Part shown: positions 1-32,000 of the stretch, piece by piece
Layout of the letters: every line of letters begins with the position of its first letter
How positions within the stretch are numbered: the first letter of the stretch is position 1
NCBI RefSeq assembly: GCF_009734345.1
Contig: NZ_CP032551.1
Location: 120,001 to 152,000, forward strand
DNA from: Pseudidiomarina andamanensis
Lineage (GTDB): Bacteria; Pseudomonadota; Gammaproteobacteria; Enterobacterales; Alteromonadaceae
DNA: 32,000 nt
Reading direction: 5' to 3'
Notes under the pieces: generated by a model
Databases searched by the model: none
The model's input: only the letters and a program-made list of their open reading frames with translations
What the model was told of the DNA's origin: nothing
Position numbers and translations under genes: made by a program

Positions 1-261
1 GGTAAAGGCGCCAAGTAATATACCAACAACCGCAATGGCAGCTGGCCACGGACCGGGTCCATAAATTTCTGTTGAAATATCAATTGATGGGACAATCAAT
101 GAGAAAAAAGAGGCGGCGAGCATCACGCCCGCCGCAAAACCTAGTAGGGTATCGTTAAACCTTTCAGACGGCTTTTTTCCAATTAATATTGGAAGTGCCC
201 CCACAGCTGTTAAACCACCAGTGATTGTACTCGCCAGTAACGCCGTGAGGACTAGCTCCAT
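1..261 (-). CDS. zupT: ZIP-family zinc/divalent-metal transporter (ZupT-like); N-terminal 87 codons only, gene runs off the left edge
   Basis: Not in the ORF track because it is truncated. Reverse-strand ATG at 259-261 is preceded by AAGGAA. The frame is open to position 1 and translates MELVLTALLASTITGGLTAVGALPILIGKKPSERFNDTLLGFAAGVMLAASFF..., matching the ZupT N-terminal pattern (KPS.R.....LGFAAG.ML). It lies 17 nt downstream of ggt on the same strand. Confidence 0.6.
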   Translation of the reverse strand, partial: MELVLTALLASTITGGLTAVGALPILIGKKPSERFNDTLLGFAAGVMLAASFFSLIVPSIDISTEIYGPGPWPAAIAVVGILLGAFT

Positions 262-278
262 GATTTATTCCTTAAGTA

Positions 279-2003
279 TTAATAACCTGCCGCATGACCA
301 TCTTTACGGCTTTCTGATGCACCGTAATATACGCCTTCTTCATGATTACGCCAAATGGCTTGATAACCGCCATACGGTCCGACAGCTTCTTGCAGTGTAT
401 GTCCCATTTTAATGAGTTCGCGACGTGTGCCGTCTGAGAAACCATTCTCTAAACTGACAACTCCGCCATCAGTCATGACTTCGCCTGTTGGTTGACTTGA
501 ACCTGTATGGAGAATGCGCGGTGCATCACCTGCTTCTTGCAGGTTCATGCCAAAATCGATCATGTTGATAAGAATTTGAGCGTGCATTTGTGGTTGCGTT
601 GCGCCACCCATCACGCCGTAACTCATAATCGGCTTGCCATCTTTGGTGACAAAAGCTGGGATGATGGTGTGAAACGGACGTTTGCCTGGCTCAAAGACAT
701 TACGATGATTTTTATCGAGCGCAAATAATTCGCCACGGTTTTGAATCACAAAACCAAGACCAGTTGGCGTAATGCCTGAGCCCATGCCACGATAATTGCT
801 CTGAATGAGGGAAACCATGTTGCCATCGGCATCTGCGGTGGTTAGGTAAATGGTATCGCCTTCGGTTGGCGGATTGCCCGGTTCAAACGATTTGCCAGCA
901 CGATTCATATCAATTAATTTCGCGCGTTGTTTGGCGTAACCTTTGTCAAGTAAACCCTCTACCGGCACGTCGTTAAAATCAGGGTCAGAGTAATATTTCG
1001 CACGGTCTTCGAACGCGAGCTTTTTGGCTTCGACAAACAAGTGAATGTATTCAGGGCTATCAAAACCCATACTAGCAATATCGAAGTTTTCGAGAATATT
1101 CAGAATTTGCTGAGCAGCAATACCTTGCGTGTTCGGCGGTAACTCCCACAAATCGTAACCACGATAGTTGGTTGATACTGGGTTCACCCATGTCGACGAG
1201 TGGCTTGCAAGATCGTCGTAGCTTAAGAAGCCGCCGTGTTTTGCCACGAATGCATCGATGGTTTTGGCGATTTTGCCTTTATAGAACGCATCGCGGCCTT
1301 CTTTTGCAATGAGTTTGTAGGTGTTCGCGAGATCAGGGTTTTTGAACATTTTGCCTTTCTGTGGAGGCAGTCCATTTTTCATGAACACATCGGCAAAACC
1401 CGGCTGATTCTTCAGTACGTCGGCGTTACGTTCAAAATAGTAGGCAATCACTTCAGTCACAGGGAAGCCGTTTTCAGCATATTCAATTGCTGGCGCTAAC
1501 ACTTGTTCCATCGGCAATTTGCCGAACTTTTTGTGTAATTCGAACCAACCATCAACAGCACCTGGCACAGATAAAGGCAACACACCGCGCGCTGGAATAG
1601 ACTCGTAACCGTTCTCTAAAAAGTAATCTAAGCTGAGCGACTTCGGTGAACGACCAGAGGCATTCAATCCGTGCAGACGTTTGCCTTCGGCATCCCAAAC
1701 GATGGCAAATAAGTCGCCGCCGATACCGTTACCGGTCGGCTCAACAAGACCGAGAAGCGCATTGGCTGCAATCGCAGCATCAATCGCGTTGCCGCCTGCT
1801 TGCATAATATCGAGTGCAACTTGAGTTGCGAGAGGTTGGCTTGTTGCTGCCATTGCGTGTGGTGCCATGGCTTCTGAGCGGGTAGCAAAGTGATGGCCAG
1901 TAATGCGATCGGCCGCCACTGCGTTGATGCTTGCAGCGCCGCAACTAAGCGCCAAAAGGCAACTTGCCGCCGCCACTTTTGATTTCTGAACAAGATACTT
2001 CAT
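279..2003 (-). CDS. ggt: gamma-glutamyltransferase (periplasmic, Ntn-hydrolase)
   Basis: Long ORF 279..2060. I prefer the ATG at 2001-2003 (MKYLVQKSKVAAASCLLALSCGAASINAVAA looks like a signal peptide) with GGAG upstream. GGT-like blocks are present: GNGIGGDLF, the autoprocessing region GDTIYLTTADADGNMVS, and MSYGVMGGATQPQ. Confidence 0.9.
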   Translation of the reverse strand: MKYLVQKSKVAAASCLLALSCGAASINAVAADRITGHHFATRSEAMAPHAMAATSQPLATQVALDIMQAGGNAIDAAIAANALLGLVEPTGNGIGGDLFAIVWDAEGKRLHGLNASGRSPKSLSLDYFLENGYESIPARGVLPLSVPGAVDGWFELHKKFGKLPMEQVLAPAIEYAENGFPVTEVIAYYFERNADVLKNQPGFADVFMKNGLPPQKGKMFKNPDLANTYKLIAKEGRDAFYKGKIAKTIDAFVAKHGGFLSYDDLASHSSTWVNPVSTNYRGYDLWELPPNTQGIAAQQILNILENFDIASMGFDSPEYIHLFVEAKKLAFEDRAKYYSDPDFNDVPVEGLLDKGYAKQRAKLIDMNRAGKSFEPGNPPTEGDTIYLTTADADGNMVSLIQSNYRGMGSGITPTGLGFVIQNRGELFALDKNHRNVFEPGKRPFHTIIPAFVTKDGKPIMSYGVMGGATQPQMHAQILINMIDFGMNLQEAGDAPRILHTGSSQPTGEVMTDGGVVSLENGFSDGTRRELIKMGHTLQEAVGPYGGYQAIWRNHEEGVYYGASESRKDGHAAGY

Positions 2004-2120
2004 AAATGAACACTCCAGTTTTTCGTGAGGTATCGCTTCACTATATGGAGTGTCTACCAAATGAGCAATGTCCGTGATCGCAGATAACAGACCTACTACC
2101 GAGCCATGACGACGAGCAGA

Positions 2121-2146
2121 TACAAAAAAACCGCCTGACGGCGGTT
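2121..2146 (-). terminator. rho-independent terminator downstream of tRNA-Ser
   Basis: Reverse strand reads AACCGCC-GTCA-GGCGGTT followed by a T-run (plus strand aaaaaaaccgcctgacggcggtt). It starts 11 nt after the tRNA 3' end. Confidence 0.6.
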
Positions 2147-2156
2147 CTCTTGTATC

Positions 2157-2247
2157 TGGCGGAGAGAGAGGGATTCGAACCCTCGATACGCGGTTAGCGT
2201 ATACACACTTTCCAGGCGTGCTCCTTCAACCACTCGGACACCTCTCC
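2157..2247 (-). tRNA. tRNA-Ser (anticodon GGA), encoded CCA end
   Basis: Reverse complement is GGAGAGGTGTCCGAGTGGTTGAAGGAGCACGCCTGGAAAGTGTGTATACGCTAACCGCGTATCGAGGGTTCGAATCCCTCTCTCTCCGCCA. It folds by hand with a 7-bp acceptor stem, anticodon stem CACGC/GTGTG, loop CT-GGA-AA, a long variable arm, and T-arm GAGGG-TTCGAAT-CCCTC. It is nearly collinear with E. coli tRNA-Ser(GGA) as I remember it. Confidence 0.95.
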
Positions 2248-2260
2248 TGAAGGTGGCGGT

Positions 2261-2289
2261 ATGATAGGGAAAAGCCCCGGTTAAATCAA
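2261..2289 (-). promoter_or_regulatory. candidate sigma70 promoter of tRNA-Ser
   Basis: Reverse strand reads TTGATT, a 17-nt spacer, TATCAT, then the GC-rich discriminator ACCGCCACC, ending 13 nt before the mature tRNA 5' end. Hand prediction. Confidence 0.45.
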
Positions 2290-2308
2290 CTAAGTTATAA
2301 AGGCAAGA

Positions 2309-2460
2309 GCGTTATTCGTTATCCGTTGCTTGTTATTCGTGAGATTAGTTCGCTGGTAAGAACGCAGATGTATTTGCTCACTTCTCTATGTGAGGGTTTC
2401 GGGTTTTCGTTTTTGCTTTATCGAGTAACGAATAACGAGTAACGAGTAACGAACAACGGC
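2309..2460. repeat. heptamer-armed palindromic intergenic element, copy 1 (long core)
   Basis: The left arm is gc-GTTATTC-GTTATCC-GTTGCTT-GTTATTC. The right arm is CGAGTAA-CGAATAA-CGAGTAA-CGAGTAA-CGAACAA-cggc. The arms are imperfect reverse complements of about 30 bp. The core of about 85 nt is homologous to that of copy 2. Confidence 0.85.
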
Positions 2461-2539
2461 TCTTCAGACCTAAGTCGTATGGGAAAAAGCTGGTAACGCG
2501 CTACATTAGACGCAGTAGCAGTAGATAAGGATTTTTACC

Positions 2540-4411
2540 ATGAGTTACCCGCGCGAATACGAATCTTCATTACAACGCACCGAGGCGTTTTGGCTAAAGC
2601 AAGCAAGTCAGTTGCATTGGTTTAAAGAGCCGAGCAAAGCATGCCACTTGAAAGCAAATGGAACCGCTGATTGGTTTGCGGATGGTGAACTCAATATTTC
2701 TTTTATGGCGTTGGATTATCACGTTGATAACGGTCGTGGTGACCAAGTTGCACTGATTTATGACTCGCCAGTAACCGAAACTAAAGAGCAGTATACATAT
2801 CGCCAGCTGCGTGATGAGGTTGCTTTGTTTGCAGGGTTGCTAAAGAAGCAACATATTAAAAAGGGTGATCGCGTCGTTATCTACATGCCGATGATTCCGC
2901 AGGCCGCGATTGCGATGCTTGCTTGTGCCCGTTTAGGTGCGATTCATTCTGTGGTGTTTGGTGGTTTTGCACCGCATGAACTTGCTGTGAGAATTGATGA
3001 TGCGACACCTAAGGTGGTGGTAACAGCCTCATGTGGTGTCGAGGTGAATCGCGTTATTCCGTATAAACCAATGGTAGATAAAGCAATCGTTGAAGCCGTG
3101 CACAAGCCAGCAAATGTGATTGTATATCAGCGTGCGCAATGCCAGGCCGATTTAAATCAACCGGGCGACTTAGATTGGCAGGCTGAGGTTGCTAAAGTGA
3201 CACCAGCCGAATGCGCCGTGGTACCAAGTACACATCCGCTTTATGTTTTGTATACATCAGGTACGACGGGTAAACCTAAGGGCGTGGTACGCGACACCGG
3301 TGGTTATGCGGTAGCGCTTAAGTATTCGATGCAAACGGTTTATGACATCAAACCGGGGCAAGTGATGTTTACCGCTTCGGATGTCGGTTGGGTTGTCGGA
3401 CATTCGTATATTGTTTATGGCCCTCTACTGGCTGGCGCGACAACGATTTTATACGAAGGAAAGCCAGTTAGAACACCGGATGCGGGCGCATTTTGGCGAA
3501 TTTGCTCGGAGTATAAGGTTGCTGTGTTGTTTAGTGCGCCAACTGCGTTTCGTGCTGTTAAAAAAGAAGACCCCGAAGGTAAGTTATTGGAGCAGTATGA
3601 TCTCAGTTCGTTAGAACGTATTTATATGGCTGGAGAACGTCTGGATCCGCCAACTTATGACTGGACCACAGAGATTACCGGGAAGCCAGTGTATGATCAT
3701 TGGTGGCAAACCGAATCGGGTTGGCCAATTTGTGCAAACCCGGTAGGCATTGCCGAGCATCCAATCAAACCAGGTTCAGCGACATTGCCGATGCCGGGTT
3801 ACGACGTGCGAATTTTAGATTACAAAGGGCAAGAAATTGGTGCAAATGAACAGGGCGCCGTCGCCATAAAATTACCATTACCTCCGGGTTGCTTAACCAC
3901 CATTTGGAATGATGAAGCGCGATTTGTCAGCGGGTATTTAAGTGAATTCGACGGTTACTATTCAACTGGTGATGGTGGCTATAAAGATGATGACGGCTAC
4001 GTTTTTATCATGGGTCGTACCGATGATGTGATTAACGTTGCAGGGCACCGATTATCAACGGGTGAGATGGAGGAAATACTCGCTAAAGATGCTGCTGTAG
4101 CTGAGTGCGCCGTGATTGGAGTTCAGGATGCGTTAAAAGGCCAGATACCGGTTGGATTAGTGATTACCAAAGATGGTGTGACGATTAGCGATAATGAGCT
4201 CAGTGCTCGTCTCGTGCAACGCGTTCGTGATGAAATTGGTGCCGTTGCCTGTTTGAAGAAAATTCTGGTCGTGCCACGGTTACCAAAAACCCGTTCAGGT
4301 AAAATTTTACGGCGTGTGTTGCGGCAAATTGCGGATGGTGAGGAAGTGGTGGTGCCATCAACAATTGACGACCCCACCTGCATTGACGAAATTCGCGAGC
4401 GCTTAAGCTAA
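2540..4411 (+). CDS. prpE: propionate--CoA ligase / acyl-CoA synthetase (PrpE-like, AMP-forming)
   Basis: 623-aa ORF with AAGGA upstream of the ATG. It has the AMP-binding signature YTSGTTGKPKGV, plus GRTDDVINVAGHRL and PKTRSGKILRR, and is collinear along its length with E. coli PrpE from memory. No prp operon neighbours are present, so substrate specificity is uncertain. Confidence 0.75.
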   Translation: MSYPREYESSLQRTEAFWLKQASQLHWFKEPSKACHLKANGTADWFADGELNISFMALDYHVDNGRGDQVALIYDSPVTETKEQYTYRQLRDEVALFAGLLKKQHIKKGDRVVIYMPMIPQAAIAMLACARLGAIHSVVFGGFAPHELAVRIDDATPKVVVTASCGVEVNRVIPYKPMVDKAIVEAVHKPANVIVYQRAQCQADLNQPGDLDWQAEVAKVTPAECAVVPSTHPLYVLYTSGTTGKPKGVVRDTGGYAVALKYSMQTVYDIKPGQVMFTASDVGWVVGHSYIVYGPLLAGATTILYEGKPVRTPDAGAFWRICSEYKVAVLFSAPTAFRAVKKEDPEGKLLEQYDLSSLERIYMAGERLDPPTYDWTTEITGKPVYDHWWQTESGWPICANPVGIAEHPIKPGSATLPMPGYDVRILDYKGQEIGANEQGAVAIKLPLPPGCLTTIWNDEARFVSGYLSEFDGYYSTGDGGYKDDDGYVFIMGRTDDVINVAGHRLSTGEMEEILAKDAAVAECAVIGVQDALKGQIPVGLVITKDGVTISDNELSARLVQRVRDEIGAVACLKKILVVPRLPKTRSGKILRRVLRQIADGEEVVVPSTIDDPTCIDEIRERLS

Positions 4412-4423
4412 CTCGCGAATTGT

Positions 4424-5407
4424 CTAAAGATCTTCAGCAGCATCGTTGTCTGGGCGTTTATTCGACTTCGATGCGGTGCTGTCCTTTTTCGGACGAGGCT
4501 TGGTAAGCGATTCGGTTTGAATCTTTGCGTCACCATCCCAACTGCGAATATGTAAGTCGCGCTGCGGAAATGGAATTTCGATACCGTATTCTTCCAGCGA
4601 CGTATGAATTTCCCACATAAATGCCGCTTTAACCGCGCTAGGGCGATTAACTGCCTCGGGTTTCAGCCAAACCACCAGTTCAAAATTCAATGAGCTGTCG
4701 CCAAACTCGGTTAACCAAACTTGTGGTGGGCGATAACTGCCATCGTTGAGGGTATGTGGAACGCGCTCAGCAGCCTCTAGCACTGCTTTTCGCACTAATT
4801 CTTTATCGGTACCATAGGCAACGCCGAATCCTACTTTGAGACGACGAATCGTATCGCGCATGGTCCAGTTGGTCACACGACCAGCCACAAATTCAGAGTT
4901 AGGAACGATAATGTCGATGTTGTCGTTCGTGGTAATTAAGGTGCTGCGAATATTAATTTCTTTCACTTCACCGGTGACACCTGATTCAAGTTCAACGAAA
5001 TCACCAACCTTTAAGGTTTTTTCAAAGAGCAGCATAATGCCGGCGGTGAAGTTGCTGATAAGATTTTGCAAACCGAAACCGACACCGACACCAAGTGCAC
5101 TGGCAAAGATGGCGAACTTGGTGAGGTCAATACCAATGGAGGCAACGGCTATCAGAGCACCAACCACCATGACAACATAATGCGTTATGCGTGTGAGCGC
5201 ATATACCGATGACGGCGCCATGGATTTGCGATAGCTGGCAATGCGTCTGAGGGCATTTTGTAACAAGCGCGAAAAGATATAGGTGACAACAAGGATCAGT
5301 ATCACACGGAAAATGGAACCGTAAGTGATCGAGGTTTCGCCTACTTTGAATATTTCTGTTTGTAGCCAGCCAAATAACTGTTTAATTTCAGTGAGAAATT
5401 GCTCCAT
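4424..5407 (-). CDS. MscS-family mechanosensitive ion channel
   Basis: 327-aa ORF with N-terminal TM helices, the pore-helix region GVGVGFGLQNLISNFTAGIMLLFE and the beta-domain GDFVEL..GEVKEINIRSTLITTNDNIDIIVPNSEF. The ATG lies only 6 nt after the bfr stop. Confidence 0.85.
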   Translation of the reverse strand: MEQFLTEIKQLFGWLQTEIFKVGETSITYGSIFRVILILVVTYIFSRLLQNALRRIASYRKSMAPSSVYALTRITHYVVMVVGALIAVASIGIDLTKFAIFASALGVGVGFGLQNLISNFTAGIMLLFEKTLKVGDFVELESGVTGEVKEINIRSTLITTNDNIDIIVPNSEFVAGRVTNWTMRDTIRRLKVGFGVAYGTDKELVRKAVLEAAERVPHTLNDGSYRPPQVWLTEFGDSSLNFELVVWLKPEAVNRPSAVKAAFMWEIHTSLEEYGIEIPFPQRDLHIRSWDGDAKIQTESLTKPRPKKDSTASKSNKRPDNDAAEDL

Positions 5408-5413
5408 GCAGAA

Positions 5414-5887
5414 TTATCCCATTTGTGCCTGTAAATACAGTTCGAGCCCCAATTTCTCAATCAATTCGAGTTGCTGGCGTAGCCAATAAGCGTGGTCTTC
5501 TTCAGTATCCTTTAAGATACCAATGAGCATATCGCGCGAGACAAAGTCTCCAGCTTGCTCGCAGAACTTGATGACGCCGCGCAAGGTTCGTGCGTTACCA
5601 TATTCCAGTTCGAGATCGTTAGCCAGCATGGTCGGTACGTCACTCGCAATCGTGTGAGGTTCACGTCCATTCATATTAGGTTGGCCACCGAGAAACAAAA
5701 TTCTGCGAATCAATAAATCGGCATGGCCACGTTCGTCATCAACTTCATGGTTGATGCGTTCATAGAGCTTATTCAAACCCATATCTTCATAAATACGTGA
5801 GTGTGCCGTGTATTGATCGATAGAGGTTAACTCGAATGCGAGAAGTTTATTCAGTTGTTCAACAATAGCTTGATGGTCAAGATTCAT
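5414..5887 (-). CDS. bfr: bacterioferritin subunit, ferroxidase-competent type lacking the haem Met ligand
   Basis: 157 aa. Hand alignment to E. coli Bfr keeps all six di-iron ligands (E19, E52, H55, E95, E129, H132 here). The haem-axial Met52 equivalent is Arg (DDERGHAD). Confidence 0.85.
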   Translation of the reverse strand: MNLDHQAIVEQLNKLLAFELTSIDQYTAHSRIYEDMGLNKLYERINHEVDDERGHADLLIRRILFLGGQPNMNGREPHTIASDVPTMLANDLELEYGNARTLRGVIKFCEQAGDFVSRDMLIGILKDTEEDHAYWLRQQLELIEKLGLELYLQAQMG

Positions 5888-5896
5888 AATCGTTCC

Positions 5897-6370
5897 TTAT
5901 TCGCTGTCGAGTTTGGTCTGTAGATATTTCGGTAGACTAATTTTTTCGACCAAATCAAGCTGCGTTTCTAACCAGTCGAGATGCTCTTCTTGCTGCTCAA
6001 GAATTTCAGTTAATTCATCGCGACTGACGTAATCTTGTGCACTTTCGCAAATAGCAATCGCTGCACGAATGGCAAGCACATCATCCATTTGCACTTTGTG
6101 ATCAAGCTGCAACATTTCGTGCGGATCTTCACCGATGTAGAGTTTGCCAAGATCTTGCAGGTTAGGGAGGCCACCTAAAAACAAAATACGCTCGATAATG
6201 TCATCAGCGTGTTTCATTTCGTAAATAGATGCTTTGTAGATTTTGCTATTGAGCTCGCCAAAGCCCCAATTCTTGTACATGCGCGCATGTAAAAAGTACT
6301 GGTTGATAGCGGTAAGCTTGCGGGTGAGTATGCGATTAAGTTCTTGTAAAACCTTACTGTCGCCTTTCAT
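5897..6370 (-). CDS. bfr: bacterioferritin subunit, haem-binding type with degenerate ferroxidase centre
   Basis: 157 aa, gap-free alignment to E. coli Bfr (MKGD.KV...LHARM.KNWG...EMKHAD). Met52 is kept. Three of the six di-iron ligands are replaced: K18 for E18, Q94 for E94, Q127 for E127. Confidence 0.85.
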
Positions 6371-6403
6371 GACTACAACTCCTAACTGTTATTTTCTAAC
6401 AGC

Positions 6404-6625
6404 TTAAGCGTAGCACACCTCTACTGGCAATAAAGTTTCTGATTTTAATCTGGCATTACGTTCGGCAACAGCGTCTTTTACTATGTCTTTAGCACACTGA
6501 TTACAGCAGCCACACTGCGTTCCAACGCCATATTGCTGGCGCAGTTCACGCATACTGCTTAAGCCATCGTCGACGGCGCGACGAATGGTTTTATCTGTGA
6601 CACCTTTACATAGACATACGTACAT
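6404..6625 (-). CDS. bfd: bacterioferritin-associated ferredoxin (BFD-like [2Fe-2S] protein)
   Basis: 73 aa starting MYVCLCKGVTDK...GVGTQCGCCNQC. It has the four-Cys BFD pattern (C4, C6, C38, C41), GGAG upstream of the ATG, and sits directly upstream of bfr. Confidence 0.85.
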   Translation of the reverse strand: MYVCLCKGVTDKTIRRAVDDGLSSMRELRQQYGVGTQCGCCNQCAKDIVKDAVAERNARLKSETLLPVEVCYA

Positions 6626-6652
6626 AATTAGCTCCGTACTGTTACGGCTCTA

Positions 6653-6684
6653 ATGGTAATACAAACAAGAATGATTCGCAATAA
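6653..6684 (-). promoter_or_regulatory. candidate bfd promoter with overlapping Fur-box-like site
   Basis: Reverse strand reads TTGCGA, a 17-nt spacer, TACCAT. Over the -35 and spacer, TTATTGCGAATCATTCTTG matches the 19-bp Fur consensus GATAATGATAATCATTATC at 12/19 by hand count. Confidence 0.3.
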
Positions 6685-6690
6685 AAAATA

Positions 6691-6839
6691 AACGGCGTTG
6701 TTCGTTTGTCGTTATTCGTTATTCGTGGGTTAGCTCGCTCGTGATATGGCAGATATATTTGCTCACTTTACTATGTGCGGGTTTTGGTTTTTCGTTTTTT
6801 GCTTTTCCGAATAACCAATAACGAATAACGAATAACGTT
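6691..6839. repeat. heptamer-armed palindromic intergenic element, copy 2 (long core)
   Basis: The left arm is gc-GTTGTTC-GTTTGTC-GTTATTC-GTTATTC. The right arm is CGAATAA-CCAATAA-CGAATAA-CGAATAA-cg. The core (gtgggttagctcgctcgtgatatggcagatatatttgctcactttactatgtgcgggttttggtttttcgttttttgctttt) aligns with the copy 1 core in the same orientation. On the minus strand the stem is followed by TTTATTTTTTATT. Confidence 0.85.
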
Positions 6840-6840
6840 T

Positions 6841-7287
6841 TTACAGGCTGATGATGAGTAGGATGACGTGCAGTGCTACCACCGTGAACGTCAAACGACC
6901 TCGCAATTCAAGATACCACGTGTGAGCGCTAAGCTTGCGGCGTTCGTAGTTCAGCCAGAAAAGGTGGAGTAGGGCTAAGATTGCTAAAAATGAGAGGGTT
7001 GAGTCGCGACATATCGGGAGTTGGGTAGCGACCAGTACGGCGAAGCCGGTGACCGATGGCACCATGCTCCATTGTAGGCTGCGGCGGTGATCGGTATCGG
7101 CGTCGAGCATGCAAAGACCCCAGTGAATGCCGCCGAGGAAGCTGAAAATAATGGCGCTGTAGAGAATAAACAGGGTGATGGCGAGGTCGCCGTGTAGGTC
7201 GAGCAGCGCCATCAACGTCAACACAATAAACGGAACAAGTCCAGCGAAGCCAAGGCGTTGAGCCGTGTATTGTGAGATTAAATTCAT
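6841..7287 (-). CDS. small integral membrane protein (DUF3429-like), function unknown
   Basis: ORF 6841..7335. I prefer the ATG at 7285-7287 (MNLISQYTAQRLGFAGLVPF...), which overlaps the upstream gene's stop as ATGA. It has 4-5 hydrophobic helices. The family assignment is from memory of the LGF.GL.PF start motif. Confidence 0.55.
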   Translation of the reverse strand: MNLISQYTAQRLGFAGLVPFIVLTLMALLDLHGDLAITLFILYSAIIFSFLGGIHWGLCMLDADTDHRRSLQWSMVPSVTGFAVLVATQLPICRDSTLSFLAILALLHLFWLNYERRKLSAHTWYLELRGRLTFTVVALHVILLIISL

Positions 7288-8258
7288 GCGGTAAATCCTG
7301 TTTGTAATACGTAAATGGTGTAACCAACATAGCATGCCACGAAGATGCCGCCGTGAATTCGGTTAATGCGATTCGGTCGGCTATTTGGCCGGAACGCAAA
7401 AATAAGCAGCATAAAGGTTAGTACGGTCATCATTAACCAATCACGGCTTAACACCAACGGTTCTAATGAAATTGGCGTAATAGCACCGGCAATGCCAACC
7501 ACCGCGAGCGTGTTAAACATGTTTGAGCCAATTACGTTACCGAGCGCTAAATCATGCTCATTCTTGCGCACAGCAGCTATTGCTGACGCCAACTCTGGTA
7601 GTGATGTTCCAACTGCCACAACGGTCAAACCAATAACTAAATCGCTAACACCTAAGGCGGTGGCGATGTCGACAGCACCCCATACTAAGATACGCGAGCT
7701 GACAATCAATAAGATCAATCCAATCACTAACCAAGTGATGGCTCGGCCGATGGGCATTGATGTTTCTTTGATTTCTTGATCAAATTCGTTGCTTAATACG
7801 TCATCGCTACCAGTCATGCCTTGATAGATGCTCCAACCGAGATAACTCGCAAAAATGGCGAGCAAGACCCAAGCTTCTAATGTGGTGATGATGCCATCGA
7901 TGAGAGGCCACGCAGCTAGAAGAGTGATGGCAATGAGCATCGGTGCTTCACGCTTTAAAACTTGGCTGGCAACCGCTATTGGCGCCAAAATAGCGGTAAT
8001 ACCGAGAATTAGGGCAATGTTGGTGATGTTTGAGCCGTAGGCGTTACCAAGCGCGAGGCCGGGGTTGCCTTGCGCTGACGCCAGTGCTGAGACGACCATT
8101 TCAGGGGCTGACGTACCAAAGCCGATAATGACCATACCAATAAGTAGGGCAGGCATACCGAAATGATTCGCTGTTGCAGCTGCGCCATCGACAAACCGAT
8201 CGGCACTCCAAACCAATAAAGCAAGGCCAATAATAATGGCAGCAATGGCGAGTAACAT
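7284..8258 (-). CDS. yrbG: CaCA-family cation/Ca2+ antiporter (YrbG-like)
   Basis: 324 aa and multi-TM, with both alpha-repeat signatures GFGTSAPEMVVS and AVGTSLPELASA. AAGGAA lies upstream of the ATG. Confidence 0.85.
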   Translation of the reverse strand: MLLAIAAIIIGLALLVWSADRFVDGAAATANHFGMPALLIGMVIIGFGTSAPEMVVSALASAQGNPGLALGNAYGSNITNIALILGITAILAPIAVASQVLKREAPMLIAITLLAAWPLIDGIITTLEAWVLLAIFASYLGWSIYQGMTGSDDVLSNEFDQEIKETSMPIGRAITWLVIGLILLIVSSRILVWGAVDIATALGVSDLVIGLTVVAVGTSLPELASAIAAVRKNEHDLALGNVIGSNMFNTLAVVGIAGAITPISLEPLVLSRDWLMMTVLTFMLLIFAFRPNSRPNRINRIHGGIFVACYVGYTIYVLQTGFTA

Positions 8259-8373
8259 AGAATTCCTTTGTGATTTATTAAGTTGCTAAACATTTTAACG
8301 TGATTTAGTAGTGCTTGTGAATGCAGTGTTTAACAGTCTAGACTGGAAGTACGTATTAAAAGAGGATTTCGTT

Positions 8374-9339
8374 ATGACGGACAAGCAGTTAGCGCGACCA
8401 GAATTTATGATTGATAGCTGGGATTTCAGTCAACATCCGGCACAACCGATTCACGACAACTTTCATAATCGACAACAGAGCTGGTTTCATTTTCAACGGA
8501 ATATTGCTGGTCTAGCTGATTGGTTACTGGATTCTGGAATTCCAGAGCCAATAATCGACGCAGTATTAGAAGAAGATACGCGGCCGAGATTTGATCGCCT
8601 GAACGATGGCTTTCTGTTGATTCTTCGCGGCGTGAACTTAGCTGAAAGTGACCAACCTGAAGATATGGTGAGTCTGCGTATTTTGTATTTTAAAGGTAAC
8701 TTATATAGTTTCCGGCGACGTCCTGTGCGAGCGGTGCAACTGATACAAAAGACACTTGAGGCGCAACAAGGGCCGCAATCATTACCCGATTTTATTTTGC
8801 ATTTGGTTGATGAAATGACGAATAAAATTGAGCAGTTGCAAGACAATATTGAAGCAGAAATGGAAGCGCTAGAGGATGATACTCAAGGCACAACCAGCGA
8901 GCGTCAATCAGCACTCACGCAATTGCATCGTCGCTTGTTGCGGCTAACCCGTTTTGTACGCCCGCAATTAACGGCGTTGGATAAACTGGCTGCCGATAGC
9001 AGTAAGTGGTTTGATGCCGATTGGACCCAGTGGTTATTGAACGAGCGTGACAATACGCATCGTGAATTAGAGAACATGGAAATGTTACTCGAGCAGGTGT
9101 GGATGCTGCGCGAACACTTACAACAGGATTTAGCTGAAAAGATGAATCGCAATACCTATTGGTTATCGATGGTTGCCGGCGTATTTTTACCAATTAGTTT
9201 TCTGACGGGGTTATTTGGCATCAATATCGGTGGTATGCCAGGTGTTGACGATGGCAACGCATTTTGGGTGTTCAGCGCTGCCTTGCTCGTTATTGCAGTA
9301 GTTGAGTTTTTACTGTTACGCCGACTGCGTTTTTGGTAG
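8374..9339 (+). CDS. zntB: CorA-superfamily zinc transporter ZntB
   Basis: The ORF track starts at the GTG at 8311. I prefer the ATG at 8374 (MTDKQLARPEF) with AAGAGGA upstream. The C-terminal two-TM region NTYWLSMVAGVFLPISFLTGLFGINIGGMPG matches the ZntB-type loop (E. coli FLTGLFGVNLGGIPG). Confidence 0.8.
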   Translation: MTDKQLARPEFMIDSWDFSQHPAQPIHDNFHNRQQSWFHFQRNIAGLADWLLDSGIPEPIIDAVLEEDTRPRFDRLNDGFLLILRGVNLAESDQPEDMVSLRILYFKGNLYSFRRRPVRAVQLIQKTLEAQQGPQSLPDFILHLVDEMTNKIEQLQDNIEAEMEALEDDTQGTTSERQSALTQLHRRLLRLTRFVRPQLTALDKLAADSSKWFDADWTQWLLNERDNTHRELENMEMLLEQVWMLREHLQQDLAEKMNRNTYWLSMVAGVFLPISFLTGLFGINIGGMPGVDDGNAFWVFSAALLVIAVVEFLLLRRLRFW

Positions 9340-10440
9340 CACAGAAGGAAGCGGCTGAACTGTGGGCGCTTGGTCATGAAAACCAGGCAGCTCACAATGG
9401 TCTGCAGCAAACACAACTAAGTGGTCAAACTCTGCTCGTAAGCCAATATTGGCGCCAACGGTGAACTCTTCATGCGAAGGGCTTAAAGTTAGAATCTCGA
9501 TGCCGCTCGCAAGCTCAATGGTGTAAAGGTTGTGCGCACCACGAAAACCGCGGGCTTTAATGGTGCCACGCAAGCGCGAAGTTGGGTCAGGAACGAGGTC
9601 ATCAGGGCGGACGAGGAAGCTTACGGGTGTTCCAGCAGGAACTTGCAGCAAACTAGGGTGTTCAAGCATACCAAGTGGCGACGCCAACGACCCTTCCGTA
9701 TTCACTGTGCCTTGTAACAACACTCCGTGGCCAATAAAGTCAGCAACTAATTGATGTTTTGGTTGATGATATAGCTGATATGGGGTGTCCCACTGCAGCA
9801 ATTCACCTTGATACATAACACCGGCTTTGTCTGCCATGGCGAAGGCTTCTTGTTGATCATGCGTTACTAACAGCGCAGTAATGCCCTCTTTCTTCAGAAG
9901 CTCGCGCACTTCAACGGCGAGTCGTTCACGCAACTCGGCATCGAGACTTGAGAACGGTTCATCAAGTAACAGTAAGCGGGGTTTTGGCGCGAGTGCTCGC
10001 GCTAAGGCGATACGTTGCTGTTGGCCACCGGAAAGCTCGTGCGGGAAACGTTTGTGATAGCCCGGCAGACCAATGCGGTCGAGTAATTCGTCGACGCGCT
10101 TACGACGCTCGGAAGCGCTACTCTTGCGCATGCCAAAACTGATATTTTCTTCCACATTCAAGTGCGGGAACAAGGCAAAATCTTGAAACACCATACCAAC
10201 GCCGCGTTGCTCTGGTGCTAAGGTGTGTTTGTCATCGGATACGTTCGAGTCGTCGATACGAATTGAGCCTGACTGTAAGGCTTGAAAACCTGCAATAGCG
10301 CGTAACAAAGTCGTTTTTCCGCAGCCGCTTGGACCCAAAAGGCAACCAATTTCGCCTTGCTTGAGTTCAAAGGTTACACCACGAACAATGTGTAATGCAC
10401 CGAAGCTAATTTGAATGTTATCAAGCTGTAACCGGGACAA
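9316..10440 (-). CDS. ABC transporter ATP-binding protein, Fe(III)/polyamine importer type (FbpC/AfuC-like)
   Basis: Walker A GPSGCGKTT, signature LSGGQQQR and Walker B LLLLDEP, with a C-terminal regulatory/TOBE-like extension. The only available start is a TTG with AAGGAG 7 nt upstream. It overlaps the permease stop by 20 nt. Confidence 0.85.
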   Translation of the reverse strand: MSRLQLDNIQISFGALHIVRGVTFELKQGEIGCLLGPSGCGKTTLLRAIAGFQALQSGSIRIDDSNVSDDKHTLAPEQRGVGMVFQDFALFPHLNVEENISFGMRKSSASERRKRVDELLDRIGLPGYHKRFPHELSGGQQQRIALARALAPKPRLLLLDEPFSSLDAELRERLAVEVRELLKKEGITALLVTHDQQEAFAMADKAGVMYQGELLQWDTPYQLYHQPKHQLVADFIGHGVLLQGTVNTEGSLASPLGMLEHPSLLQVPAGTPVSFLVRPDDLVPDPTSRLRGTIKARGFRGAHNLYTIELASGIEILTLSPSHEEFTVGANIGLRAEFDHLVVFAADHCELPGFHDQAPTVQPLPSVLPKTQSA

Positions 10441-12091
10441 ACTCTTGCTCCTTTAATGCAGACTGCTGCGATTTTAACATAGCGCGAGACAATAAAATAA
10501 CAGGGATAAGCCCGACCAACACCATCATCAATGCGGGCGGTCCAGCATCGGCTAAGCGCTCGTCACCGGCCATTTCATAGGCGCGGACAGCGAGGGTGTT
10601 GAAGTCAAAAGGACGCAGTACCAAGGTTGCTGGCAACTCTTTCAATACGTCAACGCCAACTAAAATAAGTGCGGTGAGCACGCTCGGGCGTAACAGTGGT
10701 AAATGAATTTTACGCAACACCTGCATTGGCTTGTAGCCTTGAATGCGGGCTGCTTCGTCCATGCTCGGACGAATTTCTCCCAAGCCTGCTTGAATGGTTT
10801 GCAGCGAAACACTTAAAAACCGCACGCTGTAGGCAAACAGCAACGCAAATACGGTTCCGGATAATAACAATCCTGGATTCACACCGAACCAAGATTCGCT
10901 GAGTGCGATGATTACGTGGTCAATACTGGTAAGAAAAACCATTAAGCCAACTGCGATAACAAGGCCCGGAATGGCATAGCCTAGGCCTGCGAACGCAACG
11001 CTGGTGCGCACAACCTTGGTTGGAATTTGACGGCGACCATAGGCTAGCCATAGCGCCATGGTTACGACCAGCACAGCGGCAAGCACAGCAAGGCCAAAGC
11101 TATTCAGAGTTAGTTGCCAAAACGCACTATCTTGCCAAACTTCGCTGCGCTCAATTGACCAACTGGTTAGTTGTAACGCCGGTAGAATAAAGCCGAACAA
11201 TAATGGCAGCCAACAAGCAATGCTCGCGGCAATGGCTTTCCAGCCATGGAGTTGAAAAGGCGGTGCTGGACGATTGTTGCGTTGATCGTAGCGCGCTTGG
11301 CGACGTGACCAACGCTCGATGAAAATCAATAAAATGACAGCCACAAGCAGCATACCGGCTAGTTGTAAGGCGCCTTGCAAGTCACCCAGACCGTACCAGG
11401 TTCTGAATATGCCGGTGGTAAACGTTGTCACACCAAAGTACTGAACAGTGCCGTAATCGGCTAAGGTTTCCATCAATGCTAGCGTTGCGCCCGTCACAAT
11501 GGCAGGGCGAGCTAATGGCAACGCTAAGCGCAAGAAACATTGCCAAGGATTCAGTCCCAAACTGCGGCCTGCTTCGAGTGTTGTCGCCGATTGCTGGATA
11601 AATGTGGCGCGGGTGATGAGGTACACATACGGAAATAAGACTAGACTCAGCACCACAATCGCACCACTAAGGCTTCGAATTTCAGGGAACCAATAGTCAC
11701 CGTAACCCCAGCCGAACCAGTCGCGCAAGGTCGATTGCACAGGACCGGCAAAATCCAACATTCCGGTATAGGTGTAGGCAGTAATGTAGGCCGGCATTGC
11801 TAATGGCAGCAATAGAGCCCAACTAAGAATGCGCTGGCCAGGAAAGCGACAAGCGGTGGTTAGCCATGCGGTGCTGACACCAAGGGTGATCACGCCGGCG
11901 GCGACACCAATTAGTAATATAAATGAATGACGAATGTATTCGGGAACGACGGTGGCCCATAAGTGACTAAGCGTTGCGGTGTCATTACTCCAGATGAGTT
12001 GTAGCACCGACCAACAAATAACGAGCAACGGCACGCCGATAACGACGGCCGTTGCAATGAGTGTTAGTTGGCGCCACAAATTAAAGCGCAT
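10421..12091 (-). CDS. Fe(III) ABC transporter permease, duplicated two-module type (FbpB/AfuB-like)
   Basis: 556 aa with about 12 TM segments and two EAA-type loops (LEAGRSLGLNPWQCFLRLALPLARPA and MDEAARIQGYKPMQVLRKIHLPLLRPS). Its start overlaps the stop of the binding-protein gene (TAATG). Confidence 0.85.
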   Translation of the reverse strand: MRFNLWRQLTLIATAVVIGVPLLVICWSVLQLIWSNDTATLSHLWATVVPEYIRHSFILLIGVAAGVITLGVSTAWLTTACRFPGQRILSWALLLPLAMPAYITAYTYTGMLDFAGPVQSTLRDWFGWGYGDYWFPEIRSLSGAIVVLSLVLFPYVYLITRATFIQQSATTLEAGRSLGLNPWQCFLRLALPLARPAIVTGATLALMETLADYGTVQYFGVTTFTTGIFRTWYGLGDLQGALQLAGMLLVAVILLIFIERWSRRQARYDQRNNRPAPPFQLHGWKAIAASIACWLPLLFGFILPALQLTSWSIERSEVWQDSAFWQLTLNSFGLAVLAAVLVVTMALWLAYGRRQIPTKVVRTSVAFAGLGYAIPGLVIAVGLMVFLTSIDHVIIALSESWFGVNPGLLLSGTVFALLFAYSVRFLSVSLQTIQAGLGEIRPSMDEAARIQGYKPMQVLRKIHLPLLRPSVLTALILVGVDVLKELPATLVLRPFDFNTLAVRAYEMAGDERLADAGPPALMMVLVGLIPVILLSRAMLKSQQSALKEQEFVPVTA

Positions 12092-13119
12092 TAACGCCAG
12101 CCAGCTCGATTCATCAATTTAACGGCTTCTGCGTTATTTTCACCTAGGAAGGTCATCGACAAGTCGTCAGCTTTGAATTCGCCCCACGCTTGCAAGGTAT
12201 CACTCCACTCAACGCCTTCAACAGCTGGGTATTCGTTGTTGGTTGCAGCATACCAAGCTTGTGATTCAGCCGATAACAAGAACTCGATAAGTTGCTGTGC
12301 TTCCGTTTTATTTTTTGCATGCTTGGTTAAGCCGATGCCTGAAACGTTCACGTGAGTACCGAAGCTATCTTGATTTGGCCAGAAGATTTTCAGCTTACTT
12401 GCCGCTTCACGCTGTTCAGCGTCATCACCGGTTTGCATGAGGCCAAAATAGTAAGTGTTTGCTACCGCTAAATCGCAGACTCCAGCTGCGGCCGCTTTTA
12501 ACTGATCGCGGTCACCGCCAACAGGTGGCTTGGCCAAATTGTTTACGAGGCCTTTTGCCCACGCTTCGGTCTTTTCCTCGCCCCAGTGCTCAATCAAGGC
12601 AGCAGTCAGCGATTGGTTATAAATATTGTCTGACGAGCGGATACAGACTTTTTTGTTCCATTCAGGTTTTGCTAAATCTTCGTATCCTGTCAACCGGCTT
12701 GGGTCGACACGATCGGCCGCATAGAAGATTGGACGAGCGCGCAAGCTCAAACCAACCCATAGGTTATCGGTACCATGCAGGTGTGCTGGCACTGATTTTA
12801 ATGCTTTGGCTGATGTAAGAGGTTGAAATACGCCCGCTTCAGCAGCACGATGTAAGTTGCCCGCATCAACAGTTAGAAATAAATCAGCTGGCGTATTTTC
12901 GCCCTCGTTCTGTAAACGAGCGAGAAGGGCATCGCCACCACCAGTTAAAAGGCGTACTTCAATATCCGTTTCTGCGGTAAACTTCTCTAGAACTGGTTTA
13001 ATTAATGCTTCTTTGCGCGCCGAATACAGGTTAACTGTGGCCGCTTGTGCTACGGTAGCTGTTAAACTTGCAGCGATGGCTGTGGCGGTAAAGATTTTGC
13101 GCAACATAGTTGAACTCAT
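12091..13119 (-). CDS. Fe(III) ABC transporter periplasmic substrate-binding protein (FbpA/AfuA/FutA-like)
   Basis: ORF 12091..13215. I prefer the ATG at 13117-13119 (MSSTMLRKIFTATAIAASLTATVAQAATVNLYSARK, a signal peptide) with AGAGG upstream. The NLYS.R......L..F....I.V motif is typical of ferric binding proteins. Confidence 0.8.
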   Translation of the reverse strand: MSSTMLRKIFTATAIAASLTATVAQAATVNLYSARKEALIKPVLEKFTAETDIEVRLLTGGGDALLARLQNEGENTPADLFLTVDAGNLHRAAEAGVFQPLTSAKALKSVPAHLHGTDNLWVGLSLRARPIFYAADRVDPSRLTGYEDLAKPEWNKKVCIRSSDNIYNQSLTAALIEHWGEEKTEAWAKGLVNNLAKPPVGGDRDQLKAAAAGVCDLAVANTYYFGLMQTGDDAEQREAASKLKIFWPNQDSFGTHVNVSGIGLTKHAKNKTEAQQLIEFLLSAESQAWYAATNNEYPAVEGVEWSDTLQAWGEFKADDLSMTFLGENNAEAVKLMNRAGWR

Positions 13120-13211
13120 AACTGAATACCTCTGTATTGATGGGTTGAAGTATATCGAAAAAAGATAACGAACGATATTGATTCGCATTTGGTACCTACA
13201 AATAGTTTGAC

Positions 13212-13230
13212 GCAAATGAGAATTGTTATC
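13212..13230. promoter_or_regulatory. candidate Fur box in the divergent Fe-ABC / antiporter promoter region
   Basis: GCAAATGAGAATTGTTATC matches the Fur consensus GATAATGATAATCATTATC at 14/19 by hand count. It lies 93 nt upstream of the binding-protein ATG. Confidence 0.45.
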
Positions 13231-13266
13231 AACAACTGATTGGAAAAAATTACAAAAGGATGACTT

Positions 13267-15069
13267 ATGTCGAATATGTCAGCACTTGCATTGATTGGTG
13301 TGCTCTCAATTATGTGTCAGTGGGGCGCTTGGCGGATGAAAGTGCCGGCCATTTTGCCGTTGTTAATTGTGGGAATTGTCATTGGTCCTGTATTTGGTGT
13401 GCTCGACCCTGACGCGGTATTTGGCGATATTCTATTTCCATTAGTTTCGTTATCGGTAGCTATTATTCTGTTTGAAGGCTCGTTAACTCTAAAGTTTGAT
13501 GAGATACGTGGTCACGGCCGCATGGTAACCAACTTGGTCAGTATTGGCATGGTGGTCACTTGGGTGAGTATTGCCATTGCTGCTTACTACCTGATTGGTT
13601 TTGGCTGGGAACTTGCGGCATTGTTTGGTGCGCTTGTTGTAGTAACTGGGCCGACAGTAATTATGCCCATGTTGCGCTCGGTACGACCATTGGCGCGACT
13701 TGGAAACATTTTGCGCTGGGAAGGCATCATTATTGACCCGATTGGCGCATTACTCGCAGTCTTAGTCTATGAATTCATAATTTCGAGCCAAGGCGCAGGC
13801 TGGTCGCAAGCGCTGCAAGCCTTTGCAACGACTATTGGGGTAGGTTTTGCACTCGGTTTTGCCGGTGGTAAGTTACTTGGCTGGGCGCTCATCAAAAACA
13901 TCTTCCCGCATTACCTACGCAATGTCGCCACATTGGCTGTGGTTTTGGGCGTATTCGCCGTGTCGAATGCCATGCAACATGAGTCGGGCTTATTAACCGT
14001 GACCGTTATGGGCATGGTGATGGCGAATATGCGCGGTCTTGATCTCGATGAGATTCTTGAATTCAAAGAGACGCTATCTGTCCTCCTCATTTCCGGTTTG
14101 TTCATCATTTTAGCGGCACGTCTGGAACCGGACGCATTTAATTCGTTGGGGCTACCTGCGGTGGCTCTGTTAGCGATTATTATTTTTGCCGTACGGCCAT
14201 TGAGTGTGTGGTTGTCGTCAATTGGCACCCAGACCGAGTTCAAAGAAAAAGTTCTACTTAGTTGGATTGCGCCGCGCGGTATTGTTGCGGCAGCGGTTTC
14301 TGCTCTGTTTGCATTAAAGATGCAACAGGCCGGCTGGGAGCAAGCGGAAATGCTTGTGCCACTGGTATTTTTGGTAATTTTAAGCACGGTGATATTGCAA
14401 AGTTTAACAGCGAAGCCGCTGGCACATGCACTGAAACTGCGCGAGCCGCCCGCACGAGGCTTTTTGATTTTTGGTGCAAACCCAACCGCACGCCTCATTG
14501 CGAAATCGCTGAAAGAAAACAAGTTTCCAGTGATGTTGGCGGATACCAACTGGGAGCACATCAAGCAAGCCAGAATGGAAAACTTACCCGTTTACTTTGG
14601 TAACCCAACGTCTGAACACGCTGAGAACAATATGGATTTAACAGGCATTGGTAACGTTTTAATATTGTCGCCATATCGCCAGTTAAACCCTGTGGTCGCG
14701 ATGCACTTCATGGATTGGTTTGATGCTGAGAAAATCTTTGCATTGCACAGCACTGATCATGACGCACCGGCGCGAAATCAACTGCCGGAAGTATATCGTA
14801 AACGCTTGAAATTATTTGGTAAGGGCGTCACGTTTTCAAAGTTGGCAAGCCTGACCTTCCAAGGTGCTCAAGTAAAAACAACGGCGCTGACGGAATCATT
14901 TCACTATGATGATTATCAGGATCGCTATGGTAACAGAGCGTTGCCATTGTATGCGCTTGATGAACGTGGGCATTGTCATTTGTTTTCAAGTGACCAAACC
15001 TTTGAACCTAAGGCAGGTTGGCAGATAGTTGCATTAGTCAGTCCGGAGCAAGAATCGGAGGAAAGCTAA
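13267..15069 (+). CDS. CPA1-family Na+(K+)/H+ antiporter with C-terminal soluble domain
   Basis: 600 aa with AAGGA upstream. It has about 12 TM segments with NhaP/CPA1-like blocks (LFEGSLTLKF, VVTGPTV, RWEGIIIDPIGALLAV, SWIAPRGIVAAAVSALF). The C-terminal tail of about 200 aa is hydrophilic. Confidence 0.8.
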   Translation: MSNMSALALIGVLSIMCQWGAWRMKVPAILPLLIVGIVIGPVFGVLDPDAVFGDILFPLVSLSVAIILFEGSLTLKFDEIRGHGRMVTNLVSIGMVVTWVSIAIAAYYLIGFGWELAALFGALVVVTGPTVIMPMLRSVRPLARLGNILRWEGIIIDPIGALLAVLVYEFIISSQGAGWSQALQAFATTIGVGFALGFAGGKLLGWALIKNIFPHYLRNVATLAVVLGVFAVSNAMQHESGLLTVTVMGMVMANMRGLDLDEILEFKETLSVLLISGLFIILAARLEPDAFNSLGLPAVALLAIIIFAVRPLSVWLSSIGTQTEFKEKVLLSWIAPRGIVAAAVSALFALKMQQAGWEQAEMLVPLVFLVILSTVILQSLTAKPLAHALKLREPPARGFLIFGANPTARLIAKSLKENKFPVMLADTNWEHIKQARMENLPVYFGNPTSEHAENNMDLTGIGNVLILSPYRQLNPVVAMHFMDWFDAEKIFALHSTDHDAPARNQLPEVYRKRLKLFGKGVTFSKLASLTFQGAQVKTTALTESFHYDDYQDRYGNRALPLYALDERGHCHLFSSDQTFEPKAGWQIVALVSPEQESEES

Positions 15070-15131
15070 CATTTTTTTAAACTAAATCGTTTTGTAAATG
15101 AAAAACTTATAAAAATGTTACCAAATTGTAA

Positions 15132-15160
15132 TTGAAATGAGTTTTTTTATTAGATAAGAT
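15132..15160 (+). promoter_or_regulatory. candidate sigma70 promoter for the lipoprotein-bolA unit
   Basis: TTGAAA, a 17-nt spacer, TAAGAT, within an AT-rich spacer. This would give a leader of about 125 nt. Hand prediction only. Confidence 0.25.
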
Positions 15161-15292
15161 GCCTACATGGATTTGGGGTGACACTCACGGAATGATGTCT
15201 CCCTTCGAACATGGATGTTCTATCTTCCTTTTTAATTCCCGCAATAGCCTTTATACTGCAGAGCCATTCATCGGTTGTTTTGGAATGCTGCT

Positions 15293-15769
15293 ATGCTGTC
15301 TTTTTTCGCGTTGAAAATTTTACGACGAAGCTTAATATTCGCTAGCCTCGTGGTGCTTGCGGGGTGCAATCCTCAAGCCGGAATTGATGACGCAGCGCAA
15401 CCGGTTTATCAAATTGATCAGTTACAATTACCCACGGGCAGTTGGGCGTTGACAAGCAGTGTCATTCAGTTGAGTTTCTGTCGTGATCGAATCAACGAAG
15501 CACTGATGGCAGAGCGAGATGAGTTAAATCGTTGGCGTTTAATCGGTGAGCAATCAGCTTTCCCCAAAAATCGCCGAGAAGGATTAGATCAACTTGCCTA
15601 TTTATTTCAACAGCATGACGTTTTGCTTTATCAGCTCTCAGGCAATTTTGGCGCGCAGTGGTATCGACTTGCCTATCGTCCAAACCAGCCTGAACCAAAT
15701 GTTATCGAAGCATTTGCTAAAATAGGTCGTGATTCCCGAATTTGTTTTAGTTCTCTTGATGACGAATGA
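15293..15769 (+). CDS. hypothetical lipoprotein
   Basis: ORF 15275..15769 (TTG). I prefer the ATG at 15293 (MLSFFALKILRRSLIFASLVVLAGCNPQAG, lipobox LAGC). I recognise no family. Its stop is 7 nt before the bolA ATG. Confidence 0.5.
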   Translation: MLSFFALKILRRSLIFASLVVLAGCNPQAGIDDAAQPVYQIDQLQLPTGSWALTSSVIQLSFCRDRINEALMAERDELNRWRLIGEQSAFPKNRREGLDQLAYLFQQHDVLLYQLSGNFGAQWYRLAYRPNQPEPNVIEAFAKIGRDSRICFSSLDDE

Positions 15770-15776
15770 GGTGCTT

Positions 15777-16097
15777 ATGACATCACTACAGCAAGTTATT
15801 CAGCAAAAATTAGATTCCGAATTCTCGCCATTACACCTTGAAGTCATCAACGAGAGTCACATGCACGGAACACCGAGTGATGATTCCCATTTTAAGGTGA
15901 TTATTGCGGCAGAGCAGTTTGACGGGATGCGTTTATTACAACGGCATCGAGCAATCAACAAGATTCTAGAAGATGAACTTGCAGGGCCAGTGCACGCACT
16001 GGCGTTGCACGTTTATAGTCCTTTTGAGTGGCACCAATTGCATGAAGTACCGTCTTCACCAGTATGTCGCGGCGGCAGTACGCTTGACGCAAATTAA
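15777..16097 (+). CDS. bolA: BolA family transcriptional regulator / morphoprotein
   Basis: ATG at 15777 with GAGG upstream. It is collinear with E. coli BolA: LEV.NES..H.......SHFKV...S..F.G......HR.....L......VHALALH.Y....W, with the C-terminal SSPVCRGG (E. coli SPPCRGAG). Confidence 0.85.
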   Translation: MTSLQQVIQQKLDSEFSPLHLEVINESHMHGTPSDDSHFKVIIAAEQFDGMRLLQRHRAINKILEDELAGPVHALALHVYSPFEWHQLHEVPSSPVCRGGSTLDAN

Positions 16098-16183
16098 CAG
16101 CTCAGATCACTTGCGGCACTGCACTCGGTTACACTAGCCGCCATTAATATCGATATGAATTTAAAACAATAGGACATAACAAC

Positions 16184-17362
16184 ATGGTTATTCATCCAAA
16201 AATTCGCGGATTTATTTGTACCAATGCACATCCAGTAGGCTGTGCTGCGCATGTGCAGCAGCAAATTGACTATGTGAAACAACAACCAGCTTTAACTGAT
16301 GTACCGAAACGCGTATTGGTGATTGGGTGTTCGACTGGATATGGATTAGCCACTCGCATCAATGCTGCATTTGGTGCTGGCGCGCAAACCTTAGGTGTTT
16401 GCTTCGAAAAAGAGCCAACTGAGAAGAAAACAGCAACGGCAGGGTGGTACAACACCGCAGCATTCCATAAAGCAGCCAAGAAAGAAGGCTTGTACGCGCA
16501 CACTATCAATGGCGATGCGTTCTCAAACGAAATCAAACAAGAAGTGATTGAGAAAATTAAACAAGATTTAGGTCAAGTTGACCTTGTTGTCTACAGCTTG
16601 GCATCGCCTAAACGCAAAGATCCAGTAACCGGTGACCTCTACAGTTCAACCCTGAAGCCAGTAGGGCAGGCGTATACCACAAAAACCTACAACACCGATA
16701 AAGACGAAGTTTCTGAAATTACTCTCGAGCCGGCAAACGATGATGAAATTCAACAAACCATCAAAGTCATGGGCGGCGAAGACTGGGAACTTTGGTTGGC
16801 CGCATTGCATGATGCTGGTGTGCTTGCTCCGAATGCAAAAACCACAGCATATACCTACATTGGCAAAAAACTAACATGGCCAATTTATGGTCACGCGACT
16901 ATCGGTAAAGCCAAAGAAGATCTTGATCGTGCAGCAGCTGCAATGCGTACCCGATATACCGACATTAATCTTGAAGCTTATGTTTCTTCGTTGAAGGCGT
17001 TAGTGACGCAAGCAAGTTCAGCAATACCGGTGATGCCTTTATATATCTCGCTCATCTATAAGGTGATGAAAGAAGAAGGTACCCATGAGGGATGTATTGA
17101 GCAAACACATCGCTTATTGCGCGACGCTCTGTATGCTGAGAATCCAGTACTGGATGAAGCCGGGCGTTTGTTCATGAATGGCTGGGAAACTAACGATCAA
17201 ACTCAAGCAAAAATTGAACAGCTCTGGAACCAAGTAACTCAAGACAACTTCCATCAGTTAGCTGATTATGCGGGTTATCACAGTGATTTCTTGCAGTTGT
17301 TCGGCTTTGGAATGGAAGGTGTTGATTATGACGCCGACGTAAACCCCGTCGTCACCTGGTAA
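16184..17362 (+). CDS. fabV: enoyl-[acyl-carrier-protein] reductase FabV (trans-2-enoyl-CoA reductase family)
   Basis: 392 aa. The N-terminus [20 protein letters not shown] matches the Vibrio FabV start ([20 protein letters not shown]). It also has the [11 protein letters not shown] nucleotide-binding loop, and the length is typical. Confidence 0.9.
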   Translation: [392 protein letters not shown]

Positions 17363-17373
17363 CCACATCAAAA

Positions 17374-17472
17374 GCGTTAATCGTTATTCGTTATTGGTTA
17401 TTCGTTAATGGTAGTAGGTTTTTGTATTTAACGAATAACGACAAGCGAAGCGATCGAATAACGAACAACGGC
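17374..17472. repeat. heptamer-armed palindromic intergenic element, copy 3 (short core); probable fabV terminator
   Basis: The left arm is gc-GTTAATC-GTTATTC-GTTATTG-GTTATTC-GTTAA. The loop/core is about 20 nt. The right arm is TTAA-CGAATAA-CGACAAG-CGAAGCGAT-CGAATAA-CGAACAA-cggc. It is followed by TTTTTGGGGTTTTT and starts 12 nt after the fabV stop. Confidence 0.8.
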
Positions 17473-17491
17473 TTTTTGGGGTTTTTCGCAT

Positions 17492-17519
17492 TTGTTTTAC
17501 TGTGCAAAAGTGCTAAAAT
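17492..17519 (+). promoter_or_regulatory. candidate sigma70 promoter of the nqr operon
   Basis: TTGTTT, a 16-nt spacer, TAAAAT, with TGc immediately upstream of the -10 (extended -10 like). It lies about 115 nt upstream of the nqrA ATG. Confidence 0.35.
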
Positions 17520-17632
17520 GCGCGCCCTAGGTGAAAATGGACAGAATTTGGTCAGTGTAGGCATTTAAACCTCCGTTTACATGCCTGCGCTGGAGTGAGA
17601 TTAATCTTCCCTAACGAGTAGTGCAAACGCGT

Positions 17633-18973
17633 ATGATTACGATCAAGAAAGGGCTGGATATCCCGATTTCGGGTGCGCCCCAGCAAACTATCGAGGATGG
17701 CCAAGCCATCACCACCGTTGCCGTACTGGGTGAAGAGTATGTGGGAATGCGTCCAACCATGCATGTCAAGGTTGAAGACCGCGTTAAAAAAGGCCAGGTA
17801 CTTTTCGAAGACAAGAAAAACCCAGGGGTTAAATTCACTGCACCTGCTGCGGGCGTTGTTAAAGACGTACTGCGTGGCGCAAAGCGTGTGTTGCAAGGCG
17901 TTGTCATTGAAATTGACGGCGATGAGCAAGAAACCTTTGCCAAATACGACAGTAACGAATTAGCTAGCCTTGATCGCGCGAAGGTCGTCGAGCAATTGAA
18001 CAACTCAGGTCAATGGGTTGCATTGCGGACACGTCCATTTAGCCGCTCTCCTAAGCTTGACGCAGAGCCTACCGCAATTTTTGTTAACGCAATGGATACC
18101 AATCCATTGGCCGCTGACCCAACCGTTATTATCAACGAACACAAACAAGCATTTATTGACGGTTTGAAAGTTCTTGGCAACTTGACCCAAGGCAATGTTT
18201 TTGTGGTTAAGGCAGCTGATGCTGAAGTTGATACTGGCGATGCCAAAGTACAACTCGAGAGCTTTGCAGGTCCGCATCCTGCTGGTTTAGTTGGTACGCA
18301 TATTCACTTCTTGCAGCCAGTTTCAATGGCCAAGCACGTGTGGCATATCGGTTACCAAGACGTGATTGCCTACGGTAAATTATTCACGACTGGTGAACTC
18401 TTCACTGACCGCGTTGTTGCATTAGGTGGCCCAAGTGCTAAGAAACCACGTTTATTACGTACGCGTTTGGGTGCAAACTTGCGTGAACTCACGAAAGGTG
18501 AATTAGCGCAAGGCAACAACCGTATCGTTTCTGGTTCGGTTTTAAATGGCCATAAAGTTGATGATGCGCACCAATGGTTAGGTCGTTTCCATAACCAAGT
18601 CAGCGTATTAGCTGAAGGTGATCAGAAAGAATTCTTTGGTTGGATCAAGCCAGGTGTTAACCAACACTCGGTAACACGTGCCTATCTTGGCCACTTGAGC
18701 CCGAAGAAATTGTTTTCGATGACTACTACCACCAACGGATCTGACCGTTCGATGGTTCCAATCGGCAACTATGAGCGCGTGATGCCGCTTGATATTTTGC
18801 CAACGATTTTGCTACGTGACTTGCTCTCTGGTGACACTGAACAAGCTCAGAAATTGGGCTGCTTGGAGTTAGATGAAGAGGATTTAGCGCTGTGTTCTTA
18901 TGTTTGCCCAGGCAAATACGAGTACGGTCCTGTGTTGCGTAACATGTTGACCGAAATTGAGAAAGAGGGCTGA
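17633..18973 (+). CDS. nqrA: Na+-translocating NADH:quinone oxidoreductase subunit A
   Basis: The ORF track starts at the GTG at 17621. The ATG at 17633 gives [16 protein letters not shown], the same start as Vibrio NqrA. It is collinear to the C-terminal [20 protein letters not shown]...IEKEG. Confidence 0.95.
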
Positions 18974-18975
18974 TC

Positions 18976-20175
18976 ATGGGCTTGAAAAGTTTTCTTGAGA
19001 ATATTGAGCCAAACTTCGAAAAAGGCGGCAAGTACGAGAAGTTCTATGCCTTATACGAAGCGGCTGCAACCATTTTCTATACGCCAGGTAAAGTAACCAA
19101 AGGCATTACCCACGTAAAAGACAGCGTTGATTTGAAGCGCATCATGATCTTGGTGTGGATGATGACGTTCCCAGCAATGTTCTGGGGTATGTATAACATC
19201 GGTAACCAAGCTGCGATGGCATTGGTTAACGGTTACGAGTTAGCTGACATTTGGCAAGTAGGCTTGTTTACTGCTCTCGGCGGTGATTTAAGCACTGCAG
19301 GTTGGGCCGGTAAATTATTCTACGGCGCTTGCTTCTTTGTTCCAGTTTACGCCACAACCTTTATTGTTGGTGGCTTCTGGGAAGTCTTGTTTGCCTCAAT
19401 TCGTAAGCACGAAATCAACGAAGGCTTCTTCGTTACTTCAGTATTGTTTGCGTTGACCCTGCCAGCAACCATGCCATTGTGGCAAGTTGCGTTGGGTATC
19501 ACCTTTGGTGTGGTGATTGGTAAAGAAATTTTCGGCGGTACTGGCCGTAACTTCTTGAACCCAGCACTAACTGGTCGTGCATTTTTATACTTCGCTTTCC
19601 CAGCGTCTATTTCTGGTGAGCAAGTATGGACTGCGGTTGACGGTTTCTCTGGCGCAACGTTGTTGGGTCAAGCAACTGCAAGCACCGACTACATTGCTGA
19701 CACTGCACTCTGGTGGGATGCCTTCTTAGGTAATATCCAAGGTTCGATGGGCGAAGTTTCAACCCTAATGATTCTTATCGGTGGCTTAGCACTTATTTAT
19801 TTCCGTATCGCTTCATGGCGCATCGTCTCTGGAGTGTTCGTTGGTATGGTGGCGTTGTCATTACTGTTCAATGTGATTGGCAGTGACACCAACCCAATGT
19901 TTGCAATGCCATGGTACTGGCACTTGGTAGTAGGTGGTTTTGCCTTCGGTATGATGTTTATGGCCACTGACCCAGTATCAGCGTCGTTCACCAACAAAGG
20001 TAAGTTCTATTACGGCTTCCTGATTGGCGCAATGACAGTACTTATCCGTGTGGTAAACCCTGCGTATCCAGAAGGTATTATGCTGGCAATTTTGTTCGCC
20101 AACGTATTTGCCCCGCTGTTTGACCACTTTGTTGTTCAATCAAACATTAAACGGAGAATGGCACGCAATGGCTAA
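18976..20175 (+). CDS. nqrB: Na+-NQR subunit B
   Basis: [19 protein letters not shown]..., collinear with Vibrio NqrB. It has the FMN-attachment motif GFSGATLLG and the C-terminus [23 protein letters not shown]. Confidence 0.95.
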
Positions 20176-20944
20176 TAAAAACGAATCACTCGGCAAAACG
20201 TTATTTGTCGTTGTCGCGCTCTGTTTAGTGTGCGCGGTAATCGTGGCAGGTTCTGCAGTTGGCTTGAAGCCTATTCAGCAAAAGAATGCTGCACTCGATA
20301 TGCAACGCAACGTGTTAGATGCAGCTGGTTTATTAACGCCTGAAACTGATGTGGTTGCGGTGTTTAATGACCGTGTTGATACACGTTTAATTAACTTGAA
20401 TACACTTGAAGAAGTTGAAACTGTTGACGGTAAATCAGCTACCGAATATGACCCAATCGCATCAGCGAAAAAAGCCGGTTTAGGTTCTAAGCTTGAAAAA
20501 AGTGAAGACGTAGCAGGTATTGGTGCACTGGAAAACGTTTCTAAAGTCTATTTTATTAACGATGAAAGCGGCGCATTAGAAACGGTTGTTGTTTACGTTC
20601 GTGGCTACGGTCTGTGGGGTACTATGTACGGTCTTATGGCTGTTGCACCTGACATGAACACCATCAAAGGTATCAACTTCTACGAGCACTCTGAAACTCC
20701 GGGTCTTGGTGGCGAAATTCAGAATCCTAATTGGACTGCAAGCTGGCAAGGCAAAGAAATTTATGAAAACGGCAGTGTCGCCATTGATGTGACAAAAAAT
20801 GTCACTGACAAAGCGCATGATATTGATGCACTTTCAGGCGCAACCCTAACCAGTAACGGTGTCGAGAACACGATGCAATTCTGGTTTAGCGATAAAGCTT
20901 ATGGCCCACTGTTCGATAAAATTCGCAAAGGGGAGCTGAACTAA
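20168..20944 (+). CDS. nqrC: Na+-NQR subunit C
   Basis: ATG at 20168 ([20 protein letters not shown], an N-terminal TM anchor) overlaps the nqrB stop by 8 nt. It has the FMN-attachment motif [12 protein letters not shown]. Confidence 0.9.
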
Positions 20945-21576
20945 TGGCGAGTGCAAAAGAAGTCAAAGAGGTTCTATTTGGACCGATTTTTGCCAACAAC
21001 CCGATTGCCCTACAAATTTTAGGTATCTGCTCGGCGTTGGCAGTCACTTCGAAAATGGAAAATACCGTGGTTATGTGTATTGCACTAACTTTGGTTACAG
21101 CGTTTTCGAACTTATTTATTTCAATTATTCGTAATCATATTCCGTCAAGCGTACGTATCATTGTACAAATGACCATTATCGCGAGCTTGGTTATTGTTGT
21201 TGACCAGGTGCTGCGGGCTTATGCTTACAGTATTGCAAAAGAATTGTCGGTATTCGTTGGTTTGATCATTACCAACTGTATCGTTATGGGTCGTGCTGAA
21301 GCTTATGCAATGAAGAGCCCACCAATGTTGTCGTTCCTAGATGGTATCGGTAACGGTTTGGGTTACTCAGTAGTGTTGTTGACCGTTGGTTTCATTCGTG
21401 AGCTATTCGGTTCTGGTAGCCTATTTGGCTATCAAATTTTACAGCTCGCTTCTGAGGGCGGTTGGTATCAACCAATCGGCTTGTTGGTATTGCCACCAAG
21501 CGCATTCTTCATTATCGGCGGCTTCATTTGGGTACTGCGTACCTTCCGCAAAGAACAAGTAGAGCCGAAGGAATAA
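20944..21576 (+). CDS. nqrD: Na+-NQR subunit D
   Basis: 210 aa polytopic protein. The conserved Cys pair is present in GICSALAV and ITNCIVMG. The start overlaps the nqrC stop (TAATG). Confidence 0.95.
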
Positions 21577-21586
21577 GGAGCAGACC

Positions 21587-22195
21587 ATGGAAGCCTATAT
21601 CAGTTTATTTATTAAATCGATTTTCGTTGAAAACTTAGCGTTATCGTTCTTCCTTGGTATGTGTACTTTCTTGGCGGTGTCTAAGAAAGTAACCACAGCT
21701 TTTGGTTTGGGCGTTGCGGTAATTGTTGTTCTGGGCATTTCGGTACCTGCTAACAACCTGGTTTATCACAACATTCTAGCGCCTGGCGCGTTAGATTGGG
21801 CTGGTTTCCCAGACGCAGACTTAAGTTTCTTACGTTTCTTGACCTTTATCGGCGTGATTGCAGCGTTGGTACAGATTCTTGAAATGGCACTCGACAAATA
21901 CGTTCCTGCTTTATACAACGCGTTAGGTATCTTCTTACCGTTGATTACTGTGAACTGCGCAATCTTTGGTGGCGTATCATTCATGGTAGAGCGTGATTAC
22001 ACTTTCTCGGAGAGTGTGGTTTACGGTATTGGCGGCGGCGTAGGCTGGGCGTTAGCGATTGTTGCTTTGGCAGCGGTACGCGAGAAGCTGAAATATGCAG
22101 ACGTGCCAGATGGATTACGTGGCTTGGGCATCACCTTTATGACGGTGGGTCTGATTGGTTTAGGGTTTATGTCTTTCTCAGGCATTTCACTCTAA
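21587..22195 (+). CDS. nqrE: Na+-NQR subunit E
   Basis: 202 aa polytopic protein, with the conserved Cys pair in GMCTFLAV and TVNCAIFG. Confidence 0.95.
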
Positions 22196-22242
22196 TTTCA
22201 TCCGGTTACGAACGATAACGTATTAAGTAGAGGTACAAGTCG

Positions 22243-23484
22243 ATGCAAGGGCAAGATTTGACACTAATAGCGCTCGGCGTAGGCATGTTTACCTTGATTG
22301 TATTGATTTTGGTTGCGGTGATTATGTTCGCTAAATCAAAATTGGTCCCTCAGGGTGATGTCGAGATTTTAATTAACGATGACGAAGACAAGAAAATTAC
22401 CACCCAACCGGGCACGAAGTTGCTTGGCGCACTAGCTAACGCGGGTATTTTCGTATCGTCAGCGTGTGGTGGCGGTGGCTCATGTGGCCAGTGCCGTGTG
22501 GTGATCAAAGAAGGTGGCGGTGAGATTCTGCCAACTGAGCGTGACCACATTAACCGCAAAGAAGCACGTGAAGGTTGCCGTTTATCTTGTCAGGTAAACG
22601 TGAAGCAAAATATGAAAATCGAACTTCCAGAGGAAGTATTCGGTATTCGTAAGTGGGATTGTACGGTTAAATCGAACAATAACGTTGCCACCTTCATTAA
22701 AGAATTTGTGGTGCAATTGCCAGAAGGCGAGGAAGTTCCATTCCGCGCTGGTGGTTACATTCAAATTGAATGCCCACCGCACCATGTGAAATTTAAAGAT
22801 TTCGACATTGAAGAAAAATTCCGTGGCGATTGGGAACACTTCGGCTTCTTTAACCTTGAGTCAAAAGTTAACGAAGAAGTTATTCGTGCTTACTCGATGG
22901 CGAATTACCCAGATGAGAAAGGCATCATCATGTTGAACGTGCGTATCGCTACGCCGCCTCCGCGTGATATGAGCTTGCCACCAGGTCAAATGTCGTCATA
23001 CATCTTTAGCTTGAAGCCAGGCGATAAAGTGACGATTTCTGGTCCATTTGGTGAATTCTTCGCGAAAGATACCAAAGCTGAGATGGTGTTTGTTGGTGGT
23101 GGTGCTGGTATGGCGCCGATGCGCTCACACATCTTCGACCAATTACGTCGCTTGAAATCTGACCGTAAGATGACGTTCTGGTACGGTGCTCGTTCTAAGA
23201 AAGAAATGTTCTATGTTGAAGATTTCGATATGTTGGCTCGTGAAAACGACAACTTCGAATGGCACGTGGCACTATCTGACCCACAACCAGAAGATAACTG
23301 GGAAGGGTACACCGGCTTTATTCACAATGTATTGTTCGAGAACTATCTGAAGGACCACGAAGCGCCTGAAGATTGTGAGTTCTACATGTGTGGACCACCG
23401 ATGATGAACGCTGCAGTCATAAAAATGTTGAAAGACTTAGGCGTCGAAGACGAGAACATCTTGTTGGATGACTTCGGTGGCTAA
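22243..23484 (+). CDS. nqrF: Na+-NQR subunit F (2Fe-2S ferredoxin / FAD / NADH domain)
   Basis: N-terminal TM helix, the 2Fe-2S motif [15 protein letters not shown], the FAD motif RAYSMANYP, the NADH motif [11 protein letters not shown] and the C-terminus ILLDDFGG. Collinear with Vibrio NqrF. Confidence 0.95.
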
Positions 23485-23518
23485 CCGTAACGGTTAACTG
23501 TAAGGTGAAATAAAACGG

Positions 23519-24541
23519 ATGAAGATGAATTTGTCATCGACTCTGCGAATTTGGCTAGCCCTGATAGGGCTGGCCTTTTTCGTTTCATGTACGCCGGCAC
23601 CGCAACAAATTTCAGTGTCGGGCGAAACCATGGGCACGACCTACCATATCCGCTATGTCACGGCGAACCCAAATCATTCGCCGGAACGCGTGAAAGAGCG
23701 GGTTGATGCAGTGTTAGAGCAAGTGAATAGCCAGATGTCGACTTATGATCCGAACTCTGAGTTATCGCTGTTTAATCAACGCAAAACAACAGAGCCCGTG
23801 GTTGTATCGCGTTCGTTAGAGACAGTTGTTCGCCGTGCACTTGAAGTTGGTGAAGAAACCAATGGATTATTAGATGTCACGGTTGGTCCGCTAGTTAATT
23901 TGTGGGGCTTTGGTCCTTTAGGTCGACCTGAACAAGTACCTTCTGAGCAGCAATTGCAGGAAGTTCGTGATCAGATTGGCTATCAATATTTGACGGTAGA
24001 AAATCACCAGTTAACGAAGGCTATTCCTGATTTGTATGTCGATTTGTCGACCATTGCGAAAGGTTACGGTGTTGACCGTGTTGCGATTTTGCTTGAGCAA
24101 ATGGAAATCAAAAATTACTTGGTGGAAATTGGTGGTGAAATGCGCATGCGTGGTACCAAGCCGGGTGAGCAACCTTGGCGGATTGCTGTTGAGCAGCCGG
24201 TATCTTTAGAGCGTGCGGTTCAACGCATTATCGAGCCGGGTAACAACGCTGTGGCGACCTCAGGTGATTATCGCAACTACTTCGAAGAAGATGGCGTGCG
24301 TTACTCGCATATTATCGATCCTCGTACAGGGTATCCAATTCAGCACAACTTAGTTTCGGTAACAGTGATAACAGACACGTGTATGGATGCCGATGCTTAC
24401 GCAACGGCATTGACGGTTATGGGCGCTGAAGAGGCACTTGAGTTCGCGAATAAAAAAGGTTTAGCGGTACTTTTAGTGACCCGTGAAAACGATCAATTTA
24501 AAGAGTACACTAGTACTGCATTCAAACGATTTGAGCAGTAG
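23519..24541 (+). CDS. apbE: FAD:protein FMN transferase ApbE (lipoprotein)
   Basis: 340 aa with a lipobox-type signal (LAFFVSCTP). ApbE blocks are present: GETMGTTYHI, DLSTIAKGYGVD, TSGDYRNYFE..G.RYSHIIDPRTG.P and DADAYATAL. It occupies the canonical position after nqrF. Confidence 0.9.
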   Translation: MKMNLSSTLRIWLALIGLAFFVSCTPAPQQISVSGETMGTTYHIRYVTANPNHSPERVKERVDAVLEQVNSQMSTYDPNSELSLFNQRKTTEPVVVSRSLETVVRRALEVGEETNGLLDVTVGPLVNLWGFGPLGRPEQVPSEQQLQEVRDQIGYQYLTVENHQLTKAIPDLYVDLSTIAKGYGVDRVAILLEQMEIKNYLVEIGGEMRMRGTKPGEQPWRIAVEQPVSLERAVQRIIEPGNNAVATSGDYRNYFEEDGVRYSHIIDPRTGYPIQHNLVSVTVITDTCMDADAYATALTVMGAEEALEFANKKGLAVLLVTRENDQFKEYTSTAFKRFEQ

Positions 24542-24555
24542 CTCAGGAGGTCCAC

Positions 24556-24786
24556 ATGGGCGTTTTTATTGCTGTATTCGTCATCATGTTGGTGGTGGTA
24601 TTAGCTATGTCGGTGGGTTTCATCGCCCAACGCAAATCTATTTCCGGTAGCTGTGGCGGTATCTCGTCATTAGGCATGGAAAAGGCTTGCGACTGCAAAG
24701 ATCCGTGCGATGATAAGAAAGCGCGCATGGCTGAAGAAGCTCGAGCTGCGAAAGAAAAGCAGTGGCAGGAAAATCGAATCGATTAA
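24556..24786 (+). CDS. nqrM: Na+-NQR maturation protein NqrM (DUF539)
   Basis: 76 aa with AGGAGG upstream. It has one N-terminal TM helix followed by the four-Cys pattern SGSCGG...CDCKDPC, in the canonical position after apbE. Confidence 0.8.
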   Translation: MGVFIAVFVIMLVVVLAMSVGFIAQRKSISGSCGGISSLGMEKACDCKDPCDDKKARMAEEARAAKEKQWQENRID

Positions 24787-24804
24787 AGTGAAGGAGTTAA
24801 ACTG

Positions 24805-26952
24805 ATGGTTACACCGGTACAAATTCGCCCGAAAACGGCTGAAATTTACCTTGATTGCAACGCAACAACACCGGTGTTACCTCAGATAGCTCAAGCTGTT
24901 GAACACGTGATGGAACATGTGTTCGGAAACCCTTCCAGTAGTCATATTACCGGCCTTCAGGCTCGCTATATTCTCGACAATACACGTCGACTCGGACGCC
25001 AAGTCATTGGCGCACCGCGCGGACGCGTGTTCTTTACCAGCGGTGCTACCGAAGGTATTCAAACTGCTGTTTTGTCTGCCTTAACTGCTGCACGGAATAG
25101 CACGAACTTAGGCGGTAAACGCTGGTTACTCTATGGCGCGACCGAGCACAAAGCCGTGCCGCAAGCGCTTGAGCACTGGAATAAATTACTGCAACTGAAT
25201 GCTGAATTGAAACCGATACCCGTAGATAAACGCGGTAAGCTAGATCTGCAGTTTATCGCGGAGCATGTTGGTGCCGCGCATATGATCTGTACTATGGCCG
25301 TGAATAATGAAACGGGTGTGATGCAAGATCTAAAAGCCTTAGAGGACGTAATTCGCGCTGAAAATACGACCGTGCCGTGGATGGTTGACTGTGTTCAAGC
25401 ACTCGGGAAGCAATCGCTTCAGCTCAGCGAGACAACCATTGATTATGCACCTTTTAGTGGCCACAAACTTTATGGCCCTAAAGGCATTGGTTTTATGTAT
25501 GTTCGTGAAAGTGCGCCGTTTACACCATTGATTATTGGTGGTGGTCAGGAACAGGGGCAACGTTCAGGAACTGAAAACCTTCCAGGCATAGCGGCTTTAC
25601 ACGCGCTGTTTGAGTTGTTGTTAAATAATGAGCAGCAAGTTTTTCAGAGCCACGCAGTGCTTGAAGAATATCGGGAAAAATTACTGAACGCATTGCGTAG
25701 TGTATTTCCAACCTTGGTGCTGAACCATGAGCTTGCGGATTCAGTGCCAACCACGTTGAATTTCTCAGTGCGAGGTGTGCCGTCGCGCGACATTATGGAC
25801 GTGTTCGATGCGGCAAATATTCGTGTCAGCTCTGGTTCGGCGTGTAGCTCTGGCGTTACCCGAAGTTTCGTTCTTGATGCAATGGGTTTGGAGGCGTGGC
25901 GCTCTAGTTCAGCCATTCGTCTTTCATTCGGTCCTGCCACTTCAGCGGCTACCATTGATGCTGCGTGCGCACGCATTCGTGATGCGGCAATGGCATTAAG
26001 ACAATCTTGTCTATTAGTTTCTGATACCAATGAAGATGTTGATAGCAACCTTGATGGGGTCGTTCAACTTCGCTTTGATAGCCACTGTTGCTATTTACTT
26101 ATTGATAAAGCTGCCGGTGAAATGGCAGTGATTGATCCAGTTCCTGAGCTAGCTGAACGCATTGAACGATTAGTAGCGTGCCAGAATTATCGTGTGAAAG
26201 CCGTATTGACCACCGAAGCACAAGCGCCTGACAGCCCTGCAGCGATGCTCGCCCAGTTGCTATGTGCCAGTGGATGCAGTGCGCAGCGAGACGCGGTTGG
26301 CTGGCCATTAGATGCGGTTGGTGGATGCGAAGCGCCCGTTGAATGCCAAGTTGAGGTGTTCGGATGTCTGCGGGTCGGTAAACGTCGCTTATACCGTGTT
26401 GGTACGAGAGAACCATTGTTTTTATTAAGTTCACCGCTGATTGACGATGCATCGACGCCCCATGTTGATTTCGCGTTTATTGGCGAGCAAGACGACGTTG
26501 CGCAATTGATGAAAGCGGTACATGAGCAAACCCTCTTGCTTGCTCGTCGTGATGATGCGTTTCGAGTCGTTGAGAAGCTATGTGAAGTTTCAGGTGACTG
26601 TGTGCCGTGCCAGCTTATTGATGTATCGCTGGAACAACAGCAAGAGTGGTTGGCGCAGCCAGAAACCTTAGTCGTTGATGTGCGTGAGCAACAAGAGCAT
26701 CAAGTACGTCAACTATCGGTTGATGCAGAAGTGATCAATGTACCATTAACGCGCTTAGCTCAATTTATTTACAGCCATCGCGCGCAGTATAAACAACGCC
26801 CAATTGTTTGTGTGTGTCGTTCGGGCCACCGCAGTGCAGTTGCCGCGCAAGTGTTAGCGCGACACGGATTCGAACAAGTGAGCCACTTATCTGGCGGTAC
26901 TGCATTACTCATTGAAGCTGATGCGCGCGACAAAGCCATCTTTGCCAACTAA
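24805..26952 (+). CDS. three-domain protein: class-V (NifS/IscS-like) cysteine desulfurase, degenerate MBL/persulfide-dioxygenase-like middle domain, catalytic rhodanese domain
   Basis: 715 aa with GAAGGAG upstream, 18 nt after the nqrM stop. N-terminal domain: LDCNATTP, FTSGATEGIQ, the PLP-Lys motif FSGHKLYGPKG (Lys codon 25465-25467), RSGTENLPGIAAL and the persulfide loop SSGSACSSG (Cys codon 25843-25845). Middle domain, about aa 415-600: CCYLLIDKAAGEMAVIDPVPE...VKAVLTTEAQAPDS resembles the ETHE1/MBL N-terminal strand-loop pattern but has no HxHxDH. C-terminal domain: rhodanese with the active-site loop CRSGHRS (Cys codon 26815-26817). Confidence 0.8.
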   Translation: MVTPVQIRPKTAEIYLDCNATTPVLPQIAQAVEHVMEHVFGNPSSSHITGLQARYILDNTRRLGRQVIGAPRGRVFFTSGATEGIQTAVLSALTAARNSTNLGGKRWLLYGATEHKAVPQALEHWNKLLQLNAELKPIPVDKRGKLDLQFIAEHVGAAHMICTMAVNNETGVMQDLKALEDVIRAENTTVPWMVDCVQALGKQSLQLSETTIDYAPFSGHKLYGPKGIGFMYVRESAPFTPLIIGGGQEQGQRSGTENLPGIAALHALFELLLNNEQQVFQSHAVLEEYREKLLNALRSVFPTLVLNHELADSVPTTLNFSVRGVPSRDIMDVFDAANIRVSSGSACSSGVTRSFVLDAMGLEAWRSSSAIRLSFGPATSAATIDAACARIRDAAMALRQSCLLVSDTNEDVDSNLDGVVQLRFDSHCCYLLIDKAAGEMAVIDPVPELAERIERLVACQNYRVKAVLTTEAQAPDSPAAMLAQLLCASGCSAQRDAVGWPLDAVGGCEAPVECQVEVFGCLRVGKRRLYRVGTREPLFLLSSPLIDDASTPHVDFAFIGEQDDVAQLMKAVHEQTLLLARRDDAFRVVEKLCEVSGDCVPCQLIDVSLEQQQEWLAQPETLVVDVREQQEHQVRQLSVDAEVINVPLTRLAQFIYSHRAQYKQRPIVCVCRSGHRSAVAAQVLARHGFEQVSHLSGGTALLIEADARDKAIFAN

Positions 26953-27882
26953 ATAACAGCGTTGATTGATACAGGCGCTGTTCCAAATGTTTGCATCGCT
27001 CAATTGCTTCCAAGTCATATCGGCGCTGTTAAGATAAGCAGCGCCATTCGGGTTACTCACTAACATATCGCCGTTTGGGCGAACCGTTAAGCTGTAAAGT
27101 GCACCGTTAAACTCAGGCTCGGGCAGGGCGGCAAACTCGCCGTTTTGATACCGCATAAGTCGCGGAACTGCGGCGGGATCATTTAAATCACCACCAGCAA
27201 TAATTACATCGTTTTCAGCAAGTGGCCAAACGCTCGCAATACCGGCGCTAGGCCCAGCTGGCAGTGGCGTATCAATGGCTTTGAAACGAATACCAAAATT
27301 ACGTTTTACTAATAATCGAGCTTTACTGCTATTGGCGGTGCCAATGGCCCAGACATTGTTGTTAAAGCGTACACAACCGCCACTGGCAGCTAACCCGCCC
27401 TCATCGGGCAATGGCGCACTATCTACCACATTACTTGCCGATAACCAGTTGCGTCCGTCGGTGCTGCGTACCATTTCCCAGCGGCCTTCAAGACTATCGC
27501 CATATACCCAAGCTTCACCGCTATTCGCCATGGCGATGCAGTTAAGAAATTGATTCGAACCCGCACGATAGCGAAGTTGCCAATTGCGTCCGCCATTCGA
27601 AGTGTAATAAACGCGCGAGTCACCATTTTCGCCAATACTTAAGGCGTAGGCGTGGTTCGCATCAAGCGCTTCAATGTCGCGAAACTGCAGGCTTTCGTTG
27701 GCGGGATTAAAGTACTCCCATGTATCGCCAGCATCGGTGCTGCGAGCAATTGTTGCATTCGAGCCGCTCATCCAGACAACATTGTTGGTTGGTGCGCTAA
27801 CACCAATCCAATGCACGTCGGGCTTACTCTCTAAAGAGGTAACACTTATTGCCGTTGCAACAACCAAACTTACCGCAATCAT
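26905..27882 (-). CDS. BNR/Asp-box beta-propeller protein (Ycf48-like), secreted or membrane-anchored
   Basis: 325 aa with ACGAGG upstream and a hydrophobic N-terminus, MIAVSLVVATAISV. It has an Asp-box STDAGDTW plus degenerate repeats TSNGGRNW and STDGRNW. It lies 68 nt downstream of copA on the same strand, and its 3' end overlaps the convergent 24805..26952 gene by 48 nt. Confidence 0.6.
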   Translation of the reverse strand: MIAVSLVVATAISVTSLESKPDVHWIGVSAPTNNVVWMSGSNATIARSTDAGDTWEYFNPANESLQFRDIEALDANHAYALSIGENGDSRVYYTSNGGRNWQLRYRAGSNQFLNCIAMANSGEAWVYGDSLEGRWEMVRSTDGRNWLSASNVVDSAPLPDEGGLAASGGCVRFNNNVWAIGTANSSKARLLVKRNFGIRFKAIDTPLPAGPSAGIASVWPLAENDVIIAGGDLNDPAAVPRLMRYQNGEFAALPEPEFNGALYSLTVRPNGDMLVSNPNGAAYLNSADMTWKQLSDANIWNSACINQRCYLVGKDGFVARISFNE

Positions 27883-27950
27883 AAAGCCTCGTTTTTATTT
27901 AAGCGAATGCATCTATCGTGGCTGGTTCAGCGACTAAACACAAGCTAACT

Positions 27951-30176
27951 TCACCGCTTTGTCGGTAATCGTTGCAAACGAAGTGCGTTTAGAACCACTG
28001 AAACTGAGCTCAAGGCCATGGCGCCACCGGCTAACCATGGAGCCAACAAGCCGCTCGCAGCTACCGGAATTCCTAATGTGTTATACGCGAATGCCCAAAA
28101 TAAGTTTTGTCGTATATTGCGAACGGTTTTTTCGCTGACAAAAAGTGCATCAATGAGGCTTCGCAAATCAGCTCGCATGAGCGCGATATCTGCGGTTTCT
28201 AGCGCCACATCGGTTCCAGTGCCCATGGCAATACCAACGTGCGCTGTAGCAAGGGCTGGGGCATCGTTGATGCCATCTCCTACCATGGCCACAATCTCGC
28301 CTTGCTCACGCAGCTCGGTGACGTGTTTGGCTTTGTGTTCCGGCAATACTTCCGCGAAAATATGGTCGATGCCCACTTGTTTAGCAATAGCCTCAGCTGT
28401 GCGTTGGTTGTCGCCAGTAATCATCACGACTTTAAGTCCGCGTTGTTTTAATTGAGTAATTGCCTCTTTGGAATTCTCCCTTACGGTATCCGCTACTGCG
28501 ACAAGCCCCACCAATTGCTGATCACAACTAATCAGCATGACGGTTTTGCCCTCTTGCTCAAGCGTCTCTTTGCGTTCGATCCAGGCACTGCAGTCAATAT
28601 CATTTTCTTGCATCAGGCGCGCGGTTCCAATGCGAATGAAGTGCGTATTGTTATCAGAGTTAAGGGATGCCGAAACACCACGCCCCTCATGCGCTTTGAA
28701 GCTTTCAATAATGACCGATTTTGTATCCTCGGTAATGCCGGTAACAACGGCCTGAGCGAGTGGATGCTCTGATTGTTGTTCAAGCGCTTTGACGGCAGCT
28801 TTTACTTGTCCATCATTGAGTTTAAGGATGCTGGTATTCAGTTCAAGGTTGGTAAGTTTGGGCTTGCCCTCGGTAATTGTGCCGGTTTTATCAAGTACTA
28901 CACTGGTTACGGTGTGAGTAATTTCTAATATCTCGCTTTGTTTAAATAACACCCCCATTTGAGCTGCGCGACCAGAACCAGCCATGATCGATGTTGGTGT
29001 CGCCAACCCTAGGGCGCAAGGACATGCGATGACAAGCACCGCAACCGTTGCTTCAAGCGCCGAACCGTAATCCCCTGGTTGATACCAAAATGCCCAAACG
29101 AAGAATGTGATAACCGCAATGCCGAGAACCACCGGAACAAATATTGCAGAAACTTGGTCTGCTAAACGTTGAATAGGAGCTTTTGATGTTTGCGCTTGCT
29201 CAACGACTTTGATGATCTGCGCTAGTGCAGAGTCTTTGCCAAGTTTCTTAACTTTAGCCTTCAGAAAACCGTTTTTATTGATGGTACCGCCAGTTAATGA
29301 GTCACCTACTTGTTTATCAGCCGGTACACTTTCACCAGTCAACATCGATTCATCAACCGCGCTCTCGCCGCTCAATACTTCGCTGTCGGCGGGAACCTGT
29401 TGCCCCGGTTTTATATGAATAACATCGCCCAACTTTAACTCGGCAACGTTAACTTGCTCAGTTTCGCCGTCGTTACGTTCGCGCAGCGCTTGTTTTGGTT
29501 GTAGGTTTAGTAACTGTTTGATGGCCGCAGAAGATCGTCCTTTGGCGCGCGCCTCAAACCACTTACCCAACAGGATTAATGTGATAAGAACGGCACTGGT
29601 TTCAAAATAGAGACCGCCGTGAATCACTTGCTTACTCGCGAAAGCAGCTAAATAGACGCTGTAGAAGTATGCGGCGGATGTGCCCAATGCCACCAATACA
29701 TCCATATTCGCAGCACCACCACGAAGAGCGGTATAGCTCCCTTTATAAAATTGCCAACCAATAATAAATTGCACCGGTGTTGCAAGCGCCATTTGTACCC
29801 ACGGATTCATCAACCAATCGGGAACGTAAATACCGCTGGTCCAGCTAAAGTGCCCTAGCATGGTGTACAACAGTGGCACTGAAAGAATTGCAGCCGCAAT
29901 AAATTTATAAAACTGTACTTGCTGAACACGCTCTCGAGAGTCGTCTTGTTCAGGTTGCTCATGGTCGATGACACTCGCTTCATAACCTGCCTCTTTTACA
30001 GCTTCGACTAGTTTATTAGCGGCGACATTATCGGCTTCGACGGCGGCAATTTCAGTTGCAAAATTGACGTTAACCGAGCTGACCCCATCAACACCTTGAA
30101 GTGCTCGCTCAATTGTCTTTGCGCACCCAGCGCAACTCATTCCAGACAGCTGTAATTGATACTGTTGTGTGGCCAT
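27951..30176 (-). CDS. copA: Cu(I)-exporting P1B-type ATPase
   Basis: 741 aa. It has a single N-terminal HMA domain with GMSCAGCA, then TGES, the CPC motif (ACPCALGLATP), DKTGTIT and GDGINDAPAL. GGAG lies upstream of the ATG, 10 nt after the csoR stop. Confidence 0.9.
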   Translation of the reverse strand: MATQQYQLQLSGMSCAGCAKTIERALQGVDGVSSVNVNFATEIAAVEADNVAANKLVEAVKEAGYEASVIDHEQPEQDDSRERVQQVQFYKFIAAAILSVPLLYTMLGHFSWTSGIYVPDWLMNPWVQMALATPVQFIIGWQFYKGSYTALRGGAANMDVLVALGTSAAYFYSVYLAAFASKQVIHGGLYFETSAVLITLILLGKWFEARAKGRSSAAIKQLLNLQPKQALRERNDGETEQVNVAELKLGDVIHIKPGQQVPADSEVLSGESAVDESMLTGESVPADKQVGDSLTGGTINKNGFLKAKVKKLGKDSALAQIIKVVEQAQTSKAPIQRLADQVSAIFVPVVLGIAVITFFVWAFWYQPGDYGSALEATVAVLVIACPCALGLATPTSIMAGSGRAAQMGVLFKQSEILEITHTVTSVVLDKTGTITEGKPKLTNLELNTSILKLNDGQVKAAVKALEQQSEHPLAQAVVTGITEDTKSVIIESFKAHEGRGVSASLNSDNNTHFIRIGTARLMQENDIDCSAWIERKETLEQEGKTVMLISCDQQLVGLVAVADTVRENSKEAITQLKQRGLKVVMITGDNQRTAEAIAKQVGIDHIFAEVLPEHKAKHVTELREQGEIVAMVGDGINDAPALATAHVGIAMGTGTDVALETADIALMRADLRSLIDALFVSEKTVRNIRQNLFWAFAYNTLGIPVAASGLLAPWLAGGAMALSSVSVVLNALRLQRLPTKR

Positions 30177-30186
30177 AGTTAGCTCC

Positions 30187-30477
30187 TTAGCGTTTCAGCA
30201 AACGCTCAATGGTTGTATCCAGTTCGTCCAGCACGCTCTCGTCCCCCGATTGAATTCGATGTTTGACACAGCTGTGCATATGTTGTGTGAGTAACTTACG
30301 AGCGACCCCAGTTAATGCTGCTTGCACCGATGCAATTTGATTTAGAACATCATCACAGTATGTGTCATTTTCAATCATGCGTTGTAAACCGCGTACTTGC
30401 CCTTCAATGCGCGCAAGGCGTTGCTTGAGGTTCTGCTTTAATTTATCTGAATGGGGTGTAACGGTGTGTTGCATCAC
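30187..30477 (-). CDS. csoR: CsoR/RcnR/FrmR-family (DUF156) metal-sensing repressor, CsoR-type C-H-C ligand set
   Basis: 96 aa. Aligned to RcnR/FrmR from memory, Cys lies in TYCDDVL and His and Cys in QHMHSC, giving the x-C-H-C fingerprint of Cu(I)-sensing CsoR. It is immediately upstream of copA. AGAGGA lies upstream of the ATG. Confidence 0.75.
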   Translation of the reverse strand: MMQHTVTPHSDKLKQNLKQRLARIEGQVRGLQRMIENDTYCDDVLNQIASVQAALTGVARKLLTQHMHSCVKHRIQSGDESVLDELDTTIERLLKR

Positions 30478-30503
30478 GGAATCCTCTATAAAGTGATGCG
30501 TAT

Positions 30504-30532
30504 AATATAGGGGGCTACCCTATAAAGATCAA
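30504..30532 (-). promoter_or_regulatory. candidate sigma70 promoter of csoR-copA
   Basis: Reverse strand reads TTGATC, a 17-nt spacer, TATATT, about 27 nt upstream of the csoR ATG. Hand prediction. Confidence 0.45.
30506..30524. promoter_or_regulatory. candidate CsoR operator (G/C-tract palindrome)
   Basis: TATAGGG-GGCTA-CCCTATA is a perfect 7-bp inverted repeat with a 5-nt spacer. It fills the spacer between the predicted -35 and -10. The architecture (AT-flanked G/C tracts) is typical of CsoR/RcnR-family operators. Confidence 0.5.
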
Positions 30533-30596
30533 GTGCGTTGCTCGTTGTTCGTTATTCGTTATTCGAAAAAGCGAAAATAAAAAGGCGTTAAGACAC

Positions 30597-30634
30597 GAAA
30601 TCTCCGACGCACTGCGTGCGCGGAGATTTTTTTG
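30597..30634. terminator. strong GC-rich hairpin with T-run (canonical on + strand, A-run/hairpin on - strand)
   Basis: GAAATCTCCG-a-CGCAC-tgc-GTGCG-CGGAGATTT followed by TTTTTG. On the minus strand the same stem is followed only by TTTCGTGTCTT. It probably stops yciK read-through, and the canonical orientation faces the other way. Confidence 0.6.
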
Positions 30635-30648
30635 TTTAAGTTTGTTTT

Positions 30649-30729
30649 AACGAATAACGAATAACGAATAACGAATAACGAATAACGAATAACGAATAAC
30701 GAATAACGAATAACGAATAACGAATAACG
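30649..30729. repeat. perfect tandem heptamer array (AACGAAT) x 11 plus AACG
   Basis: Counted base by base: 81 nt with no mismatch. It ends 10 nt from the yciK stop codon. Confidence 0.95.
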
Positions 30730-30739
30730 CTTTTCGCAG

Positions 30740-31498
30740 TTACTGGGCGTTGAGGGATTGGTTGGTGATGCCGATACTGTCGTCTGACATCAAATACACA
30801 TAAGTCGGCATCAAATCTGCTGGTGTTTTCAACTTATTTGGATCTTCAGCTGGATAAGCTTTTGAGCGCATGGTGGTGCGCGTTGCGCCTGGATTGATGA
30901 CGTTGACGCGGACGTTGGTGCCGTCATACTCATCCGCCATCACTTGGGCAAGGCCTTCGGTCGCGAATTTACTGACCGCGTAGGGGCCCCAGAATGCGCG
31001 ACCTTGGCGACCTACACCTGATGAAGTGAAGATGATACTGGCGTTTGGTGCTTTCTTGAGTGCTGGCATGAGCGCTTGAGTCATCATGAACTGTGCGGTC
31101 ACATTGACTTGCATGATGTCGTTCCACGAGTCTAGGTCGATGTGCTCAAACGGTGATAAAACGCCGAGCAAGCTCGCATTTTGTAGTATGCCGTCTAACC
31201 GACCAAATTGCTCAATGATGGTGGCTGCCATGCCTTGATAGTGCGATTTTGTCGCGCCTTTCATATCGAGAGGCACAATGGCGGGCTCTGGGTGACCTGC
31301 CGCGATAATTTCATCGTAAACGGCTTCGAGCTTTTTGACGGTACGACCAAGCAGAATCACTGTTGCACCGCAGGCAGCAAATGTTTTTGCTGCTTCTCGG
31401 CCGATACCATCACCGGCGCCGGTAACTAAAATAATCTTATTTGCCAGTGAACCTTCTTGGATAACGTAGTTTTTCGGATCATTATGCATTGCAGTCAT
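30740..31498 (-). CDS. yciK: short-chain dehydrogenase/reductase, YciK-like
   Basis: 252 aa with the Rossmann motif VTGAGDGIG, NASLLG and the catalytic YAVSK. Length and N-terminal region resemble E. coli YciK from memory. Confidence 0.7.
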   Translation of the reverse strand: MTAMHNDPKNYVIQEGSLANKIILVTGAGDGIGREAAKTFAACGATVILLGRTVKKLEAVYDEIIAAGHPEPAIVPLDMKGATKSHYQGMAATIIEQFGRLDGILQNASLLGVLSPFEHIDLDSWNDIMQVNVTAQFMMTQALMPALKKAPNASIIFTSSGVGRQGRAFWGPYAVSKFATEGLAQVMADEYDGTNVRVNVINPGATRTTMRSKAYPAEDPNKLKTPADLMPTYVYLMSDDSIGITNQSLNAQ

Positions 31499-31747
31499 TT
31501 TCGGCTTACACTCTTGATTAACTGAACTGATGAATACGCTAAGTGTACTGGTTTTTGCTATTATTCTCAGTAACTGGGGATAAATTATTGAGAAATACTT
31601 TCAAGTTAAGCTCAGACAGTGTATAAAATTTTGTTAATTAAAACGTCTTGTCGTACCAGTTTAAAAAAGCGATGATAGGCAAATTGAACAACAGCATCCT
31701 GCAGGTGCTCAATACATAACAACACGAACAAGGATTGGGGAAGCCTC

Positions 31748-32000
31748 ATGAAAAAACTCTTGCTTGTAACTGCCATCGGTAGCGCGCTCAGCTTAGTTGG
31801 CTGTGGCAGCGGCGAAGATGCGCCAGAGTCGGTAAAAACCGAATATCAAGTCGCAGCAACTCGCGCAGTATTTGACCCGTCAAATGGCCAGGTGCCAGTA
31901 CCTAGCAACATTTTGTTGGGGGGTACTGTCGACGGTACACTCAATATTCCAGTGGCAGACCCAACGGACGGTGGTAACCCGCAAGTTGCAATAAATGGTC
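31748..32000 (+). CDS. lipoprotein, N-terminal 84 codons (possibly bacterial lipase N-terminal-domain family); continues past window end
   Basis: ATG at 31748, MKKLLLVTAIGSALSLVGCGSGE (lipobox LVGC). The following FDPSNGQVPVPSNILL...GTLNIP resembles the N-terminal region of VolA/Pla-1-type lipoprotein lipases. That assignment is weak. Confidence 0.45.
   Translation, partial: MKKLLLVTAIGSALSLVGCGSGEDAPESVKTEYQVAATRAVFDPSNGQVPVPSNILLGGTVDGTLNIPVADPTDGGNPQVAING

What the first reader, a model, noticed from the sequence alone, without database searches (positions are those of the whole stretch)
24541..24830. The desulfurase-rhodanese gene appears to extend the nqrABCDEF-apbE-nqrM operon: a dedicated sulfur donor for NQR maturation?
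Gaps are 14 nt (apbE to nqrM) and 18 nt (nqrM to the fusion gene). Each has a strong RBS (AGGAGG, GAAGGAG). I see no hairpin or T-run between them, and the next gene is convergent. The fusion gene is therefore most simply the last gene of the nqr transcription unit. ApbE flavinylates NqrB and NqrC. NqrM (DUF539, four Cys) has been reported as required for NQR maturation, and was proposed to service the iron or iron-sulfur centre held by the four Cys of NqrD and NqrE. Those Cys are present here ([32 protein letters not shown]). A cysteine desulfurase-rhodanese encoded next to nqrM could supply the sulfide or persulfide for that centre. This is a hypothesis drawn from gene order only.
Basis: inference. 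Interest (0 to 1): 0.6.

Follow-up and report, generated by a model that had tools for sequence, protein, structure and literature searches.

The report
Sulfur-transfer gene parked behind nqr operon
A cysteine-desulfurase/rhodanese gene really does sit 18 bases behind the sodium-pump (NQR) maturation gene nqrM in this Pseudidiomarina genome. Comparison with about 190 related genomes shows a lineage-specific neighbour from sulfide/persulfide metabolism, often separately transcribed or lost, not a dedicated NQR assembly factor.

Summary
The order is nqrA-F, apbE, nqrM, then a 715-aa gene, with gaps of 14 and 18 nt, good ribosome-binding sites, no hairpin or T-run, and a convergent next gene.

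- The protein is a NifS-type cysteine desulfurase, a persulfide-dioxygenase (PDO) fold with all metal ligands lost, and an intact rhodanese.
- It derives from a stand-alone desulfurase-PDO-rhodanese gene of Alteromonadaceae that is never next to nqr (14 genomes, 13 genera).
- The nqrM linkage exists only in three Idiomarina-clade genera (56 of 71 species).
- In one sister genus an intrinsic terminator and a TATAAT box separate it from nqrM.
- In Idiomarina it carries a 16-bp palindrome that otherwise marks the pdo-sqr sulfide-oxidation promoter.
- Eight genomes that keep nqrF and nqrM, three from this genus, have no ortholog anywhere.
- This genome also has a full iscRSUA operon.

In Pseudidiomarina the spacer has collapsed, so read-through from nqr is plausible. 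The gene is under strong purifying selection. It most likely makes cysteine-derived persulfide for reactive-sulfur handling, like the characterised Pseudorhodoferax CD-Rhd.

Earlier notes of this scan report the three-domain family in other genomes; I did not check those.

The parts
17621..23484 (+). nqrA-nqrF structural genes of Na+-NQR
   Evidence: ORF list. NqrF domains Fer2, FAD_binding_6 and NAD_binding_1. NqrD and NqrE Cys motifs.
23519..24541 (+). apbE, FAD:protein FMN transferase
   Evidence: Pfam ApbE 7e-96; NCBIfam ApbE 4e-105.
24542..24555 (+). 14-nt apbE-nqrM spacer with AGGAGG
   Evidence: Sequence. No promoter or terminator hit.
24556..24786 (+). nqrM (DUF539), one N-terminal hydrophobic stretch and four Cys (residues 33, 45, 47, 51)
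   Evidence: Pfam NqrM 2.6e-20; translation.
24787..24804 (+). 18-nt nqrM-fusion spacer with GAAGGAG. It lacks the terminator, TATAAT box and GTTATA-N4-TATAAC palindrome seen at this position in sister genera.
24805..26043 (+). Fusion protein residues 1-413: group-I (NifS/IscS-type) cysteine desulfurase domain. PLP Lys221 (SGHK, nt 25456-25473); persulfide Cys347 (SSGSACSS, nt 25828-25851).
   Evidence: Pfam Aminotran_5 2.9e-58. Residues invariant in 52 orthologs. Foldseek match to 1ecx, TM 0.91.
26044..26619 (+). Residues 414-605: remnant of a persulfide-dioxygenase (MBL) domain. HxHxDH is replaced by TTEAQAPD (nt 26209-26232), the GHT motif is deleted, GD is replaced by GEQ, HDY is replaced by RDD, and there are three deletions.
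   Evidence: Alignment A1. No Pfam hit. AF2 pLDDT is mostly 80-93 in this region. Best folds are BpPRF 5ve3-5, CstB 3r2u and ETHE1 4chl. dN is far below dS.
26620..26952 (+). Residues 606-715: rhodanese domain with the six-residue active loop CRSGHR followed by Ser (CRSGHRS, Cys671, nt 26815-26835), then the stop codon
   Evidence: Pfam Rhodanese 4.3e-10. Cys671, Arg672, Ser673, Gly674, Arg676 and Ser677 are invariant. Best PDB sequence match is the BpPRF rhodanese domain, 1e-7.
26905..27882 (-). Convergent BNR/Ycf48-like beta-propeller gene. It overlaps the fusion gene's 3' end by 48 nt and marks the end of the + strand unit.
   Evidence: In species without the fusion gene it follows nqrM directly.

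Best explanation
The 715-aa gene encodes a persulfide-generating sulfur-transfer enzyme.

Domains and mechanism:
- The N-terminal part is a NifS-type cysteine desulfurase.
- The middle part is a structurally retained but catalytically dead persulfide-dioxygenase (PDO) domain.
- The C-terminal part is a rhodanese that looks active.
- Inferred mechanism: PLP-dependent removal of sulfur from L-cysteine gives a persulfide on Cys347. This is passed to rhodanese Cys671. From there it goes to low-molecular-weight thiols, sulfite or protein acceptors. The genome's stand-alone PDO could oxidise the product.

Origin:
- The gene descends from a stand-alone, monocistronic desulfurase-PDO-rhodanese gene of Alteromonadaceae that belongs to sulfide/persulfide metabolism.
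- In the ancestor of the Idiomarina clade it came to lie between nqrM and a convergent BNR gene, as a separate transcription unit.
- In Idiomarina that unit carries the operator-like palindrome of the pdo-sqr operon.

Situation in this genome:
- In Pseudidiomarina the spacer collapsed to 9-47 nt and the terminator and operator were lost.
- The gene is therefore probably read through from the nqr promoter.
- It is not a required or dedicated NQR maturation factor.

What is shown: domain identities, motif losses, the distribution of the linkage, terminators and the palindrome in relatives, gene losses, and purifying selection.
What is inferred: the enzymatic flow, regulation by a sulfide/persulfide sensor, and co-transcription in this genome.
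For: Domains:
- Pfam, NCBIfam and PDB sequence searches and AF2 plus Foldseek identify the three parts.
- Lys221, Cys347 and Cys671 are invariant, while every PDO metal motif is lost in Idiomarina and Pseudidiomarina. The motifs are intact in Shewanella, Pseudoalteromonas, Parashewanella and Colwellia orthologs.

Linkage:
- 56 of 71 species in three genera have the gene after nqrM.
- None of 14 genomes (13 genera) with stand-alone orthologs have it there. Their neighbours are unrelated genes such as malic enzyme, a porin, FadR and DsbB.
- None of 8 other families show the linkage.

Separate transcription in relatives:
- Canonical terminators follow nqrM in genus g11 and in L092, followed by TATAAT boxes.
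- The palindrome GTTATA-N4-TATAAC lies about 20 nt upstream of the start codon in nearly all linked Idiomarina loci.
- The only other perfect copies in the Idiomarina genomes scanned lie in the pdo/DUF442-sqr divergent promoter. That site is present in 15 of 19 genomes. The PDO matches 4ysk at 4e-110 and the SQR matches human SQOR at 3e-95.

Dispensability and function:
- The gene is absent genome-wide from 8 genomes that keep nqrF and nqrM, 7 of them at least 94% complete.
- This genome has a housekeeping iscRSUA operon (IscS 770 bits against a cut-off of 548) and a stand-alone PDO.
- For the closest species pair, dN is 0.05-0.06 while dS exceeds 2 in all three parts.
- The characterised Pseudorhodoferax CD-Rhd fusion performs L-cysteine-dependent transpersulfidation (PMC8931425).
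Against: - No expression data exist, so co-transcription here and independent transcription in relatives are read from sequence only.
- The regulator that binds the palindrome was not identified, so the regulon inference rests on a shared motif.
- The adjacency to nqrM has persisted across three genera. It survives even where apbE is missing from between nqrF and nqrM. In this genus it tightened into an operon-like arrangement. A functional link could favour all of this.
- No enzymatic activity has been measured for any member of the three-domain family.
Confidence: 0.62

Rival explanations
1. The enzyme is a dedicated or auxiliary sulfur donor for NQR maturation. It would hand cysteine-derived persulfide to NqrM for assembly of the intramembrane [2Fe-2S] cluster held by NqrD and NqrE.
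For: - The gene lies 18 nt after nqrM with no terminator.
- The linkage is kept in 56 of 71 Idiomarina-clade species and is tightened in Pseudidiomarina.
- The NqrD/E centre is now known to be a [2Fe-2S] cluster that needs sulfide, and NqrM is thought to be required for it (PMC12174285).
- Loss of the PDO site coincides with the lineage that shows the linkage.
Against: - nqr-bearing genomes of 8 other families, and 14 genomes with orthologs, show no linkage.
- A terminator and separate promoter lie between nqrM and the gene in genus g11.
- The operator-like palindrome is shared with pdo-sqr, not with nqr.
- Eight genomes keep nqrF and nqrM, and where present apbE, but have lost the gene.
- A complete ISC system is present in this genome.
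- V. cholerae NQR was produced in active form in V. natriegens without co-expressing any extra assembly genes (PMC6209661).
Confidence: 0.1
2. The enzyme is a general sulfur-relay enzyme for thio-cofactors or tRNA thiolation. It would act like the IscS-ThiI, IscS-YnjE or NFS1-MOCS3 pairs, and its position beside nqr would be incidental.
For: Pairing of a cysteine desulfurase with a rhodanese is the usual logic of such relays (PMC8931425). The catalytic residues are intact. The gene is under strong purifying selection.
Against: - The module descends from a PDO-rhodanese (PRF/CstB-type) enzyme of sulfide metabolism.
- The palindrome is shared with pdo-sqr.
- The gene is patchy and often lost, which is unlike an essential biosynthetic relay.
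- No thiolation or Moco genes lie nearby.
Confidence: 0.15
3. The gene is a decaying relic with no remaining function in this small-genome lineage. The series runs from loss of the PDO site, to loss of the rhodanese in genus g11, to loss of the whole gene in several species.
For: A stepwise domain-decay series is visible across genera. The gene has been lost repeatedly.
Against: - The reading frame is intact in 19 of 22 Pseudidiomarina species.
- dN is far below dS in all three parts, including the dead PDO remnant.
- All catalytic residues of the desulfurase and the rhodanese are invariant.
- The middle domain is confidently folded in the model.
Confidence: 0.05

Closest known systems
Pseudorhodoferax sp. 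Leaf274 CD-Rhd natural fusion (Selles et al. 2022, PMC8931425)
   Same: It has an N-terminal PLP cysteine desulfurase and a C-terminal single rhodanese, each with a catalytic Cys. It was shown to take sulfur from L-cysteine and carry out transpersulfidation. This is the activity expected for the window protein once its PDO is dead.
   Different: It is a 54-kDa two-domain protein with no MBL domain between the two parts. The window protein keeps a 190-residue PDO-fold remnant and comes from a different, three-domain lineage. No homology beyond the domain level was tested here.
BpPRF, the persulfide dioxygenase-rhodanese fusion of Burkholderia phytofirmans (PDB 5VE3/5VE4/5VE5), and S. aureus CstB (3R2U)
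   Same: These are the best structural matches for residues 414-715, with the same domain order of MBL then rhodanese. Orthologs with intact motifs match across both domains by sequence (P0104 residues 423-753 against 5ve3, 1.7e-19).
   Different: The window protein has lost the HxHxDH, GHT, GD and HDY motifs and carries three deletions, so it cannot bind the catalytic iron. It also carries an N-terminal cysteine desulfurase that PRF and CstB lack.
NifS/IscS group-I cysteine desulfurases (T. maritima NifS-like 1ECX; E. coli IscS)
   Same: It shares the fold (TM 0.91 to 1ecx), the PLP lysine in SGHK, RSGTEN, and the flexible-loop Cys in SSGSAC.
   Different: It scores far below the NCBIfam equivalog cut-offs: NifS 266 against 531, IscS 212 against 643. 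It is only 32% identical to the genome's own IscS. It is not in an isc, nif or suf context.
ApbE and NqrM, the known accessory genes of the nqr operon (Vibrio cholerae nqrABCDEF-apbE-nqrM)
   Same: It follows them on the same strand with operon-like spacing in this genome.
   Different: ApbE and NqrM accompany nqr in all the other families sampled. This gene does so only in the Idiomarina clade, often behind a terminator, and it is dispensable in congeners.

Membership tests
Group-I (NifS/IscS-type) cysteine desulfurase | Aminotransferase class-V fold with a PLP-binding Lys | tested here: met
   Pfam PF00266 at 198 bits against a cut-off of 21.5. Lys221 in SGHK is invariant. Foldseek match to 1ecx, TM 0.91.
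Group-I (NifS/IscS-type) cysteine desulfurase | Catalytic Cys on the flexible loop (SSGSAC motif) | tested here: met
   Cys347 in SSGSACSS is invariant in 52 orthologs.
IscS or NifS proper (NCBIfam equivalogs) | Score above the curated equivalog cut-off | tested here: not met
   TIGR03402 NifS 266 against 531; TIGR02006 IscS 212 against 643. The true IscS lies elsewhere in the genome, at 770 bits.
Persulfide dioxygenase (ETHE1/PRF type) | MBL alpha-beta/beta-alpha fold | tested here: met
   AF2 model of residues 414-715 has pLDDT 86. Best matches are BpPRF (1e-12), CstB and ETHE1.
Persulfide dioxygenase (ETHE1/PRF type) | Metal-binding motifs HxHxDH, GHT, GD and HDY | tested here: not met
   The motifs are replaced or deleted (TTEAQAPD; deletion; GEQ; RDD) in the window protein and all Idiomarina-clade orthologs. 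They are intact in Shewanella, Pseudoalteromonas and Colwellia orthologs. There is no Pfam Lactamase_B hit.
Rhodanese sulfurtransferase | Rhodanese domain with a six-residue CRxGxR active-site loop | tested here: met
   PF00581 at 40.4 bits against a cut-off of 22.2. In CRSGHRS, Cys671, Arg672, Ser673, Gly674, Arg676 and Ser677 are invariant.
nqr operon accessory or maturation gene | Same-strand position with no terminator or promoter between it and nqrM in this genome | tested here: met
   The gap is 18 nt, with no scan hits and no significant RNA structure. Transcription itself cannot be tested with these tools.
nqr operon accessory or maturation gene | Linkage with nqr conserved across nqr-bearing taxa | tested here: not met
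   Linkage is found in only three genera (56 of 71 species). It is absent from 14 genomes with orthologs and from 8 other families. A terminator intervenes in genus g11.
nqr operon accessory or maturation gene | Retained wherever nqr is retained, as a proxy for being required | tested here: not met
   Eight genomes with nqrF and nqrM have no ortholog anywhere.
nqr operon accessory or maturation gene | Needed for NQR activity or for the NqrD/E [2Fe-2S] cluster | not testable with these tools
   This needs a deletion mutant and an enzymatic or EPR assay.

The most novel reading that the evidence does not exclude
In Pseudidiomarina the desulfurase-rhodanese gene has been captured by the nqr operon. 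It lost its own terminator, promoter and sulfide-type operator, and its PDO activity. It has been repurposed as an on-site persulfide supplier that feeds NqrM for building the membrane-buried [2Fe-2S] cluster of NqrD/E. This would be the first pathway-specific sulfur donor for a respiratory-complex Fe-S centre in bacteria. It would be auxiliary to ISC, which would explain why some congeners can lose it.
Probability: 0.08. Interest if true: 0.75.

Novelty: new variant of a known kind. Interest (0 to 1): 0.35.

Why it matters
How the intramembrane [2Fe-2S] cluster of NqrD/E is assembled, and what NqrM does, are open questions. A dedicated sulfur donor would have been a direct handle on them. The comparative evidence says this gene is not that handle, which saves a misdirected experiment.

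What remains of value:
- An uncharacterised three-domain enzyme family (cysteine desulfurase, persulfide dioxygenase, rhodanese) that probably processes cysteine sulfur without free sulfide.
- A natural series in which the dioxygenase site, then the rhodanese, then the whole gene are lost.
- A candidate operator (GTTATA-N4-TATAAC) that ties the gene to the pdo-sqr sulfide-oxidation genes in Idiomarina.
- Natural 'knock-out' congeners that could be used to test any residual link to NQR.

Tried and rejected
1. I looked for a conserved functional neighbourhood around the stand-alone orthologs in 13 genera. The neighbours are unrelated housekeeping genes (malic enzyme, porin, 2-hydroxyacid dehydrogenase, FadR, DsbB, sigma/anti-sigma), so no theme emerged.
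2. I tried to name the regulator of the GTTATA-N4-TATAAC palindrome.
   - No regulator gene lies beside the pdo-sqr locus.
   - The papers on BigR, SqrR and CstR that I read did not give a matching operator.
   - Genome-wide counts with one mismatch allowed are not above the control; only the perfect copies are informative.
3. I searched the window for that palindrome. Nothing better than 2-3 mismatches turned up, at chance frequency, and none is upstream of the gene.
4. I attempted dN/dS ratios per domain. dS is saturated even for the closest species, so only the bound 'dN far below dS' can be stated.
5. A Foldseek search with the full 715-residue model returned only cysteine desulfurases. 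I had to re-model the C-terminal 302 residues to see the PDO-rhodanese matches.
6. I considered recent horizontal transfer. GC and GC3 of the gene are like its neighbours', and the gene tracks the clade, so I did not pursue it.
7. A full-text literature search found no paper on a desulfurase-PDO-rhodanese fusion or on any nqrM-linked desulfurase.


Full report
**Observation.** The window lies in a 2.41-Mb, single-contig genome. The best protein matches (92-97% identity) are to Pseudidiomarina.

- nqrA-F at 17621-23484
- apbE at 23519-24541
- nqrM at 24556-24786
- a 715-aa ORF at 24805-26952
- a convergent 325-aa BNR-like gene at 26905-27882, which overlaps the ORF's 3' end by 48 nt

The spacers are 14 nt (with AGGAGG) and 18 nt (with GAAGGAG). 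Pfam confirms ApbE, NqrM, and Aminotran_5 plus Rhodanese. The consensus scan finds no promoter-like or terminator-like site in either gap. The junction RNAs fold no better than shuffled sequence. The Cys motifs of NqrD and NqrE and the four Cys of NqrM are present.

**What the protein is.**
- *Residues 1-413* are a group-I cysteine desulfurase.
  - Lys221 (SGHK) and Cys347 (SSGSACSS) are invariant in 52 orthologs.
  - The AF2 model (pLDDT 85) superposes on the T. maritima NifS-like protein 1ecx with TM 0.91.
  - It is not IscS or NifS proper, because it scores far below both equivalog cut-offs.
  - The genome has a true iscRSUA operon and a SufS/CsdA-like enzyme elsewhere.
- *Residues 606-715* are a rhodanese with the loop CRSGHRS, and Cys671 is invariant.
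- *Residues 414-605* have no Pfam hit. In orthologs from Shewanella, Parashewanella, Pseudoalteromonas and Colwellia the same region is a Lactamase_B domain.
  - The best solved relatives of that domain are human ETHE1, and BpPRF across both the MBL and rhodanese domains.
  - Those orthologs keep HxHxDH, GHT, GD and HDY.
  - Thalassotalea-type orthologs are partly degenerate.
  - All Idiomarina and Pseudidiomarina proteins have lost every motif and carry three deletions.
  - A separate AF2 model of residues 414-715 (pLDDT 86) still finds BpPRF (E 1e-12), CstB and ETHE1 as its best folds.

The middle part is therefore a folded but metal-less PDO remnant. Within Pseudidiomarina, dN is 0.05-0.06 for the closest pair while dS is saturated, in all three parts. 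The gene is maintained by selection.

**Distribution of the linkage.** Among 60 other genera of the GTDB family, full-length orthologs occur in about 17.
- In 14 genomes of 13 genera the gene stands alone.
  - Its intergenic regions are sizeable and its neighbours vary and are unrelated.
  - There is no nqrM or apbE within the flanks.
  - One of these loci has only 578 nt upstream.
- I then took the nqrM loci of whole genera as the sample.

| Genus | Species with the gene directly after nqrM |
|---|---|
| This genus (Pseudidiomarina) | 19 of 22 |
| Genus of G031 (Idiomarina-like) | 26 of 28 |
| Genus of G010 (g11) | 11 of 21 |

- In species without the gene, nqrM is in most cases followed directly by the convergent BNR gene.
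- Eight other families of the order have nqrF-apbE-nqrM with no such gene downstream.
- Whole-genome searches of eight non-carriers find only IscS-level hits (32-40% identity).
  - The eight are G069, G061 and G063 in this genus, plus G107, G130, G131, G133 and G136.
  - Seven of them are at least 94% complete.
- NQR-bearing close relatives therefore do without the gene.

**Transcription signals in relatives**.
- In Pseudidiomarina the spacer is 9-47 nt. The one exception has a 185-nt heptamer-repeat insertion.
- In genus g11 the spacer is mostly 70-123 nt (25 nt in L132).
  - It starts with a canonical intrinsic terminator, for example AGGCGCTTAGCGCC followed by a T-run.
  - A TATAAT box follows. 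The scan and RNA folding confirm this.
  - The protein in G010 is 604 aa with no detectable rhodanese.
- In Idiomarina the spacer is 52-153 nt.
  - It almost always holds a perfect 16-bp palindrome, GTTATA-N4-TATAAC, about 20 nt before the start codon.
  - One locus (L092) also has a terminator.
- In the four Idiomarina genomes scanned, the only other perfect copies of the palindrome (in two of them) lie between two divergent PDO-type MBL genes.
  - One of these genes heads an operon with a DUF442-SQR fusion.
  - The PDO matches P. putida SdoA (4ysk) at 4e-110, and the flavoprotein matches human SQOR at 3e-95.
  - Across the genus, 15 of 19 such loci carry the palindrome, many with a second copy at -53. 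A paralogous PDO locus never does.
- A GTTATAA half-site or -10-like element also precedes many stand-alone orthologs.
- The window has no copy of the palindrome near the gene. Its genome has no perfect copy. It does have a stand-alone PDO with YeiH-like and TauE-like neighbours, but it lacks the Idiomarina-type SQR.

**Interpretation.** The gene was originally a self-standing member of sulfide/persulfide metabolism. It became a neighbour of nqrM in the Idiomarina-clade ancestor and stayed there as an independent unit. Only in Pseudidiomarina did it lose its own signals and acquire operon-like spacing. Read-through from nqr is therefore plausible here but unproven.

A dedicated role in NQR maturation is disfavoured on four grounds:
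- the narrow distribution of the linkage
- the terminators in a sister genus
- the operator shared with pdo-sqr
- the repeated losses in genomes that keep nqr

The literature does give the hypothesis a rationale. The NqrD/E centre is a [2Fe-2S] cluster, and NqrM appears to be required for it (PMC12174285). However, V. cholerae NQR was produced in active form in V. natriegens without co-expressed assembly genes (PMC6209661).

Mechanistically the protein should behave like the characterised Pseudorhodoferax CD-Rhd. That enzyme transfers cysteine-derived persulfide through its rhodanese (PMC8931425). Here the dead PDO domain would serve as a structural spacer, and the genome's separate PDO would be available in trans.

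**Novelty.** I found no paper on the three-domain family or on an nqrM-linked desulfurase. Earlier notes of this scan report the same three-domain architecture in other genomes; I did not check those notes. The dead-PDO subfamily, its decay series and the shared palindrome are new variants of known kinds. The proposed NQR link remains a low-probability possibility that a deletion mutant or the natural non-carriers could settle.

Noticed in passing
L085-L112 spacers; L141:3550-3565 and 3716-3731; L142:3720-3735: A perfect 16-bp palindrome, GTTATA-N4-TATAAC, marks two places in Idiomarina. One is the desulfurase-rhodanese gene. The other is the divergent promoter of a pdo/pdo-like pair plus a DUF442-SQR operon (15 of 19 genomes). 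It is probably the operator of an unidentified sulfide/persulfide-responsive regulator. No regulator gene lies nearby.
   Followed up: partly
L061 (G071), the 185 nt between nqrM and the fusion gene: The spacer is filled by tandem heptamers (TTACTAG/CTGGTTA on one side, CTAATAG/CCAATAG on the other). It looks like a copy of the heptamer-armed hairpin element family already noted in this genus, inserted between the two genes.
   Followed up: no
L113-L117, L123, L124, L127-L129 (genus of G010): In about half of these species apbE is missing from between nqrF and nqrM. In the other half the gene at that position is only 25-30% identical to this window's ApbE. The accessory part of the nqr operon is fluid in that genus.
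   Followed up: no
window 23553-23575: The strongest terminator-like hairpin in the scan (10 bp, then TTTTTCGTTT) lies 34 nt inside apbE, over the codons of its lipoprotein signal peptide (WLALIGLAFFVSC). The same hairpin is conserved in L118. It may be a coding constraint, or an attenuator between nqrF and the accessory genes.
   Followed up: no
window 26905-26952; L066, L072, L074: The fusion gene and the BNR gene overlap convergently by 48 nt. In congeners that lack the fusion gene, the BNR gene follows nqrM convergently with only about 20 nt between the two matches, so the loss looks like a clean excision of exactly one gene.
   Followed up: partly
G000:C1:1954467-1959309 (outside the window): The window's own genome has a stand-alone type-II PDO (288 aa, 56% identical to the Idiomarina PDO). 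It follows a sensor-like gene and a response-regulator gene, and is followed by YeiH-like and TauE-like membrane proteins and a 1-Cys peroxiredoxin. No ortholog of the Idiomarina DUF442-SQR was found.
   Followed up: partly
A1 alignment, P0060 and P0065 (Thalassotalea, Thalassomonas): These orthologs keep GHT, GD and HDY but have HKHAEQ or HRHDGQ in place of HxHxDH. This is an intermediate state of PDO-site decay.
   Followed up: no
L054:7729-9543 (G010): The nqrM-linked ortholog in this genus is 604 aa. Its desulfurase domain is well conserved, but the tail of about 220 residues gives no rhodanese or MBL hit.
   Followed up: partly

What the first reader, a model, noticed from the sequence alone, without database searches (positions are those of the whole stretch)
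24805..26952. Unusual three-domain sulfur-relay protein: cysteine desulfurase, MBL-like domain without metal ligands, rhodanese
The N-terminal 400 aa or so have every hallmark of a group-I NifS/IscS enzyme: PLP lysine in SGHK, RSGTEN, and the persulfide Cys in SSGSACSS. The C-terminal 100 aa or so are a rhodanese with an intact CRSGHRS catalytic loop. One polypeptide therefore carries both a persulfide-forming Cys (aa 347) and a persulfide-accepting Cys (aa 671). The linker of about 190 aa resembles the fold-initiating pattern of ETHE1-type persulfide dioxygenases and MBLs (..YLL.D...GE.AVIDPV.E......L......VK.VL.T). Where HxHxDH should be it reads TEAQAPDS, and the later PGHT and GD ligand positions are also substituted (VGTREP, IGEQDD). 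It looks like a pseudoenzyme scaffold derived from a PDO-rhodanese fusion. I do not recognise this architecture as a characterised protein.
Basis: partly seen in the sequence, partly recalled or inferred. Interest (0 to 1): 0.65.

Follow-up and report, generated by a model that had tools for sequence, protein, structure and literature searches.

The report
Cysteine desulfurase–dead PDO–rhodanese fusion protein
This gene encodes a sulfur-handling enzyme of three fused parts whose middle part, once an iron-dependent persulfide dioxygenase, has lost its whole active site but is still conserved; it belongs to a little-studied bacterial family in which this loss seems to have happened repeatedly.

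Summary
ORF 24805-26952 (+) encodes 715 aa. It has an intact class-I NifS/IscS-type cysteine desulfurase (K221, C347) and an intact rhodanese (C671 in CRSGHRS). Between them lies a 208-aa domain that Pfam cannot name.

The pseudoenzyme reading is supported. The domain is homologous (hhalign 99.9 %, E 3e-34) to an intact type-I persulfide dioxygenase (PDO) domain at the same position in relatives from Shewanella, Colwellia and Pseudoalteromonas. Its AlphaFold model best matches solved PDO-rhodanese fusions (BpPRF, CstB).

In the window all three Fe ligands are gone: His to E471, PGHT deleted, Asp to E561. The GRTDF substrate loop, HDY and a family-specific Cys-Gly segment are lost too. The domain is still under strong purifying selection (dN/dS 0.02-0.05).

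The loss is shared by all Idiomarinaceae. Comparable losses probably recurred about 8-10 times, for example in Undibacterium. The two catalytic cysteines are always kept.

Most likely function is a cysteine-to-persulfide relay (C347 to C671) on a dead-PDO scaffold, with no oxidation. The acceptor is unknown. In Idiomarinaceae only, the gene follows nqrA-F-apbE-nqrM.

I found no published characterisation of the family. I rate it a new variant of known kinds, of moderate interest.

The parts
24805..26952 (+). Whole ORF, 715 aa plus stop: three-domain cysteine desulfurase / degenerate PDO / rhodanese protein
24790..24796 (+). GAAGGAG ribosome-binding site, 8 nt before the ATG
   Evidence: sequence read directly
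24805..26004 (+). Class-I (NifS/IscS-type) cysteine desulfurase domain, aa 1-400. H115, D195, Q198, K221, R372 and the C347 loop are all conserved.
   Evidence: Pfam Aminotran_5 E 2.9e-58. NCBIfam NifS/DndA/IscS models match but below their equivalog cut-offs. PDB 1ecx E 1e-55. Foldseek 1ecx TMt 0.90. Residues checked.
25465..25467 (+). Codon of K221 (SGHK), the PLP-binding lysine
25828..25851 (+). SSGSACSS loop (aa 342-349) with the persulfide-forming C347. pLDDT is low at 347-349 in the full-length model, as expected for a mobile loop.
26008..26010 (+). Codon of C402 ('SCL'), a junction cysteine conserved in at least 98 % of family members
26014..26637 (+). Degenerate type-I persulfide dioxygenase (MBL-fold) domain, aa 404-611
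   Evidence: hhalign 99.9 %, E 3.3e-34 against intact domains. AF2 model pLDDT 89. Foldseek BpPRF, CstB, ETHE1. dN/dS 0.02-0.05.
26209..26235 (+). TTEAQAPDS (aa 469-477), the remnant of DTHxHxDH. The first His (Fe ligand) is E471, the second His is Q473, Asp is P475 and the last His is D476.
26398..26415 (+). VGTREP (aa 532-537), the site where the PGHT motif (second Fe-ligand His) is deleted between G533 and T534
26476..26490 (+). FIGEQ (aa 558-562). The Fe-ligand Asp of 'GD' is E561 here and varies within the clade. It is followed by an approximately 20-aa deletion that removes the GRTDF/GRTNF substrate loop.
26545..26559 (+). RRDDA (aa 581-585), the remnant of xHDY. H is R582, D583 is kept (invariant in the 20-sequence alignment A1), and Y is D584. 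Downstream, an approximately 46-aa segment carrying the family's Cys-Gly motif is deleted.
26326..26367 (+). Idiomarinaceae-specific cysteine triad C508-x5-C514-x6-C521
   Evidence: Each of the three positions is Cys in 71-94 % of Pseudidiomarina and Idiomarina sequences and in 0-3 % of other clades. All three are present in 45 of 56 Idiomarinaceae sequences; the segment is deleted in 5.
26638..26913 (+). Rhodanese domain, aa 612-703
   Evidence: Pfam E 4.3e-10. The closest solved rhodanese domains are those of persulfide reductase 6pfz and BpPRF 5ve3.
26815..26835 (+). CRSGHRS active-site loop (aa 671-677) with the persulfide-accepting C671
24556..24786 (+). nqrM (76 aa), directly upstream: its stop codon ends at 24786 and the gene's ATG is at 24805. 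It is the last gene of the nqrA-F/apbE/nqrM cluster (17621-24786).
   Evidence: Pfam PF04400 E 2.6e-20. nqr and apbE identified. Same arrangement in all 24 Idiomarinaceae loci.

Best explanation
The gene encodes a member of an uncharacterised three-domain family: a class-I NifS/IscS-like cysteine desulfurase, a type-I (ETHE1-like) persulfide dioxygenase, and a rhodanese. In the window's lineage (Pseudidiomarina, and all Idiomarinaceae examined) the dioxygenase domain is catalytically dead.

Shown: the domain has lost the 2-His-1-Asp iron triad, the GRTDF substrate loop, the HDY motif and the family-specific Cys-Gly segment. It keeps a folded MBL core under strong purifying selection.

Inferred mechanism: the PLP domain converts L-cysteine to L-alanine and loads a persulfide on C347 of its mobile loop. 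The sulfane sulfur passes, in cis or across a dimer, to C671 of the rhodanese. The dead PDO domain holds the rhodanese in place as a rigid spacer or docking module. C671-SSH then hands the sulfur to an acceptor that is still unknown. Unlike relatives that keep the ligands, this protein cannot oxidise the persulfide with O2 to sulfite or thiosulfate. It therefore conserves reduced sulfane sulfur for transfer instead of disposing of it.
For: Domains and catalytic residues are intact at both ends.

The middle domain is homologous to intact PDO domains: hhalign 99.9 %, E 3.3e-34. The intact profile hits MxPDO 4ysb (2e-32), AtETHE1 2gcu, BpPRF (7e-25) and hETHE1 (4e-24), ahead of glyoxalase II. AF2 of aa 400-715 gives pLDDT 89 and pTM 0.87, with best Foldseek matches BpPRF, 3tp9, CstB and ETHE1.

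The ligand map is E471, PGHT deleted, E561, with the GRTDF, HDY and CG elements lost. The triad definition comes from CstB (H56/H119/D145; PMC12934615).

dN/dS for four unsaturated Idiomarinaceae pairs: middle domain 0.021-0.051, desulfurase 0.018-0.038, rhodanese 0.010-0.043.

The full-length model has pTM 0.81 with low pLDDT only at the C347 loop, the 408-411 linker and the termini.

Across 16 dead and 11 live representatives the desulfurase residues and the rhodanese active-site cysteine are kept while PDO ligands come and go.
Against: There is no biochemical evidence; activity, metal content and sulfur transfer are all inferred. I could not read model coordinates, so the C347-C671 distance and the cis-or-trans route are unknown.

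Strong constraint plus 12 cysteines in the middle domain, including a clade-specific triad, could mean it does more than scaffold.

The AF2 alignment contained intact homologues, which may pull the model towards the MBL fold. TM-scores to single-domain PDOs are only about 0.5.

No conserved gene partner across clades points to an acceptor.
Confidence: 0.62

Rival explanations
1. Neofunctionalised middle domain. The dead PDO domain is not an inert spacer. It has gained a cysteine-based function, such as a Zn or Fe-S site, or a polysulfide-carrying or relay station between C347 and C671. The candidate residues are the Idiomarinaceae-specific cysteines (C429, C508, C514, C521, C593, C599; plus C487, C491, C602 in Pseudidiomarina) together with the family-wide C402, C428 and C459.
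For: The middle domain has 12 Cys in 211 aa against 5 in the 400-aa desulfurase. Each triad position is Cys in 71-94 % of sequences in both genera and in 0-3 % elsewhere. omega is as low as in the catalytic domains. CstB sets a precedent for a mobile cysteine inside a PDO domain carrying sulfur to the rhodanese (PMC12934615).
Against: Five Idiomarinaceae lineages have deleted the triad segment entirely, and C593/C599/C602 are variable, so these cysteines are not essential to the clade's function. The middle domain is also Cys-rich in live relatives (median 8). Spatial clustering could not be tested.
Confidence: 0.2
2. Dedicated Na+-NQR maturation factor. In Idiomarinaceae the protein has been recruited to the nqr operon as the sulfur donor for the NQR [2Fe-2S] clusters. 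These are in NqrF and the intramembrane NqrD/E cluster, whose insertion needs NqrM.
For: The gene starts just downstream of nqrM on the same strand (stop ends 24786, ATG at 24805), with no promoter-like or terminator-like site between them. The order fabV-nqrA-F-apbE-nqrM-gene holds in all 24 Idiomarinaceae loci, with a gap of 12-182 nt. NqrM is required for insertion of the intramembrane [2Fe-2S], and apbE and nqrM are co-transcribed with nqrA-F in V. cholerae (review PMC12174285).
Against: None of the roughly 56 loci outside Idiomarinaceae has nqr within 10 kb, so the linkage reflects a single rearrangement in one family. As far as I know, other NQR-containing bacteria have no dedicated desulfurase. 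No paper links NqrM with a cysteine desulfurase.
Confidence: 0.12
3. The middle domain is still a metal-dependent oxidase using substitute carboxylate ligands (E471, D476, E561, D583, D584).
For: Acidic residues occupy several former ligand positions in the window protein. D583 is invariant in the 20-sequence family alignment A1.
Against: These replacements are not conserved even within Idiomarinaceae. Position 471 is E/Q/V/A/G and position 561 is D/E/T/S/K/A. The PGHT His, the GRTDF loop and the CG segment are physically deleted.
Confidence: 0.03
4. The middle region is a decaying remnant or linker, or the whole gene is a pseudogene in progress, or the region is not MBL-related at all.
For: There is no Pfam hit. 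The region alone found no homologues in the word-index search. It evolves faster than the flanking domains: 33-46 % identity against about 70 % between genera.
Against: omega is 0.02-0.05. The ORF is intact in all 24 Idiomarinaceae genomes examined. The AF2 fold is confident. hhalign gives 99.9 %. Foldseek probability is 1.0 to PDO-rhodanese fusions.
Confidence: 0.02

Closest known systems
BpPRF, the persulfide dioxygenase-rhodanese fusion of Burkholderia phytofirmans (PDB 5ve3/5ve4/5ve5)
   Same: It has the same PDO-then-rhodanese order. It is the best Foldseek match to the aa 400-715 model (E 3e-12). Its rhodanese is among the closest solved ones. About 50 two-domain proteins of this type (300-480 aa) appear in the deep search; apart from a few that look like fragments of three-domain proteins, they are the nearest relatives outside the family.
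   Different: BpPRF has an active Fe site and no desulfurase domain. The window protein has an N-terminal desulfurase, no Fe ligands, and three deletions in the PDO domain.
CstB of Staphylococcus aureus (PDO, pseudo-rhodanese, rhodanese; PDB 3r2u)
   Same: It is a multidomain PDO-sulfurtransferase, it already contains a catalytically dead domain used structurally, and it moves sulfur between a PDO-domain cysteine and the rhodanese cysteine (PMC12934615). It is a Foldseek hit at E 6e-7. Ligand-bearing members of the present family carry a conserved Cys-Gly that recalls CstB's C201-G202 glutathione mimic.
   Different: In CstB the PDO is alive and the dead domain is a rhodanese; here it is the reverse. 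CstB has no desulfurase. The family's Cys-Gly lies in a different segment, C-terminal to HDY, and is deleted in the window protein. Its role is untested.
Human ETHE1 and bacterial type-I PDOs (4chl, 4ysb, 2gcu)
   Same: The MBL fold is homologous, and the intact middle domains of relatives match these best. An Idiomarinaceae-only profile still picks ETHE1 first.
   Different: The iron triad, GRTDF and HDY are missing in the window protein, so it cannot be filed as a PDO.
IscS/NifS class-I cysteine desulfurases and their persulfide relays to rhodanese-type acceptors (IscS-ThiI; A. vinelandii desulfurases to RhdA)
   Same: The PLP chemistry is the same, the cysteine loop is long and mobile (GSAC), and sulfur goes to a rhodanese cysteine. 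The relay logic matches. The IscS-ThiI relay is from my own knowledge; the RhdA work is cited in PMC9163753.
   Different: Here donor and acceptor are fused in one chain through a dead enzyme domain. The desulfurase scores well below the NifS and IscS equivalog cut-offs (266 against 531 bits and 212 against 643 bits), and the family forms its own long-stemmed clade.
Eukaryotic Moco sulfurase ABA3/MOCOS (NifS-like domain fused to an acceptor domain)
   Same: It is a precedent for a cysteine desulfurase fused in cis to the domain that receives its persulfide (from my own knowledge).
   Different: The acceptor there is a MOSC-type Moco-binding domain, not a rhodanese, and there is no dead enzyme spacer. 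The weak MOSC Pfam hit here (E 0.07-0.12) is below threshold and I disregard it.

Membership tests
Class-I (NifS/IscS-type) cysteine desulfurase | Fold-type I aminotransferase class V domain | tested here: met
   Pfam Aminotran_5 E 2.9e-58 over aa 14-386. Foldseek 1ecx TMt 0.90.
Class-I (NifS/IscS-type) cysteine desulfurase | PLP lysine, plus the His, Asp, Gln and Arg that hold PLP and substrate | tested here: met
   K221 (SGHK), H115 (TEHK), D195/Q198 (VDCVQ) and R372 are invariant in alignment A1 and in all distant representatives.
Class-I (NifS/IscS-type) cysteine desulfurase | Catalytic Cys on the long class-I loop (SSGSAC-S/T-S) | tested here: met
   C347 in SSGSACSS. The GSACSS core was found in all 120 relatives plus the window, and GSAC in nearly all deep-search representatives checked.
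Class-I (NifS/IscS-type) cysteine desulfurase | Equivalog-level match to NifS, IscS or DndA | tested here: not met
   TIGR03402 266 bits against a cut-off of 531; TIGR02006 212 against 643; TIGR03235 227 against 480. It is a distinct subfamily.
Class-I (NifS/IscS-type) cysteine desulfurase | Cysteine desulfurase activity | not testable with these tools
   Needs an enzyme assay.
Type-I persulfide dioxygenase (ETHE1-like) | MBL alpha-beta/beta-alpha fold homologous to ETHE1 | tested here: met
   hhalign 99.9 % against intact family domains. Foldseek hETHE1, MxPDO and AtETHE1 at probability 1.0, TMt about 0.5.
Type-I persulfide dioxygenase (ETHE1-like) | 2-His-1-Asp Fe(II) facial triad (first His of HxHxDH, His of PGHT, Asp of GD) | tested here: not met
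   E471, PGHT deleted, E561. The triad is as defined for CstB; for hETHE1 (H79/H135/D154) I rely on my own knowledge.
Type-I persulfide dioxygenase (ETHE1-like) | Substrate-binding GRTDF loop and HDY motif | tested here: not met
   GRTDF lies within an approximately 20-aa deletion, and HDY reads RDD.
Rhodanese sulfurtransferase | Rhodanese fold with the catalytic Cys at the start of a six-residue loop (C-R-S-G-x-R) | tested here: met
   Pfam E 4.3e-10. CRSGHRS at 671-677. The loop is conserved in 119 of 120 relatives.
PDO-rhodanese fusion proteins (PRF/CstB type) | PDO domain followed by an active rhodanese in one chain | tested here: met
   Domain order and Foldseek coverage of both domains in BpPRF.
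PDO-rhodanese fusion proteins (PRF/CstB type) | Catalytically competent PDO domain coupled to the rhodanese | tested here: not met
   The ligands are lost. The protein descends from this kind but is not a functional member.
Three-domain desulfurase-PDO-rhodanese family (uncharacterised; annotated only as 'aminotransferase class V-fold PLP-dependent enzyme') | Collinear full-length homology across all three domains | tested here: met
   Identity is 44-97 % over at least 96 % of the query for most of the 120 listed hits. 80 genome loci were retrieved. The family is monophyletic against IscS.
nqr operon accessory genes (apbE, nqrM) | Conserved linkage to nqrA-F across taxa | tested here: not met
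   Linked in 24 of 24 Idiomarinaceae loci and in none of the roughly 56 other loci.

The most novel reading that the evidence does not exclude
The ligand-bearing members of this family are self-contained machines that turn cysteine into thiosulfate or sulfite. The desulfurase loads a persulfide onto a tethered Cys-Gly, a built-in glutathione mimic like C201-G202 of CstB. That persulfide is oxidised at the Fe site and passed to the rhodanese. In Idiomarinaceae the oxidase half was switched off and the remaining desulfurase-rhodanese relay was recruited to the nqr operon. There it works with NqrM as the dedicated sulfur donor for the intramembrane [2Fe-2S] cluster of Na+-NQR.
Probability: 0.08. 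Interest if true: 0.8.

Novelty: new variant of a known kind. Interest (0 to 1): 0.55.

Why it matters
All three domains belong to well-studied kinds. Their fusion does not appear in the searchable literature, and public annotation gives it only a generic name.

The family offers two things. First, the live members predict a route from cysteine to oxidised sulfur that never releases a free persulfide. This is directly testable against the recently proposed self-sulfonation mechanism of CstB. Second, the PDO active site appears to have been lost in some 8-10 separate lineages (unsupported NJ tree) while the two catalytic cysteines and the fold are kept under strong selection. That is a ready-made natural experiment on what a dead enzyme domain contributes to a sulfur relay.

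The Idiomarinaceae-specific placement behind nqrM also gives a cheap genetic test of whether Na+-NQR Fe-S maturation can use a dedicated sulfur donor.

Tried and rejected
(1) Pfam on the middle region alone gave only a sub-threshold MOSC hit (E 0.07), which I disregard.

(2) phmmer of the middle region against PDB sequences found nothing meaningful.

(3) The word-index homologue search with the middle region alone gave no hits. It needed the full-length query.

(4) The search for related loci with the mid+rhodanese alignment A4 failed because no stretch was conserved enough. Alignment A1 worked.

(5) I looked for a conserved gene partner outside Idiomarinaceae. Only clade-specific neighbours turned up: iscX in Thalassotalea/Thalassomonas, and a GntR-family (FadR-like) regulator, a DsbB-like protein and a putative ECF sigma/anti-sigma pair (my reading of the sequences, not scanned) in the Rheinheimera group. 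Nothing is family-wide.

(6) My first regex classification of the deep-search representatives was unreliable. I replaced it with local HMMs and hmmalign.

(7) Foldseek with the full-length model returned only single-domain desulfurases.

(8) One tree script got no answer from the machine and was rerun in simpler form.

(9) dN/dS for more distant pairs was saturated (dS undefined), so only four close pairs are usable.

(10) I could not measure Cys-Cys distances because model coordinates are not exposed.

(11) The pseudogene/decaying-linker idea and the substitute-ligand idea were considered and rejected; see the rival explanations.
Full report
**1.

The window has an ATG-initiated ORF at 24805..26952 on the + strand, encoding 715 aa. 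A GAAGGAG ribosome-binding site lies 8 nt upstream. Pfam finds Aminotran_5 at aa 14-386 (E 2.9e-58) and Rhodanese at aa 610-699 (E 4.3e-10). It finds nothing significant between them.

NCBIfam places the N-terminal domain nearest NifS, DndA and IscS, but far below their equivalog cut-offs (266 against 531 bits for NifS). PDB sequence search gives the T. maritima NifS-like protein 1ecx (E 1e-55) and E. coli IscS.

**2. What the middle domain is**

On its own the middle region is nearly invisible to sequence tools. It gets no Pfam hit, no PDB hit and no word-index homologues.

The full-length protein finds a coherent family. Orthologues at 56-97 % identity come from Pseudidiomarina and Idiomarina (676-720 aa). 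Collinear relatives at 44-47 % identity come from Thalassotalea, Thalassomonas, Colwellia, Shewanella, Parashewanella and Pseudoalteromonas (756-774 aa). Many of the latter carry a Pfam Lactamase_B hit, for example P0110 at E 3e-8 over aa 423-569.

In a 20-sequence alignment the window's middle region aligns column for column with that MBL domain. In Shewanella, Colwellia and Pseudoalteromonas the domain reads DTHGHADH ... TPGHT ... FCGDT ... GRTNF ... SHDY.

An Idiomarinaceae-only profile (A2) against an intact-only profile (A3) gives hhalign probability 99.9 %, E 3.3e-34 over 178 columns. The intact profile hits solved persulfide dioxygenases first: MxPDO 4ysb (2e-32), AtETHE1 2gcu, BpPRF 5ve3/4 (7e-25), hETHE1 4chl (4e-24) and CstB 3r2u. 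Glyoxalase II scores much lower, at 1e-15 to 1e-12. This makes it a type-I PDO in the classification used in PMC5702731. The Idiomarinaceae profile alone still ranks hETHE1 first, at only E 0.045.

An AlphaFold2 model of aa 400-715 is confident (pLDDT 89, pTM 0.87). Its best Foldseek matches in the PDB are the PDO-rhodanese fusion BpPRF (E 3e-12, both domains aligned), the MBL-rhodanese protein 3tp9 and CstB. Single-domain ETHE1/PDOs follow, at probability 1.0 and TMt about 0.5. One caveat: the alignment used for the model included intact homologues.

**3. What was lost**

Using the family alignment:
- The first His of HxHxDH, the Fe ligand, is E471. The rest of that motif reads A-Q-A-P-D.
- The PGHT motif, carrying the second Fe-ligand His, is deleted between G533 and T534.
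- The Asp of 'GD', the third ligand, is E561. This position is D/E/T/S/K/A across the clade.
- About 20 aa after it are deleted, including the GRTDF/GRTNF substrate loop.
- HDY reads R582-D583-D584.
- About 46 aa of the C-terminal helical segment are deleted.

The triad definition follows the CstB structures (H56/H119/D145; PMC12934615). For hETHE1 (H79/H135/D154) it rests on my own knowledge.

The deleted C-terminal segment carries a 'CG' motif. That motif is present in 97 % of the 64 non-Idiomarinaceae relatives and in most of the distant ligand-bearing three-domain representatives. The corresponding columns are empty in the stand-alone two-domain PDO-rhodanese proteins listed. In CstB a mobile Cys-Gly (C201-G202) is a tethered glutathione mimic that is persulfidated, oxidised at the iron and carried to the rhodanese. 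The family's CG may play that role, but this is an untested inference. Its loss together with the ligands fits complete abandonment of dioxygenase chemistry.

**4. The dead domain is maintained**

Between Pseudidiomarina and Idiomarina the middle domain keeps 33-46 % identity. The desulfurase keeps about 70 % and the rhodanese 51-59 %.

For the four sequence pairs with unsaturated dS, Nei-Gojobori dN/dS is 0.021-0.051 for the middle domain, 0.018-0.038 for the desulfurase and 0.010-0.043 for the rhodanese. The ORF is intact in all 24 Idiomarinaceae genomes examined. The pseudogene and decaying-linker ideas are therefore rejected.

The full-length model has pLDDT 84 and pTM 0.81. Confidence is low at the C347 loop, the 408-411 linker and the termini. 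That is what one expects for a mobile persulfide-carrying loop on an otherwise rigid three-domain body. No solved structure spans the three domains.

**5. Distribution and direction of change**

A scan of one genome per species found at least 593 related stretches. The best 80 are all full-length three-domain loci. They come from Pseudidiomarina, Idiomarina, Thalassotalea, Thalassomonas, Colwellia, Psychrobium, Shewanella, Pseudoalteromonas, Paraglaciecola, Rheinheimera, Alkalimonas, Arsukibacterium and Alishewanella. The closest is P. tainanensis PIN1 at 92 %, so the window is a Pseudidiomarina.

All Idiomarinaceae copies lack all of the ligand motifs apart from isolated chance matches. Nearly all other copies keep GD and HDY, and usually at least the first His. 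Several of those clades have HxHx(E/D)(Q/R) instead of HxHxDH. Because only the first His of that motif is an Fe ligand in this PDO type, those may still be active.

On an NJ tree rooted with E. coli IscS, Idiomarinaceae form one clade among ligand-bearing clades. I read this as a single derived loss.

A profile search of 1.84 billion cluster representatives found 111 hits at E <= 1e-30. Local HMM analysis recognised 46 representatives with desulfurase, PDO and rhodanese, including fragments. About 12 are full-length and live. About 13 further full-length clusters are dead or partly dead. The next group is 50 two-domain PDO-rhodanese proteins of 300-480 aa, most of them the BpPRF type and the nearest outgroup.

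The named dead ones are betaproteobacterial: Undibacterium and a Burkholderiales MAG. One of them has His replaced by Tyr at the conserved His positions: THGYVDY, PGYT, TYDC.

On a second NJ tree the dead lineages are interspersed among live ones, suggesting roughly 8-10 independent losses (no support values). Every dead and live lineague keeps TEHK, VDxVQ, SGHK, the GSAC loop, R372 and the rhodanese active-site cysteine. The desulfurase-rhodanese pair is the invariant core. The dioxygenase is the dispensable part.

**6. Genomic context**

In the window the gene is the last in a same-strand run:
- fabV (16184-17362)
- nqrA-F (17621-23484)
- apbE (23519-24541)
- nqrM (24556-24786; PF04400, E 2.6e-20)

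The gene's ATG at 24805 follows the nqrM stop codon, which ends at 24786. No sigma-70-like promoter or terminator-like site lies between them.

A convergent BNR/Ycf48-like gene (26905-27882, minus strand) overlaps the last 48 nt. A CopA-type ATPase follows.

The arrangement from fabV to the BNR gene is the same in 24 of 24 Idiomarinaceae loci, with nqrM 12-182 nt upstream. None of the roughly 56 other loci has nqr within 10 kb.

Elsewhere the context is clade-specific. An iscX homologue lies directly downstream in Thalassotalea and Thalassomonas. A GntR-family (FadR-like) regulator, a DsbB-like protein and a putative ECF sigma/anti-sigma pair flank the gene in the Rheinheimera group; those three names are my reading of the sequences, not scanned against a library. 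The gene stands alone in Shewanella.

NqrM is thought to be needed for insertion of the intramembrane [2Fe-2S] of Na+-NQR (PMC12174285), so the adjacency is suggestive. However, it reflects one rearrangement in one family. I treat an NQR-maturation role as a minority hypothesis.

**7. How it most likely works**

Shown:
- intact PLP-desulfurase and rhodanese active sites
- a folded, constrained but ligand-less PDO domain between them
- descent from a live three-domain ancestor

Inferred: L-Cys is converted to L-Ala plus C347-SSH. The sulfane sulfur moves to C671. It then goes to an unidentified acceptor, with no O2-dependent oxidation. The dead domain acts as spacer or docking module.

An added function for the cysteine-rich middle domain cannot be excluded. 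It has 12 Cys. A C508/C514/C521 triad is present in 45 of 56 Idiomarinaceae sequences and essentially absent in other clades. However, the triad segment is deleted in five Idiomarinaceae lineages.

**8. Comparison and novelty**

The closest known systems are BpPRF and CstB (PDO-rhodanese fusions), type-I PDOs, IscS/NifS with their rhodanese-type acceptors, and ABA3-type desulfurase fusions.

The window protein passes the membership tests for class-I desulfurase and for rhodanese. It fails the catalytic tests for PDO, so it is a PDO homologue and not a PDO.

Full-text searches found no paper describing a desulfurase-PDO-rhodanese fusion, a PDO pseudoenzyme, or a link between NqrM and a desulfurase. 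Sources name these proteins only 'aminotransferase class V-fold PLP-dependent enzyme' or 'cysteine desulfurase'.

I rate it a new variant of known kinds. It is an uncharacterised fusion family, and this is one of its apparently recurrent dead-PDO forms. Interest is moderate at 0.55. The parts are familiar, but the architecture, the likely recurrent loss and the nqrM adjacency give clear, cheap experiments.

Noticed in passing
window 24556-24786 (+): A 76-aa ORF with one TM helix and a Cys-rich tail is NqrM (PF04400, E 2.6e-20). It falls below the default ORF length filter and got no NCBIfam hit at E <= 1e-5. It completes an nqrA-F/apbE/nqrM cluster directly upstream of the gene.
   Followed up: yes
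window 26326-26367 (aa 508-521); also aa 429, 487, 491, 593, 599, 602: Idiomarinaceae-specific conserved cysteines in the dead PDO domain, notably the triad C508-x5-C514-x6-C521. The triad is present in 45 of 56 clade members, essentially absent elsewhere, and its segment is deleted in 5 lineages. This could be a metal, Fe-S or relay site. Spatial clustering could not be checked.
   Followed up: partly
relatives: P0110 aa 648-652 'LCGAY' and the equivalent columns in P0122-P0147: A Cys-Gly motif C-terminal to HDY is conserved in ligand-bearing three-domain proteins. The columns are empty in the stand-alone two-domain PDO-rhodanese proteins listed, and the segment is deleted in Idiomarinaceae. 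It recalls the C201-G202 tethered glutathione mimic of CstB.
   Followed up: partly
L003 12486-12698; also L029, L030, L038, L039, L046, L054: In Thalassotalea and Thalassomonas an iscX (PF04384) homologue lies roughly 150-400 nt downstream of the three-domain gene, away from any isc operon. In E. coli, IscX is an IscS-binding protein (my own knowledge).
   Followed up: partly
window 26905-27882 (-): A convergent 325-aa BNR/Ycf48-like beta-propeller gene overlaps the last 48 nt of the three-domain ORF. The overlapped tail (aa 703-715) is unconserved and has low pLDDT. The neighbour is syntenic in all 24 Idiomarinaceae loci. Its function is unknown.
   Followed up: partly
proteins P0149, P0162 (Undibacterium), P0168 (Burkholderiales MAG), P0093 (Thalassotalea-like metagenomic sequence), P0152-P0241: Further dead-PDO three-domain proteins occur outside Idiomarinaceae. 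P0168 has His replaced by Tyr at the conserved His positions (THGYVDY, PGYT, TYDC). This suggests about 8-10 independent losses on an unsupported NJ tree.
   Followed up: partly
protein P0244 (886 aa): One representative has the permuted order PDO, rhodanese, then a desulfurase-like segment, with an intact PDO. It may be an independent fusion or a mis-assembly.
   Followed up: no
protein P0032 (598 aa, Pseudidiomarina terrestris): This is an orthologue that lacks the rhodanese domain and the CRSG loop. It may be truncated, frameshifted or a gene-calling artefact.
   Followed up: no
window 5414-6370 (-): Two tandem 157-aa ferritin-like genes. Further along are a CorA-like transporter gene (8311-9339) and two genes of an ABC transporter (9316-12091). 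These are ordinary metal-homeostasis genes.
   Followed up: no
L035-L083 motif column: Several clades (Thalassotalea, Rheinheimera, Alkalimonas, some Pseudoalteromonas) carry HxHx(E/D)(Q/R) in place of HxHxDH while keeping the first His together with GD and HDY (PGHT is kept in Thalassotalea and some Rheinheimera but not matched in the other clades). Only the half of the motif that is not an Fe ligand in PDOs has drifted, which is as expected if they remain mononuclear Fe enzymes.
   Followed up: partly
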